DNA from: an uncultured archaeon
Lineage (GTDB): Archaea; Aenigmatarchaeota; Aenigmatarchaeia; CG10238-14; EX4484-224
Reading direction: 5' to 3'
Assembly (NCBI GenBank): GCA_964459585.1
Contig: CAYWME010000001.1
Coordinates: forward strand, 1 to 37,572
Length of the DNA stretch: 37,572 nt
Shown: positions 1-37,572 of the stretch, in pieces
Layout of the letters: each line of letters opens with the position of its first letter
Numbering within the stretch: position 1 is the first letter of the stretch
Translations under genes and position numbers: made by a program
The notes under the pieces: model-generated
Told to the model about the DNA's origin: nothing
Databases searched by the model: none
The model's input: only the letters and a program-made list of their open reading frames with translations

Positions 1-243
1 AAAGAAAAAGCAAAAATTTTGTCAAAAGAAATAGACAAAAAATTGAAAAAGATTCAGTGGGTTCCAGAAGATTTTGTTGAAGTAGAAATAGTGATGCCGA
101 ATGGCGAGATAAAAAAAGGTATAGGTGAAAAAAATTTACTAAAATGTAAAAAAGACGATATAGTTCAATTAGTCAGGATTGGTTTTGGTAGAGTAGAGAA
201 AGTTGAAAATAACAAAATATTGATATATTTTGCTCATAAATAA
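1..243 (+). CDS. C-terminal fragment of a class I aminoacyl-tRNA synthetase, most likely glutamyl-tRNA synthetase (5' end outside the window)
   Basis: The frame is open from base 1. The C-terminal motif DIVQLVRIGFGRVEK...ILIYFAHK resembles the conserved archaeal GluRS/GlnRS C-terminus (vQfeRfGf.r.d...faH). A tRNA gene lies immediately downstream. Confidence 0.5.
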   Translation, partial: KEKAKILSKEIDKKLKKIQWVPEDFVEVEIVMPNGEIKKGIGEKNLLKCKKDDIVQLVRIGFGRVEKVENNKILIYFAHK

Positions 244-253
244 AGAGTTTTAA

Positions 254-367
254 GGGGCCGTCGTCTAACCAGGTAGGATAGCGGGCTCCAGGGTTTTTTG
301 ATTGGAGCTTTGAAGAAAGATGAAAGGAAGAAACCCGCTGATTGGGGTTCGAATCCCCACGGCCCCA
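254..367 (+). tRNA. tRNA-Trp (anticodon CCA) with an approx. 41-nt intron (about 292..332) at the canonical 37/38 position; no encoded CCA
   Basis: Hand-folded. Acceptor GGGGCCG/CGGCCCC plus discriminator A. D stem GTCT/GGAT with GG in the loop. Anticodon stem GCGGG(281-285)/CCCGC(334-338), loop CU-CCA-G. T arm TGGGG-TTCGAAT-CCCCA. The mature length would be 73 nt. Intron segment TTGGAGC (302-308) can pair with the anticodon region CTCCAG. Confidence 0.8.
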
Positions 368-368
368 A

Positions 369-950
369 TTAAATTCTAGCTATCAATTCGATCTCCACTT
401 CTTTTCCTTCCTTAATTTTTTTGAGAAAATCTTCTTCAAGTTCGAAACAACCTTTGTTTGACATGATACCTATTGTAGAATCAGAAATTTTGTCATCTTT
501 TCTTATTTCTATGTCGTTCTCGTTATTCATCAAAAGTGCTGGAGAACCATAAGAAATTATCTTTTCTTCTTTACCATTAACACTAAATATTGTTTCTAAA
601 AGAGCGCCAGATTTTATAGAATTCTTAAAAATTTCGTTAAGATCTCTAGAAGATTTATCACATCTCACAACCAAAGCTTCTTTGTCTTTTTCTTTCTTTG
701 TTAATTTAATGAAATTTTGATTACAAGAAAGGTCTTCATTTCCAAAACCTCTTATTTTTTCTCTAACCGTTTTTATTTTTCTCAAGAATTTCCAACCACT
801 TTCTGTCGGAACATAAGCAGCAGTTTCTGTGAAATAGATATATCCTTTTGATGCAAGTATGTTAAACGTTTCCTTTACCATTTCGATGTCTATAGAAGGT
901 GAAGGGCCTTCTGGTGTGTCTGGAGAAATTTTTCCTTTTGATACTTCCAT
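369..950 (-). CDS. Hypothetical protein; the C-terminal half is tentatively DUF371-like
   Basis: 193-aa ORF packed tightly between the tRNA and trmI. The pattern GFGNEDLSCNQNFIKLTKKE...VVRCDKS...IISYGSPALL...IEIRKDD resembles archaeal DUF371 proteins from memory. No catalytic motif was recognised. Confidence 0.5.
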   Translation of the reverse strand: MEVSKGKISPDTPEGPSPSIDIEMVKETFNILASKGYIYFTETAAYVPTESGWKFLRKIKTVREKIRGFGNEDLSCNQNFIKLTKKEKDKEALVVRCDKSSRDLNEIFKNSIKSGALLETIFSVNGKEEKIISYGSPALLMNNENDIEIRKDDKISDSTIGIMSNKGCFELEEDFLKKIKEGKEVEIELIARI

Positions 951-969
951 GAAATATTAATTGATTTGC

Positions 970-1695
970 TTATTTTAATTTTCTTGCAAAAGTTAAAAAA
1001 CCGGTGTGGGTAATTCCCATGGTTTTAGGTCTTAAAGTTTTGGTATATTGCCACTCTCTGACTATGTTTTCGATTGTTTTCACGTTGAAAAAACCGTATT
1101 CTTCAATTTCCTTTCTCACTTCAAGTAGCTCATCAACCGTTGGAGAGTAAACTGCTAGATATCCACCAGGCTTTAAGCTTTTGTATGCATGCTTTATAAC
1201 TTTTTTTACATCTTTAAGGTCTAGTATAACTAAATCAACGTTTTTTTCGTCTATTTTTTTTGTTACATCCTTGTTTTTCAGAACAATATTTTTAATTCCA
1301 GACTCTTTGATATTCTTTTTGGCAATCTCAAAAAATTTTTTGTTTTTTTCATAAGTATAGACTTTTCCATTTGATACAAAATTTGCTATGAAGAGCGATG
1401 AAAATGCAGAACCGGTTCCTGCATCAACAACTTTACTGTTCGGTTTTATTCCAGTATATGCCAGTATCATTCCGATATCTTTTGGAAGCATTACTTGTGA
1501 TCCCCTCTTGGCTTTTCTCTTCAAAAAATCTAAGATGTTTGGTTCTAAGACTATTACTTCTTTTCCTAAATGTGTTTTAGTCTTTCCCTTTTTGATTTTG
1601 CTTGTGTCGATTTTTCCATGATGTGTGTTTATTTTTTTGCCTTTTTCAACAAAAAATTCATCACCATCAATGATAAGTAATAAAAATTTTTTCAT
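970..1695 (-). CDS. trmI: tRNA (adenine-N1)-methyltransferase TrmI/Trm61 (m1A57/58)
   Basis: Gcd14-type sequence: PKDIGMILAYTGIKPNSKVVDAGTGSAFSSLFIA...GKVYTYEKNKKFFEIAKKNI...VDLVILDL...LKPGG. The start is trimmed to MKKFLLLIIDG, whose ATG (1695-1693) overlaps the htpX stop as ATGA. Confidence 0.85.
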   Translation of the reverse strand: MKKFLLLIIDGDEFFVEKGKKINTHHGKIDTSKIKKGKTKTHLGKEVIVLEPNILDFLKRKAKRGSQVMLPKDIGMILAYTGIKPNSKVVDAGTGSAFSSLFIANFVSNGKVYTYEKNKKFFEIAKKNIKESGIKNIVLKNKDVTKKIDEKNVDLVILDLKDVKKVIKHAYKSLKPGGYLAVYSPTVDELLEVRKEIEEYGFFNVKTIENIVREWQYTKTLRPKTMGITHTGFLTFARKLK

Positions 1696-2651
1696 GATTT
1701 CTCTTCTCTTAGTTTTCTTTCTAATTCTTTCAGTGCTTTTATTCTTTTGAATGTTAAAGGATGTGTCTGAAAAATTTCTAAAAATCTTATTAATGGATTT
1801 CTTTTTTCCCATTCCATGGCCTTTTTGATTTCTTTTTCGTCTATTTCCAGATCTTTATATTCTTCTGAAAACTTAGAAACTTCTCTTTTTGAACCAACAG
1901 GATCCGCTATAAAGAAAGATCTAACTGATTCATTTAACTCTCTTGAGGAGATCGATAAACCATATGTTATCTTTATCAAAGCACTGATCAGGTATCTTGG
2001 TTTTGTGTGTATGCCAGAAAACCTGTCTGCATAATATTCTCTTAGTCTACTTAATAACAATACAAGCAAATTGGAAATGAAATAAACGACGAATGCCATT
2101 AACCCAACAATAATAGCCGCTCCAGATCTTCTTTCGTCTCTTCTTGGAGTAAATATGATAAACCTGGCGATGAAATACGCAATAACCGGTATTGATCCGA
2201 CTAGTGTCATTACTATCATGTCTTTATGATTGATATGGCCAATTTCATGAGCTACAACAGCCTTTATCTCATCTTTATTTAATGTTTTAAGTAATCCTGT
2301 GGTTACAGCCAACACGGCTCCTTTAGGCGTTCTTCCGAAAACAAAAGCATTTGGCACCCCACTTCTTACTATAGCTATTTTAGGTATTGGTGTGTTTGTT
2401 TTCTTACAAATTTCTTTAACTATTTTTCTAAGCCATGGATATTCATTTTTTTCTAACAATCTCATATTAGTTGTCCACCAGATTATTTTTGGGGATATCC
2501 ACCACTGAAGTATTACCAGTAAAATAGCGAAAAGTACTATTATGTACCCAGAAATATTGAAAAAATATCCAACCGAAGCTAAGAGAGCAAATAGAAATCC
2601 GAATAAGAAAAATATTGTTAAAAACATTGCAAGTCCTAGTTTAAACGACAT
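1692..2651 (-). CDS. htpX: HtpX-like M48 zinc metalloprotease (membrane)
   Basis: HEIGH zinc motif (AVVAHEIGHINHKD), four hydrophobic helices, and the typical HtpX C-terminal THP..KRI segment. Confidence 0.85.
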   Translation of the reverse strand: MSFKLGLAMFLTIFFLFGFLFALLASVGYFFNISGYIIVLFAILLVILQWWISPKIIWWTTNMRLLEKNEYPWLRKIVKEICKKTNTPIPKIAIVRSGVPNAFVFGRTPKGAVLAVTTGLLKTLNKDEIKAVVAHEIGHINHKDMIVMTLVGSIPVIAYFIARFIIFTPRRDERRSGAAIIVGLMAFVVYFISNLLVLLLSRLREYYADRFSGIHTKPRYLISALIKITYGLSISSRELNESVRSFFIADPVGSKREVSKFSEEYKDLEIDEKEIKKAMEWEKRNPLIRFLEIFQTHPLTFKRIKALKELERKLREEKS

Positions 2652-2654
2652 AAT

Positions 2655-2891
2655 TCAAATAAGTCTAATGTTCATTAATAAAACGATTACTAATATTGTT
2701 ATAGTTATCAGTAGGGAAAATAATAAAATTTCTTTGCTTGTTCCAAAGCCAATTGGAAATGGGCCTATGAAACCAACAAACCCGCCTTCTACTTTCGCTT
2801 TAGTAGATAAAATCGCAGAAGCGATAATTATAACTATCCCTAAAAAGATTAATACAAACCCTATCAAAAACAAAATGTTAGTTTCCATCAA
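2655..2891 (-). CDS. Small two-TM membrane protein (DUF131/TIGR00304-like)
   Basis: 78 aa with hydrophobic N- and C-terminal helices. The central GGFVGFIGPFPIGFGTSKE motif is typical of the archaeal DUF131 family (from memory). The stop lies 4 nt upstream of the htpX start. Confidence 0.6.
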   Translation of the reverse strand: MMETNILFLIGFVLIFLGIVIIIASAILSTKAKVEGGFVGFIGPFPIGFGTSKEILLFSLLITITILVIVLLMNIRLI

Positions 2892-2920
2892 TTTTAATTT
2901 TTAAAATAAAATTAAAAACT

Positions 2921-3994
2921 ATGAAGGCGTTTGTAACTTTGGTACCGATGGGTGTTTTTGGTATTGATGAGGAGGGTAATATGATTTCTTATGAGTTGTT
3001 TAAAGACGTTAAAGAAGCTGCAAAGAAATTAATTGAATCAGAAAAAAATATCTTGAAAGAAGAAAGTACAATTGAAGATAAACTTAAACAGAGAGGATAT
3101 GAGGTTTATTATACGAAAAAAAGACCAGGAAAAAAATATGAAAAACTTAGCAACGAGTTAAAACAAAAAATTGTTGGGTTCTTAATCCAAAAAAAAGTTT
3201 TCAAAAACAGAATTGAAATCAACAACTTTATAGTTAGTACAAGTTCCGAAGTTGCTAGACTAAAAATAAAAAGGGATGTGAAAAGAGATGTCCTGGTCAT
3301 TCAAGCCATAAGAGCGATAGAAGAAATTGATAAATCTTTAAACATATTCACAGAAAGATTGAAAGAATGGTATGGTTTACATTTTCCAGAGCTAGAAAAA
3401 ATAGTCAGGGGTTCTGAAAAATATGTAGAAATCGTCAAAGAAAGTGGTAACAGAGAAAATATAAAAGATCAAAAATTATCATCTATAGCTTCTGAAAGTT
3501 TTGGAATTGATATTGAAAAAGAAGATGAAAAAATAATCCAAGAATACGCGAATGAAATTGTTCAATTATACAAGTTAAGAGAAAAATTGGTGGATTACTT
3601 AGAAAAAATGTTAAAAGAAATTGCACCCAATTTGCAATTCATAGCTGGAACGATTTTAGCTGCAAAACTGATTAGCAAAGCTGGTGGGCTCGAAAAATTG
3701 GCAAAAATGGCATCTTCTAGTATACAATTAATAGGAGCTGAAAAAGCATTATTCAGATATTTAAGAGGAAAAGGTAAAAGTCCGAAACATGGCCTAATCT
3801 TTATCCATCCATCGATTTCATCTTCACCAAAAAAATTAAGAGGAAAAATAGCTAGAGCTTTGGCATCAAAAATCTCAATAGCGGCAAAAATCGATTTTTA
3901 TTCTGGTGAATTCAAAGGAAACGAAATAAAAGCTGAACTTGATAAAAAGATAAAAGAGCTTAAGAGTGATAAGGATGAAAGTAAAATCACATGA
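2921..3994 (+). CDS. nop5: C/D box sRNP core protein Nop5 (Nop56/58)
   Basis: Conserved Nop domain: NLQFIAGTILAAKLISKAGGLEKLAKMASSSIQLIGAEKALFRYLRGKGKSPKHGLIFIHP. It lies directly upstream of, and overlaps, fibrillarin, which is the classic archaeal pairing. Confidence 0.9.
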   Translation: MKAFVTLVPMGVFGIDEEGNMISYELFKDVKEAAKKLIESEKNILKEESTIEDKLKQRGYEVYYTKKRPGKKYEKLSNELKQKIVGFLIQKKVFKNRIEINNFIVSTSSEVARLKIKRDVKRDVLVIQAIRAIEEIDKSLNIFTERLKEWYGLHFPELEKIVRGSEKYVEIVKESGNRENIKDQKLSSIASESFGIDIEKEDEKIIQEYANEIVQLYKLREKLVDYLEKMLKEIAPNLQFIAGTILAAKLISKAGGLEKLAKMASSSIQLIGAEKALFRYLRGKGKSPKHGLIFIHPSISSSPKKLRGKIARALASKISIAAKIDFYSGEFKGNEIKAELDKKIKELKSDKDESKIT

Positions 3995-4643
3995 AAGGTT
4001 TAAAGGAGTATATCGAATAGGAAATAAGATTGCTACTCTTAATTTGATTCCTGGAGAAAGTGTTTATGGTGAAAAGCTAATCGAGTTTAAAGGAAAGGAA
4101 TATAGAGAGTGGGTTCCATATAGGTCAAAACCGTCTGCTGCAATTATTAAAGGTTTGAACGTTTTTCCGATAAAAGAAGGCAGTAAGATACTATATCTTG
4201 GGATTGCAAGTGGAACAACAGCCAGTCATTTTAGTGACATAATCGGAAAAAACGGCATTATATATGGGATCGAAATAAGCCCAAGGGTTTTAAGAGAATT
4301 AATTCCTTTAGCCAATAAAAGAAAGAACATAGTGCCAATTCTTGGTGACGCAAGAAAAATAGAGGAATATCAGAATATTGTGATAGAAAGTGTTGATGTC
4401 GTTTATTGTGACGTCGCTGATCCACAAGAAATCGAAATATTTTTAAGAAATGCTGAAACGTTCTTGAAAAGAAATGGGTTTGGGATGTTAGCTGTCAAAT
4501 CAAGAAGTATAGATGTCCTCAAAAAACCGAGAGAAATATACAAAGAATGTAGAAAAAAATTAGAAGAAGTTTGTGAAGTTGTTGATTTCAGGAGACTTGA
4601 TCCATATCAAAAAGATCACGGCTTTTTTGTTTGTAAATTTTAG
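3975..4643 (+). CDS. flpA: Fibrillarin-like rRNA/tRNA 2'-O-methyltransferase
   Basis: ILYLGIASGTTASHFSDIIG SAM-binding motif, VVYCDVA and LAVKSRSID motifs. Start chosen at the ATG (MKVKSHERF); the tracked GTG at 3966 is also possible. Confidence 0.9.
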   Translation: MKVKSHERFKGVYRIGNKIATLNLIPGESVYGEKLIEFKGKEYREWVPYRSKPSAAIIKGLNVFPIKEGSKILYLGIASGTTASHFSDIIGKNGIIYGIEISPRVLRELIPLANKRKNIVPILGDARKIEEYQNIVIESVDVVYCDVADPQEIEIFLRNAETFLKRNGFGMLAVKSRSIDVLKKPREIYKECRKKLEEVCEVVDFRRLDPYQKDHGFFVCKF

Positions 4644-4760
4644 ATCATAAAGAAATTGGTCTGATCATCCCAAAGTACTTTCCAGATTTATAGTAGTTTA
4701 TTTTGTATTTTTTAATTCCTCTGTCCTCTATTATGCTTATTCTAATCGAAGCTATTTCCT

Positions 4761-4967
4761 TCATCTGAATCTCACCAAAGCTCTTGGGTTTGTATACACA
4801 AACTTAGAAAGTATTTTCTTTTCAAAAAACAAGTTCTTTTGAATGCCAAACTCTAATAAACTCTCTTCTAAATAACTTGCTCCACAATCTCTACAAAAAA
4901 TCCTCCTATGACCAGTTCCGTCAATAAACCTAAATGCTCTTTGTGAGCCACATCTTAAACACTTCAT
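4761..4967 (-). CDS. Small zinc-ribbon protein (hypothetical)
   Basis: 68-aa ORF with CxxC...CxxC (MKCLRCGS...IFCRDCGAS). No other recognisable domain. Confidence 0.45.
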   Translation of the reverse strand: MKCLRCGSQRAFRFIDGTGHRRIFCRDCGASYLEESLLEFGIQKNLFFEKKILSKFVYTNPRALVRFR

Positions 4968-5011
4968 AATGTTGAATTTTCAAAGAAAGGATATACCCAT
5001 TTCGGGGGACC

Positions 5012-6067
5012 TCATTTCAAAATTTCAAAAAGTTTCAAAAACTCCTTCTTTCTTCTAACCGGGATTTTCATTGCTGACGCCGTTGGGTGTCCACCGCCTT
5101 TAGCTCCCTCTATACTGTCCTTAATTTTTTCAACAAGTTTAGATAAGTCTTTTCTACAGTTTCTACCTCTTCTAAAACTTACATCAAAAACCCTTCCTTT
5201 TTTCTGAAGAATCACTAACACCCCGTTTTTTAATTTTGTAGAAAGACTTGTAGCTATAGTTGATTTTAAATTTAGCTTTGATTTTACCTCAAAAATTATA
5301 AAATTCCCCTTTTTGATTTTCTTTTTTTCGAACTCTTTCAAAATTCTTTCTATCTCTCTCTCTGTTTTAATATACCATTTTAACAAATCTTTTGATTTTC
5401 TTGTGCTTGCATTAAGAATTTGTGTATAATCGGATATACTATAAAGAAATTTGGCTGCTTCTTTAGCCCCCGTTTCTCTTTTTATAACTCTGCTGCTATT
5501 GATAATTTTTGTTAAAACCCCCAGAATCGTAGAATTCATTATTCCTTCACTTTTGTTTATCAACAGCTCTGGATATACGCTTTCAACATCTTTTAAAACC
5601 CACCCACAAGACTTTATAGCCATGTCTCCCAAAACACCGATTGCTCCTATCCAACATAACTTCTTACCGAATATGTCTTTTGAAACTTCGTAAATGATAC
5701 AGCTTACTGGGATATAAGCATTTTTGTCAAATTTTCTTGGGTTACAATAAATCACATTTTTATAATCAATTAATGGATGATGATCGACAATTAGAATTTT
5801 TTTATTTCTTATTTTTTTGAGAACGTTCTCATCGACATAAGGAACATCCAAAAACACAAACGAATCGTATTTATTCATAATTCTTAGTTTTTCGTAAGTC
5901 GAAAACCCGATTTTTTTTCTCAATTTTTTGAGTATTTTTGCAAACAAAGCAGCTGACGCAATACCATCGGCATCAGAATCATAAACTATTAAAACGTTTT
6001 CTCCGACATCCCGTAAAAATTTAGATATACATCTCTTGACTTTCTGTACAATAGCTTTTTCTTTCAT
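5012..6067 (-). CDS. DHH/DHHA1 family phosphoesterase (NrnA/RecJ-like)
   Basis: Motifs VYDSDADGIASAA, IVDHHP (DHH) and GGGHPTASAM (DHHA1). The start is trimmed to MKEKAIVQ so it abuts the upstream HD gene stop at 6070. Confidence 0.8.
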   Translation of the reverse strand: MKEKAIVQKVKRCISKFLRDVGENVLIVYDSDADGIASAALFAKILKKLRKKIGFSTYEKLRIMNKYDSFVFLDVPYVDENVLKKIRNKKILIVDHHPLIDYKNVIYCNPRKFDKNAYIPVSCIIYEVSKDIFGKKLCWIGAIGVLGDMAIKSCGWVLKDVESVYPELLINKSEGIMNSTILGVLTKIINSSRVIKRETGAKEAAKFLYSISDYTQILNASTRKSKDLLKWYIKTEREIERILKEFEKKKIKKGNFIIFEVKSKLNLKSTIATSLSTKLKNGVLVILQKKGRVFDVSFRRGRNCRKDLSKLVEKIKDSIEGAKGGGHPTASAMKIPVRRKKEFLKLFEILK

Positions 6068-6069
6068 CT

Positions 6070-6645
6070 TCAGCCTTTTTTCGTTTCCGTCTGTAAATTT
6101 CCAAAAATGCTTCCCACTTTCCATTCAAAAACAGACAGTAAATTATCGACATACGCTAATATATGTGCCTCTAAAGTTCTAGGTGGTGTTGGACCTGTTT
6201 CTCCAAAATGAGAAGCCACCATATGAATAACTTCTTCTGGAAAATCTCTTTTATAAAGTTCAGATGTAATTAAGATTGTGTGATCCAATAAAATTCCTGT
6301 GTGTTCTGGTATTTGATTTGTCATCTTCCATTCAAAAAGTTTTCCTAAATCATGTAGTATGGCTCCAGCCAAAAGATAATCTTTATTTAACATGATTCCG
6401 TATGTTTCTTCTACTACATTTGCTATACTTATGCATGCTTTAGCCACAGCTATTGTATGATTCAATACATCTCTATCAACTATCAAAGAGCCGGAAGAGA
6501 ACGGTGTTCTTACTTTCTCTATTTTTTCAGGCTTATATTTTTCAAAATTTGGATTACTTAATTTTGGGTTTTTCAGAAATTCAATTACTTTATTCCTTAA
6601 ACTATTGTCTTCTATTTTCTGGGCTAATTCTATAAGCTCTTTCAT
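6070..6645 (-). CDS. HD-domain metal-dependent phosphohydrolase
   Basis: NHTIAVAK...GAILHDLGK (H...HD signature) plus downstream His/Asp residues (VASHFGE, LAYVDNL). Confidence 0.75.
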   Translation of the reverse strand: MKELIELAQKIEDNSLRNKVIEFLKNPKLSNPNFEKYKPEKIEKVRTPFSSGSLIVDRDVLNHTIAVAKACISIANVVEETYGIMLNKDYLLAGAILHDLGKLFEWKMTNQIPEHTGILLDHTILITSELYKRDFPEEVIHMVASHFGETGPTPPRTLEAHILAYVDNLLSVFEWKVGSIFGNLQTETKKG

Positions 6646-6648
6646 AAA

Positions 6649-6939
6649 TCAACCAAATAGTGCTCCTAATCCAGCTACTGCCTCTTCTTCCTTCTTTTCT
6701 TTGCTCTCTTCTTCTTCCTTCTTTTCTTCTTTGGTTTCTTCTTTTGGTGCTGCCGTTGGGCCTATCGCTGCTTCTTTTATTGCCTCGTCTATATTCACAC
6801 CCTCTAACGAAGAAACTAACGCTTTTATCTTAGCTTCGTCTACATTTGCGTTTATAGCTTCAAGTATCTTTTTTATGTTTTCTTCAGTTATTGGTAGCCC
6901 AGCGCTGTGAAGCACCAATGCAGAGTACACTTCTATCAT
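6649..6939 (-). CDS. rpl12: Ribosomal stalk protein P1 (aP1, archaeal L12)
   Basis: [15 protein letters not shown]-terminus, acidic K/E linker and the canonical C-terminal tail [13 protein letters not shown]. Confidence 0.9.
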
Positions 6940-7694
6940 TTTTTGACCTCCGTTTTACTTTTTAGAGCGTTTGCTTCATTATATGCTTTTATCAATAAAT
7001 ATTTTATATTTTCTTTTGTCGGATATCCAATATTAATTGTTAAGTTAAATGCATACATATAAGCTCTCTTTATTTCATAAGGATACTTGAACACCATCTC
7101 TAAATCTTCTTTTGTATAGATTTTTCCCAAATGATAAATAGCAACTACATTTAGTTTAACTTTAATTGGTCTTATTTCAAGTTTTCTTAATAATGAGATT
7201 AAATTTTCAGGTATTTTTTCCCCTTTTTTCACAAGCAGAGTGTCTTTTTTAACTGCTATTTTTCCTCCTTCTACTCCAGCAGGTATTTTTGCCTTTGCAA
7301 AATCGCTTATTGCTGGGCCTGCAGGTAATTTGGTTGGACCAGCCGAAATAACTATATCGTCTTCTGCTATATCGCCCTCTTTTCCAAACCTGTAGACAGA
7401 CACTTTCATTAGTTTTTTAAAGAATGAAAACGGATCCTTCCCATTGATTGCCAAAAGAATTTGCGATGGTAAGAAATCTTTTATAGCTTCTATATTTTCT
7501 TTTTTAATGCCTTCCAAAGCTTTTAATAACAACGATTTCTTAATAAACTTGAATTTAACATCATTTAATATTTTTTTCATCTCTTGAAATTCTCTGGTTG
7601 GTGTTTTATACATGTCAATAATCGCAATTAAGTCTGACTCCTCAATCGTTTTTCTTATTTCGCTTACCAATCTTTTTTTCCATTCTTTGACCAT
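6936..7694 (-). CDS. rplP0: Ribosomal protein uL10 (P0), unusually short form
   Basis: Position between rpl1 and rpl12. uL10-like N-terminal domain ([38 protein letters not shown]) and [12 protein letters not shown] segment. GGAGG lies 6 nt upstream of the ATG. Only 252 aa and no acidic GLGALFG tail. Confidence 0.8.
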
Positions 7695-8314
7695 TACATC
7701 ACCTTTATTTTGACTGGACTACTCATAGTAAATTTCACAAGCACAGACTTTATGTTTGCTCTTCCTTTTGGTAGTTTCGAAACCACAGTTTTTATTACTT
7801 CTTCTATATTCTTAGCCAATTTCTCATCATCCATGTTTTCCTTACCAACCAAACATTGAATCACTGGTGCGTTTTTAATTCTTATTCTAATGCTTTTTTT
7901 ATAAAGATCGATTGTTTTTTCCACGTCACCCCTTATAGGTTTTGGCATTTTTCCCCTAGGAGCTAAAAATCTACCTAGAAAACGACCAACAACGGGCATT
8001 AGTTGTGGTTCTGCCAAAAAGAAATCATATTTTTTTGCTAATTTTTTAGCTTCTCTCTTGTTTTTCGCAATCTCTTCTATATCTTTAGAAGTATAAACAT
8101 CTACATTCAAGTTTCTGTATGTGTCTGTAAAAACAGCGATTTTTGCATCTTCACCTCTTCCAAAAGGAAGTACTATGTCTTCTGTTATTTTATTCTCAGG
8201 CTTCTTTATGTCAATTCCTTTTAAATTTATGATAAGGTCAACTGTTTGAACAAAATTCCTCTTTTTAGAATTTTCTCTTAAAGTCTTTAATGCCTCTAAT
8301 ATTTCTTTCTCCAT
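7694..8314 (-). CDS. rpl1: Ribosomal protein uL1
   Basis: The uL1 signature FVQTVDLIINLKGIDIKKPENKI...LPFGRG... and GKMPKP. AGGAGGG SD upstream. Its stop shares one base with the rplP0 start codon. Confidence 0.9.
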   Translation of the reverse strand: MEKEILEALKTLRENSKKRNFVQTVDLIINLKGIDIKKPENKITEDIVLPFGRGEDAKIAVFTDTYRNLNVDVYTSKDIEEIAKNKREAKKLAKKYDFFLAEPQLMPVVGRFLGRFLAPRGKMPKPIRGDVEKTIDLYKKSIRIRIKNAPVIQCLVGKENMDDEKLAKNIEEVIKTVVSKLPKGRANIKSVLVKFTMSSPVKIKVM

Positions 8315-8320
8315 TTTTAA

Positions 8321-8337
8321 CCCTCCTGCCTAGGCAG
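8321..8337 (-). promoter_or_regulatory. rpl1 5' leader: SD (GGAGGG) fused to a GC-rich palindrome CTGCCTAGGCAG; possible L1 autoregulatory hairpin
   Basis: The minus-strand reading is ...GGTACACTGCCTAGGCAGGAGGGTTAAAAATG. This is a perfect 12-nt palindrome (8326..8337) in an otherwise AT-rich leader. Its function is inferred only. Confidence 0.3.
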
Positions 8338-8374
8338 TGTACCGGGTATTTCATTATAGTATCACATTTTTAAA

Positions 8375-8857
8375 TCATTTTCTGTTTATCAATTCGTCCC
8401 ATTTTCCTTCATCGATTTCTTTCAGAATTTCTTTTGGAGATTTTCCCTCAATTGTTATTGGTATTGAAACACAAGTACCCACAACTTGCTTTACCATTTT
8501 TTTTAAATCTCTTGGATTTGTCTGAACCGACTTAATCTTCGCTATCTTGAGTATCTTCTCCATGGATATATCGCCTACAGACGTTTTACCTTTTTCTTTT
8601 TCTTCTTGAGATATAGCGAGTTCTTCTAACCCCATTTCCATCTTTAAAAGTTCTGAGATAGAAGGCACTTCGAATGATATGAAATAATTATCCTTATCTA
8701 GATTTATTTTTACCAAAAAGTCTAACCCACTTAGCTCCTTTGCTTTTTCTTTAATTTTATTTATTATTTCATCTGCTTTGCTTGTTTTTCCCTCTAAATT
8801 TTTCTTTATTATGTTCTCATCTACTTTTCCCTTAGAGATGTTAATTCTAACTTCCAT
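8375..8857 (-). CDS. rpl11: Ribosomal protein uL11 (divergent N-terminal domain)
   Basis: The C-terminal domain matches uL11 well (VGDISMEKILKIAKIK...LKKMVKQVVGTCVSIPITIEGKSPKEILKEIDEGKWDE). It sits at the conserved position between spt5 and rpl1. Confidence 0.8.
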   Translation of the reverse strand: MEVRINISKGKVDENIIKKNLEGKTSKADEIINKIKEKAKELSGLDFLVKINLDKDNYFISFEVPSISELLKMEMGLEELAISQEEKEKGKTSVGDISMEKILKIAKIKSVQTNPRDLKKMVKQVVGTCVSIPITIEGKSPKEILKEIDEGKWDELINRK

Positions 8858-8858
8858 T

Positions 8859-9305
8859 CTATCCCTTCGTTTTTTCTACGACTCTCACTAAATCTGCAGA
8901 TACACTTATTGGAATAGGAACAGTAGCCTCCAAGAGTTCTATTGTTACTTCTCTTTTAGCACTATCATATCTTCTAACTTTTCCTTTTTCCCCCTTAAAA
9001 GGACCTCCTATTACTTCAACTATATCACCGACATCAAGTTTGATTTCTCTTTTTCTCGGTATAATGAATTTCTTTATTTCCTCCATGGAAACAGGTTTTC
9101 TTATAAGACCTCTAACATTAGGCAAATCTTTTATAGCTCTTTCGACTTCATCTATTTCTCCTTCAATCAATATATACCCTTTGAGTTCTTCAGGGTGAAA
9201 AATCGCCTTTATATCAATACCTTCATTTAAAACTCTTCCATACAATCCTTTCATTGTTATTCTTTCTCTTCCGATTATTGTTTTGATAGCATATATCATA
9301 CTCAT
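8859..9305 (-). CDS. spt5: Transcription elongation factor Spt5 (archaeal NusG)
   Basis: NGN domain (IYAIKTIIGRE...IFHPEELKGYILIE) plus KOW motif (GDIVEVIGGPFKGEKGKVRRYD). Conserved position next to secE and rpl11. Confidence 0.9.
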   Translation of the reverse strand: MSMIYAIKTIIGRERITMKGLYGRVLNEGIDIKAIFHPEELKGYILIEGEIDEVERAIKDLPNVRGLIRKPVSMEEIKKFIIPRKREIKLDVGDIVEVIGGPFKGEKGKVRRYDSAKREVTIELLEATVPIPISVSADLVRVVEKTKG

Positions 9306-9309
9306 GCCA

Positions 9310-9477
9310 TCAACCTATAAAAACTATTGAAAAAACATACAAAATAAAACCAATTATTCCAACAACGCTCATGCCTATCACGCATATTTTGCTTATATAC
9401 ATAAACTCTTCTTTTGTTGGTTTTTTCGCAACTTTCAAAACTCGTTTGTACTCTATTAATTTCTCTCTGATTTTCAT
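9310..9477 (-). CDS. secE: Protein translocase subunit SecE (Sec61 gamma); 55 aa, absent from the ORF track
   Basis: Hand translation: MKIREKLIEYKRVLKVAKKPTKEEFMYISKICVIGMSVVGIIGFILYVFSIVFIG*. It has the characteristic ..VLK..KKPTKEEF.. motif followed by a single TM helix. It sits between ftsZ and spt5, as in many archaea. Confidence 0.7.
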   Translation of the reverse strand: MKIREKLIEYKRVLKVAKKPTKEEFMYISKICVIGMSVVGIIGFILYVFSIVFIG

Positions 9478-9487
9478 AAGAATCAAC

Positions 9488-10579
9488 TTACTCTATAAAC
9501 TCTACTCCTAGTATATCTTGAATTTTCTTTTTTTCTTCGGTCGTCCATGGTCTCTCTGGACCAAAAATTTGTGGGGATTTTACACCAGTTACAACGACCA
9601 ATGTTCTTACAGAATCCCCTAAAGAGTGATCGATCTGAGCACCCCATATTATTTTAGCGTCTTTAGAGAGTCTATTCGAAACGGTTTCAACAATCTGTTG
9701 TGCCTCTCTAACGGTTAAGTCAGGACCGCCTGTTATATTTATTAAGGCCCCTTTTCCATCAGTTATATCCACATCTAACAACGGGTTTGTAAGTGCTTTC
9801 TCAACAGATTCAAAAGCTCTGTTTTCTGTATCGCTCTCTCCCATTCCAATCATTGCTAGCCCTCCTTCGTTCATAACAGCTCTTACATCAGCAAAATCTA
9901 AGTTTACTAACCCTGGTTTCGTAACCATTTCAGCTATGCCTTTAACAGAGTTCACGAGTATCTCATCAGCAATTTTAAAGGCTGTTGTTATAGAAACGTC
10001 TGGAACTATTTCTAAAAGTTTGTCGTTTGGCACGAGAATTAATGTATCAACAACATCTTGTAATAGCTCCAAACCCCATTTTGCGTTTTCCATTCTTCTT
10101 GCGCCTTCCATCTTGAAAGGAAGCGTGACTATCGCCACAGTTAATGCTCCTAATTTTTTGGAGACTTCTGCTAAAACAGGTAAACTACCAGTTCCGGTTC
10201 CACCGCCTAAACCGCCTGTCAAAAAGACCATGTCTGCTCCCTGCAAGGATTTCTTTATCTCTTCCTTACTCTCTTTTGCAGCTTCCATTCCAAGTTTAGG
10301 ATCGGCTCCAGCGCCCAAACCAGCTGTCAACTCTCTTCCAATCAAAATTTTTTTATCTGCATCCGTATACAACAAATCCATCGCATCTGTGTTCACAGCA
10401 ATTGTTTCGGCTCCAACTATTCCGACCTGCATAAGCCTAGTTACGGTATTGTTACCAGCACCACCAGCACCAACAACCTTTATTTGAGTTTTTCTTCTTT
10501 CGAGCAATTCTCTTAACTCTTCGTCTATTTCTTTCGTTTTTGTTTCGGCTGGTTTTTTAACCAGATGTTTTAAGCCCAT
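9488..10579 (-). CDS. ftsZ: Cell division GTPase FtsZ
   Basis: Tubulin signature GGLGGGTGTGSLPVLAEV, plus VGAGGAGNN and NLDFADV motifs. Confidence 0.95.
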   Translation of the reverse strand: MGLKHLVKKPAETKTKEIDEELRELLERRKTQIKVVGAGGAGNNTVTRLMQVGIVGAETIAVNTDAMDLLYTDADKKILIGRELTAGLGAGADPKLGMEAAKESKEEIKKSLQGADMVFLTGGLGGGTGTGSLPVLAEVSKKLGALTVAIVTLPFKMEGARRMENAKWGLELLQDVVDTLILVPNDKLLEIVPDVSITTAFKIADEILVNSVKGIAEMVTKPGLVNLDFADVRAVMNEGGLAMIGMGESDTENRAFESVEKALTNPLLDVDITDGKGALINITGGPDLTVREAQQIVETVSNRLSKDAKIIWGAQIDHSLGDSVRTLVVVTGVKSPQIFGPERPWTTEEKKKIQDILGVEFIE

Positions 10580-10640
10580 GCTCTACCTCATATTTAATTG
10601 AAAACCGATAGAATAAATAGTTATTGAATTCTTAAAGTTT

Positions 10641-11501
10641 TTAATGTTTTTCTGTTTTTTTCATTACCTCTATATCTAGACAAACCTTCCATTTTCTTGG
10701 TGCGTAAGGAAGTACCTTTCTCTGGTCTTTTATTGAAAAAGTTATGTTAGTTTTTTTGAGTTTTTCATTCAATTTCTCTTTTACATCATTAAATAGATTT
10801 TTTTCGTCGCTTATCGAGTAGAAATGAATTGTTCCTTTTTCCTTCAATAATTTAACTGCTATGTCAATATAATCTAAAGACCTAAGAGGAAGTGGCATTA
10901 AGATTCTATCAAATTTTTTGTTAAGCTTTTTAGATACTTCTCTTACATCGCCGTTTATTAATACGATCAAATGAGATACTTTGTTTATTCTAACGTTTTC
11001 CTCTGCATATCTATGCGCGTCTTTGTTCAGCTCTATACAATAAATCTTCTTGATTACTGGATTAAGTTTGGCGATAGCTATAGCAAATGGCGCAACCCCA
11101 CTAAACATAATTAGAACTTCTTCACTTTGCTTTACTTTAGAAGCTATTCTTTTTCTTTCGAGAGCTTCTCTCGGAGAGAAATACACTTTTAATGGATCTA
11201 GCTTAAGTACATATCCAAACTCTTTATGCAAAACTTCGGTATTACTCTCGCCATAAATTATTTCAAACTCTCTTAATCTTTCCTCTCCCCTTCTTTTCGA
11301 TCTCTTTGTAAGAATTGTTTTTACATTTTTGTTGAGTGAGATTATCGTCTTCGCTATATCTTTTTCAAATTCCTTTAAATCCTCGTTAATTTCGACGATC
11401 GCAACTGCTTTTTCCTTAGAGCCTATGATTTCAAATGAATTTGGAATTAGCTCTATTTTTTCTTTCGGTACTTTATCTTTCAGTAAATCTTTGAGTCTCA
11501 T
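10641..11501 (-). CDS. trm5: tRNA (guanine37-N1)-methyltransferase Trm5 family (Met-10+ like)
   Basis: LDPLKVYFSPREALERKRIA...VLIMFSGVAPFAIAIAK...YCIELNKDAHRYAEENVRINKV...ILMPLP. This is the Trm5/Taw22 class I methyltransferase architecture. Confidence 0.8.
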   Translation of the reverse strand: MRLKDLLKDKVPKEKIELIPNSFEIIGSKEKAVAIVEINEDLKEFEKDIAKTIISLNKNVKTILTKRSKRRGEERLREFEIIYGESNTEVLHKEFGYVLKLDPLKVYFSPREALERKRIASKVKQSEEVLIMFSGVAPFAIAIAKLNPVIKKIYCIELNKDAHRYAEENVRINKVSHLIVLINGDVREVSKKLNKKFDRILMPLPLRSLDYIDIAVKLLKEKGTIHFYSISDEKNLFNDVKEKLNEKLKKTNITFSIKDQRKVLPYAPRKWKVCLDIEVMKKTEKH

Positions 11502-11532
11502 TAATTTTAAGGTTCATGGTTTACTGATATAT

Positions 11533-12294
11533 ATGATAACTTTAGTTGGGTTGGGTTTGTATGACGAAGAGGACATATCACTAAAGGGCATCAAAGCGAT
11601 AAGAGAAGCAGATAAAGTATATTGCGAACTTTATACAAGTTTTTGGAAAGGCAATTTAAAAAATCTTGAGAAACTCATAGAGAAAAAAATAGAGTTAGTT
11701 AGTAGAAGAAAGCTAGAAGAAGAAATAAACGAAATTCTAAAAGATGCAAAAAATGAAAAAATTGTAATTTTAGTTCCTGGTGACCCATTAGTTGCAACTA
11801 CTCATACATCAATCGTTTTAGAGGCAAAAAAAAGGGGCATAAAAACCAGAATTATACATTCGTCTTCAATAGTCTCGGCTGTTGCAGAATGTGGGCTCCA
11901 GATATACAGATTTGGAAAAATTGTAAGTATACCTTTCTTGGAGAAAACAGGTAATGTATTGCCAAAGTCTGTCTATGATTCCTTAATTAAAAATAAAAAA
12001 AATGATCTTCACTCTTTATGTCTTTTAGACGTAGATTTAGAAAATCAAAAATTTATGAAAATTAACGAAGCTGTTGATATTTTACTTGCGATGGAAAACG
12101 AGTTTAGAAAAAATTTGTTAAATGAGAACACAGAAATTGTTGTAATATCTGAAATAGGTTCAAAAAAACCAAAAATTTCATTCGATAAAATTAGTGAAAT
12201 TAAAACGAAAAAATTTGAACTACCATCTTCAATTATAATACCTGCAAAGCTTCATTTCTTAGAAAGAGAATATCTAGAATTTTTTAAGATGTAG
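11533..12294 (+). CDS. dphB: Diphthine synthase (DphB/Dph5)
   Basis: MITLVGLGLYDEEDISLKGIKAIREADKVYCELYTS...VILVPGDPLVATTH. This is a tetrapyrrole-methylase fold typical of archaeal DphB. The tracked 5' extension (11329-11532) overlaps trm5 on the opposite strand and is discarded. Confidence 0.85.
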   Translation: MITLVGLGLYDEEDISLKGIKAIREADKVYCELYTSFWKGNLKNLEKLIEKKIELVSRRKLEEEINEILKDAKNEKIVILVPGDPLVATTHTSIVLEAKKRGIKTRIIHSSSIVSAVAECGLQIYRFGKIVSIPFLEKTGNVLPKSVYDSLIKNKKNDLHSLCLLDVDLENQKFMKINEAVDILLAMENEFRKNLLNENTEIVVISEIGSKKPKISFDKISEIKTKKFELPSSIIIPAKLHFLEREYLEFFKM

Positions 12295-12838
12295 TTCGTT
12301 CTCGTGTCTCTCCACTTGGCCATACAACCAACAATATGAGCAATGCCAAGATCCCTAGAACAACTATCATTGACATGGCATCTTCACCGGCTATACCAAC
12401 CGAAGAAATAGTAAAATTCGTTATTCCACTAGTAAAGAAAATTATTGCTCCTATCAGCAAAACCATTATCAATGATCCAGCAAGCGCTTTCCCTTTAAGA
12501 TATTCTGATAATTGTTCACCAACCCCCCTACTAAAAAACATTCCAAGAAGCATCAAACTTATCATTATAGTTAAAATTGACATTGTACCATAGAAGAAAA
12601 ACGTAGATAACTGAGTCTCTATATCAACTCCAGATATAATTGGATATTCCCAAACCATGAAAGCTGCTACTACTGCCACTGTAGCGTTTACTATGACATT
12701 TTTTTTCGGCTCACCAAATATCTTTGATTTTCTGAGTAAACCATAAAAAACAGCAGAGGTTAGTATAAACGGAAATAGAAATTGAAATGCGCCAAACTTA
12801 CTCAGCGCTATGATGACGTTTTCCATGGGAGTTGCCAT
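12284..12838 (-). CDS. Polytopic membrane protein, paralog B (unknown function)
   Basis: Start trimmed to MATPMENV. The N-terminus FGAFQFLFPFILTSAVFYGLLRKSKIF parallels the upstream paralog FGFFDLLIFLSSSAIFYAFFTKSKLI. About 5 hydrophobic helices. The ATG overlaps the upstream stop by 1 nt (TAATG). Confidence 0.6.
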   Translation of the reverse strand: MATPMENVIIALSKFGAFQFLFPFILTSAVFYGLLRKSKIFGEPKKNVIVNATVAVVAAFMVWEYPIISGVDIETQLSTFFFYGTMSILTIMISLMLLGMFFSRGVGEQLSEYLKGKALAGSLIMVLLIGAIIFFTSGITNFTISSVGIAGEDAMSMIVVLGILALLILLVVWPSGETRERTTS

Positions 12839-13356
12839 TATACCATCCTCGTACCACCAATTAAAACTATGATAAAAATTATAAGACCGACAACTATTGC
12901 TACTGTAGTCATGTCTGGTTTTCCGCCAGCTCCTGGTTGAGATCCAGGCATTGTCCACACAACAGAGAGAAGACCAGATGCCAATGAAAGTGATAGAATT
13001 AGGAAAACGACAGCAAAAAGTGTTGTTCTTCTTTTAAATTGATCCATTAACATTTTTGGAAGATCTGGATAGAAAATACTAGCTATTACTGCACCGAGTA
13101 AAAATATCAAGGCAAATACAAAAACTTGCATGAAAAAAACTGAAAAAAAACTATTAACGCTGATGCCTACTACGAATTTGTATGCTAATATACTAAATCC
13201 TATCGATAAAGAAAGTAAAGAACTTATTATTTTATTTTCAATTAGCTTTGATTTGGTGAAAAATGCATAAAAAATAGCAGAGGATGATAAAAAGATCAAT
13301 AAATCGAAAAAACCGAAGGACATTAGCTGCTCTACTATTAGTTCCATTACATTCAT
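12838..13356 (-). CDS. Polytopic membrane protein, paralog A (unknown function)
   Basis: 172 aa and about 5 hydrophobic helices. It shares the N-terminal FGxF..L.F..SSA.FY....KSK motif with the downstream paralog. Confidence 0.6.
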   Translation of the reverse strand: MNVMELIVEQLMSFGFFDLLIFLSSSAIFYAFFTKSKLIENKIISSLLSLSIGFSILAYKFVVGISVNSFFSVFFMQVFVFALIFLLGAVIASIFYPDLPKMLMDQFKRRTTLFAVVFLILSLSLASGLLSVVWTMPGSQPGAGGKPDMTTVAIVVGLIIFIIVLIGGTRMV

Positions 13357-13389
13357 TGTTTTCTAAAAATAATTAATTTTTCAAATAAT

Positions 13390-14013
13390 TTATTCCTTAA
13401 GTTTGTAAACAAGCTCAGATAAACTTCTTACCGATTCTATTAATGCCGGCAGTGCTTCTCTAAACACTTTTTCTAAACTTTCTACTTTTCCTGTTAATCT
13501 TCTTATATCCCCTCTGAGGTTTTCCATACTGCTTTCAAAGACGAATTTTTCATCCTCCTTTTTTTCTTTTAACTCTCTTACTAGGTTTTCTATTGTTGAA
13601 ATTTTGTTTTCAACGTCCTTTTGTCTTGAAACAAGTTCTCTTATCTTTCTATTGATCTCTGTTGTTTTTTCGTCAACTAAAGTTTCGACATAATCTTGAC
13701 TATACTCTGGTTCTTCTTCTTTGTAATAGGCCTCGATTGAAGACTCTTCTGGAACTTGCAGATCTGTCGAAACTTCTTTTTTTATGTCTTCTATCGTCGG
13801 TAACGGTTTGTCGGTCTTTTCTGTATTCGCTGACACTTTCGATTTAGTCGATTCTAAAATCGCTTTTTCGATTTCATCCAACGAATAACCTTCTTTTGAA
13901 AGAACTTCCAGTATTTCATGCTCTGATAAACCTTTCTTAGAAAGCTCGTTTACTTTATCAATGGGAATATGACCCTTCCCTTTAGCTTCTGTTTTCTTTC
14001 TAAAAAGCGCCAT
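13390..14013 (-). CDS. Coiled-coil protein with a small helical N-terminal domain (unknown function)
   Basis: 207 aa. The basic N-terminus is MALFRKKTEAKGKG, followed by a helical module (LSKKGLSEHEILEVLSKEGYSLDEIEKAI). Next comes an acidic linker and a long heptad-like E/K-rich C-terminus. Confidence 0.6.
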   Translation of the reverse strand: MALFRKKTEAKGKGHIPIDKVNELSKKGLSEHEILEVLSKEGYSLDEIEKAILESTKSKVSANTEKTDKPLPTIEDIKKEVSTDLQVPEESSIEAYYKEEEPEYSQDYVETLVDEKTTEINRKIRELVSRQKDVENKISTIENLVRELKEKKEDEKFVFESSMENLRGDIRRLTGKVESLEKVFREALPALIESVRSLSELVYKLKE

Positions 14014-14046
14014 TTTCTTCTATTTTTAATTAGTTTTCAAGAAATA

Positions 14047-14445
14047 TTAAACCTTAACTTTTTTCCTTTTCCTGAAGGAACTTATCATCCTCAAAACTTC
14101 CTCTCTTGTTACAAACTTTGATTTCAGTGGATTAAAAATGCTTACATAACTTTCAATTCCAGCTAATTCCTCTTTTGTTACAAAAGTGTTTATCTTTTTT
14201 TTCATTTCGTTTATTTCTTTTTCAAATTCATTCATTCTTTCTTTGAGTTCGTTTATTTTATCTAAAATTCTTCCAAGCTTGATGTTTGTTTCGTCTATTT
14301 TTTCTAAAAATTCTTTACTTAAAGTTATTTCGTCGTTTTCAATTTTTTCAACCTTGTCTTCTAAAATCCTTATTCTTCTTAAATGTTCATTCAGCCTTCT
14401 AACAATTTCCCTTAATATAACATCAACTTTTTCTTTTTCTGCCAT
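14047..14445 (-). CDS. Coiled-coil protein (unknown function), divergent from the secretion ATPase
   Basis: 132 aa, almost entirely E/K/I/L heptad-like sequence. It shares a 51-bp divergent intergenic region with the ATPase gene. Confidence 0.6.
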   Translation of the reverse strand: MAEKEKVDVILREIVRRLNEHLRRIRILEDKVEKIENDEITLSKEFLEKIDETNIKLGRILDKINELKERMNEFEKEINEMKKKINTFVTKEELAGIESYVSIFNPLKSKFVTREEVLRMISSFRKRKKVKV

Positions 14446-14496
14446 TAATAAAACATTTGTTTTCGAAAAAGATAAATTTTAAATTAGGTGTAGATT

Positions 14497-16701
14497 TTGG
14501 TTGAGTACAAAACAGAAGACAATGTTCTTAAGTTTGATTGTAATAATTGGGTGATTCCCAGTAGTATAGAGGATTCTGGAGCTACGATGGCCGTTGTTGT
14601 AGACACGTTATCAAAGGTTTTCGGTGTCGAAAGAATTGTAATGGTTGAAGAGAGAGAGATAGAATACGGAATAGAAGAAACACAAATGTTGATTGAACTG
14701 GCAAAGCTGATTGGAAAAGTAATGTCGGAAAATATTTTAGATATAAAAAATCTTGGAAAGTTAGAAAACAAAGAAGAATTGTCGAAAAGGATAAGGGAGA
14801 TTAGATTTATAGTTACACAGTTACTAAGAAAAGACCCTATCGCGGCCTATGTGAGAATTAACCAGTTAATTAAAAAAGAGAAAGATGCCGTGTTTGTTAA
14901 AAACGTTTTGATCCCACTTAGGAACATGCTTGAAAATATAAAGTTGATTAGAAAAGCAAAACCCTTTCTAAAGTATTATAAATTCGGTGATAGATCGATA
15001 TACCGAAAGATTTTTTCTCCTATAGTCAGACCCCCGTTCATGTTGACTAGGTTTGTGATGAAAGTACCTACAGAATCGAGATTGATTGATAAGTATGAAA
15101 TTCGTGGAAAAATTAAAGTGGAAATATATCAACTACCGGGGGTTGCCAGATTTTTCTACAGAATTATTCCACCAGAATTTGTAATGAGTGAGGATGAAAA
15201 CAAAATTCTGCAAATGGCTAAAGAATATTTGGCAGAAAGAAGGCCAAAAGAAACAGAAACCACAGACTACGAAAAAACTAGAGAATTTTTTATGTCGTTA
15301 GGAAGAAGCTTGATAAGAGATATATCAAAAAGATTAGGAACTAGGCTCAGCTCTTCCGACATAGATAAATTGACAGAGATACTAATTAGGTACACGATAG
15401 GCTTCGGTGTTCTAGAAATTGTATTAGCTGATGATAAAGTTCAAGATGTGTACATAAATGCACCCGTTGGTTCTTCTCCTCTATTCGTAAACCACACAGA
15501 TTATGGAGAGTGTGAAACAAATATAATACCAACAAGAGAAGAGGCAGAATCGTGGGCGACAAGATTTAGGTTGTATTCGGGAAGACCATTGGATGAAGCT
15601 AATCCTGTTTTGGATACAGAAATAACTGTAGCCGGTGGAAGAGCAAGAGTTACAGCAATCACAAGAACGCTTTCTTTGAAAGGCTTGGCCTTCGCATTTA
15701 GAAGGCATAGAAAGCGGCCATGGACCTTTCCCCTTTTTATAAAGGCAAAGTTTTTCGACCCATTATATGCTGGTGTCATGAGTTTCTTGGTTGATGGTGG
15801 CAGATCTATTTTGATCGCTGGGGGAAGAGGAAGTGGTAAAACAAGTCTATTGAATGCTATGTTGTTAGAGCTTATGAGAAATACAAGAATTATTGTTGTT
15901 GAGGACACACCGGAGCTTTCAATAGACCTGATGAGAAGACTTGGTTATAACATAATCGGACTCAAATCAAGATCTGTAATAACCCAAGTAAAAACCGAGT
16001 TACCACCAGAAGAGGCATTAAGAACAGCCTTAAGATTGGGAGATTCTGTTTTGATAGTAGGCGAAGTAAGAAGTAAAGAAAGTGTGGCTTTGTTCGAGGC
16101 CATGAGAATAGGTGCACTAGCAAATCTTGTTGCTGGAACGATTCATGGAGAGAGTACTTATGGTGTATATGATAGAGTTGTTCATGATCTAGGTGTGGTT
16201 CCAACGAGCTTTAAAGCGTTGGATATAATTACAATAGCGAATGTACTAAGAAGTCCTGATGGTCTAAAAAGGTTTAGAAGAGTTATTGAATTAACGGAAG
16301 TTAGAAAAGAATGGAAAGAAGACCCGATGCTAGAAGGGGGGTTTTATAAGCTAATGGAATACTCAGCAAAGGAGGACAAACTGAAACCTACAGACGTTTT
16401 GCTTGAAGGTGAATCGGAAGTTCTAAATGAGATTGCGAAAAGGGTTAGAGAATGGCACGGTGCGTGGGACAAAGTTTGGGAAAATATATTATTGAGAGCG
16501 AAAATTAAAAAAACGATAGTAGATTTCTCAGAGAAATTGAAAAGAAACGATATTCTTGAAGCTGATTGGGTTGTAGAATGTAATGAAATGTTTCATATAA
16601 TTTCTAACAATGTTTTAGAAGAGGTTGGTAGTGTAGAATCAAAACGTGTATATGAGAGATGTCTAAATTGGTTTAAGAAAAAACTAAAGGAAAAAACATG
16701 A
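14497..16701 (+). CDS. Type II/IV secretion-family ATPase (FlaI/PilB/VirB11-like), oversized (734 aa)
   Basis: Walker A AGGRGSGKTS (nt 15820-15843), Asp box RIIVVEDTPEL, Walker B/Glu SVLIVGEVRSKE and His box GTIHGES. The start is uncertain: tracked TTG at 14497, first ATG at 14587. Confidence 0.85.
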   Translation: MVEYKTEDNVLKFDCNNWVIPSSIEDSGATMAVVVDTLSKVFGVERIVMVEEREIEYGIEETQMLIELAKLIGKVMSENILDIKNLGKLENKEELSKRIREIRFIVTQLLRKDPIAAYVRINQLIKKEKDAVFVKNVLIPLRNMLENIKLIRKAKPFLKYYKFGDRSIYRKIFSPIVRPPFMLTRFVMKVPTESRLIDKYEIRGKIKVEIYQLPGVARFFYRIIPPEFVMSEDENKILQMAKEYLAERRPKETETTDYEKTREFFMSLGRSLIRDISKRLGTRLSSSDIDKLTEILIRYTIGFGVLEIVLADDKVQDVYINAPVGSSPLFVNHTDYGECETNIIPTREEAESWATRFRLYSGRPLDEANPVLDTEITVAGGRARVTAITRTLSLKGLAFAFRRHRKRPWTFPLFIKAKFFDPLYAGVMSFLVDGGRSILIAGGRGSGKTSLLNAMLLELMRNTRIIVVEDTPELSIDLMRRLGYNIIGLKSRSVITQVKTELPPEEALRTALRLGDSVLIVGEVRSKESVALFEAMRIGALANLVAGTIHGESTYGVYDRVVHDLGVVPTSFKALDIITIANVLRSPDGLKRFRRVIELTEVRKEWKEDPMLEGGFYKLMEYSAKEDKLKPTDVLLEGESEVLNEIAKRVREWHGAWDKVWENILLRAKIKKTIVDFSEKLKRNDILEADWVVECNEMFHIISNNVLEEVGSVESKRVYERCLNWFKKKLKEKT

Positions 16702-18596
16702 ATGACGAAAAAGAAAAACAAACACTTTATGAAAAAATTTGCATGTTTTTCGAAAAGATAGGGATTAATCCACCAAAGGATCTGAGAGAAAGATACGAGA
16801 AAGAAATAAATTTTTGTCATCTAAAGACTACTCCGAAGGGTGTTTTTTCAACTGCCATTTTTGTACCGATTATAATTTCGATTTCTATGTCAGTAATAGC
16901 TTTGTTTTTAAACGTCTTCTCCTTTGCCCTTCTAGGAATGATTGTTGTTTTGAATTTTATTGTCTTTTATTTTCTCCTTTTTTACACCAAATTTTTGGTT
17001 AAATTTTTTAGGTCGAAAGCTGCGTCTGAGATGGCTCTGGCTATAGTTTATATGACTACTTCACTAAAAGTGTCTAGAAACTTAGAAAACGCGGTTTTAT
17101 TTGCTGCATCAAACTTAAAGGGTCCGCTAGGAAAGGACTTTAAACAAATTTTATGGGAATTAGAGACAGGAAAATTGAATTCAGTTATACAAGGAATTGA
17201 CAAACTGATAGAAAAATGGAAAGAAGAAAGTGAGGAGTTTGTCGATGCTTTAACAATTTTAAAGAATACAACGGCTGTTCCACCATCAGAAGTTGATAAA
17301 AACCTTAGGAAGGCGGTGTCGATTATGCTTTATGGAACTAAAGAAAGAATGAAAAAATACTCGCTGGCGTTAAAAATGCCTTTGATGATAATAAACATGT
17401 TTGGGATTTTACTTCCCGTGATGGGACTAATATTCTTCCCGATTGTTTCACTTTTTACACCAGAAATTGCTAGGCCAGAACTTCTGGCTTTTTTATATGT
17501 GGTGTTTTTACCGACAGTCAACATAATTTTCATGAGACAGTATTTCTATCATAGACCATATTCTTTTCACCAAATTGAAAGCAAGGTTATTGTTGATCTA
17601 AAAAAACTTCTTTTACCTATATTTTTTATTTTGGTGTCCTGTTTAGCAGTCGTTGTGTTTTCGTCTATGCAACTCTTGAATGAAAAAGGGGCTTTTAGTT
17701 TTAATCAACTAATTTTCTCAGTAAGTATTGTATCAACTATAGGTCTTAGCATTTCTTCGATTTTACTTTTAGTAGGATATATAAATAAAGAAAAGAATGA
17801 AAAGCTTTTGGAAATGGAAAGGGAATTGCCGTCTGTTCTTTTTGCTTTGAGTTTGGAAGCAGAAACAGGAAGACCGTTTGAAATTATCCTCGAAGATTCT
17901 TTGTCAAAAATAAGAGATTATAAGTTTAGTGAAATCGTTATTAGAATCCTAGAAAGAATTAAAAAGTTGGGTTTAAATCTCAAATCAGCTTTATTTAGTG
18001 AAAAATATGGAGTAATGTTCGATTATCCGTCTAAGATTATTCATGCGGTAATGAAAACGGTTGTCGATATATCTGAAAGAGGCATACATTTCCTTTCTTC
18101 TTCGCTAAGAACTATTTCAGAATATCTTAAAGATGCAATAGAAGTTGATGATTTTTCACATGAAACTTTATCGGAATCCACTTCACAAATGCGATTTCAA
18201 GCGTGGCTTTTGGCTCCACTTACTGCAGGAATAGTTGTTGGTTTGATGGCAATTGTATTGCATATATTTACAGTTTTTGGAGGGTCTTTAGAACAAATAA
18301 ATGAGTTTTTGGGTGGCGGAGATAAAAGCTTTGGTACTATTTCTTTTCTATTCAACATAGGGAACTTAATATCTTTTTCACAATTTCAATTTATAGTAGG
18401 GATTTACATGATAGAAATTATGTTGATCTTATCTTACTTTACAGGTGACATAAAGTACGGAGATAACAATGTAAGCAAAATACTCGAGATGGGGGAAACC
18501 CTTTTAATTGGAATTTTCATATATTTTTCGACAATTCTTCTACTATACATTCTTATAAATGGTATGATAACAATTAGTGCGGTTGAAACAATATGA
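16698..18596 (+). CDS. Pilus/archaellum-type membrane platform protein (PilC/TadC/FlaJ-like, two T2SS-F-like repeats)
   Basis: ATGA overlap with the ATPase gene. 632 aa with three clusters of TM helices separating two cytoplasmic helical domains. Each domain has the family-typical pattern (AASEMALAIVYMTTSLKVSRNLENAV...GPLGKDF and ERELPSVLFALSLEAETGRPFEIIL). Confidence 0.7.
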   Translation: MNDEKEKQTLYEKICMFFEKIGINPPKDLRERYEKEINFCHLKTTPKGVFSTAIFVPIIISISMSVIALFLNVFSFALLGMIVVLNFIVFYFLLFYTKFLVKFFRSKAASEMALAIVYMTTSLKVSRNLENAVLFAASNLKGPLGKDFKQILWELETGKLNSVIQGIDKLIEKWKEESEEFVDALTILKNTTAVPPSEVDKNLRKAVSIMLYGTKERMKKYSLALKMPLMIINMFGILLPVMGLIFFPIVSLFTPEIARPELLAFLYVVFLPTVNIIFMRQYFYHRPYSFHQIESKVIVDLKKLLLPIFFILVSCLAVVVFSSMQLLNEKGAFSFNQLIFSVSIVSTIGLSISSILLLVGYINKEKNEKLLEMERELPSVLFALSLEAETGRPFEIILEDSLSKIRDYKFSEIVIRILERIKKLGLNLKSALFSEKYGVMFDYPSKIIHAVMKTVVDISERGIHFLSSSLRTISEYLKDAIEVDDFSHETLSESTSQMRFQAWLLAPLTAGIVVGLMAIVLHIFTVFGGSLEQINEFLGGGDKSFGTISFLFNIGNLISFSQFQFIVGIYMIEIMLILSYFTGDIKYGDNNVSKILEMGETLLIGIFIYFSTILLLYILINGMITISAVETI

Positions 18597-18706
18597 AAGG
18601 TGTTAGAACGTCAGTTTTATTCATAATGGTAGGAATTTTAACAATTTTTTTGATAGTACTCTTTATTTATATCGTCTCCGAAAAAATTTTTAAATATGCT
18701 CCTTGA
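18593..18706 (+). CDS. Micro-ORF (37 aa), single-TM, possible minimal prepilin-like peptide; not in the ORF track
   Basis: Hand translation: MKGVRTSVLFIMVGILTIFLIVLFIYIVSEKIFKYAP*. The ATG overlaps the platform gene stop (ATGA). MKG is followed by a 22-residue hydrophobic stretch. Confidence 0.35.
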   Translation: MKGVRTSVLFIMVGILTIFLIVLFIYIVSEKIFKYAP

Positions 18707-18854
18707 AGGAAAAAAAGGGATTGCTATAAGTTGGATTGTCTTGGCCATTTTGTTTATAATTTCTATCATCGTTTTTTTAATTTTCATAAACAAAATGACT
18801 TTTATCATACCTATTTTTGGAACAAAGGTTGGAGAGGCCATTAGTGGAGGATAA
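18696..18854 (+). CDS. Micro-ORF (52 aa) with a class-III-like leader; not in the ORF track
   Basis: Hand translation: MLLEGKKGIAISWIVLAILFIISIIVFLIFINKMTFIIPIFGTKVGEAISGG*. KKG|IA is followed by a hydrophobic helix. It overlaps the previous micro-ORF by 11 nt in another frame. Confidence 0.4.
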   Translation: MLLEGKKGIAISWIVLAILFIISIIVFLIFINKMTFIIPIFGTKVGEAISGG

Positions 18855-18887
18855 TTTACATTAATTTCAAAAACAAAATTATATTTA

Positions 18888-20123
18888 ATGAGCTGGTCTT
18901 TAACGTTGGTCGCTGGTTTTGTTGTTGGGGTTATAGTGATTTCACTATCAAGTTTATTTCTTTTTGGTACAACGAACCCCATTTTCGACCGCTTGTCGTC
19001 TTTATTTTCCTCCTATGATCAAGACATTAGAAACGCTATACTTTGCGCTATTGAGAGGGCTAAAAGTGGTTGTAATGATCCTTTGATAGATACAATAAGA
19101 TGGAAGAGTTATGATGAAAATGGGAGTTTGGTTGAAGTTTCTTGTATAGAGTTTTGTAACAGAGAACAATTTTTTGATAAAAATGGGAGAGTGTTTGGTT
19201 TTGAATCAATTTACTATCCTGTGGAAATTTCTGTAAGCGGTGAGGACAACATTATAGGAAGGTATAGTTCACCAGAGATAAAATGTTTGACACTAGCTTC
19301 TAAGATAGTTCATAAAATGTATCCAAATAAGTTTTCTTTAGATGTAGGTGATAATTATATAATAATCGATGATTCTGTAATAAAAAAATATCCTACTCCC
19401 TCTGATGACGATTGTGATGGGGCGGAAAGCTATGATTTATTGGATATCAAAAACTCTAAATTGTATATTTATACAGTTACTGATCCGTTTCATGATAAAA
19501 TCGTTTATGTAAACTCTACAAACACTTATCCGATCATTGAGCCCAATGGTGAGACATATGTTAATCTTACTCTTACTGAGACTTATTATGGGTTCGATAC
19601 GAGTTTAGATATAAGTGTAAATTTTTATGGGAAGGCGATAAGATTAAGAGTTAAAGATAATAACTATGAGAAAGACCTAATAGTGGTTGCTGATAAGATA
19701 GATGGAGAAAATAAAAACGTTGTTCTCTCTATATATGATTTTACCGATAATTCACTTATATGTCAGAAGACCATAAATAAAGGCTCTCGTGACAAATGTG
19801 AACTCGATGATATTAGAGAGCTTGACTTTTTTGTAGAAGACATGTTTAGCTTTTCTTATTGCGTAATTCATGAATGTTATGGTAGTAGGTGTGGTTCTGT
19901 GTATAAATATGTTAGTCAAGAAAATGATGATATTTGTGATGTTGTTTTGTCAACCATTAATTCAACAAAAATAAAAATTAGATTCCAAACCACTGATTGT
20001 GAAAGCCAGGGGGACGGGTATGTTTGTTTAAGTAATTGTGGTCCATGTAACGAAGTTACTAGATATTCGTGTAGTAACGGAAAGCTATGTTGTTATTGCC
20101 CTTACTTAACAGAAATATCATAA
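18888..20123 (+). CDS. Large cysteine-rich surface protein, paralog 1 (N-terminal hydrophobic anchor/leader; 20 Cys; Cys-knot-like C-terminus)
   Basis: 411 aa. N-terminus MSWSLTLVAGFVVGVIVISLSSLFLF. It shares a 69-aa identical cassette and lower-level similarity throughout with the next gene. The C-terminal 44 aa carry 8 Cys (TDCESQGDGYVCLSNCGPCNEVTRYSCSNGKLCCYCPY). Confidence 0.7.
   Translation: MSWSLTLVAGFVVGVIVISLSSLFLFGTTNPIFDRLSSLFSSYDQDIRNAILCAIERAKSGCNDPLIDTIRWKSYDENGSLVEVSCIEFCNREQFFDKNGRVFGFESIYYPVEISVSGEDNIIGRYSSPEIKCLTLASKIVHKMYPNKFSLDVGDNYIIIDDSVIKKYPTPSDDDCDGAESYDLLDIKNSKLYIYTVTDPFHDKIVYVNSTNTYPIIEPNGETYVNLTLTETYYGFDTSLDISVNFYGKAIRLRVKDNNYEKDLIVVADKIDGENKNVVLSIYDFTDNSLICQKTINKGSRDKCELDDIRELDFFVEDMFSFSYCVIHECYGSRCGSVYKYVSQENDDICDVVLSTINSTKIKIRFQTTDCESQGDGYVCLSNCGPCNEVTRYSCSNGKLCCYCPYLTEIS
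19029..19235 (+). repeat. 207-bp perfect direct repeat, copy 1 (in frame inside CDS 18888..20123)
   Basis: Base-by-base comparison with 20341..20547 shows identity over all 207 nt. The flanking bases differ on both sides (t/g upstream, a/g downstream). Confidence 0.95.
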
Positions 20124-20146
20124 GTTGTGAGTGTTGCACTCAAAAC
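20124..20146 (+). terminator. Stem-loop directly after the stop of paralog 1 (GTTGTGAGTG-ttg-CACTCAAAAC)
   Basis: 10-bp stem with one mismatch and a 3-nt loop, starting 1 nt after the TAA. There is no T-tract, so a role in termination or mRNA stabilisation is speculative. Confidence 0.25.
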
Positions 20147-20193
20147 GGGCCTTCCATAAACACTTTAACTTAAATCAGCAAAATATTTAATTA

Positions 20194-21261
20194 ATGAGAG
20201 GTTTTGGATCATTCGTTGTTGGTGCTATAATCGTAGTGGTAACGGTAGTAGTGATAGCTTTTCTTTTATTCAAATATGGTGGTAGTTTATTAAGACAGCG
20301 ATCTGATATATTTATTTCTTATTCCAATGTTGCTAATCCGAGAAACGCTATACTTTGCGCTATTGAGAGGGCTAAAAGTGGTTGTAATGATCCTTTGATA
20401 GATACAATAAGATGGAAGAGTTATGATGAAAATGGGAGTTTGGTTGAAGTTTCTTGTATAGAGTTTTGTAACAGAGAACAATTTTTTGATAAAAATGGGA
20501 GAGTGTTTGGTTTTGAATCAATTTACTATCCTGTGGAAATTTCTGTAGATAGTAGTAGTTCGATAGAAAAATATAAAGATCCAAAAATAGAATGCTTATC
20601 GTTAATCGCAAAATTTAAAACACCATCGTGCCCGCTTGGTTGTGCTGGTACTTATGTTTTCGTTGACGATTATGCGATATCCAAATATCCTGATGTTTCT
20701 AAAGAATGTAATGGGATTGAATCGTACAGTTCACTTGCTTTGAAAAAAACTACATTGTATATCTATGCTGTCAAAAAAGATGATAACAATCCCCTAACAC
20801 TAAACAACTTTATATATATTTTTATATATAGTACCCCAACATATCCCGTACTCCATCCTAACGATAAAGTCAGTATAACATTGAGCAAACCATACGATGA
20901 TGGTACTTACGTAGTGAAAGCGGTTAGAATAAAGACGATAACCTCAGATTCTCAAAGAGATTTAATAATCACTACAAGAAATATAAATCGCGAAGAGGAA
21001 AAAATTGAGATTTTAATACTAGACTTTGACAATTTAAACTCAATTTGTCAAGAAATAATAAGTAGAGGTTCGACTTATAAGTGCTATATTGATGACAACA
21101 ATTATCTTGAAATTGTACCAACGGAATTTTCTCAATCCAGTCGTCCAAAAACCAATAACACAAAAGTTACTATAAAATTCAAAACACCAACTAGTGGTGG
21201 AGAGGCTGGTAGAATGGTAAGTTCTTGCGCGCCTCGCCCACACTGTCTTTACCCAGAATAA
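20194..21261 (+). CDS. Large cysteine-rich surface protein, paralog 2 (class-III-like leader MRG|FGSFVVGAIIVVV; 12 Cys)
   Basis: 355 aa. It contains the identical 69-aa cassette, then diverged but alignable segments (IEKYKDPKIECLSL / IGRYSSPEIKCLTL; LYIYAV / LYIYTV; SICQEIISRGSTYKCYIDD / LICQKTINKGSRDKCELDD). Confidence 0.7.
   Translation: MRGFGSFVVGAIIVVVTVVVIAFLLFKYGGSLLRQRSDIFISYSNVANPRNAILCAIERAKSGCNDPLIDTIRWKSYDENGSLVEVSCIEFCNREQFFDKNGRVFGFESIYYPVEISVDSSSSIEKYKDPKIECLSLIAKFKTPSCPLGCAGTYVFVDDYAISKYPDVSKECNGIESYSSLALKKTTLYIYAVKKDDNNPLTLNNFIYIFIYSTPTYPVLHPNDKVSITLSKPYDDGTYVVKAVRIKTITSDSQRDLIITTRNINREEEKIEILILDFDNLNSICQEIISRGSTYKCYIDDNNYLEIVPTEFSQSSRPKTNNTKVTIKFKTPTSGGEAGRMVSSCAPRPHCLYPE
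20341..20547 (+). repeat. 207-bp perfect direct repeat, copy 2 (in frame inside CDS 20194..21261)
   Basis: Identical to 19029..19235. Both copies begin on a codon boundary of their own gene (offsets 141 and 147 nt from the starts). Confidence 0.95.
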
Positions 21262-21297
21262 AATAAAATTATTTATCTCGAAATTAAGAGTTTTATT

Positions 21298-21561
21298 ATG
21301 GTTTCTATAAACACAGTGTTTATAATATTAGTTATTTTTTTCACATTTTTCTTCACTCTTGTATTAACATGGAACTATTATGCAAAAAACGAAAAAGTAA
21401 GAGGAGAAATGGCTTGTGAAGCGAAACTATTAAATTATTGCCAAAGATGGTTAACGGAAGGAGAAGACCCTGGCGATTGGTATTCTATATCTCCTGTAGA
21501 CTGCGAAAAATATGGAATTACTAGACCGACTAAAGAATATTGTAATGAGGTATTAAAATGA
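21298..21561 (+). CDS. Small N-terminally anchored Cys-containing protein (87 aa)
   Basis: MVSINTVFIILVIFFTFFFTLVLTW hydrophobic N-terminus, then a soluble domain with 4 Cys. The stop overlaps the next start (ATGA). Confidence 0.6.
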   Translation: MVSINTVFIILVIFFTFFFTLVLTWNYYAKNEKVRGEMACEAKLLNYCQRWLTEGEDPGDWYSISPVDCEKYGITRPTKEYCNEVLK

Positions 21562-21977
21562 ATGGGATAACATCTATAGATGTAGCCGGATTTGTTATAA
21601 TAACAATTTTAACACTTGTCTTTTTTTTCAATTTTTTACCAAGAGCCGTAGAGATGCTTGTAAAAACTGTTAGTCTAACCTCAACTTGGAGAGTTTCGGA
21701 AGAGATAAGTAGTTTAATATCAACATCAGCTTCAGCGCCCTATGAAATCGAAATAAACTACAAAATCCCAGACGAGAGAGTCAAATACAAAATATCTACT
21801 TCAGATAGATTCGTACATGTAAGTATTTTAAGGGGGGGTGTTTTAGGAGAAACGTCTCCAGCAGATTCAAAAATTCTCGTAGATGTGAATGAAGAAGCGT
21901 TTGAAAGTGCTTCCGAGTTCATTATAAAAAAGTTTTTAACAAACGGTGAAACCCAATATGTCATCAAAGCTAAATAA
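21558..21977 (+). CDS. Pilin-like/N-terminally anchored protein (139 aa)
   Basis: MNG|ITSIDVAGFVIITILTLVFFF leader-like N-terminus. It is operonic, with 4-nt overlap upstream and about 20-nt overlap downstream. Confidence 0.55.
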   Translation: MNGITSIDVAGFVIITILTLVFFFNFLPRAVEMLVKTVSLTSTWRVSEEISSLISTSASAPYEIEINYKIPDERVKYKISTSDRFVHVSILRGGVLGETSPADSKILVDVNEEAFESASEFIIKKFLTNGETQYVIKAK

Positions 21978-22851
21978 AGGAATTACGATAACGACATCGG
22001 CCGTTTTCGAAGCAATTGTTTTACTCATTTTAATAATACTGATATTTTGGTTTTTTGCTAATACAGCGTACGAGGCACATTTGAAGTTAAAAGAAAATAG
22101 AGTAGAAAAAATGTCGATAGAAGTAGCAAATGCTATGCTCAGTTCAAAGGAACTTACATACGAAGAAAACGGAAAGGTTTTAAGAGGTGTTCTAGATAAA
22201 GAAAAACTAGATGCAAAATTCTACAAAATTAAAGAATTTCCACTAGTAACGAATGTTAAGGAATTTGCGGGTTGTGTACAATATACTTATAATAACAATT
22301 GTTCTGAAGCGAACATAATAGACATTCTTGAATGTATAGCAAACTTTCTTTCAGACATAACTGGGTGTGTTTCTGATTTCATTCTCGATAATTTTGGCCC
22401 AACAAGTGATACGAATATATTTAAAAACTATGAAGTTGCTGTCCAATCATTAAATATGTATACAACGCCTATAGACGTTTCTGTAGGTTTTCCAAATACA
22501 TACACATACGTTGTTGTTTTAGATTTAGAAAATTGCGATGAAAACGGTCATTGTGAATCTTGGCAGGGAGTTATTAATTCACCGACATCATTAGGAGAAA
22601 ATTATATATTCAGGTTTGGTGAGTGTCTTTTGAGTAACATAAATTTGGATTTAAACACGATTGTTTCGGCAGGTCTTTTTGCCGGACTATGGACACCATT
22701 TGACATAGACGAATGTGTTAATAATGTTTTTGGAGGAAACGCAATATACAATAATATAATGTCAAGAAAAGGTCTTCCTGTGTTAATAAAATATGGAAAT
22801 GGTGAAACCCATATAGGAAGAATTTATGTGGGAATGGTACAATGGTCGTAA
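21958..22851 (+). CDS. Prepilin-like protein (297 aa, 8 Cys)
   Basis: MSSKLNKG|ITITTSAVFEAIVLLILIILIFWFF has a basic residue plus Gly followed by a hydrophobic helix (class III signal pattern). The tracked GTG at 21946 is an alternative start. Confidence 0.65.
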   Translation: MSSKLNKGITITTSAVFEAIVLLILIILIFWFFANTAYEAHLKLKENRVEKMSIEVANAMLSSKELTYEENGKVLRGVLDKEKLDAKFYKIKEFPLVTNVKEFAGCVQYTYNNNCSEANIIDILECIANFLSDITGCVSDFILDNFGPTSDTNIFKNYEVAVQSLNMYTTPIDVSVGFPNTYTYVVVLDLENCDENGHCESWQGVINSPTSLGENYIFRFGECLLSNINLDLNTIVSAGLFAGLWTPFDIDECVNNVFGGNAIYNNIMSRKGLPVLIKYGNGETHIGRIYVGMVQWS

Positions 22852-23276
22852 AAAAAGGCTTTATGTTAATAACAATTCCCATCATGATCGCTCTATTTGT
22901 ATTAGTAATTGGTGGTGCTTTTGGTTTGAGCGTTCTTTTAAAAAAACAACTAATAATTAACCTTATAGTTGAATACGAGAACAACGAAGGCGATCTATCA
23001 ATCCTATCTCTTTTAAGACGCAAATTCAGCGAGACGTTGGATGGTTATGACGTCATAGTGTTGTCCAGCAATATACAGAGCGATTCTTTTCTCGATTTTA
23101 TCGATGATGCTATAAATAAGACCATTTCACCTAAATGCTATGAATTATATTTTTTGGAAAAACTTATTAAAAAAACGTGTGATTGCGGCAGAAATTCAAA
23201 TAAAGTTTCCTTTGATTTAATTGTCCCATATAATGATGAAAACCTAATAAAAACGCTGACTTTGGTGTATAAATGA
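22842..23276 (+). CDS. Prepilin-like protein (144 aa)
   Basis: MVVKKG|FMLITIPIMIALFVLVIGGAF is a textbook class III signal pattern. It overlaps both neighbours. Confidence 0.7.
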   Translation: MVVKKGFMLITIPIMIALFVLVIGGAFGLSVLLKKQLIINLIVEYENNEGDLSILSLLRRKFSETLDGYDVIVLSSNIQSDSFLDFIDDAINKTISPKCYELYFLEKLIKKTCDCGRNSNKVSFDLIVPYNDENLIKTLTLVYK

Positions 23277-24142
23277 AAGGACAAGGCCCGATAGCGATTG
23301 CATTGATGATTTTGATGATTGGTCTTGCTAGTGCTGGTTATTTTTTAACTTCGTCCATTATAACCACGTATAACGTCAGAACAGGTTTAAAAAGTAGGAC
23401 AATTATGAAAGAAATCGACAAGTTTGAGGTTTTTAAAATAGGTATAGAAAAATCTCTTAAATATTCACTTTGTCAGGGTGTTTATGAAACCTTTAAAAAA
23501 AATGGATTTAGTTCTCTTGACAACATACCGACTATAGATAATATACCAGTTTTGAGAAATGGGAGTAATGTATATTTTACTTATAACTATTTTGACGATG
23601 TGAAAAACAGTGTAGCTAATATTTTTTCTGAATATACTAACCAACTTAAGAATGTCAATGGAGTTGTGGTACCGAGTGGTGAAATACGAATTGTAGACGA
23701 AGATGGCTTAGTTGAAGTGTTTTTTCATTCCGATGAAAAAACCACGTATTCTGGATTTTTCTATACTATAAAAGATTTGACTAATTTTAGTGCAAAAGTA
23801 AGAACGCATTTTTTAGATATGTTTGACCTGGCCATCGACATGTTTATCCAAAACGATAAAATAAAGGAAAAAATCACAGAAGCAATAAATTCGTGTGGAT
23901 ATTGCTCCGACGAAGAACTTGGAAATATGATAAGTGACAAAATTAAAACTCTAGAGGGTAAATACAATGGAGTTGAACTCGTGTTAAATGTTGAAAATAT
24001 CAAAATAGCCCAAAACAAAGTCACGGCAAAGGTTCTCGTGACAATAAAAGACTCAGATAAATGTTTCTTTTTTGACGACTCTGAAGTACGGTATGATAAA
24101 TTACCGTTTGTTTTCTATATAATTAGCGAAAAAAACATTTAG
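23273..24142 (+). CDS. Prepilin-like protein (289 aa)
   Basis: MKG|QGPIAIALMILMIGLASAGYF carries the KGQ motif typical of euryarchaeal-type prepilins. ATGA overlap with the upstream gene. Confidence 0.7.
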   Translation: MKGQGPIAIALMILMIGLASAGYFLTSSIITTYNVRTGLKSRTIMKEIDKFEVFKIGIEKSLKYSLCQGVYETFKKNGFSSLDNIPTIDNIPVLRNGSNVYFTYNYFDDVKNSVANIFSEYTNQLKNVNGVVVPSGEIRIVDEDGLVEVFFHSDEKTTYSGFFYTIKDLTNFSAKVRTHFLDMFDLAIDMFIQNDKIKEKITEAINSCGYCSDEELGNMISDKIKTLEGKYNGVELVLNVENIKIAQNKVTAKVLVTIKDSDKCFFFDDSEVRYDKLPFVFYIISEKNI

Positions 24143-24164
24143 AGTTTTGAGCAACAGCCAAACA

Positions 24165-24199
24165 ACAAAAATATTAATACAAAGTTTAAAAAAATATAT
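24165..24199 (+). promoter_or_regulatory. Possible BRE/TATA region for the short pilin gene; the transcript may be leaderless
   Basis: AAAAATATTAATAC is centred about 26 nt upstream of the ATG at 24200. There is no SD-like purine motif in between. This is the only sizeable intergenic gap (57 nt) inside the pilin gene string. Confidence 0.3.
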
Positions 24200-24520
24200 A
24201 TGGCAAAAGGGCTGAGTGCACCAACCATAATAAGTTTAATAATTGCGGTCGCTATAGGTGGGTTATTACTCTACATATTCTGGACAAGAGGTGCGACGCC
24301 ATTTATGGGTGTAACCAGTGAGCAAGATTGCAGAACCACTATTTTTAAAGCATGTAACAAATTTACTGGTATGAATTTCAATGTTTTTGATGATACAAAA
24401 ATAAAATCATGTATTGAAAAGTATTTTCCTGAGGAAAATAGCGATTATGAAGAATGTATTGATGGGAACCAAGACAAATGTTCAAGCATGTGTATAGCAT
24501 TTGAATCTGGAACTGTTTAG
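24200..24520 (+). CDS. Short prepilin-like protein (106 aa, 6 Cys), candidate major pilin
   Basis: MAKG|LSAPTIISLIIAVAIGGLLLYIF is a class III signal pattern. It has a small globular domain with 6 Cys and its own upstream AT-rich promoter-like gap. Confidence 0.7.
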   Translation: MAKGLSAPTIISLIIAVAIGGLLLYIFWTRGATPFMGVTSEQDCRTTIFKACNKFTGMNFNVFDDTKIKSCIEKYFPEENSDYEECIDGNQDKCSSMCIAFESGTV

Positions 24521-24521
24521 C

Positions 24522-25430
24522 TTACTCTGAAATCAATTGCTCTGGAGTTATAATGTTAAAACCTATTTCTTTTGTTATTTCATAAGTATATTCTGCAGAA
24601 ACATATATCGGTAAACTATCAGAAGTATCGATGGACGGTATATTAAAACTACACATTATCTTTTTTGTGTTGTCTACGAAACTTAATTCTACTAGTTCAT
24701 CGTTCTTACAAACCGTGTCACCAATTCTAATTGTCACCTTAACGTTTCTTATTTTCCCGCCGTATTTTACTATTCCATCTCCGCTGTTTATTATGACAAA
24801 CTCTAGATAGCCAGTATCTTGACCGTTTAGACTTCTATAGAAGTATGGTCCATGATCAATTACTTGAACCACTAATGGTGCCTTAGAAACATATGAATAA
24901 GAAATGCTTGGCGTCTCCAATATCTCTTTCAACAAATCTATCTTTGCTTTCAAATAATCGTAATTATAAACATCTACGGACCCTGTTAATTCTGTGGAAT
25001 AATCATAATCCACCGTGACTTCGAGCACTGCATTGCCTGTTACACTTCCTGTTGATATCAAAATGGGTTTTTGATCATAGTAGATTTTTCCTGGCAATTT
25101 TTTTTCTAAATCAACAAAAGTAAGCTGCAATTGATTTAAATCACCTTCAAATGTAAAATCACCAAGCTTTTTTTTCACAGTAGCTAGCACGTTTCTAGCA
25201 TCTTCGCTTCCTTGGTTTTCAACTTTAATCGTAAACGTGTTTTGATCGTTTATAAGAATTTGACTAGGTAAGTCTTCTAAACTCAGCAAAACTTCGCCAA
25301 ACTGCGTAGAAATTACAGAACTTTTATTCCCAGTCTCACCTGTCTCGCCACCAGTTGGTGTTTGAACACAACCGGCGACGAAAACAACAAATAATAAAAT
25401 GAATAACTGTAAGGCTTCTTTAATTTTCAT
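24522..25430 (-). CDS. Secreted lipobox protein with a beta-sandwich/adhesion-like domain (CARDB-like impression)
   Basis: Start trimmed to MKIKEALQLFILLFVVFVAGC, a signal peptide plus a lipobox-like VAG|C. A T/G/E linker follows. The segment FTIKVENQGSEDARNVLATV resembles CARDB/DUF11-type domains (from memory, unverified). Confidence 0.6.
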   Translation of the reverse strand: MKIKEALQLFILLFVVFVAGCVQTPTGGETGETGNKSSVISTQFGEVLLSLEDLPSQILINDQNTFTIKVENQGSEDARNVLATVKKKLGDFTFEGDLNQLQLTFVDLEKKLPGKIYYDQKPILISTGSVTGNAVLEVTVDYDYSTELTGSVDVYNYDYLKAKIDLLKEILETPSISYSYVSKAPLVVQVIDHGPYFYRSLNGQDTGYLEFVIINSGDGIVKYGGKIRNVKVTIRIGDTVCKNDELVELSFVDNTKKIMCSFNIPSIDTSDSLPIYVSAEYTYEITKEIGFNIITPEQLISE

Positions 25431-25462
25431 ATTTTTAATTTTCTTATGAAACGATTTAAATG

Positions 25463-27310
25463 CTATATTTCTCTTACATCGGCACAAAGAGAAGGAATGA
25501 CGTCTATATATCTTGAATATTTTTCTTCTGTGATTTCGTAATTTATCTCAATCAAAACCTCAGTTTCAATAAACGATTTTTTAATGTTTGTTTTATCCAT
25601 AATCTTACATATACCACTCTCATTTATTGCTTCATAAACCTCTCTCTTTTTTTCTATTTCGTCTGGAGAAGTTAGATTATAACAATAATCTTTGAGCTCT
25701 CCTACAGTTATTCCTGGTAATTCAAGCGTTTCTCTTGTTTTCAAATTAATGAGAGTTATATTTACAAATGGTGGAAGAAATTCACATACTTTTCCAGAAT
25801 ATTTCTTTATGCCACTATTAATGGCACTTAACAAATCATCAAAATTACACCATATTTGTTTCATACCTATCGTTTGGTTTATCATTATGTTGTTTTGATA
25901 ATCAACAGTTGAAACATTAGTTAAAATTGGTGTGATAGTTATATTTGATACTTTGAGTGATTTCCCACTGAATGAAAAATCGACTAATAAATCTATCTTA
26001 TTTATATAGCTTTCCATTGTTCTTATAAACGGATTTGGAACAAAATTGATTTTCATACTAATTGGACCCTGTGTAAGCTCTTCGAAATATATTTGAGGTC
26101 CATCATAAGTTTCATAATAAAGAAGCGAAGAGTTTCCTCTAAAGAATCCGGTGTGAGTAACTTCTAAACCCATTCTTAAACCAAAATCATTACAAGTCGA
26201 TTCGTTCCATCCCAAACACATACATTCATAAGATCCTGTTTTAATGCAAGCCTTAGAAGAATCGTTGCAAGGTGTGCCAAACGCACATTCCACATCATCA
26301 AGTGTCGTATAAATCAAGTTAGACTTTATTTGGTCATATGAATATTGACATACAGATGATGACGTAGATGTGACGGTTAAAGTGTTTGGATTGAATTCAA
26401 CCTTATTGACATGACTCTCCTTTGAGTTCAAAACAAAGCCACTAAAATTTGTTGGTGGTAAAAATTTCATCTTTGGAAAAGAAGTGAGTATAAATGGTTT
26501 TACGCTGAGTATTTTTATCGGTTCTTCATACTTGTTTTCTATTTCAAAGGTTTCCTCATAGGGAAACGGTGCTGTCAACGGCCTCGGTTGATTTTTAGAG
26601 CCGAAAATTACATTAATTCCACCACTAACCGGTATTTTTTTAACCTTCGTCGAAGAGATTTTTACTAATTTTTTAACTTGCCTGCTCGTACATTGAAATA
26701 GTTCATTTATTTCGAAGTCTCCTGAAAGCATTGAGAGACAAATCATTGACCTGGCGATAAAAGGCAAAACAACGAAAAGACTTATTATCAAAAACGAGTT
26801 TAAAGCAATAAAACCTCCAACAGATTTAATTTTTGTAGAACCAATAATTCCAATCGCAAAAAAAACTAATAAAATAATTAAACTTGCTGCGTATCCAAGC
26901 CTTATAGTTAGCAATTTATAAATGCTATATCCACTTGGTATGTTAAGAAGACTTGGTATTTTCTGTATTATAATCATTGTTATGATAATCATAATTATTG
27001 ACAGTAGAGGACCAGAAAACAAGACAACGCCCTTTGTCAGCACAGTCAATATAATAAAAACAACTATGAGAACCACTAGAATTATTATAAGTATGAAAAA
27101 CGTACCGCCCATTACAAACGGAAAAAAGGCCTGACAAAATATAAACAATGGGGTTATAATTCTGAAAACCGAAGAAATACCTTTTTTCTCCCCCTCTTCC
27201 TTTGTTTTTATTTTTTTTATAGCATTAGCAAGCTTAGCAGAAACAAAATCTTTTAGTTTTTTGCTTAATTTTTCCTCTTCCGAACTTTTTTCTGAACTTT
27301 CTTCAGCCAT
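25463..27310 (-). CDS. Large polytopic membrane protein with a Cys-rich extracytoplasmic C-terminal domain (unknown function)
   Basis: 615 aa. An acidic/basic cytoplasmic N-terminus is followed by about 5-6 hydrophobic helices (aa 50-230). An approx. 380-aa domain then carries clustered Cys (ECAFGTPCNDSSKACIKTGSYECMCLGWNESTCNDFG). Confidence 0.65.
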   Translation of the reverse strand: MAEESSEKSSEEEKLSKKLKDFVSAKLANAIKKIKTKEEGEKKGISSVFRIITPLFIFCQAFFPFVMGGTFFILIIILVVLIVVFIILTVLTKGVVLFSGPLLSIIMIIITMIIIQKIPSLLNIPSGYSIYKLLTIRLGYAASLIILLVFFAIGIIGSTKIKSVGGFIALNSFLIISLFVVLPFIARSMICLSMLSGDFEINELFQCTSRQVKKLVKISSTKVKKIPVSGGINVIFGSKNQPRPLTAPFPYEETFEIENKYEEPIKILSVKPFILTSFPKMKFLPPTNFSGFVLNSKESHVNKVEFNPNTLTVTSTSSSVCQYSYDQIKSNLIYTTLDDVECAFGTPCNDSSKACIKTGSYECMCLGWNESTCNDFGLRMGLEVTHTGFFRGNSSLLYYETYDGPQIYFEELTQGPISMKINFVPNPFIRTMESYINKIDLLVDFSFSGKSLKVSNITITPILTNVSTVDYQNNIMINQTIGMKQIWCNFDDLLSAINSGIKKYSGKVCEFLPPFVNITLINLKTRETLELPGITVGELKDYCYNLTSPDEIEKKREVYEAINESGICKIMDKTNIKKSFIETEVLIEINYEITEEKYSRYIDVIPSLCADVREI

Positions 27311-27428
27311 ATATAGAAATTAGTAAAACACAAAATTAATTGTTAAAAACATTTTTAAAGCTATTGGAACAATTAAATACATATAGCTGGAAACTGACTA
27401 GAAGAACGATAAAGGAGGTGAAGATAAG

Positions 27429-27764
27429 ATGGTAATAACAACTACAAATACGACATCTACAAGTCCTGCTAGAACGAACACAAGCATGACTACACAACCA
27501 GAAAATGAGATCTACGTTGGAAAAAAACCAAGTATGAGCTATGTACTGGCTGTAATCACACAGTTCACAAATGGACAAAGAGAAGTTAACATAAAAGCAA
27601 GAGGAAGAGCAATCAGTAAGGCAGTAGACGTCGCAGAAGTCGTAAGGAGAAGGTTCGTCCAGGAAGCAAGAATAAAGAACATCGAGATAGGAACAGAAGA
27701 AAGAGAACTACAGGACGGAAAGAAAGTAAACGTATCGACAATAACAATAACTCTAGCAAAGTAA
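27429..27764 (+). CDS. albA: Chromatin protein Alba (DNA/RNA-binding) with a Thr/Ser-rich N-terminal extension
   Basis: Alba core [21 protein letters not shown]...[25 protein letters not shown] strong GGAGGTG lies 8 nt upstream of the ATG at 27429. The internal ATG at 27486 has no SD. Confidence 0.9.
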
Positions 27765-27778
27765 AACTTACAACAAAC

Positions 27779-27795
27779 TCTTTTTTTAATTTTTT
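27779..27795. terminator. T-rich tract between convergent albA and deoA (CTTTTTTTTTAATTTTTT)
   Basis: Oligo-T runs are the usual archaeal intrinsic termination signal. It lies about 15 nt after the albA stop and reads as an A-run for the opposite gene. Confidence 0.3.
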
Positions 27796-29338
27796 AACGT
27801 TCTAAAACAAAGGTTTTTCTGTGTTTTATTTTTTCTTTAACAATTTGTATGAGCATTTCACTCTTCTTTCCAACCCCATAAGGCTTTTTCTCTAATAACA
27901 CTTTCTCGACTAAATCTAGTTTTCTTTCTCTTTCAGCAAACACAGTGAAAAGTTTCTCTCCTTTTCTTACTTTATCACCAATTTTCTTGTTTATAACAAT
28001 TCCTGCTCCCCTATACTTTGGGGCACCAGCTAGTTTTGCTAGGTCTACGAGCAACCTTGTGTCAATCCAAAAAACAACACCGTTCACAGGAGAGTTAACA
28101 TCCAAAGTATATTCACCTATGGGTATATCTTCAGGTTTAATTCTTGGGTTACCACCCTGTTCTTTTATTATTTCTCTCAATTTTTTCTCCGCCTTTCCAC
28201 TTTTTAGAGCATACATCGCTTTTGCCCTACCCTTTCGATCTCCTACGAGTTTTAACAAAGCTTCTGCTATATCAAATACCTTGTCTTCCTGATCACCAAT
28301 GGTTTTTTTTCTCATGATTATCTCTAATGCTTCTCTTGCCTCCAATGATGGACCAATTGCATATCCAATAGGCTGTTCACCGTTTGTTATAGTAACATTT
28401 ATCTTGATTCCAAGCCTTTTTCCTAATTCTATAAAATCTTTAGCCAAGAAATTCGCATCACCTATTGTTTTGACTTTCATGCCCCTCCCTGTTGGTATAT
28501 CTATGATAAGATGGGTTGCTCCTACTGCTTTTTTCTTGCTCATAATGGAAGGAAATAAAAGTGGGTCTATATGCAATGGATACTCTATATTTACGAATCT
28601 TTCATCTGCAGGAGCCAAACCGAGCCTCCCTCCCCATACCAAGCAACCATTTGTTTTTTTAACTACCCTTTTCATTTCATCTATCTCGAGAGAGACAGGC
28701 ATCAAACACTCGGCTTTATCGGCAGTACCTGCAGCTGATGTAACGGCCCTAGAACTTGTTTTTGGGATAGTATATCCGAGAGAAGCAATTATCGGGACCA
28801 ATATCATTGAAGTTTTATCACCAGCGGCACCACCTATAGAATGTTTATCCAAAACAGGTCGTTTTTTTATGTTAAGTTTTTTACCAGTTTCGACCATGGC
28901 CATTGTTAAGTTGGTTGCTTCTTCAAGACTTAAACCAAAATAATGTAAACTGACAACAAACGCTGTTATTTCAACCTCACTCAAATTGCCATTAACAACG
29001 TCTTTTATAATTTCGTATATTTTGTTCTTTGTGAGTCTTCTGCCTTTTAATCTTTCCCTTATGTATTGTAAAGAAGATGGGAAGGGAGCTACAGTTACCT
29101 CAACCTCTTCACCATCTTTCAATTTGAAAATGTCTTTAACTTCTTTGTATATTCCAATATATCCACGCTCTACCATCTTCTTCGCGATGTTAACTATACA
29201 AACACTTTCTTTTCTTTTGTGTTTTAGTTTTATTCTAGAAGTCGTCTTGATCCCAAGATCCTCAGCGTCATCTATATTTAGGACTACTACAGGGAACCCA
29301 CCAGATTCTATTTGCAAGATTTTAGTTTTCAGTTTCAT
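27794..29338 (-). CDS. deoA: AMP phosphorylase (archaeal DeoA, thymidine phosphorylase family with an N-terminal extra domain)
   Basis: 514 aa, with the typical AMPpase N-terminus (LKTKILQIESGGFPVVVLNIDDAEDLGI). Glycosyltransferase family 3 motifs are present (DKHSIGGAAGDKTS, TSSRAVTSAAGTADK). Confidence 0.85.
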   Translation of the reverse strand: MKLKTKILQIESGGFPVVVLNIDDAEDLGIKTTSRIKLKHKRKESVCIVNIAKKMVERGYIGIYKEVKDIFKLKDGEEVEVTVAPFPSSLQYIRERLKGRRLTKNKIYEIIKDVVNGNLSEVEITAFVVSLHYFGLSLEEATNLTMAMVETGKKLNIKKRPVLDKHSIGGAAGDKTSMILVPIIASLGYTIPKTSSRAVTSAAGTADKAECLMPVSLEIDEMKRVVKKTNGCLVWGGRLGLAPADERFVNIEYPLHIDPLLFPSIMSKKKAVGATHLIIDIPTGRGMKVKTIGDANFLAKDFIELGKRLGIKINVTITNGEQPIGYAIGPSLEAREALEIIMRKKTIGDQEDKVFDIAEALLKLVGDRKGRAKAMYALKSGKAEKKLREIIKEQGGNPRIKPEDIPIGEYTLDVNSPVNGVVFWIDTRLLVDLAKLAGAPKYRGAGIVINKKIGDKVRKGEKLFTVFAERERKLDLVEKVLLEKKPYGVGKKSEMLIQIVKEKIKHRKTFVLER

Positions 29339-29604
29339 TTAACCACACAGCTTCCATTTTCAAAAACACATGATGCGTTTGGTTTAGGTGAAATTATCTG
29401 GGGGCACAATATAAACCCTGTACAATTTGGTTCTTGGAAGTTTTCTAGGTCAACACACTCCCAAACCGCACCAGCCCTTTCTGTACAGCAGTTGATAATC
29501 CTCCAACCACATCTGTTTGTGCCTTCAATTGTTTTTCTTTTCAAATATAAAAATAGTAAAAACATCAATAAAAAAAACAGAAAAATAGCTTTAATCGATT
29601 TCAT
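29335..29604 (-). CDS. Small secreted Cys-rich protein (89 aa, 8 Cys)
   Basis: Start trimmed to MKSIKAIFLFFLLMFLLFLYL (signal/anchor). The mature part is rich in Cys (NRCGW..NCCTE..WECVD..PNCTG..LCPQ..SCVFENGSCVVK). The stop overlaps the deoA ATG (ATGA). Confidence 0.5.
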   Translation of the reverse strand: MKSIKAIFLFFLLMFLLFLYLKRKTIEGTNRCGWRIINCCTERAGAVWECVDLENFQEPNCTGFILCPQIISPKPNASCVFENGSCVVK

Positions 29605-29655
29605 AATGTAATTTTTGAAGTTCAAATTTAAGTAAAAACCACTTAAAATAAATCG

Positions 29656-30306
29656 ATGGTTGATAAAGAAAATGAGCAAATGGTTAGATATCTTAAAAAA
29701 AACGGCTATATCACGAAAAAAAGAGTTGAGGACGCATTTCTAAAATGCCCGAGAAAGTTGTTTGTACCAGAGGGATTTGAATACGAAGCTTATAATGACT
29801 ATCCTTTACCATTAGGTAGAAATTCTACGATATCAGCGTCACATATGGTAGCAATGATGACAGAGCTTCTTGATCCAAAACCTGGTGAAAAAATATTAGA
29901 AATTGGTATGGGATCGGGTTGGCAAGCATGTATTCTGTCACAACTTGTCGGAAAAAATGGAATTGTTGTTACTGTTGAAATTGATAAAGATGTTTATTCT
30001 TTTGGAAAAAAGAACATTCAGAAAGTTAAATGTGAAAATGTGATAGCTGTTCATGGTGATGGATCATTAGGTTATAAAAAAATGGCACCATATGATGGTG
30101 TTTTGGTTACAGCTGCTGTTCCTAAAAAAATCCCAGAAGAATTAATCTCTCAATTAAAGAAAAATGGGAGAATCGTCGCACCAATTGAAAAAAGTAGGTG
30201 GAATCAAGTCTTGATCTACGGAAAAAAGATTAACAATAAACTATCAATTAAAGAACTTGCTAATGTTTCTTTTGTAAGATTAAGAGGAATGTTTGGGTTT
30301 AAATGA
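29656..30306 (+). CDS. pcm: Protein-L-isoaspartate O-methyltransferase
   Basis: YNDYPLPLGRNSTISASHMVAMMTELL...ILEIGMGSGWQACILSQLVG...VTAAVPKIPEELISQLK. These are the canonical PIMT motifs. Confidence 0.9.
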   Translation: MVDKENEQMVRYLKKNGYITKKRVEDAFLKCPRKLFVPEGFEYEAYNDYPLPLGRNSTISASHMVAMMTELLDPKPGEKILEIGMGSGWQACILSQLVGKNGIVVTVEIDKDVYSFGKKNIQKVKCENVIAVHGDGSLGYKKMAPYDGVLVTAAVPKKIPEELISQLKKNGRIVAPIEKSRWNQVLIYGKKINNKLSIKELANVSFVRLRGMFGFK

Positions 30307-30380
30307 TGGGGCTGCTGGGATTTGAACCCAGACCACCAGCACCCGAAGCTGGTATCCTAGCCAAGTTAGACCACAGCCCC
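30307..30380 (-). tRNA. tRNA-Pro (anticodon CGG), 74 nt, no intron, no encoded CCA
   Basis: The reverse complement folds as GGGGCTG-TG-GTCT-AACTTGGCTA-GGAT-A-CCAGC-TTCGGGT-GCTGG-TGGT-CTGGG-TTCAAAT-CCCAG-CAGCCCC-A. Confidence 0.85.
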
Positions 30381-30402
30381 CTAAAAATCTTTAGAAAAAA
30401 AC

Positions 30403-32547
30403 TTAACTTAAAATCTTCTGTTCCTGTTTTAAACCACCGACTTGTTTTTTAACATCTAAAGCGATTTTTGGTCCGAGGATTCTCGAAAGAACTTCTATCG
30501 GTACTTTTCTTATATCAGAAATTGTCTTTATATTGTTGTCAAAGAGTTTTCTGGCTCTTATCCTCCCTATTTTCTCTAATTTAACAAGTCTTAATAGTTC
30601 TTCTTTCACACCATGTTTAACTCTAAGTCTTGTTTTTTTAATTGTCTTAATCAATTCTTTTAGGCCGAGAATGTATGCTATTTCTTGTATCGAATATAAA
30701 ATCCAATCCATTGTCTGTAATTTACTCCAGAAATCCCCAGGAGTTATACCAAAAGTCGATAAAAGAAAACTTTCTGTTTTTTCATTAATCCAAGCCTCAA
30801 AAACTAATGCTAACTTAAAGCTTTTTAAAAATTCATCGTAATCGTAATCCCATTCTTCTGGTATATCTGTTATTAGTTTGTGCCTTCTTTTTTCTAGTTC
30901 TTCCTCAAGTTTTCCAATCTCTTTTGTTTTGATGTTAATATATGGGTAAAATTCCCTCGTCCAGGCTGCTAAAGAAATAAATGAGAATTCGTTTGTTTTT
31001 CTTTTCGCTGCTTTTTTGATTCCATTTATTAGCTTATAACCAGTTAATGGATCCAGGTATAACTCACTTATTCTTTTTCCGATCGTTGCAGCAACTACTT
31101 TATTGTCTTTTTCTTTTATAAATCCCCAATCTTTAAGATCTTCTAAGATTCTTTCGATTTTTTCTTCTATAATACAGAAATCACTAAATTGCTTGGCATA
31201 GAATGTTTTTGAGAAAAAATTCAACAGACTTTCAAGTGAGTTACAAAAACCAAGAGAAATTAAAGAAAGGACGTACATTCTAAGTATCGGTTCCAGAGAA
31301 AGTTTTGAAGTTATGTCTTCTGGTTCTCCTAAAATATAGGTTTCTTCTAAGGTTGCTGCTTCGTGCTCAGTTTTGGAAAATAGTATACCAATCCCAAAAT
31401 CATCATAGTCAACTCTTCCGGCTCTGCCTAACATTTGCTCAACCTCAAGAACAGGAATGTACATAGAACCTATACCAGGATAATATCTTTTCAGATCACG
31501 TATAACGACAACAAAAGATGGAAGATTTACGCCATATGCTAATGATGGTGTAGCAACTATTAGTTTTATTAAGCCTTCTCTAAAGGATTTTTCTATGATT
31601 TTTCTTTGTTTATACAACAAGCCAGAATGATGAAAAGCTATGCCTTTTTTTACAAATGTTGATAATTTTTTACATTGAAGTGTTGGTGTATCTAGAACTG
31701 TTTCTATTTCAAGAGACACTTTCTTTAATTTTTCTGTCTCTTCCTGTGTTGTGTATTTTGAAACTAATGCAGAGAGTTTGGATGCAAGTGATTCAGCTTT
31801 TTTTCTCGTTGATACGAAAAACAAGATTTGCTTTCTTCTTTTAAGTATATTTTTTGTTAAAGCTGCTTCGCCTTCTAAGTTTTCATCAAGCCTTACGATA
31901 CCTTTATTGTATATCTTTATTTTTGAGTTGACAAGAATTCCTTTGTATAATTTGACTGGTCTCCATGATGAGACAACAGGTTCGGCATTTAACCATTCTG
32001 CAAGCTCATTGGCATTTTTTATGGTTGCACTTAGAGCCAGTATTTGTGAGTTTGGAACAATTTCTTTTAAAAGTGTTAGTACAACTTCGAGTGTTGGACC
32101 GCGTGATGGGTCTGTTAGAAGATGTATTTCATCTGCGATTATCAAACCTATGTCTCTGATCCAATCCGCGTCATGTCTTATCAATGAATCCATTTTTTCA
32201 TTTGTAGTGATTATAAAATCATATTTTTTCAACCATGGATCAGAACTGTCATAATCACCAACACTAATTGCAACTTTTATACCAATTTTTTCATATTTTT
32301 TCTTGAAAACGTCGTATTTTTCGTTAGCTAAAGCTACTAGAGGAACCAAATATACTACCTTCTTTTTGTCTTGTAAAATTGTTTTAACCGCACTAATCTC
32401 AGCTATCAATGTCTTTCCTGAACTTGTCGGAGCAAAAATGACTAAGTTTTTACCCTCTAATAAACCTTTTTTTATAGATTTTTCCTGAACTGGATTTAGA
32501 CTTGAAAACCCCGAAATTTCTAAAACTTTTTTAACAACGTCTTTCAT
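30403..32547 (-). CDS. hel308: Hel308/Ski2-like ATP-dependent DNA helicase
   Basis: Motif I APTSSGKT, motif II ADEIH, motif III SAT, and motif VI QMLGRAGR. The 714-aa length and the C-terminal helix-hairpin-helix-like domain (KIGRIRARKLFDNNIKTISDI) also fit. Confidence 0.85.
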   Translation of the reverse strand: MKDVVKKVLEISGFSSLNPVQEKSIKKGLLEGKNLVIFAPTSSGKTLIAEISAVKTILQDKKKVVYLVPLVALANEKYDVFKKKYEKIGIKVAISVGDYDSSDPWLKKYDFIITTNEKMDSLIRHDADWIRDIGLIIADEIHLLTDPSRGPTLEVVLTLLKEIVPNSQILALSATIKNANELAEWLNAEPVVSSWRPVKLYKGILVNSKIKIYNKGIVRLDENLEGEAALTKNILKRRKQILFFVSTRKKAESLASKLSALVSKYTTQEETEKLKKVSLEIETVLDTPTLQCKKLSTFVKKGIAFHHSGLLYKQRKIIEKSFREGLIKLIVATPSLAYGVNLPSFVVVIRDLKRYYPGIGSMYIPVLEVEQMLGRAGRVDYDDFGIGILFSKTEHEAATLEETYILGEPEDITSKLSLEPILRMYVLSLISLGFCNSLESLLNFFSKTFYAKQFSDFCIIEEKIERILEDLKDWGFIKEKDNKVVAATIGKRISELYLDPLTGYKLINGIKKAAKRKTNEFSFISLAAWTREFYPYINIKTKEIGKLEEELEKRRHKLITDIPEEWDYDYDEFLKSFKLALVFEAWINEKTESFLLSTFGITPGDFWSKLQTMDWILYSIQEIAYILGLKELIKTIKKTRLRVKHGVKEELLRLVKLEKIGRIRARKLFDNNIKTISDIRKVPIEVLSRILGPKIALDVKKQVGGLKQEQKILS

Positions 32548-32600
32548 GCTCTATAATTAGACGAGCAAGTTATTAATTTAATGGAACTTCAATTCAAAAT

Positions 32601-33581
32601 ATGATATCATTGGGTATAGAATGTTCAGCGTATGTTTTCGGTGTTGGTATTGTAAATGATAAGAAAAAAATACTTGCCGATCGGAGGTTTTTTTTCAAGC
32701 CAGAAAAAGGTGGTCTTATACCGAGAATGGCAAGTGAAGAACATGCTAAAAATTCCAAAAAGATTATTGAAAAATCATTAGAAGAGGCAGGATTAAGTTT
32801 AAATGATATTGGTGTTGTTTGTTTTACACAAGGCATGGGAATTCCAAATAATTTGAGAATTTGTTCTAGTGTGGCTAGGTATATTGCATTAAAATACAAA
32901 AAACCTATTGTAGGAGTTAATCATGCAATAGGTCATATTGAAATAGGTAAAATGTTAACAAAATGTGAAGATCCTGTTATTTTGTACTTATCTGGCGGAA
33001 ATACACAGATTATTGCATATTCGGAAGGAAAATATAGAATTTTCGGAGAAACAGAAGATATACCTGTTGGCAACGCCTTTGATGTCTTGGCAAGAAACAT
33101 GGGATTGGATATGCCGGGTGGTCCAAAAATAGAAGAATTGGCAAAAAAAGGAAAATACATAGAAATACCATATGTTGTCAAGGGAATGGATGTTTCTTTT
33201 TCTGGTATACTAACCGATTGTATAAGAAAATTGAAAAAAGGCATTAAATCTGAAAATGTAGCCTATTCATTTCAGGAAACCGTGTTCTCGATGTTGGTGG
33301 AAGTTACAGAGAGAGCTATGGCTCAAACAGGTAAAAATGAAGTTTTAGCTGTTGGTGGAGTTGCAGCCAATAAAAGACTTAGAGAGATGCTCAATATAAT
33401 GTGTAGGGAGAGGGGAGCTAAAGCATATATTGCACCACATAAATATTCTGGTGATAATGGAGTTATGATAGCTTGGGCTGGGCTTCTTGAGTATACTCAT
33501 AGAAAAAAGAGTATCCCAATCAATAAAACAAGAATTAAACCAAAATGGAGAATAGAGGATGTGGATGTTTGCTGGATTTAA
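32601..33581 (+). CDS. kae1: tRNA N6-adenosine threonylcarbamoyltransferase Kae1 (not fused to Bud32)
   Basis: LGIECSAYVFGVGIV, VNHAIGHIE (metal-binding His pair), LYLSGGNTQII and SGDNGVMIAWAG motifs. Confidence 0.9.
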   Translation: MISLGIECSAYVFGVGIVNDKKKILADRRFFFKPEKGGLIPRMASEEHAKNSKKIIEKSLEEAGLSLNDIGVVCFTQGMGIPNNLRICSSVARYIALKYKKPIVGVNHAIGHIEIGKMLTKCEDPVILYLSGGNTQIIAYSEGKYRIFGETEDIPVGNAFDVLARNMGLDMPGGPKIEELAKKGKYIEIPYVVKGMDVSFSGILTDCIRKLKKGIKSENVAYSFQETVFSMLVEVTERAMAQTGKNEVLAVGGVAANKRLREMLNIMCRERGAKAYIAPHKYSGDNGVMIAWAGLLEYTHRKKSIPINKTRIKPKWRIEDVDVCWI

Positions 33582-33841
33582 ACAAGCTCGCTTTCTGAAA
33601 TTATCACAAAGTCCCCAATGCTTTTTACCGCTGTGAATGGAATTAAAACTCTTCCTCTGTCATCTATTTTTGGATTTAATTCTTTTAGATATTTTGTGGG
33701 ATTTGATATAATCATGTTTAATAACTCACCGCTTTCTGCTACAAACTCTATGTTACTTACAACGCCGAATCTTCTTCCTGTTTCTTCACTGATGACTTCT
33801 CTTCCTATTATATGTCCTATCTTAACTCTATCTTCGGGCAT
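33578..33841 (-). CDS. Small PRC-barrel domain protein
   Basis: 87 aa. IIGREVISEETGRRFGVVSNIEFVAESGELLNMII...IPFTAVKSIGDFVII matches the archaeal stand-alone PRC-barrel pattern. Confidence 0.6.
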   Translation of the reverse strand: MPEDRVKIGHIIGREVISEETGRRFGVVSNIEFVAESGELLNMIISNPTKYLKELNPKIDDRGRVLIPFTAVKSIGDFVIISESELV

Positions 33842-33884
33842 TTTTTCACCTTATAAATAGTTTTTGAGTTTAACTTAATAAATA

Positions 33885-37572: not shown

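What the first reader, a model, noticed from the sequence alone, without database searches (positions are those of the whole stretch)
14497..24520. Non-canonical archaeal type IV pilus-like operon: oversized ATPase, platform protein, two micro-ORFs and eight leader-bearing, mostly Cys-rich substrates
Seen in the sequence: twelve co-directional ORFs, many with start/stop overlaps such as ATGA. (1) A secretion-superfamily ATPase has Walker A, Asp box, Walker B and His box. (2) A 632-aa polytopic protein carries two T2SS-F-like cytoplasmic repeats. (3) At least six downstream proteins begin with the class III signal pattern, a basic residue plus Gly followed by about 20 hydrophobic residues (KKG|IA, MRG|FG, NKG|IT, KKG|FM, MKG|QG, AKG|LS). 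From established knowledge, ATPase plus platform plus class III-signal substrates is the minimal archaeal type IV filament machinery. Several things depart from described Aap, Ups, Epd or archaellum loci. There are many substrates and four are very large (289-411 aa). Nearly all soluble domains are rich in cysteine. No KaiC-like FlaH/ArlH or ArlF/G/C/D/E genes and no prepilin peptidase lie in the window. The locus is bracketed by extra membrane and coiled-coil genes. In a reduced-genome archaeon this architecture would fit a filament with a large multi-subunit tip used for cell-cell or host attachment (inference).
Basis: partly seen in the sequence, partly recalled or inferred. Interest (0 to 1): 0.8.

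Follow-up and report, generated by a model that had tools for sequence, protein, structure and literature searches.

The report
DPANN type IV pilus-like gene cluster
This is a real type IV pilus-like assembly operon of a small symbiotic (DPANN, probably Aenigmatarchaeota) archaeon, but it is one copy of a locus conserved across hundreds of DPANN genomes and already noted in the literature, so it is a typical member with unknown function, not a one-off oddity.

Summary
Twelve co-directional, partly overlapping ORFs encode a secretion-superfamily ATPase, a TadC/FlaJ-like platform protein and ten proteins that each start with a hydrophobic helix. Six or seven of the ten carry a (K/R)-G class III-type cleavage motif, and most are Cys-rich.

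It is a type IV filament (TFF) machine, but it is not peculiar to this window. The ~740-aa ATPase is conserved full-length at 46-69% identity in at least 588 species-level genomes of Aenigmat-, Woese-, Nano- and Nanohaloarchaeota. It keeps the same neighbours: two cytoplasmic coiled-coil proteins and paralogous ~180-aa 5-TM proteins upstream, and the platform downstream. Hamm et al. 2024 (Nat Commun) described conserved type IV pilus plus coiled-coil-protein loci in these same phyla.

What I add:
- The downstream array is a hypervariable set of class III-signal proteins, disulfide-rich with even Cys counts.
- It includes conserved "mini-pilins" and a ~100-aa six-Cys family.
- The ATPase has a ~200-aa N-terminal extension that folds confidently and matches no solved structure.

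Not shown: a prepilin peptidase, a pilin fold, or a filament.

Most likely function, by inference: a host-contact pilus or pseudopilus that displays variable adhesins.

The parts
12284..12838 (-). 5-TM membrane protein, 184 aa (ORF finder extends it to 12958; the public record starts at M41)
   Evidence: 155 homologues of about 180-190 aa, all hypothetical. Paralogue of the next gene (E 7e-6). Detected upstream of the ATPase in 31 of 64 loci with enough flank. The 29-sequence alignment A4 has no invariant residue, so it is not an aspartic peptidase. No Pfam or NCBIfam hit.
12838..13356 (-). Paralogous 5-TM membrane protein, 172 aa
   Evidence: Shares the N-terminal motif F..L...G.F..LLPF.L...I.Y..L.K.KIFG with the previous gene. 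Found in 15 loci.
13390..14013 (-). Cytoplasmic coiled-coil protein, 207 aa: conserved N-terminal three-helix domain, variable Pro/Gln-rich linker, C-terminal coiled coil ending LEKAFK..LPAL.E.VR.L
   Evidence: Homologue in 47 of 83 loci. Alignment A5 has P16, G27 and L37 invariant. No TM helix or signal peptide. Only weak Pfam hits: RecX_HTH1 in 12/29 members, DUF7310 in 11/29, FlaC_arch in 9/29.
14047..14445 (-). Cytoplasmic coiled-coil protein, 132 aa, with conserved C-terminal NP..S.FVT..EVER motif; transcribed divergently from the ATPase gene
   Evidence: Homologue in 52 of 83 loci, including Nanohaloarchaeota L066 and L076. Alignment A7 has P105 invariant.
14497..16701 (+). Secretion-superfamily ATPase, 734 aa (TadA/CpaF/GspE2/FlaI-like core, residues about 208-643) with DPANN-specific N-terminal (~200 aa) and C-terminal (~90 aa) extensions
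   Evidence: AF2 model of residues 1-214 has pLDDT 90.3. Foldseek finds no PDB match, best E 0.25 and TM below 0.2.
16698..18596 (+). Polytopic platform protein, 632 aa, TadC/FlaJ-like (T2SSF)
   Evidence: T2SSF E 2.6e-4 with 2 stretches, below the gathering score. 13 of 26 orthologues hit T2SSF, best 1.1e-10. Lies within 1.5 kb downstream of the ATPase in 57 of 70 loci.
18593..18706 (+). Mini-protein type A, 37 aa (MKG|VRTS followed by a TM helix)
   Evidence: Positional counterparts of 35-55 aa starting MKG(D/T)V.. occur in many loci. The first ORF after the platform is 90 aa or shorter in 37 of 46 loci.
18696..18854 (+). Mini-protein type B, 52 aa (KKG|IAIS followed by a TM helix); Flp-like mini-pilin candidate
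   Evidence: Strict class III pattern. Counterparts of 58-89 aa with M(R)KGVSGKVLT... and usually 2 C-terminal Cys occur in Aenigmat- and Nanohaloarchaeota. The window copy lacks Cys.
18888..20123 (+). Large Cys-rich (20 Cys) signal-anchored protein, 411 aa; no basic-Gly motif
   Evidence: A large Cys-rich protein follows the mini-proteins in most loci: 448, 826, 570, 666, 808 and 499 aa. No Pfam or NCBIfam hit.
20194..21261 (+). Paralogue of the previous gene, 355 aa, 12 Cys, MRG|FG
   Evidence: 41% identity overall. Contains a 207-nt block that is 100% identical to 19029-19235.
21298..21561 (+). Small signal-anchored protein, 87 aa, 4 Cys
   Evidence: tblastn hits in 5 loci. N-terminal TM helix.
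21558..21977 (+). Signal-anchored protein, 139 aa (MNG|ITS), no Cys
21946..22851 (+). Class III-signal protein (NKG|ITIT), 301 aa from GTG or 297 aa from ATG 21958, 8 Cys
   Evidence: tblastn hits in 6 loci. No homologue found in 5.8 billion proteins by the word-indexed search.
22842..23276 (+). Class III-signal protein (KKG|FMLI), 144 aa
23273..24142 (+). Class III-like protein (MKG|QGPI), 289 aa, 4 Cys
   Evidence: Homologue only in L001.
24200..24520 (+). Conserved small class III-signal protein (AKG|LSAP), 106 aa, six conserved Cys; candidate major or core pilin
   Evidence: 31 representative homologues of about 100-130 aa. Alignment A6: MKG|L.APTII... with C44, C52, C71 and C98 invariant. 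A family HMM hits 31 ORFs in 17 loci, often in 2-4 copies. The AF2 model (pLDDT 80.7) has a TM helix plus a small four-helix domain, with no PDB match.
24522..27310 (-). Two convergent surface or membrane protein genes (321 aa with a lipobox-like VAGC and weak CARDB/DUF11 hits; 615 aa multi-TM with a Cys-rich ectodomain). Probably neighbours, not core parts.
   Evidence: Only the 615-aa protein has a counterpart, and only in the closest locus L001. Weak CARDB/DUF11 hits.

Best explanation
The region is the Aenigmatarchaeota version of a type IV filament (TFF) system conserved across DPANN archaea.

Shown:
- A hexameric-type secretion ATPase (TadA/CpaF/GspE2-like core) and a TadC/FlaJ-like platform form a conserved pair.
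- Upstream and divergent lie two cytoplasmic coiled-coil proteins and two paralogous 5-TM proteins, conserved across phyla.
- Downstream lie ten proteins with an N-terminal hydrophobic helix, most preceded by a very short basic leader ending in Gly (typically MKG|).
- These ten are hypervariable in sequence and rich in paired cysteines.

Inferred mechanism:
- The pre-proteins insert into the membrane, and a class III (A24) signal peptidase encoded elsewhere trims them after the Gly.
- The ATPase and platform extract them and polymerise them through their hydrophobic helices into a pilus or short pseudopilus.
- The shaft would be built from small conserved subunits: the 37/52-aa mini-proteins and the 106-aa six-Cys family.
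- The large disulfide-stabilised proteins (289-411 aa here) would act as minor or tip subunits, that is, adhesins or occasionally enzymes.
- The coiled-coil and 5-TM proteins, together with the extra N- and C-terminal domains of the ATPase, would form a lineage-specific cytoplasmic and membrane scaffold or regulator.
- A conserved motor paired with fast-evolving exposed subunits fits a role in contact with host cells in these host-dependent archaea.
For: - ATPase family and catalytic motifs.
- Platform T2SSF membership through its orthologues.
- Enrichment of the class III-like motif and N-terminal TM helix downstream of the platform in 60 loci (53% and 80%, against 7% and 25% elsewhere).
- Cys enrichment and even Cys counts (p = 4e-20), implying extracellular disulfides.
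- Tight operon structure with overlapping stops and starts.
- Conserved core across Aenigmat-, Woese-, Nano- and Nanohaloarchaeota.
- Conserved mini-proteins and the multi-copy six-Cys small-protein family.
- Substrates otherwise undetectable by sequence.
- A GH5-domain protein with an MKG| leader sits in the array of L002.
- Literature: conserved DPANN type IV pilus plus coiled-coil loci, with several of the encoded proteins (the coiled-coil proteins included) detected by proteomics in Ca. Nanohaloarchaeum antarcticus (PMC11291902). DPANN pilus islands with unrecognisable pilins (PMC6393860).
Against: - No prepilin peptidase is in the window or in about 1.5 Mb of related flanks. The 5-TM family has no invariant Asp.
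- No pilin or archaellin HMM matches any substrate.
- The only substrate that could be modelled (106 aa) gives a short TM helix, a flexible loop and an all-helical domain. That is not a known pilin fold, and nothing in the PDB matches it.
- Three of the ten proteins lack the basic-Gly motif.
- Woesearchaeota loci keep the ATPase and platform without adjacent pilin-like genes.
- No filament has been tied to this locus experimentally. Host attachment is an inference from lifestyle.
Confidence: 0.7

Rival explanations
1. A bindosome- or type II secretion-like display system. The machine does not build a long pilus. It builds a short pseudopilus or membrane-proximal assembly that exposes or releases functional class III-signal proteins (adhesins, hydrolases) at the cell surface.
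For: - The modelled small subunit has a short helix, a flexible linker and a compact domain, not a pilin fold.
- A GH5 cellulase-domain protein with an MKG| leader sits in the array of L002. One Peptidase_M23 hit occurs among the large ORFs downstream of the platform.
- The ATPase has a weak BasE match, 1.3e-16.
- A 2026 preprint argues that archaeal TFF machines are often functionalised with class III-signal binding proteins (10.64898/2026.04.22.720090).
Against: - The ATPase is closer to TadA, GspE2 and FlaI than to BasE.
- No substrate-binding-protein domains were found in 60 large array proteins.
- Small, multi-copy, conserved subunits are what a filament shaft needs.
Confidence: 0.18
2. 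A DNA- or nutrient-uptake pilus (competence-like) that serves a genome-reduced symbiont, not an adhesion organelle.
For: Pilus-mediated DNA import has been proposed for DPANN archaea (PMC9563170). The system is conserved and sits among housekeeping genes.
Against: No ComEC-like channel, DNA-binding or nuclease gene lies in the window or the conserved core. Hypervariable Cys-rich exposed proteins fit recognition of a partner surface better.
Confidence: 0.05
3. Chance neighbourhood. The downstream genes are ordinary signal-anchored (type II) membrane or surface proteins that are not processed by a class III peptidase and are not handled by the ATPase and platform.
For: No peptidase was found. 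No pilin HMM or fold was detected. Three array proteins lack the motif.
Against: The motif and N-terminal TM helix are enriched 7-fold and 3-fold specifically downstream of the platform in 60 loci from several phyla. Genes are translationally coupled by overlaps starting at the ATPase. The extremely short MKG leaders are typical of class III signals, not of Sec signals.
Confidence: 0.05
4. An archaellum (motility) locus.
For: NCBIfam FlaI match of 3.6e-36 over residues 200-676. Weak FlaC_arch hits in 9 of 29 members of the coiled-coil family.
Against: The score is far below the FlaI equivalog cut-off (125 against 550 bits). No FlaH/KaiC, ArlF/G or archaellin domain is present anywhere in the window. 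The best solved relative is GspE2, not FlaI.
Confidence: 0.02

Closest known systems
Conserved type IV pilus plus coiled-coil-protein (CCP) loci of cluster 2 DPANN archaea (Hamm et al. 2024, Nat Commun, PMC11291902, Fig. 4)
   Same: - CpaF/TadA-like ATPase, TadC-like platform and adjacent coiled-coil proteins.
- The same phyla: Aenigmat-, Woese-, Nano- and Nanohaloarchaeota.
- The Nanohaloarchaeota loci L066 and L076 have the same gene order as the window.
   Different: The paper centres on the coiled-coil proteins, which it likens to reovirus sigma-1. According to its Fig. 4 legend it annotates filament proteins (FlaF, PilA) in only one of its two loci. I could not map the window to 'locus 1' or 'locus 2' because the figure and Dataset 13 are not held.

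The following were worked out here and do not appear in the parts of the paper I could read (main text, figure legends and the supplement text that is held):
- the hypervariable Cys-rich class III array;
- the mini-proteins;
- the 5-TM paralogues;
- the extra ATPase domains.
Bacterial Tad/Flp pilus (CpaF/TadA, TadB/TadC, Flp, TadE/F, TadV)
   Same: The ATPase core is most similar to TadA/CpaF. Very small pilin-like proteins that are mostly one hydrophobic helix resemble Flp. Additional pseudopilin-like subunits are present.
   Different: There is a single fused platform protein, and no secretin or outer-membrane parts. The Flp G|XXXXEY motif was not seen. The ATPase carries about 290 extra residues. 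The coiled-coil and 5-TM partners have no Tad counterpart.
Euryarchaeal adhesion pili with many minor pilins (Methanococcus maripaludis Epd pili; Haloferax volcanii PilA1-6 with PilB/PilC; clades 1, 2 and 4 of Makarova et al. 2016, PMC4858521)
   Same: An ATPase and a TadC-like platform with several class III-signal pilins of very different sizes. The peptidase is not encoded in the locus (in those systems it typically lies elsewhere; own knowledge). No FlaH.
   Different: No match to the pilin arCOG or Pfam models. The substrates are Cys-rich. The ATPase has distinct N- and C-terminal extensions. Conserved divergent coiled-coil and 5-TM genes are present.
Archaellum (ArlI/FlaI, ArlJ/FlaJ, ArlH, ArlF/G, ArlB)
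   Same: Homologous ATPase and platform pair. Subunits carry class III signals.
   Different: ArlH, ArlF/G, ArlC/D/E/X and archaellins are absent.
Sulfolobus bindosome assembly system (BasEF plus class III-signal sugar-binding proteins)
   Same: A TFF-type ATPase and membrane protein act on class III-signal proteins that carry functional domains. One related locus has a GH5 enzyme with such a leader.
   Different: No solute-binding domains. The BasE match is weaker than the TadA and FlaI matches.

Membership tests
Type IV filament (TFF) superfamily, archaeal type IV pilus-like system | PilB/TadA/FlaI-type secretion ATPase with Walker A, Asp box, Walker B and His box | tested here: met
   Pfam T2SSE 2.5e-18 (66.3 bits, above the gathering score of 24.9). 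PDB profile hits to GspE2 (6e-33), CpaF (7e-24) and FlaI (1e-18). Invariant GKT, ED, GE.R and H residues.
Type IV filament (TFF) superfamily, archaeal type IV pilus-like system | Polytopic platform protein with T2SSF (GspF/PilC/TadC/FlaJ) domains next to the ATPase | tested here: met
   The window protein alone is sub-threshold (21.4 against 25.2 bits). 13 of 26 orthologues hit T2SSF, best 1.1e-10. Adjacent to the ATPase in 57 of 70 loci. Profile against PDB GspF gives only E 0.24.
Type IV filament (TFF) superfamily, archaeal type IV pilus-like system | Substrates with class III signal peptides (short basic leader, Gly/Ala at -1, then about 20 hydrophobic residues) | tested here: met
   Four strict and three near matches among ten ORFs. 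53% against 7% motif frequency in 60 loci. This is a motif-level test only; cleavage is not shown.
Type IV filament (TFF) superfamily, archaeal type IV pilus-like system | Pilin fold (long N-terminal helix packed on a globular head) or a pilin/archaellin family match | tested here: inconclusive
   No Pfam or NCBIfam pilin model matches. The AF2 model of the 106-aa protein is a TM helix, a loop and a four-helix head with no PDB match. The other substrates could not be modelled because no homologues were found for an alignment.
Type IV filament (TFF) superfamily, archaeal type IV pilus-like system | Class III signal (prepilin) peptidase, family A24, in the genome | not testable with these tools
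   None in the 37.6-kb window. None among the ORFs of 83 related loci by a motif scan. The rest of the genome is not available. Other DPANN are reported to encode TadV (PMC9563170).
Archaellum | ArlH/FlaH (KaiC-like), ArlF/G, ArlC/D/E or ArlX, and archaellins next to ArlI/ArlJ | tested here: not met
   No such domains in any ORF of 90 aa or more in the window. The FlaI equivalog score is 125 bits against a cut-off of 550.
DPANN cluster 2 conserved type IV pilus/CCP locus (Hamm et al. 2024) | CpaF-like ATPase and TadC with adjacent coiled-coil protein genes, conserved in Nanohalo-, Woese-, Nano- and Aenigmatarchaeota | tested here: met
   Homologues of both coiled-coil proteins, the ATPase and the platform occur in the same order in loci of these phyla. 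At least one CCP lies within 3 kb upstream in 50 of 64 loci. A direct match to the Ca. Nha. antarcticus genes was not possible because their sequences are not held.
Bacterial Tad/Flp pilus | Flp pilin with the G|XXXXEY processing motif, separate TadB and TadC, secretin RcpA | tested here: not met
   There is one fused platform gene and no secretin. The mini-proteins lack an EY motif after the Gly.

The most novel reading that the evidence does not exclude
The locus is not merely an adhesion pilus. It would be the conserved DPANN-specific host-contact apparatus. In this reading, a TFF motor with unique N- and C-terminal domains is coupled to a cytoplasmic coiled-coil scaffold and 5-TM proteins. 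It drives a short pseudopilus made of helix-only mini-subunits, which presents fast-evolving, disulfide-locked adhesins or enzymes to the host envelope. That would make it the machine that sets host specificity and possibly initiates the intercellular connection.
Probability: 0.2. Interest if true: 0.75.

Novelty: new member of a known kind. Interest (0 to 1): 0.38.

Why it matters
DPANN archaea depend on physical contact with host cells, and how they make that contact is an open question. This locus is one of the few surface-machine gene sets conserved across several DPANN phyla.

Its anatomy gives concrete, testable candidates for the contact apparatus:
- which parts are constant: the ATPase with extra domains, the platform, two coiled-coil proteins and the 5-TM paralogues;
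- which parts are hypervariable: the Cys-rich class III-signal proteins.

It also suggests that the 'missing pilins' of DPANN genomes sit directly downstream of the platform but escape all current pilin models.

For this particular window, though, the finding is a typical family member and not a new kind of system.

Tried and rejected
1. Prepilin peptidase. I looked in the window by Pfam and ran a motif/TM scan over 1,893 ORFs of 83 related loci. None was found. The conserved 5-TM family was considered as a divergent peptidase and rejected because its alignment has no invariant Asp.
2. Homologues of the 297-aa substrate, wanted to build an alignment for structure prediction. The word-indexed search of 5.8 billion proteins returned only the protein itself.
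3. Fold assignment of the ATPase N-terminal extension. The model is confident (pLDDT 90) but Foldseek against the PDB found nothing.
4. Fold assignment of the 106-aa protein. No PDB match by structure or by sequence profile. The 297- and 289-aa proteins also gave nothing against PDB sequences.
5. Pfam and NCBIfam on the coiled-coil proteins, the 5-TM proteins, the micro-ORFs and the downstream convergent genes. Only coiled-coil noise came back. The DUF350 (PF03994) label on a few database homologues was not reproduced by my own scan.
6. Exact look-up of the window's contig to name the organism. It is not on record. Taxon assignment therefore rests on the best ATPase hits.
7. Mapping the window to 'locus 1' or 'locus 2' of Hamm et al. 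through their supplements. The relevant tables are not held or are truncated.
8. Domain census of 60 large array proteins. They are almost all dark matter. The tRNA synthetase, GT4, TnpB and M50 hits are unrelated genes beyond the arrays.

Full report
**1. What is in the window**

The window is an archaeal chromosome fragment of about 32% GC. It carries Nop5, fibrillarin, ribosomal proteins L10/L1/L11, Spt5, FtsZ, a TYW2 methyltransferase, a diphthine-synthase-like methylase, Alba, a Hel308-type helicase and Kae1.

From 14497 to 24520 there are twelve co-directional ORFs on the + strand. Four junctions overlap by 4 nt, three more by 10-32 nt, and the remaining gaps are 33-70 nt.

The first ORF (734 aa, TTG start) is a secretion-superfamily ATPase:
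- Pfam T2SSE scores 2.5e-18.
- NCBIfam TadA-family scores 1.5e-39 and FlaI 3.6e-36, both far below the equivalog cut-offs.
- The start is supported by alignment to homologues, whose consensus begins MxVEYEV.
- The Walker A, Asp-box, Walker B and His-box residues are invariant in 27 sequences.

The second ORF (632 aa, about nine hydrophobic segments) scores just below threshold for T2SSF on its own (21.4 against 25.2 bits). However, 13 of 26 orthologues match T2SSF, best 1.1e-10. I accept it as a TadC/FlaJ-type platform.

**2. The ten downstream proteins**

Every one begins with a hydrophobic helix.
- Four fit a strict FlaFind-like pattern: KG|IA, KG|IT, KG|FM, KG|LS.
- Three are near fits: MRG|FG, MKG|QG, MKG|VR.
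- Three lack a basic-Gly motif.

No Pfam or NCBIfam pilin, archaellin or other model matches any of them.

To test whether this is more than chance I called ORFs in 83 related loci and compared ORFs co-directional and downstream of the platform with all other ORFs. Of 271 downstream ORFs, 80% have an N-terminal TM helix and 53% have a [KR][GAS] motif just before it. For 1014 other ORFs the figures are 25% and 7%. The usual form is M(K)KG|.

Downstream ORFs contain 2.86% Cys against 1.08% elsewhere. Among Cys-containing downstream proteins, 83% have an even Cys count (153 of 185, binomial p = 4e-20), against 45% elsewhere. That is the signature of extracellular disulfide-bonded domains.

**3. 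The locus is not peculiar to this window**

The ATPase search returned more than 4,800 hits. The best 120 cover essentially the whole query (at least 95%) at 58-69% identity, and those that carry a name are called Aenigmatarchaeota. Almost all are about 720-770 aa. The exceptions are three forms of about 1,260 aa whose extra length is an intein.

A scan of one genome per species found at least 588 relatives. The best 80 include full-length matches at 46-61% identity in:
- Woesearchaeota;
- MAGs labelled Nanoarchaeota;
- Nanohaloarchaeota, including the complete genome CP046106.1.

tblastn of all window proteins against the 83 loci shows a conserved core:

| Gene | Loci with a hit (of 83) |
|---|---|
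| ATPase | 83 |
| Platform | 63 |
| 132-aa coiled-coil protein (upstream, divergent) | 52 |
| 207-aa coiled-coil protein (upstream, divergent) | 47 |
| 5-TM protein (184 aa) | 33 |
| 5-TM protein (172 aa) | 15 |

Among loci with enough flank, 50 of 64 have a detectable coiled-coil gene within 3 kb upstream. In 57 of 70 the platform lies within 1.5 kb downstream. Nanohaloarchaeota loci have the same order: two 5-TM genes, two coiled-coil genes, ATPase, platform, a 60-72-aa protein, a large protein, then more MKG| proteins. Even the flanking housekeeping genes are syntenic in close relatives.

By contrast, the ten substrates are almost never detectable by sequence. They hit 0-6 loci each, mostly the closest locus L001. 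The 297-aa protein has no detectable homologue among 5.8 billion proteins. So the picture is a constant motor with hypervariable exposed proteins.

**4. Literature**

- Hamm et al. [quoted passage not shown] The loci contain a CpaF ATPase, TadC and coiled-coil proteins, and several of the encoded proteins, the coiled-coil proteins included, were detected by proteomics (PMC11291902).
- Makarova et al. 2019 noted DPANN pilus islands whose pilins are unrecognisable dark matter (PMC6393860).
- A 2026 preprint states that variable N-terminal domains of archaeal TFF ATPases track the subsystems (10.64898/2026.04.22.720090).

The kind of locus is therefore known. The window holds a new member of it. 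I could not decide which of the two published loci it corresponds to.

**5. Details worked out here**

(a) The ATPase is oversized because of conserved extensions. A profile of 27 sequences aligns to solved relatives only over positions about 208-643. The relatives are A. fulgidus GspE2 2OAP (6e-33), CpaF (7e-24) and FlaI (1e-18). AlphaFold2 on residues 1-214 with a 32-sequence alignment gives a confident model (pLDDT 90.3). It has two small beta hairpins with a helix, followed by a five-helix bundle. Foldseek finds nothing similar in the PDB, best E 0.25 and TM below 0.2.

(b) The two micro-ORFs are real. The first ORF after the platform is 90 aa or shorter in 37 of 46 loci. Two types recur:
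- about 35-55 aa, 'MKG(D/T)V..' followed by a TM helix;
- about 58-89 aa, 'M(R)KGVSGKVLT...', usually with two C-terminal Cys.

They would mature into peptides that are little more than one hydrophobic helix, reminiscent of Flp pilins.

(c) The last gene (106 aa) belongs to a conserved family. An exhaustive HMMER search found 31 representatives of about 100-130 aa. They share MKG|L.APTII..., G31 and six conserved Cys. A family HMM finds 31 members in 17 loci, often in 2-4 copies. Its AF2 model (pLDDT 80.7) is a 23-residue TM helix, a low-confidence loop and a small four-helix head. It has no PDB match. That is not a known pilin fold.

(d) The coiled-coil proteins have no TM helix or signal peptide, so I read them as cytoplasmic.
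- The 207-aa family has a conserved N-terminal three-helix domain, a variable Pro/Gln-rich linker and a coiled coil with a conserved LEKAFK..LPAL end.
- The 132-aa family ends in NP..S.FVT..EVER.

(e) The 5-TM proteins are paralogues of an uncharacterised family. Their alignment has no invariant residue, so they are not the missing peptidase.

(f) In one related locus a 721-aa GH5 cellulase-domain protein carries an MKG| leader inside the array. Otherwise 60 large array proteins are almost entirely without known domains.

**6. Mechanism**

The gene set and the motif statistics are shown. The following steps are inferred:
- A class III peptidase encoded elsewhere cuts after the Gly.
- The ATPase and platform assemble the processed proteins, through their hydrophobic helices, into a pilus or pseudopilus.
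- Small conserved subunits form the shaft. Large disulfide-rich variable proteins are minor or tip subunits (adhesins, sometimes enzymes).
- The coiled-coil and 5-TM proteins, and the extra ATPase domains, form a lineage-specific scaffold or regulator.
- The function is contact with host cells.

The main rival is a bindosome- or T2SS-like display system rather than a long pilus. The non-pilin model of the 106-aa protein and the GH5 fusion favour this rival somewhat. An archaellum is excluded, because no FlaH, ArlF/G or archaellins are present.

**7. What is missing**

- No prepilin peptidase was found in the window or in related flanks. Other DPANN are reported to have TadV (PMC9563170).
- No pilin fold was demonstrated.
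- No filament is tied to this locus.

**8. Verdict**

The interpretation as a type IV pilus-like machine is supported. The claim of an exceptional, non-canonical architecture is not: this is a typical member of a DPANN-wide locus that is already reported but functionally uncharacterised.

Interest is moderate (0.38). It rests on the unexplained conserved accessories and on the hypervariable Cys-rich substrate array, not on the novelty of the system itself.

Noticed in passing
window 19029-19235 and 20341-20547: A 207-nt block is 100% identical between the two tandem paralogues (411 aa and 355 aa), which are otherwise only 41% identical as proteins. This points to recent gene conversion between array genes, or to an assembly artefact.
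   Followed up: partly
homologues P0044, P0054, P0115 (about 1,260 aa): Some DPANN orthologues of the ATPase carry an intein with a homing-endonuclease domain (PF14528, PF14890) inserted in the ATPase.
   Followed up: no
L002 19924-22086 (Aenigmatarchaeota MAG GCA_016187385.1): A 721-aa protein with an MKG|QTAF class III-like leader, 24 Cys and a GH5 cellulase/mannosidase domain sits inside the pilin-like array. It is a possible enzyme displayed or secreted by the pilus machine.
   Followed up: partly
L002 8813-9477: A PIN/MazE toxin-antitoxin pair is inserted between the two conserved coiled-coil genes upstream of the ATPase. A Peptidase_S74-domain protein lies among the 5-TM genes.
   Followed up: no
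window 24522-25487 (-) and 25463-27310 (-): Two convergent genes lie right after the array. One is a 321-aa protein with a lipobox-like 'VAGC' and weak CARDB/DUF11 matches. The other is a 615-aa protein with several TM helices and a Cys-rich ectodomain. Only the second has a counterpart, at the same position in the closest locus L001.
   Followed up: partly
window 35540-36079 (-): A CBS-pair protein has a C-terminal zinc-ribbon that weakly matches the Cas12f1-like TNB domain (6.5e-5, below the gathering score). It is probably just a zinc ribbon.
   Followed up: no
L055, L072, L077 (Woesearchaeota): These loci keep the ~740-aa ATPase and the platform but have no recognisable pilin-like array directly downstream. 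The substrates may be encoded elsewhere in that phylum.
   Followed up: no
window 11329-12294 and L066 469-1179, L001-L003: The pilus locus lies next to the diphthine-synthase-like methylase gene in Aenigmatarchaeota (Pfam TP_methylase). In Nanohaloarchaeota L066 a similar-looking ORF sits at the same position, judged by its N-terminal sequence only; no Pfam scan was run on it. If confirmed, this would be an unusually old piece of synteny for a surface-structure locus.
   Followed up: no

What the first reader, a model, noticed from the sequence alone, without database searches (positions are those of the whole stretch)
19029..20547. 207-bp, 100% identical in-frame cassette shared by two otherwise diverged tandem paralogs
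Bases 19029-19235 and 20341-20547 are identical at every position (checked by eye). They encode the same 69 aa: RNAILCAIERAKSGCNDPLIDTIRWKSYDENGSLVEVSCIEFCNREQFFDKNGRVFGFESIYYPVEISV. Outside the cassette the two proteins are only loosely alignable, and identity stops abruptly at both borders. Both copies start on a codon boundary of their own gene. Homologous recombination between them would therefore delete 1312 bp and give an in-frame chimera: the N-terminus of gene 1 joined to the C-terminal body of gene 2. Identity with zero silent differences inside diverged genes points to very recent gene conversion. An alternative is a recombination-based mechanism that swaps variable C-terminal surface domains onto a constant module. 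This would be antigenic or host-range-variation logic (inference).
Basis: seen in the sequence. Interest (0 to 1): 0.75.

Follow-up and report, generated by a model that had tools for sequence, protein, structure and literature searches.

The report
Gene-conversion patch in tandem pilin-like genes
Two neighbouring, long-diverged copies of an unannotated pilin-like gene in a DPANN archaeal pilus operon share a 207-base stretch that is identical to the letter, and the best explanation is ordinary copy-and-paste recombination (gene conversion) confined to the family's one conserved domain.

Summary
Bases 19029-19235 and 20341-20547 are 100% identical over 207 nt, in frame in two tandem genes (g1 18888-20123, 411 aa; g2 20194-21261, 355 aa). 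Outside the block the genes share 21-36% of amino acids and 42-51% of nucleotides. Synonymous sites there are saturated (pS 0.68-0.74), against 0 differences at about 40 synonymous sites inside. The longest other exact match is 11 nt.

Contigs from a separate ENA assembly, which carry strain-level SNPs elsewhere, reproduce copy 1 and 187 of 207 nt of copy 2 anchored in copy-2 flanks. An assembly artefact is therefore unlikely.

The genes sit in a chromosomal archaeal type IV filament operon, probably of an Aenigmatarchaeota archaeon: ATPase, platform, then about ten proteins with N-terminal hydrophobic helices. The block coincides with the only conserved domain of a rare, unannotated family whose C-termini vary (139-557 aa).

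Best explanation: homology-limited gene conversion, probably recurrent. I found no silent cassettes, recombinase, reverse transcriptase, G4 motif, inverted copies or chimeric proteins, so a programmed variation system is unsupported, though an lpl-like "recombination hinge" is not excluded.

This is a new member of a known kind, of modest interest.

The parts
14497..16701 (+). Type IV filament assembly ATPase (PilB/GspE-like), 734 aa
   Evidence: Pfam T2SSE 2.5e-18. It is 49-59% identical to ATPases of Aenigmatarchaeota MAGs.
16698..18596 (+). Polytopic membrane platform protein (PilC/TadC-like), 632 aa
   Evidence: Weak Pfam T2SSF hit, 2.6e-4, below the gathering score. Syntenic orthologues follow the ATPase in L002-L010 at 25-43% identity.
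18593..18706 (+). 37-aa mini pilin-like ORF (MKG|VRTSVLFIMVG...), overlapping the platform gene's stop
   Evidence: Read from the sequence and translated. It matches the position of the 40-43 aa gene called in the same position in L006, L012, L013 and L016.
18696..18854 (+). 52-aa mini pilin-like ORF (..KKG|IAISWIVLAILF..)
   Evidence: Equivalent 52-69 aa genes lie in L012, L013, L015 and L016.
18888..20123 (+). g1: pilin-like paralogue 1, 411 aa. Non-canonical N-terminus (MSWS..., no [KR]G), hydrophobic helix, conserved domain, beta-rich C-terminal body with a Cys-rich tail
   Evidence: AlphaFold2 model has pLDDT 71 with a long N-terminal helix followed by beta structure. No Pfam or NCBIfam hit.
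19029..19235 (+). Identical block, copy 1 (codons 48-116 of g1)
   Evidence: It is spanned with both flanks by the separately assembled contig L001.
20124..20193 (+). 70-nt intergenic spacer between g1 and g2
   Evidence: It is contained in the independent contig L001.
20194..21261 (+). g2: pilin-like paralogue 2, 355 aa. Canonical class III-like N-terminus (MRG|FGSFVV...), the same conserved domain, a diverged and shorter C-terminal body without the Cys-rich tail
20341..20547 (+). Identical block, copy 2 (codons 50-118 of g2)
   Evidence: Nt 1-99 are verified in L001 anchored in the left flank, and nt 120-207 in L021 anchored in the right flank.
21298..24520 (+). Six further genes (87, 139, 301, 144, 289 and 106 aa), each with an N-terminal hydrophobic helix and several with [KR]G motifs: the rest of the pilin-like gene set
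   Evidence: The order is conserved in L005, L012, L013/L014 and L016/L017.

Best explanation
g1 and g2 are old tandem duplicates of a pilin-like gene in an archaeal type IV filament operon. The gene has an N-terminal hydrophobic helix, a small conserved Cys-containing domain and a variable beta-rich surface body. The host is probably an Aenigmatarchaeota (DPANN) archaeon. The 207-bp identical block is a tract of intragenomic, non-reciprocal homologous recombination (gene conversion). The tract is confined to the one segment conserved across the whole family. It stops where homology collapses, within 2-6 codons of an indel on each side. The flanks are saturated and hold no exact match longer than 11 nt that could seed recombination. 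I therefore infer that the block has been kept identical by repeated conversion (concerted evolution) while the flanks diverged, rather than by one late event between already dissimilar sequences. A passive consequence is that the block is a substrate for a 1312-bp deletion or for unequal exchange. Shown: the identity, the dS contrast, the tandem gene structure, the operon context and the coincidence with the conserved domain. Inferred: the recombination mechanism, its recurrence and the pilin role.
For: The block is 207 of 207 nt identical, with 0 differences at about 40 synonymous sites. Flanking pS is 0.68 (N-terminus) and 0.74 (C-terminus). Only 43 of 92 conserved-residue codons outside the block are the same codon. 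The longest other exact match is 11 nt. An exhaustive profile search of 1.8e9 representative proteins finds 9 distant hits, 8 of which match only the N-terminal part up to about profile position 93-183. The ninth (P0011, a repeat protein matching positions 179-263) looks spurious. The invariant residues A50, C53, R57, G61, C62, C86 and P111 all lie inside the block. The AlphaFold2 model gives its highest confidence (pLDDT 84-93) to this segment. The MAFFT alignment places a 2-codon gap just before the block and a 1-codon gap just after it. Reality of the sequence: contig L001 from ENA assembly ERZ27248349 equals window 17885-20439 with 0 mismatches. L021 from the same assembly equals 20460-22297 with 2 SNPs. 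L022 and L023, from two other assemblies, carry other SNPs. Context: T2SSE ATPase, platform protein and a conserved order of pilin-like genes. A second lineage (L012) also has a tandem pair at this position. It has an exact 44-nt patch upstream of each copy amid 50-80% identity.
Against: No read-level data were available, and 20 nt of copy 2 (20440-20459) are not covered by a flank-anchored independent contig. No close relative carrying both paralogues exists in the searched collections. The classic phylogenetic test could therefore not be run (block grouping by genome, flanks grouping by orthologue). The tract coincides so exactly with the conserved domain that selection on tract ends, or a functional role for the identity, cannot be excluded. 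The pilin assignment rests on context and N-terminal features only. There is no Pfam, NCBIfam or PDB sequence hit and no significant Foldseek hit. g1 also lacks the [KR]G motif.
Confidence: 0.75

Rival explanations
1. Maintained recombination hinge. The identical block is kept because it serves as a crossover site that reshuffles the variable N-terminal and C-terminal modules. The shuffling would work by deletion, unequal exchange or recombination with DNA from related strains. This is as proposed for the 132-nt central conserved region of the Staphylococcus aureus lpl tandem paralogues, and would diversify a surface or adhesin protein of an episymbiont.
For: The architecture is the same as lpl: a 5' variable region, a central conserved region and a 3' variable region in tandem surface-protein paralogues (PMC2568036). 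The C-termini of the family are highly variable in length and sequence. The two genes are complementary. g2 has the canonical MRG| signal but no Cys-rich tail, while g1 has the tail but a non-canonical N-terminus. Unequal exchange would therefore create new end combinations. A tandem pair with an identity patch recurs in L012.
Against: There are only two copies. The position is single-copy in L005, L006, L013/L014, L015, L016/L017, L018 and L020. No chimeric or variant protein is recorded: each gene is a one-member cluster. In the second sample the g1/g2 region is identical to the window. The identity patch in L012 lies in a different place, upstream and non-coding. Shuffling as a selected function is not needed to explain the pattern.
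Confidence: 0.12
2. Mosaic origin by transfer. The two genes are not old in-genome paralogues. One copy, or its flanks, was acquired recently from a divergent strain and recombined at the conserved domain. The block would then be identical by recent common descent of that segment only.
For: The flanks are saturated although the block is identical. The lpl model includes such inter-genomic routes. Strain-level diversity exists among samples.
Against: G+C content is uniform across the locus at about 0.31-0.34. No mobile-element genes lie nearby. No donor-like sequence was found in 5.8e9 protein clusters or in the metagenome scan. The route needs more steps than conversion, and its final step is still homologous recombination in the block.
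Confidence: 0.07
3. Assembly or polishing artefact. The second copy, or its perfect identity, was created by repeat collapse, a chimeric join or consensus polishing with mis-mapped reads.
For: The contig is a metagenome assembly. A 207-nt exact repeat exceeds common k-mer sizes, so linkage across it depends on the assembler. 20 nt of copy 2 lack independent flank-anchored support.
Against: A separate MEGAHIT assembly gives g1 with copy 1, the whole inter-copy segment and 99 nt of copy 2 in one contig. It gives the last 88 nt of copy 2 joined to its own right flank in another contig. Both are identical to the window in this region, while SNPs elsewhere show different data or populations. The inter-copy segment is unique sequence that begins and ends in the block, which forces two copies. 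Both genes are intact ORFs with their own starts and diverged flanks.
Confidence: 0.04
4. Nucleotide-level functional constraint. An RNA structure, an embedded regulatory element or an overlapping gene keeps every base identical without recombination.
For: None beyond the identity itself. Antisense ORFs of 49-79 aa overlap the block.
Against: The RNA fold of the block is no more stable than shuffles (z = +0.29). Rfam finds nothing there. The antisense ORFs differ in extent between the copies and are low-complexity products of AT-rich sequence. Constraint does not normally give 0 differences in 207 nt between paralogues whose flanks are saturated.
Confidence: 0.02

Closest known systems
Gene conversion / concerted evolution between paralogues in prokaryotic genomes (general phenomenon)
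   Same: A tract with dS of about 0 is embedded in paralogues whose flanks are strongly diverged. The tract is limited to the region of best homology. The repeats are direct and lie in one replicon.
   Different: Here the flanks are saturated and the step from 100% to about 50% identity is abrupt on both sides. The carrier is an unannotated pilin-like family in a DPANN archaeon. No inter-genome comparison is available to date or orient the events.
Staphylococcus aureus lpl tandem lipoprotein paralogues with a 132-nt central conserved region (Tsuru & Kobayashi 2008, PMC2568036)
   Same: These are tandem surface-protein paralogues with a 5' variable region, a central conserved block of 132 nt versus 207 nt, and a 3' variable region. 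The block is a plausible homologous-recombination site. The unit between blocks spans the 3' end of one gene, the spacer and the 5' end of the next.
   Different: The lpl clusters have many copies. Their block identity averages 88%, not 100%. Shuffling was demonstrated there by comparing many strains. Here there are two copies, perfect identity and no strain comparison. One system is bacterial lipoproteins, the other archaeal pilin-like proteins.
Haloferax volcanii adhesion pilins PilA1-PilA6 with a completely conserved H-domain (reviewed in PMC6098224)
   Same: These are archaeal pilin paralogues that share an invariant module joined to differing C-terminal parts.
   Different: In H. volcanii the invariant part is the hydrophobic signal-peptide H-domain. 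Here that helix is among the most diverged parts (21% aa identity), and the invariant part is the first globular segment after it. The review reports protein-level conservation, and I did not examine nucleotide identity there.
Neisseria pilE/pilS pilin antigenic variation (from my own knowledge)
   Same: Pilin-type genes use RecA-type non-reciprocal recombination between homologous segments, with a constant part and a variable part.
   Different: Neisseria has one expressed gene plus many promoterless partial silent copies. There the variable parts are converted and the conserved segments guide the process, and a G4-forming element is needed. Here there are two complete genes, the conserved part is the converted tract, no silent copies were found in the window and no G4 motif is present.
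arCOG02911-type variable-length minor pilins of euryarchaeal type IV pili (Makarova et al. 2016, PMC4858521)
   Same: That paper describes a pilin-like gene in the pilus locus that is prone to duplication, is about 250-550 aa long, and has a beta-rich body after the signal and helix. The family here spans 139-557 aa and has a beta-rich predicted body.
   Different: No arCOG library was available, so membership is untested. The conserved Cys-containing domain found here is not mentioned in the passages I read.

Membership tests
Gene conversion tract between paralogues | Two paralogous genes in the same genome | tested here: met
   BLASTP E 4e-80 over 374 aa. The alignment extends through the C-terminal bodies.
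Gene conversion tract between paralogues | A tract with synonymous divergence far below that of the flanks | tested here: met
   pS is 0 of about 40 sites inside the block and 0.68-0.74 outside.
Gene conversion tract between paralogues | Phylogenetic incongruence: the tract groups paralogues within a genome, the flanks group orthologues across genomes | not testable with these tools
   No relative closer than about 25-30% aa identity carries the family. Only two close proteins exist in 5.8e9 clusters.
Gene conversion tract between paralogues | The sequence is real, not an assembly artefact | tested here: met
   Separately assembled contigs L001 and L021 reproduce copy 1 and 187 of 207 nt of copy 2 with their own flanks. 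Reads themselves were not available.
Archaeal type IV pilin-like protein (class III signal peptide) | A short charged N-terminus with a [KR]-[GAS] cleavage motif followed by about 20 hydrophobic residues | tested here: inconclusive
   g2 (MRG|FGSFVVGAIIVVV) and most relatives (MSKG|I, MRG|I, MKG|I) fit the motif. g1 (MSWSLTLVAGFVV) has the helix but no [KR]G.
Archaeal type IV pilin-like protein (class III signal peptide) | Encoded with a PilB-type ATPase and a PilC/TadC-type platform protein | tested here: met
   T2SSE at 2.5e-18 and a weak T2SSF hit lie directly upstream. The order is conserved in 8 or more related loci.
Archaeal type IV pilin-like protein (class III signal peptide) | A match to a curated pilin or archaellin N-terminal model | tested here: not met
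   No Pfam hit at E<0.1 and no NCBIfam hit at E<1 for g1 or g2.
Archaeal type IV pilin-like protein (class III signal peptide) | Pilin fold: a long N-terminal alpha-helix packed on a beta-sheet head | tested here: inconclusive
   The AlphaFold2 model has helix 4-59 and then beta strands. Foldseek against the PDB gives no hit with E<1e-3 and no pilin among the top 50. The PDB sequence profile search is empty.
Archaeal type IV pilin-like protein (class III signal peptide) | Cleavage by a prepilin peptidase and incorporation into a filament | not testable with these tools
   This needs proteomics or structural work. No Peptidase_A24 gene was seen in the window.
Neisseria-type pilE/pilS antigenic variation | One expression locus plus multiple promoterless partial silent cassettes | tested here: not met
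   There are two complete genes. No other copy of any 14-mer of the block occurs in the window on either strand. No further family protein from this genome is in the protein collection. The rest of the genome was not seen as DNA.
Neisseria-type pilE/pilS antigenic variation | A G-quadruplex-forming initiator sequence near the expressed gene | tested here: not met
   There is no G3+N1-7 x4 motif on either strand of the window.
Diversity-generating retroelement (TR/VR) | A reverse transcriptase gene, and a template/variable repeat pair differing at adenines, with the VR at the 3' end of the target gene | tested here: not met
   No RVT hit among the window's ORFs. The repeats are 100% identical including the adenines. 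Both are coding and lie near the 5' end of their genes.
Invertase / shufflon-type pilin variation | Inverted repeats flanking invertible segments plus a site-specific recombinase | tested here: not met
   The repeats are direct. No inverted copy exists. No recombinase domain was found.
lpl-like tandem paralogue cluster with a central conserved recombination region | Tandem paralogues with a nucleotide-level conserved central block between 5' and 3' variable regions | tested here: met
   compared with PMC2568036.
lpl-like tandem paralogue cluster with a central conserved recombination region | Demonstrated shuffling: incongruent phylogenies of the 5' and 3' variable regions among strains, with rearrangement end points in the block | not testable with these tools
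   Only one strain-level relative was seen, and it is identical in this region. No chimeras are on record.

The most novel reading that the evidence does not exclude
The perfectly identical block is a selected recombination hinge. It would let a host-dependent DPANN archaeon recombine signal/anchor modules and surface-exposed C-terminal modules of a pilus-associated adhesin, within the genome and with DNA from related strains. That would be a recombination-based surface-variation system in archaea, analogous in logic to lpl or pilin variation in bacteria.
Probability: 0.1. Interest if true: 0.6.

Novelty: new member of a known kind. Interest (0 to 1): 0.3.

Why it matters
The result is a clean, quantifiable example of homology-limited gene conversion in an uncultivated DPANN archaeon. 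It shows that homologous recombination acts on tandem paralogues in these reduced genomes. It also defines the conserved domain of an unannotated, fast-evolving pilin-like family that holds a fixed position in a widespread but uncharacterised DPANN type IV filament operon. That operon is a plausible cell-cell attachment apparatus. If related strains later show module shuffling at this block, the locus would become a model for surface variation in episymbiotic archaea. As it stands, it mainly serves as an annotation aid and as a caution for assemblers, because a 207-nt exact repeat is longer than common k-mer sizes.

Tried and rejected
**Close homologues**
- The word-indexed search of 5.8e9 clusters returned only g1 and g2. 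With a 12-sequence family profile it returned only two further distant proteins.
- Exact look-ups found no other cluster members or chimeras. g2 and the 52-aa gene are not on record as exact products.

**Collection scans**
- The metagenome scan with the 69-aa block found one weak hit inside an unrelated 72-nt-period repeat protein (L011), which I regard as spurious.
- The genome scan with the ATPase gave 9 Aenigmatarchaeota-type loci. Only L005 showed weak tblastn similarity to g1 or g2, and an HMM of the family's N-terminal region added L006. None of these loci has a tandem pair.

**Annotation libraries**
- Pfam and NCBIfam gave nothing for g1 or g2, and only weak sub-threshold hits for the other pilin-like genes. 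The PDB sequence profile search was also empty.
- Foldseek of the AlphaFold2 model against the PDB gave only insignificant hits: sialidase beta-propellers at TM about 0.14.

**Other explanations for the block**
- RNA element: no Rfam hit, and the fold z-score is +0.29.
- Phage origin: no blastn match.
- DGR, invertase or pilS-like systems: no RT or recombinase, no inverted or partial copies, no G4 motif.
- The bacterial sigma-70 promoter scan is not meaningful for an archaeon and showed no enrichment.

**The break in the ENA contigs inside copy 2**
- I considered whether the ends at block positions 99 and 120 signal a polymorphism in copy 2.
- The simpler reading is low coverage at the repeat junctions. 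There is also a selection effect: a contig carrying all of g1 can only exist in a k=141 graph if the copy-2 junctions are unconnected.
- This remains unverified.
Full report
**1. The observation**

The window contains a 207-nt direct repeat at 19029-19235 and 20341-20547. It is 100% identical, with a start-to-start spacing of 1312 nt. A string comparison confirms this, and the bases immediately outside differ on both sides.

The repeat lies in two adjacent same-strand ORFs:
- g1, 18888..20123, 411 aa
- g2, 20194..21261, 355 aa

The block starts after 47 codons in g1 and after 49 codons in g2, so it is in frame in both.

Nothing else in the window resembles it. The next-longest exact match between the two genes is 11 nt and out of register. 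No 14-mer of the block recurs elsewhere on either strand. Chance is not a candidate explanation.

**2. How different the genes are outside the block**

BLASTP gives 41% identity over 374 aa including the block. On a codon alignment:

| Segment | aa identity | nt identity | pS |
|---|---|---|---|
| 47 N-terminal codons | 21% | 42% | 0.68 |
| Block (69 codons) | 100% | 100% | 0 of about 40 synonymous sites |
| 230 aligned C-terminal codons | 36% | 51% | 0.74 |

- Flank pS of 0.68-0.74 means the synonymous sites there are saturated.
- Even at residues conserved outside the block, only 43 of 92 codons are the same codon. Purifying selection on the protein therefore cannot explain 69 consecutive identical codons.
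- In 15-codon bins, identity steps from 0.33-0.56 to 1.0 and back to 0.36-0.67.

**3. Whether the sequence is real**

An exact-protein look-up found a 2555-nt MEGAHIT contig from ENA assembly ERZ27248349 (L001). It equals window 17885-20439 without a mismatch. This contig contains:
- copy 1 with both of its flanks
- the whole segment between the copies
- the first 99 nt of copy 2, joined to copy 2's own left flank

A second contig of the same assembly (L021) equals window 20460-22297. It starts with the last 88 nt of copy 2, joined to copy 2's own right flank. It differs from the window at 21776 and 21778.

Contigs from two more assemblies (L022, L023) carry SNPs at 21474 and 21776. These are therefore different assemblies, and at least partly different populations.

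They confirm 187 of the 207 positions of copy 2 in flank-anchored sequence. The segment between the copies is unique DNA that begins and ends in the block, which forces two copies. I had no reads, and 20 nt (20440-20459) remain without independent support. I put an artefact at about 4%.

**4. What the genes are**

The window is chromosomal archaeal DNA. It encodes ribosomal proteins L1, L10 and L11, Spt5/NusG, FtsZ, Nop5, fibrillarin, Kae1 and a Hel308-type helicase. There is one tRNA-Pro and no other Rfam match.

Directly upstream of g1 lie a T2SSE-family ATPase (E 2.5e-18) and a 632-aa polytopic protein with a weak T2SSF match. Then comes an uninterrupted run of genes, each beginning with a hydrophobic helix. 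Several carry the [KR]G motif of archaeal class III signal peptides: 37 aa, 52 aa, g1, g2, 87, 139, 301, 144, 289 and 106 aa.

The ATPase is 49-59% identical to ATPases of Aenigmatarchaeota MAGs, so the organism is most likely a DPANN archaeon of that group. This is an inference from best hits.

The same gene order recurs in related loci: ATPase, platform, one or two mini-ORFs, a member of this family, then genes of about 87, 141, 235-300, 143 and further lengths. This is seen in L005, L012, L013/L014 and L016/L017, and in part in L015, L018 and L020.

g1 and g2 have no Pfam, NCBIfam or PDB sequence match.

An AlphaFold2 model of g1, built with a 10-sequence alignment, has mean pLDDT 71 and pTM 0.67. 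It shows a helix from residue 4 to 59 followed by beta structure. That is pilin-like in outline. Foldseek finds no significant PDB neighbour, so membership in a pilin family is only partly established.

Makarova et al. (PMC4858521) describe a duplication-prone, variable-length (about 250-550 aa), beta-rich minor pilin in euryarchaeal loci. That is a functional analogy, not a tested homology.

**5. What the block is in the protein**

An exhaustive profile search of 1.84e9 representative proteins returned nine distant hits. Eight match only the N-terminal part, with matches ending between profile positions 93 and 183. The ninth (P0011, a repeat protein matched at positions 179-263) looks spurious.

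In alignments of these proteins with the orthologues from L005 and L012, the invariant or near-invariant residues all lie inside the block: A50, C53, R57, G61, C62, C86, F89/C90 and P111. The motif is A..C...R(C)..GC....W....C..FC....(C)G...YPVEI.

The N-terminal helices and the C-terminal bodies vary, and total lengths run from 139 to 557 aa. The block is also the best-predicted part of the model (pLDDT 84-93).

The identical DNA tract therefore coincides with the only conserved domain of the family. Two Cys positions of the family consensus ("RC" and "vCG") are both replaced in g1 and g2 (A58 and F103). This is consistent with joint loss of one disulfide (inference).

**6. Mechanism**

The pattern is dS = 0 inside and saturation outside, with direct tandem paralogues. 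This is the signature of gene conversion by homologous recombination.

The tract ends are abrupt. The alignment places a 2-codon indel just before the block and a 1-codon indel just after it. This fits a tract that runs until homology fails.

The flanks offer no seed longer than 11 nt. The equivalent domain in the L012 pair is only about 50-65% identical at the DNA level. I therefore think a single late conversion between already dissimilar sequences is less likely than continuous homogenisation since the duplication, with the flanks drifting or being driven apart. That step is inference.

Both genes remain intact ORFs, and raw pN/pS is below 1 in the flanks, so both are probably functional.

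**7.

A crossover between the two copies would indeed delete 1312 bp and give an in-frame g1-N-terminus / g2-C-terminus gene. Unequal exchange would give the reciprocal g2-N-terminus / g1-C-terminus gene.

I found nothing that marks a dedicated variation system:
- no further full or partial copies in the window
- no other family protein from this genome in the protein collection
- no recombinase, integrase or reverse transcriptase
- no G4 motif and no inverted copy
- no chimeric protein on record

The second sample has the same arrangement. The position is single-copy in seven of nine related loci.

The closest described system is the S. aureus lpl cluster. There a 132-nt central conserved region between variable halves of tandem lipoprotein paralogues acts as the recombination site that shuffles modules among strains (PMC2568036). 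The anatomy here is the same. The demonstrated shuffling is not, and it could not be tested.

One detail keeps this reading alive. g2 has the canonical signal (MRG|F) but lacks the Cys-rich C-terminal tail seen in relatives. g1 has the tail but lacks [KR]G.

A second detail is that a distant lineage (L012) also carries a tandem pair at this position. It has an exact 44-nt patch, though upstream of the coding regions.

I give the hinge reading about 10-12%.

**8. Verdict**

It is a new example of a known process in an uncharacterised pilin-like family of a DPANN archaeon.

It is not a new kind of system on present evidence. Interest is modest (0.3). The most useful by-products are the definition of the family's conserved domain and the operon's gene order.

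Noticed in passing
window 18593-18706 and 18696-18854 (+): Two very short ORFs (37 and 52 aa) consist of little more than a [KR]G motif and a hydrophobic helix: MKG|VRTSVLFIMVG... and ..KKG|IAISWIVLAILF... The first overlaps the platform gene's stop codon. Equivalent 40-69 aa genes sit at the same place in related loci (L006, L012, L013, L015, L016). They could be helix-only 'mini-pilins'.
   Followed up: partly
L012 964-1007 and 2428-2471: A distant relative (JGI Ga0272448_1018453) also has two tandem paralogues of this family (446 and 382 aa). An exact 44-nt repeat lies just upstream of each start codon. The first copy includes the 3' end of the preceding mini-ORF. The coding regions are only about 50-80% identical. 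This is either a conserved promoter or leader, or a second conversion patch.
   Followed up: partly
window 18888-18930 versus 20194-20236: g1 starts MSWSLTLVAG... without the [KR]-G motif found in g2 (MRG|F) and in almost all relatives. Conversely, g2 lacks the Cys-rich C-terminal tail present in g1, P0004 and P0009. Each paralogue keeps one canonical end.
   Followed up: no
window 21474, 21776, 21778: Strain-level SNPs separate the window from ENA contigs of three assemblies (L021, L022, L023), in the 87-aa and 139-aa pilin-like genes. No difference was seen in the 3.9 kb covering g1 and g2.
   Followed up: partly
L001 end (window 20439) and L021 start (window 20460): Both MEGAHIT contigs of sample ERZ27248349 break inside copy 2 of the block, at block positions 99 and 120, while copy 1 is traversed. 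This probably reflects low coverage at the repeat junctions, but a polymorphism in copy 2 between positions 100 and 119 is not excluded.
   Followed up: partly
L010 4296-9542: The ATPase orthologue of Aenigmatarchaeota MAG AUK147 matches in three pieces (query residues 3-471, 466-526 and 524-731) separated by about 1.5 kb each. This suggests two insertions, possibly inteins, around the P-loop region.
   Followed up: no
window 37448-37570: About six imperfect 21-22-nt repeats (consensus TTCATAAAAATTTTCCA...) lie at the very end of the contig, after an AT-rich non-coding stretch. Their function is unknown. The contig may end there because of the repeat.
   Followed up: no
window 14047-14445 (-) and 13390-14013 (-): Two coiled-coil proteins of 132 and 207 aa are divergently transcribed from the ATPase. 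Proteins of 132-145 aa occupy the same position in L013/L014 and L015, so they may be conserved accessory or regulatory parts of this filament system.
   Followed up: no
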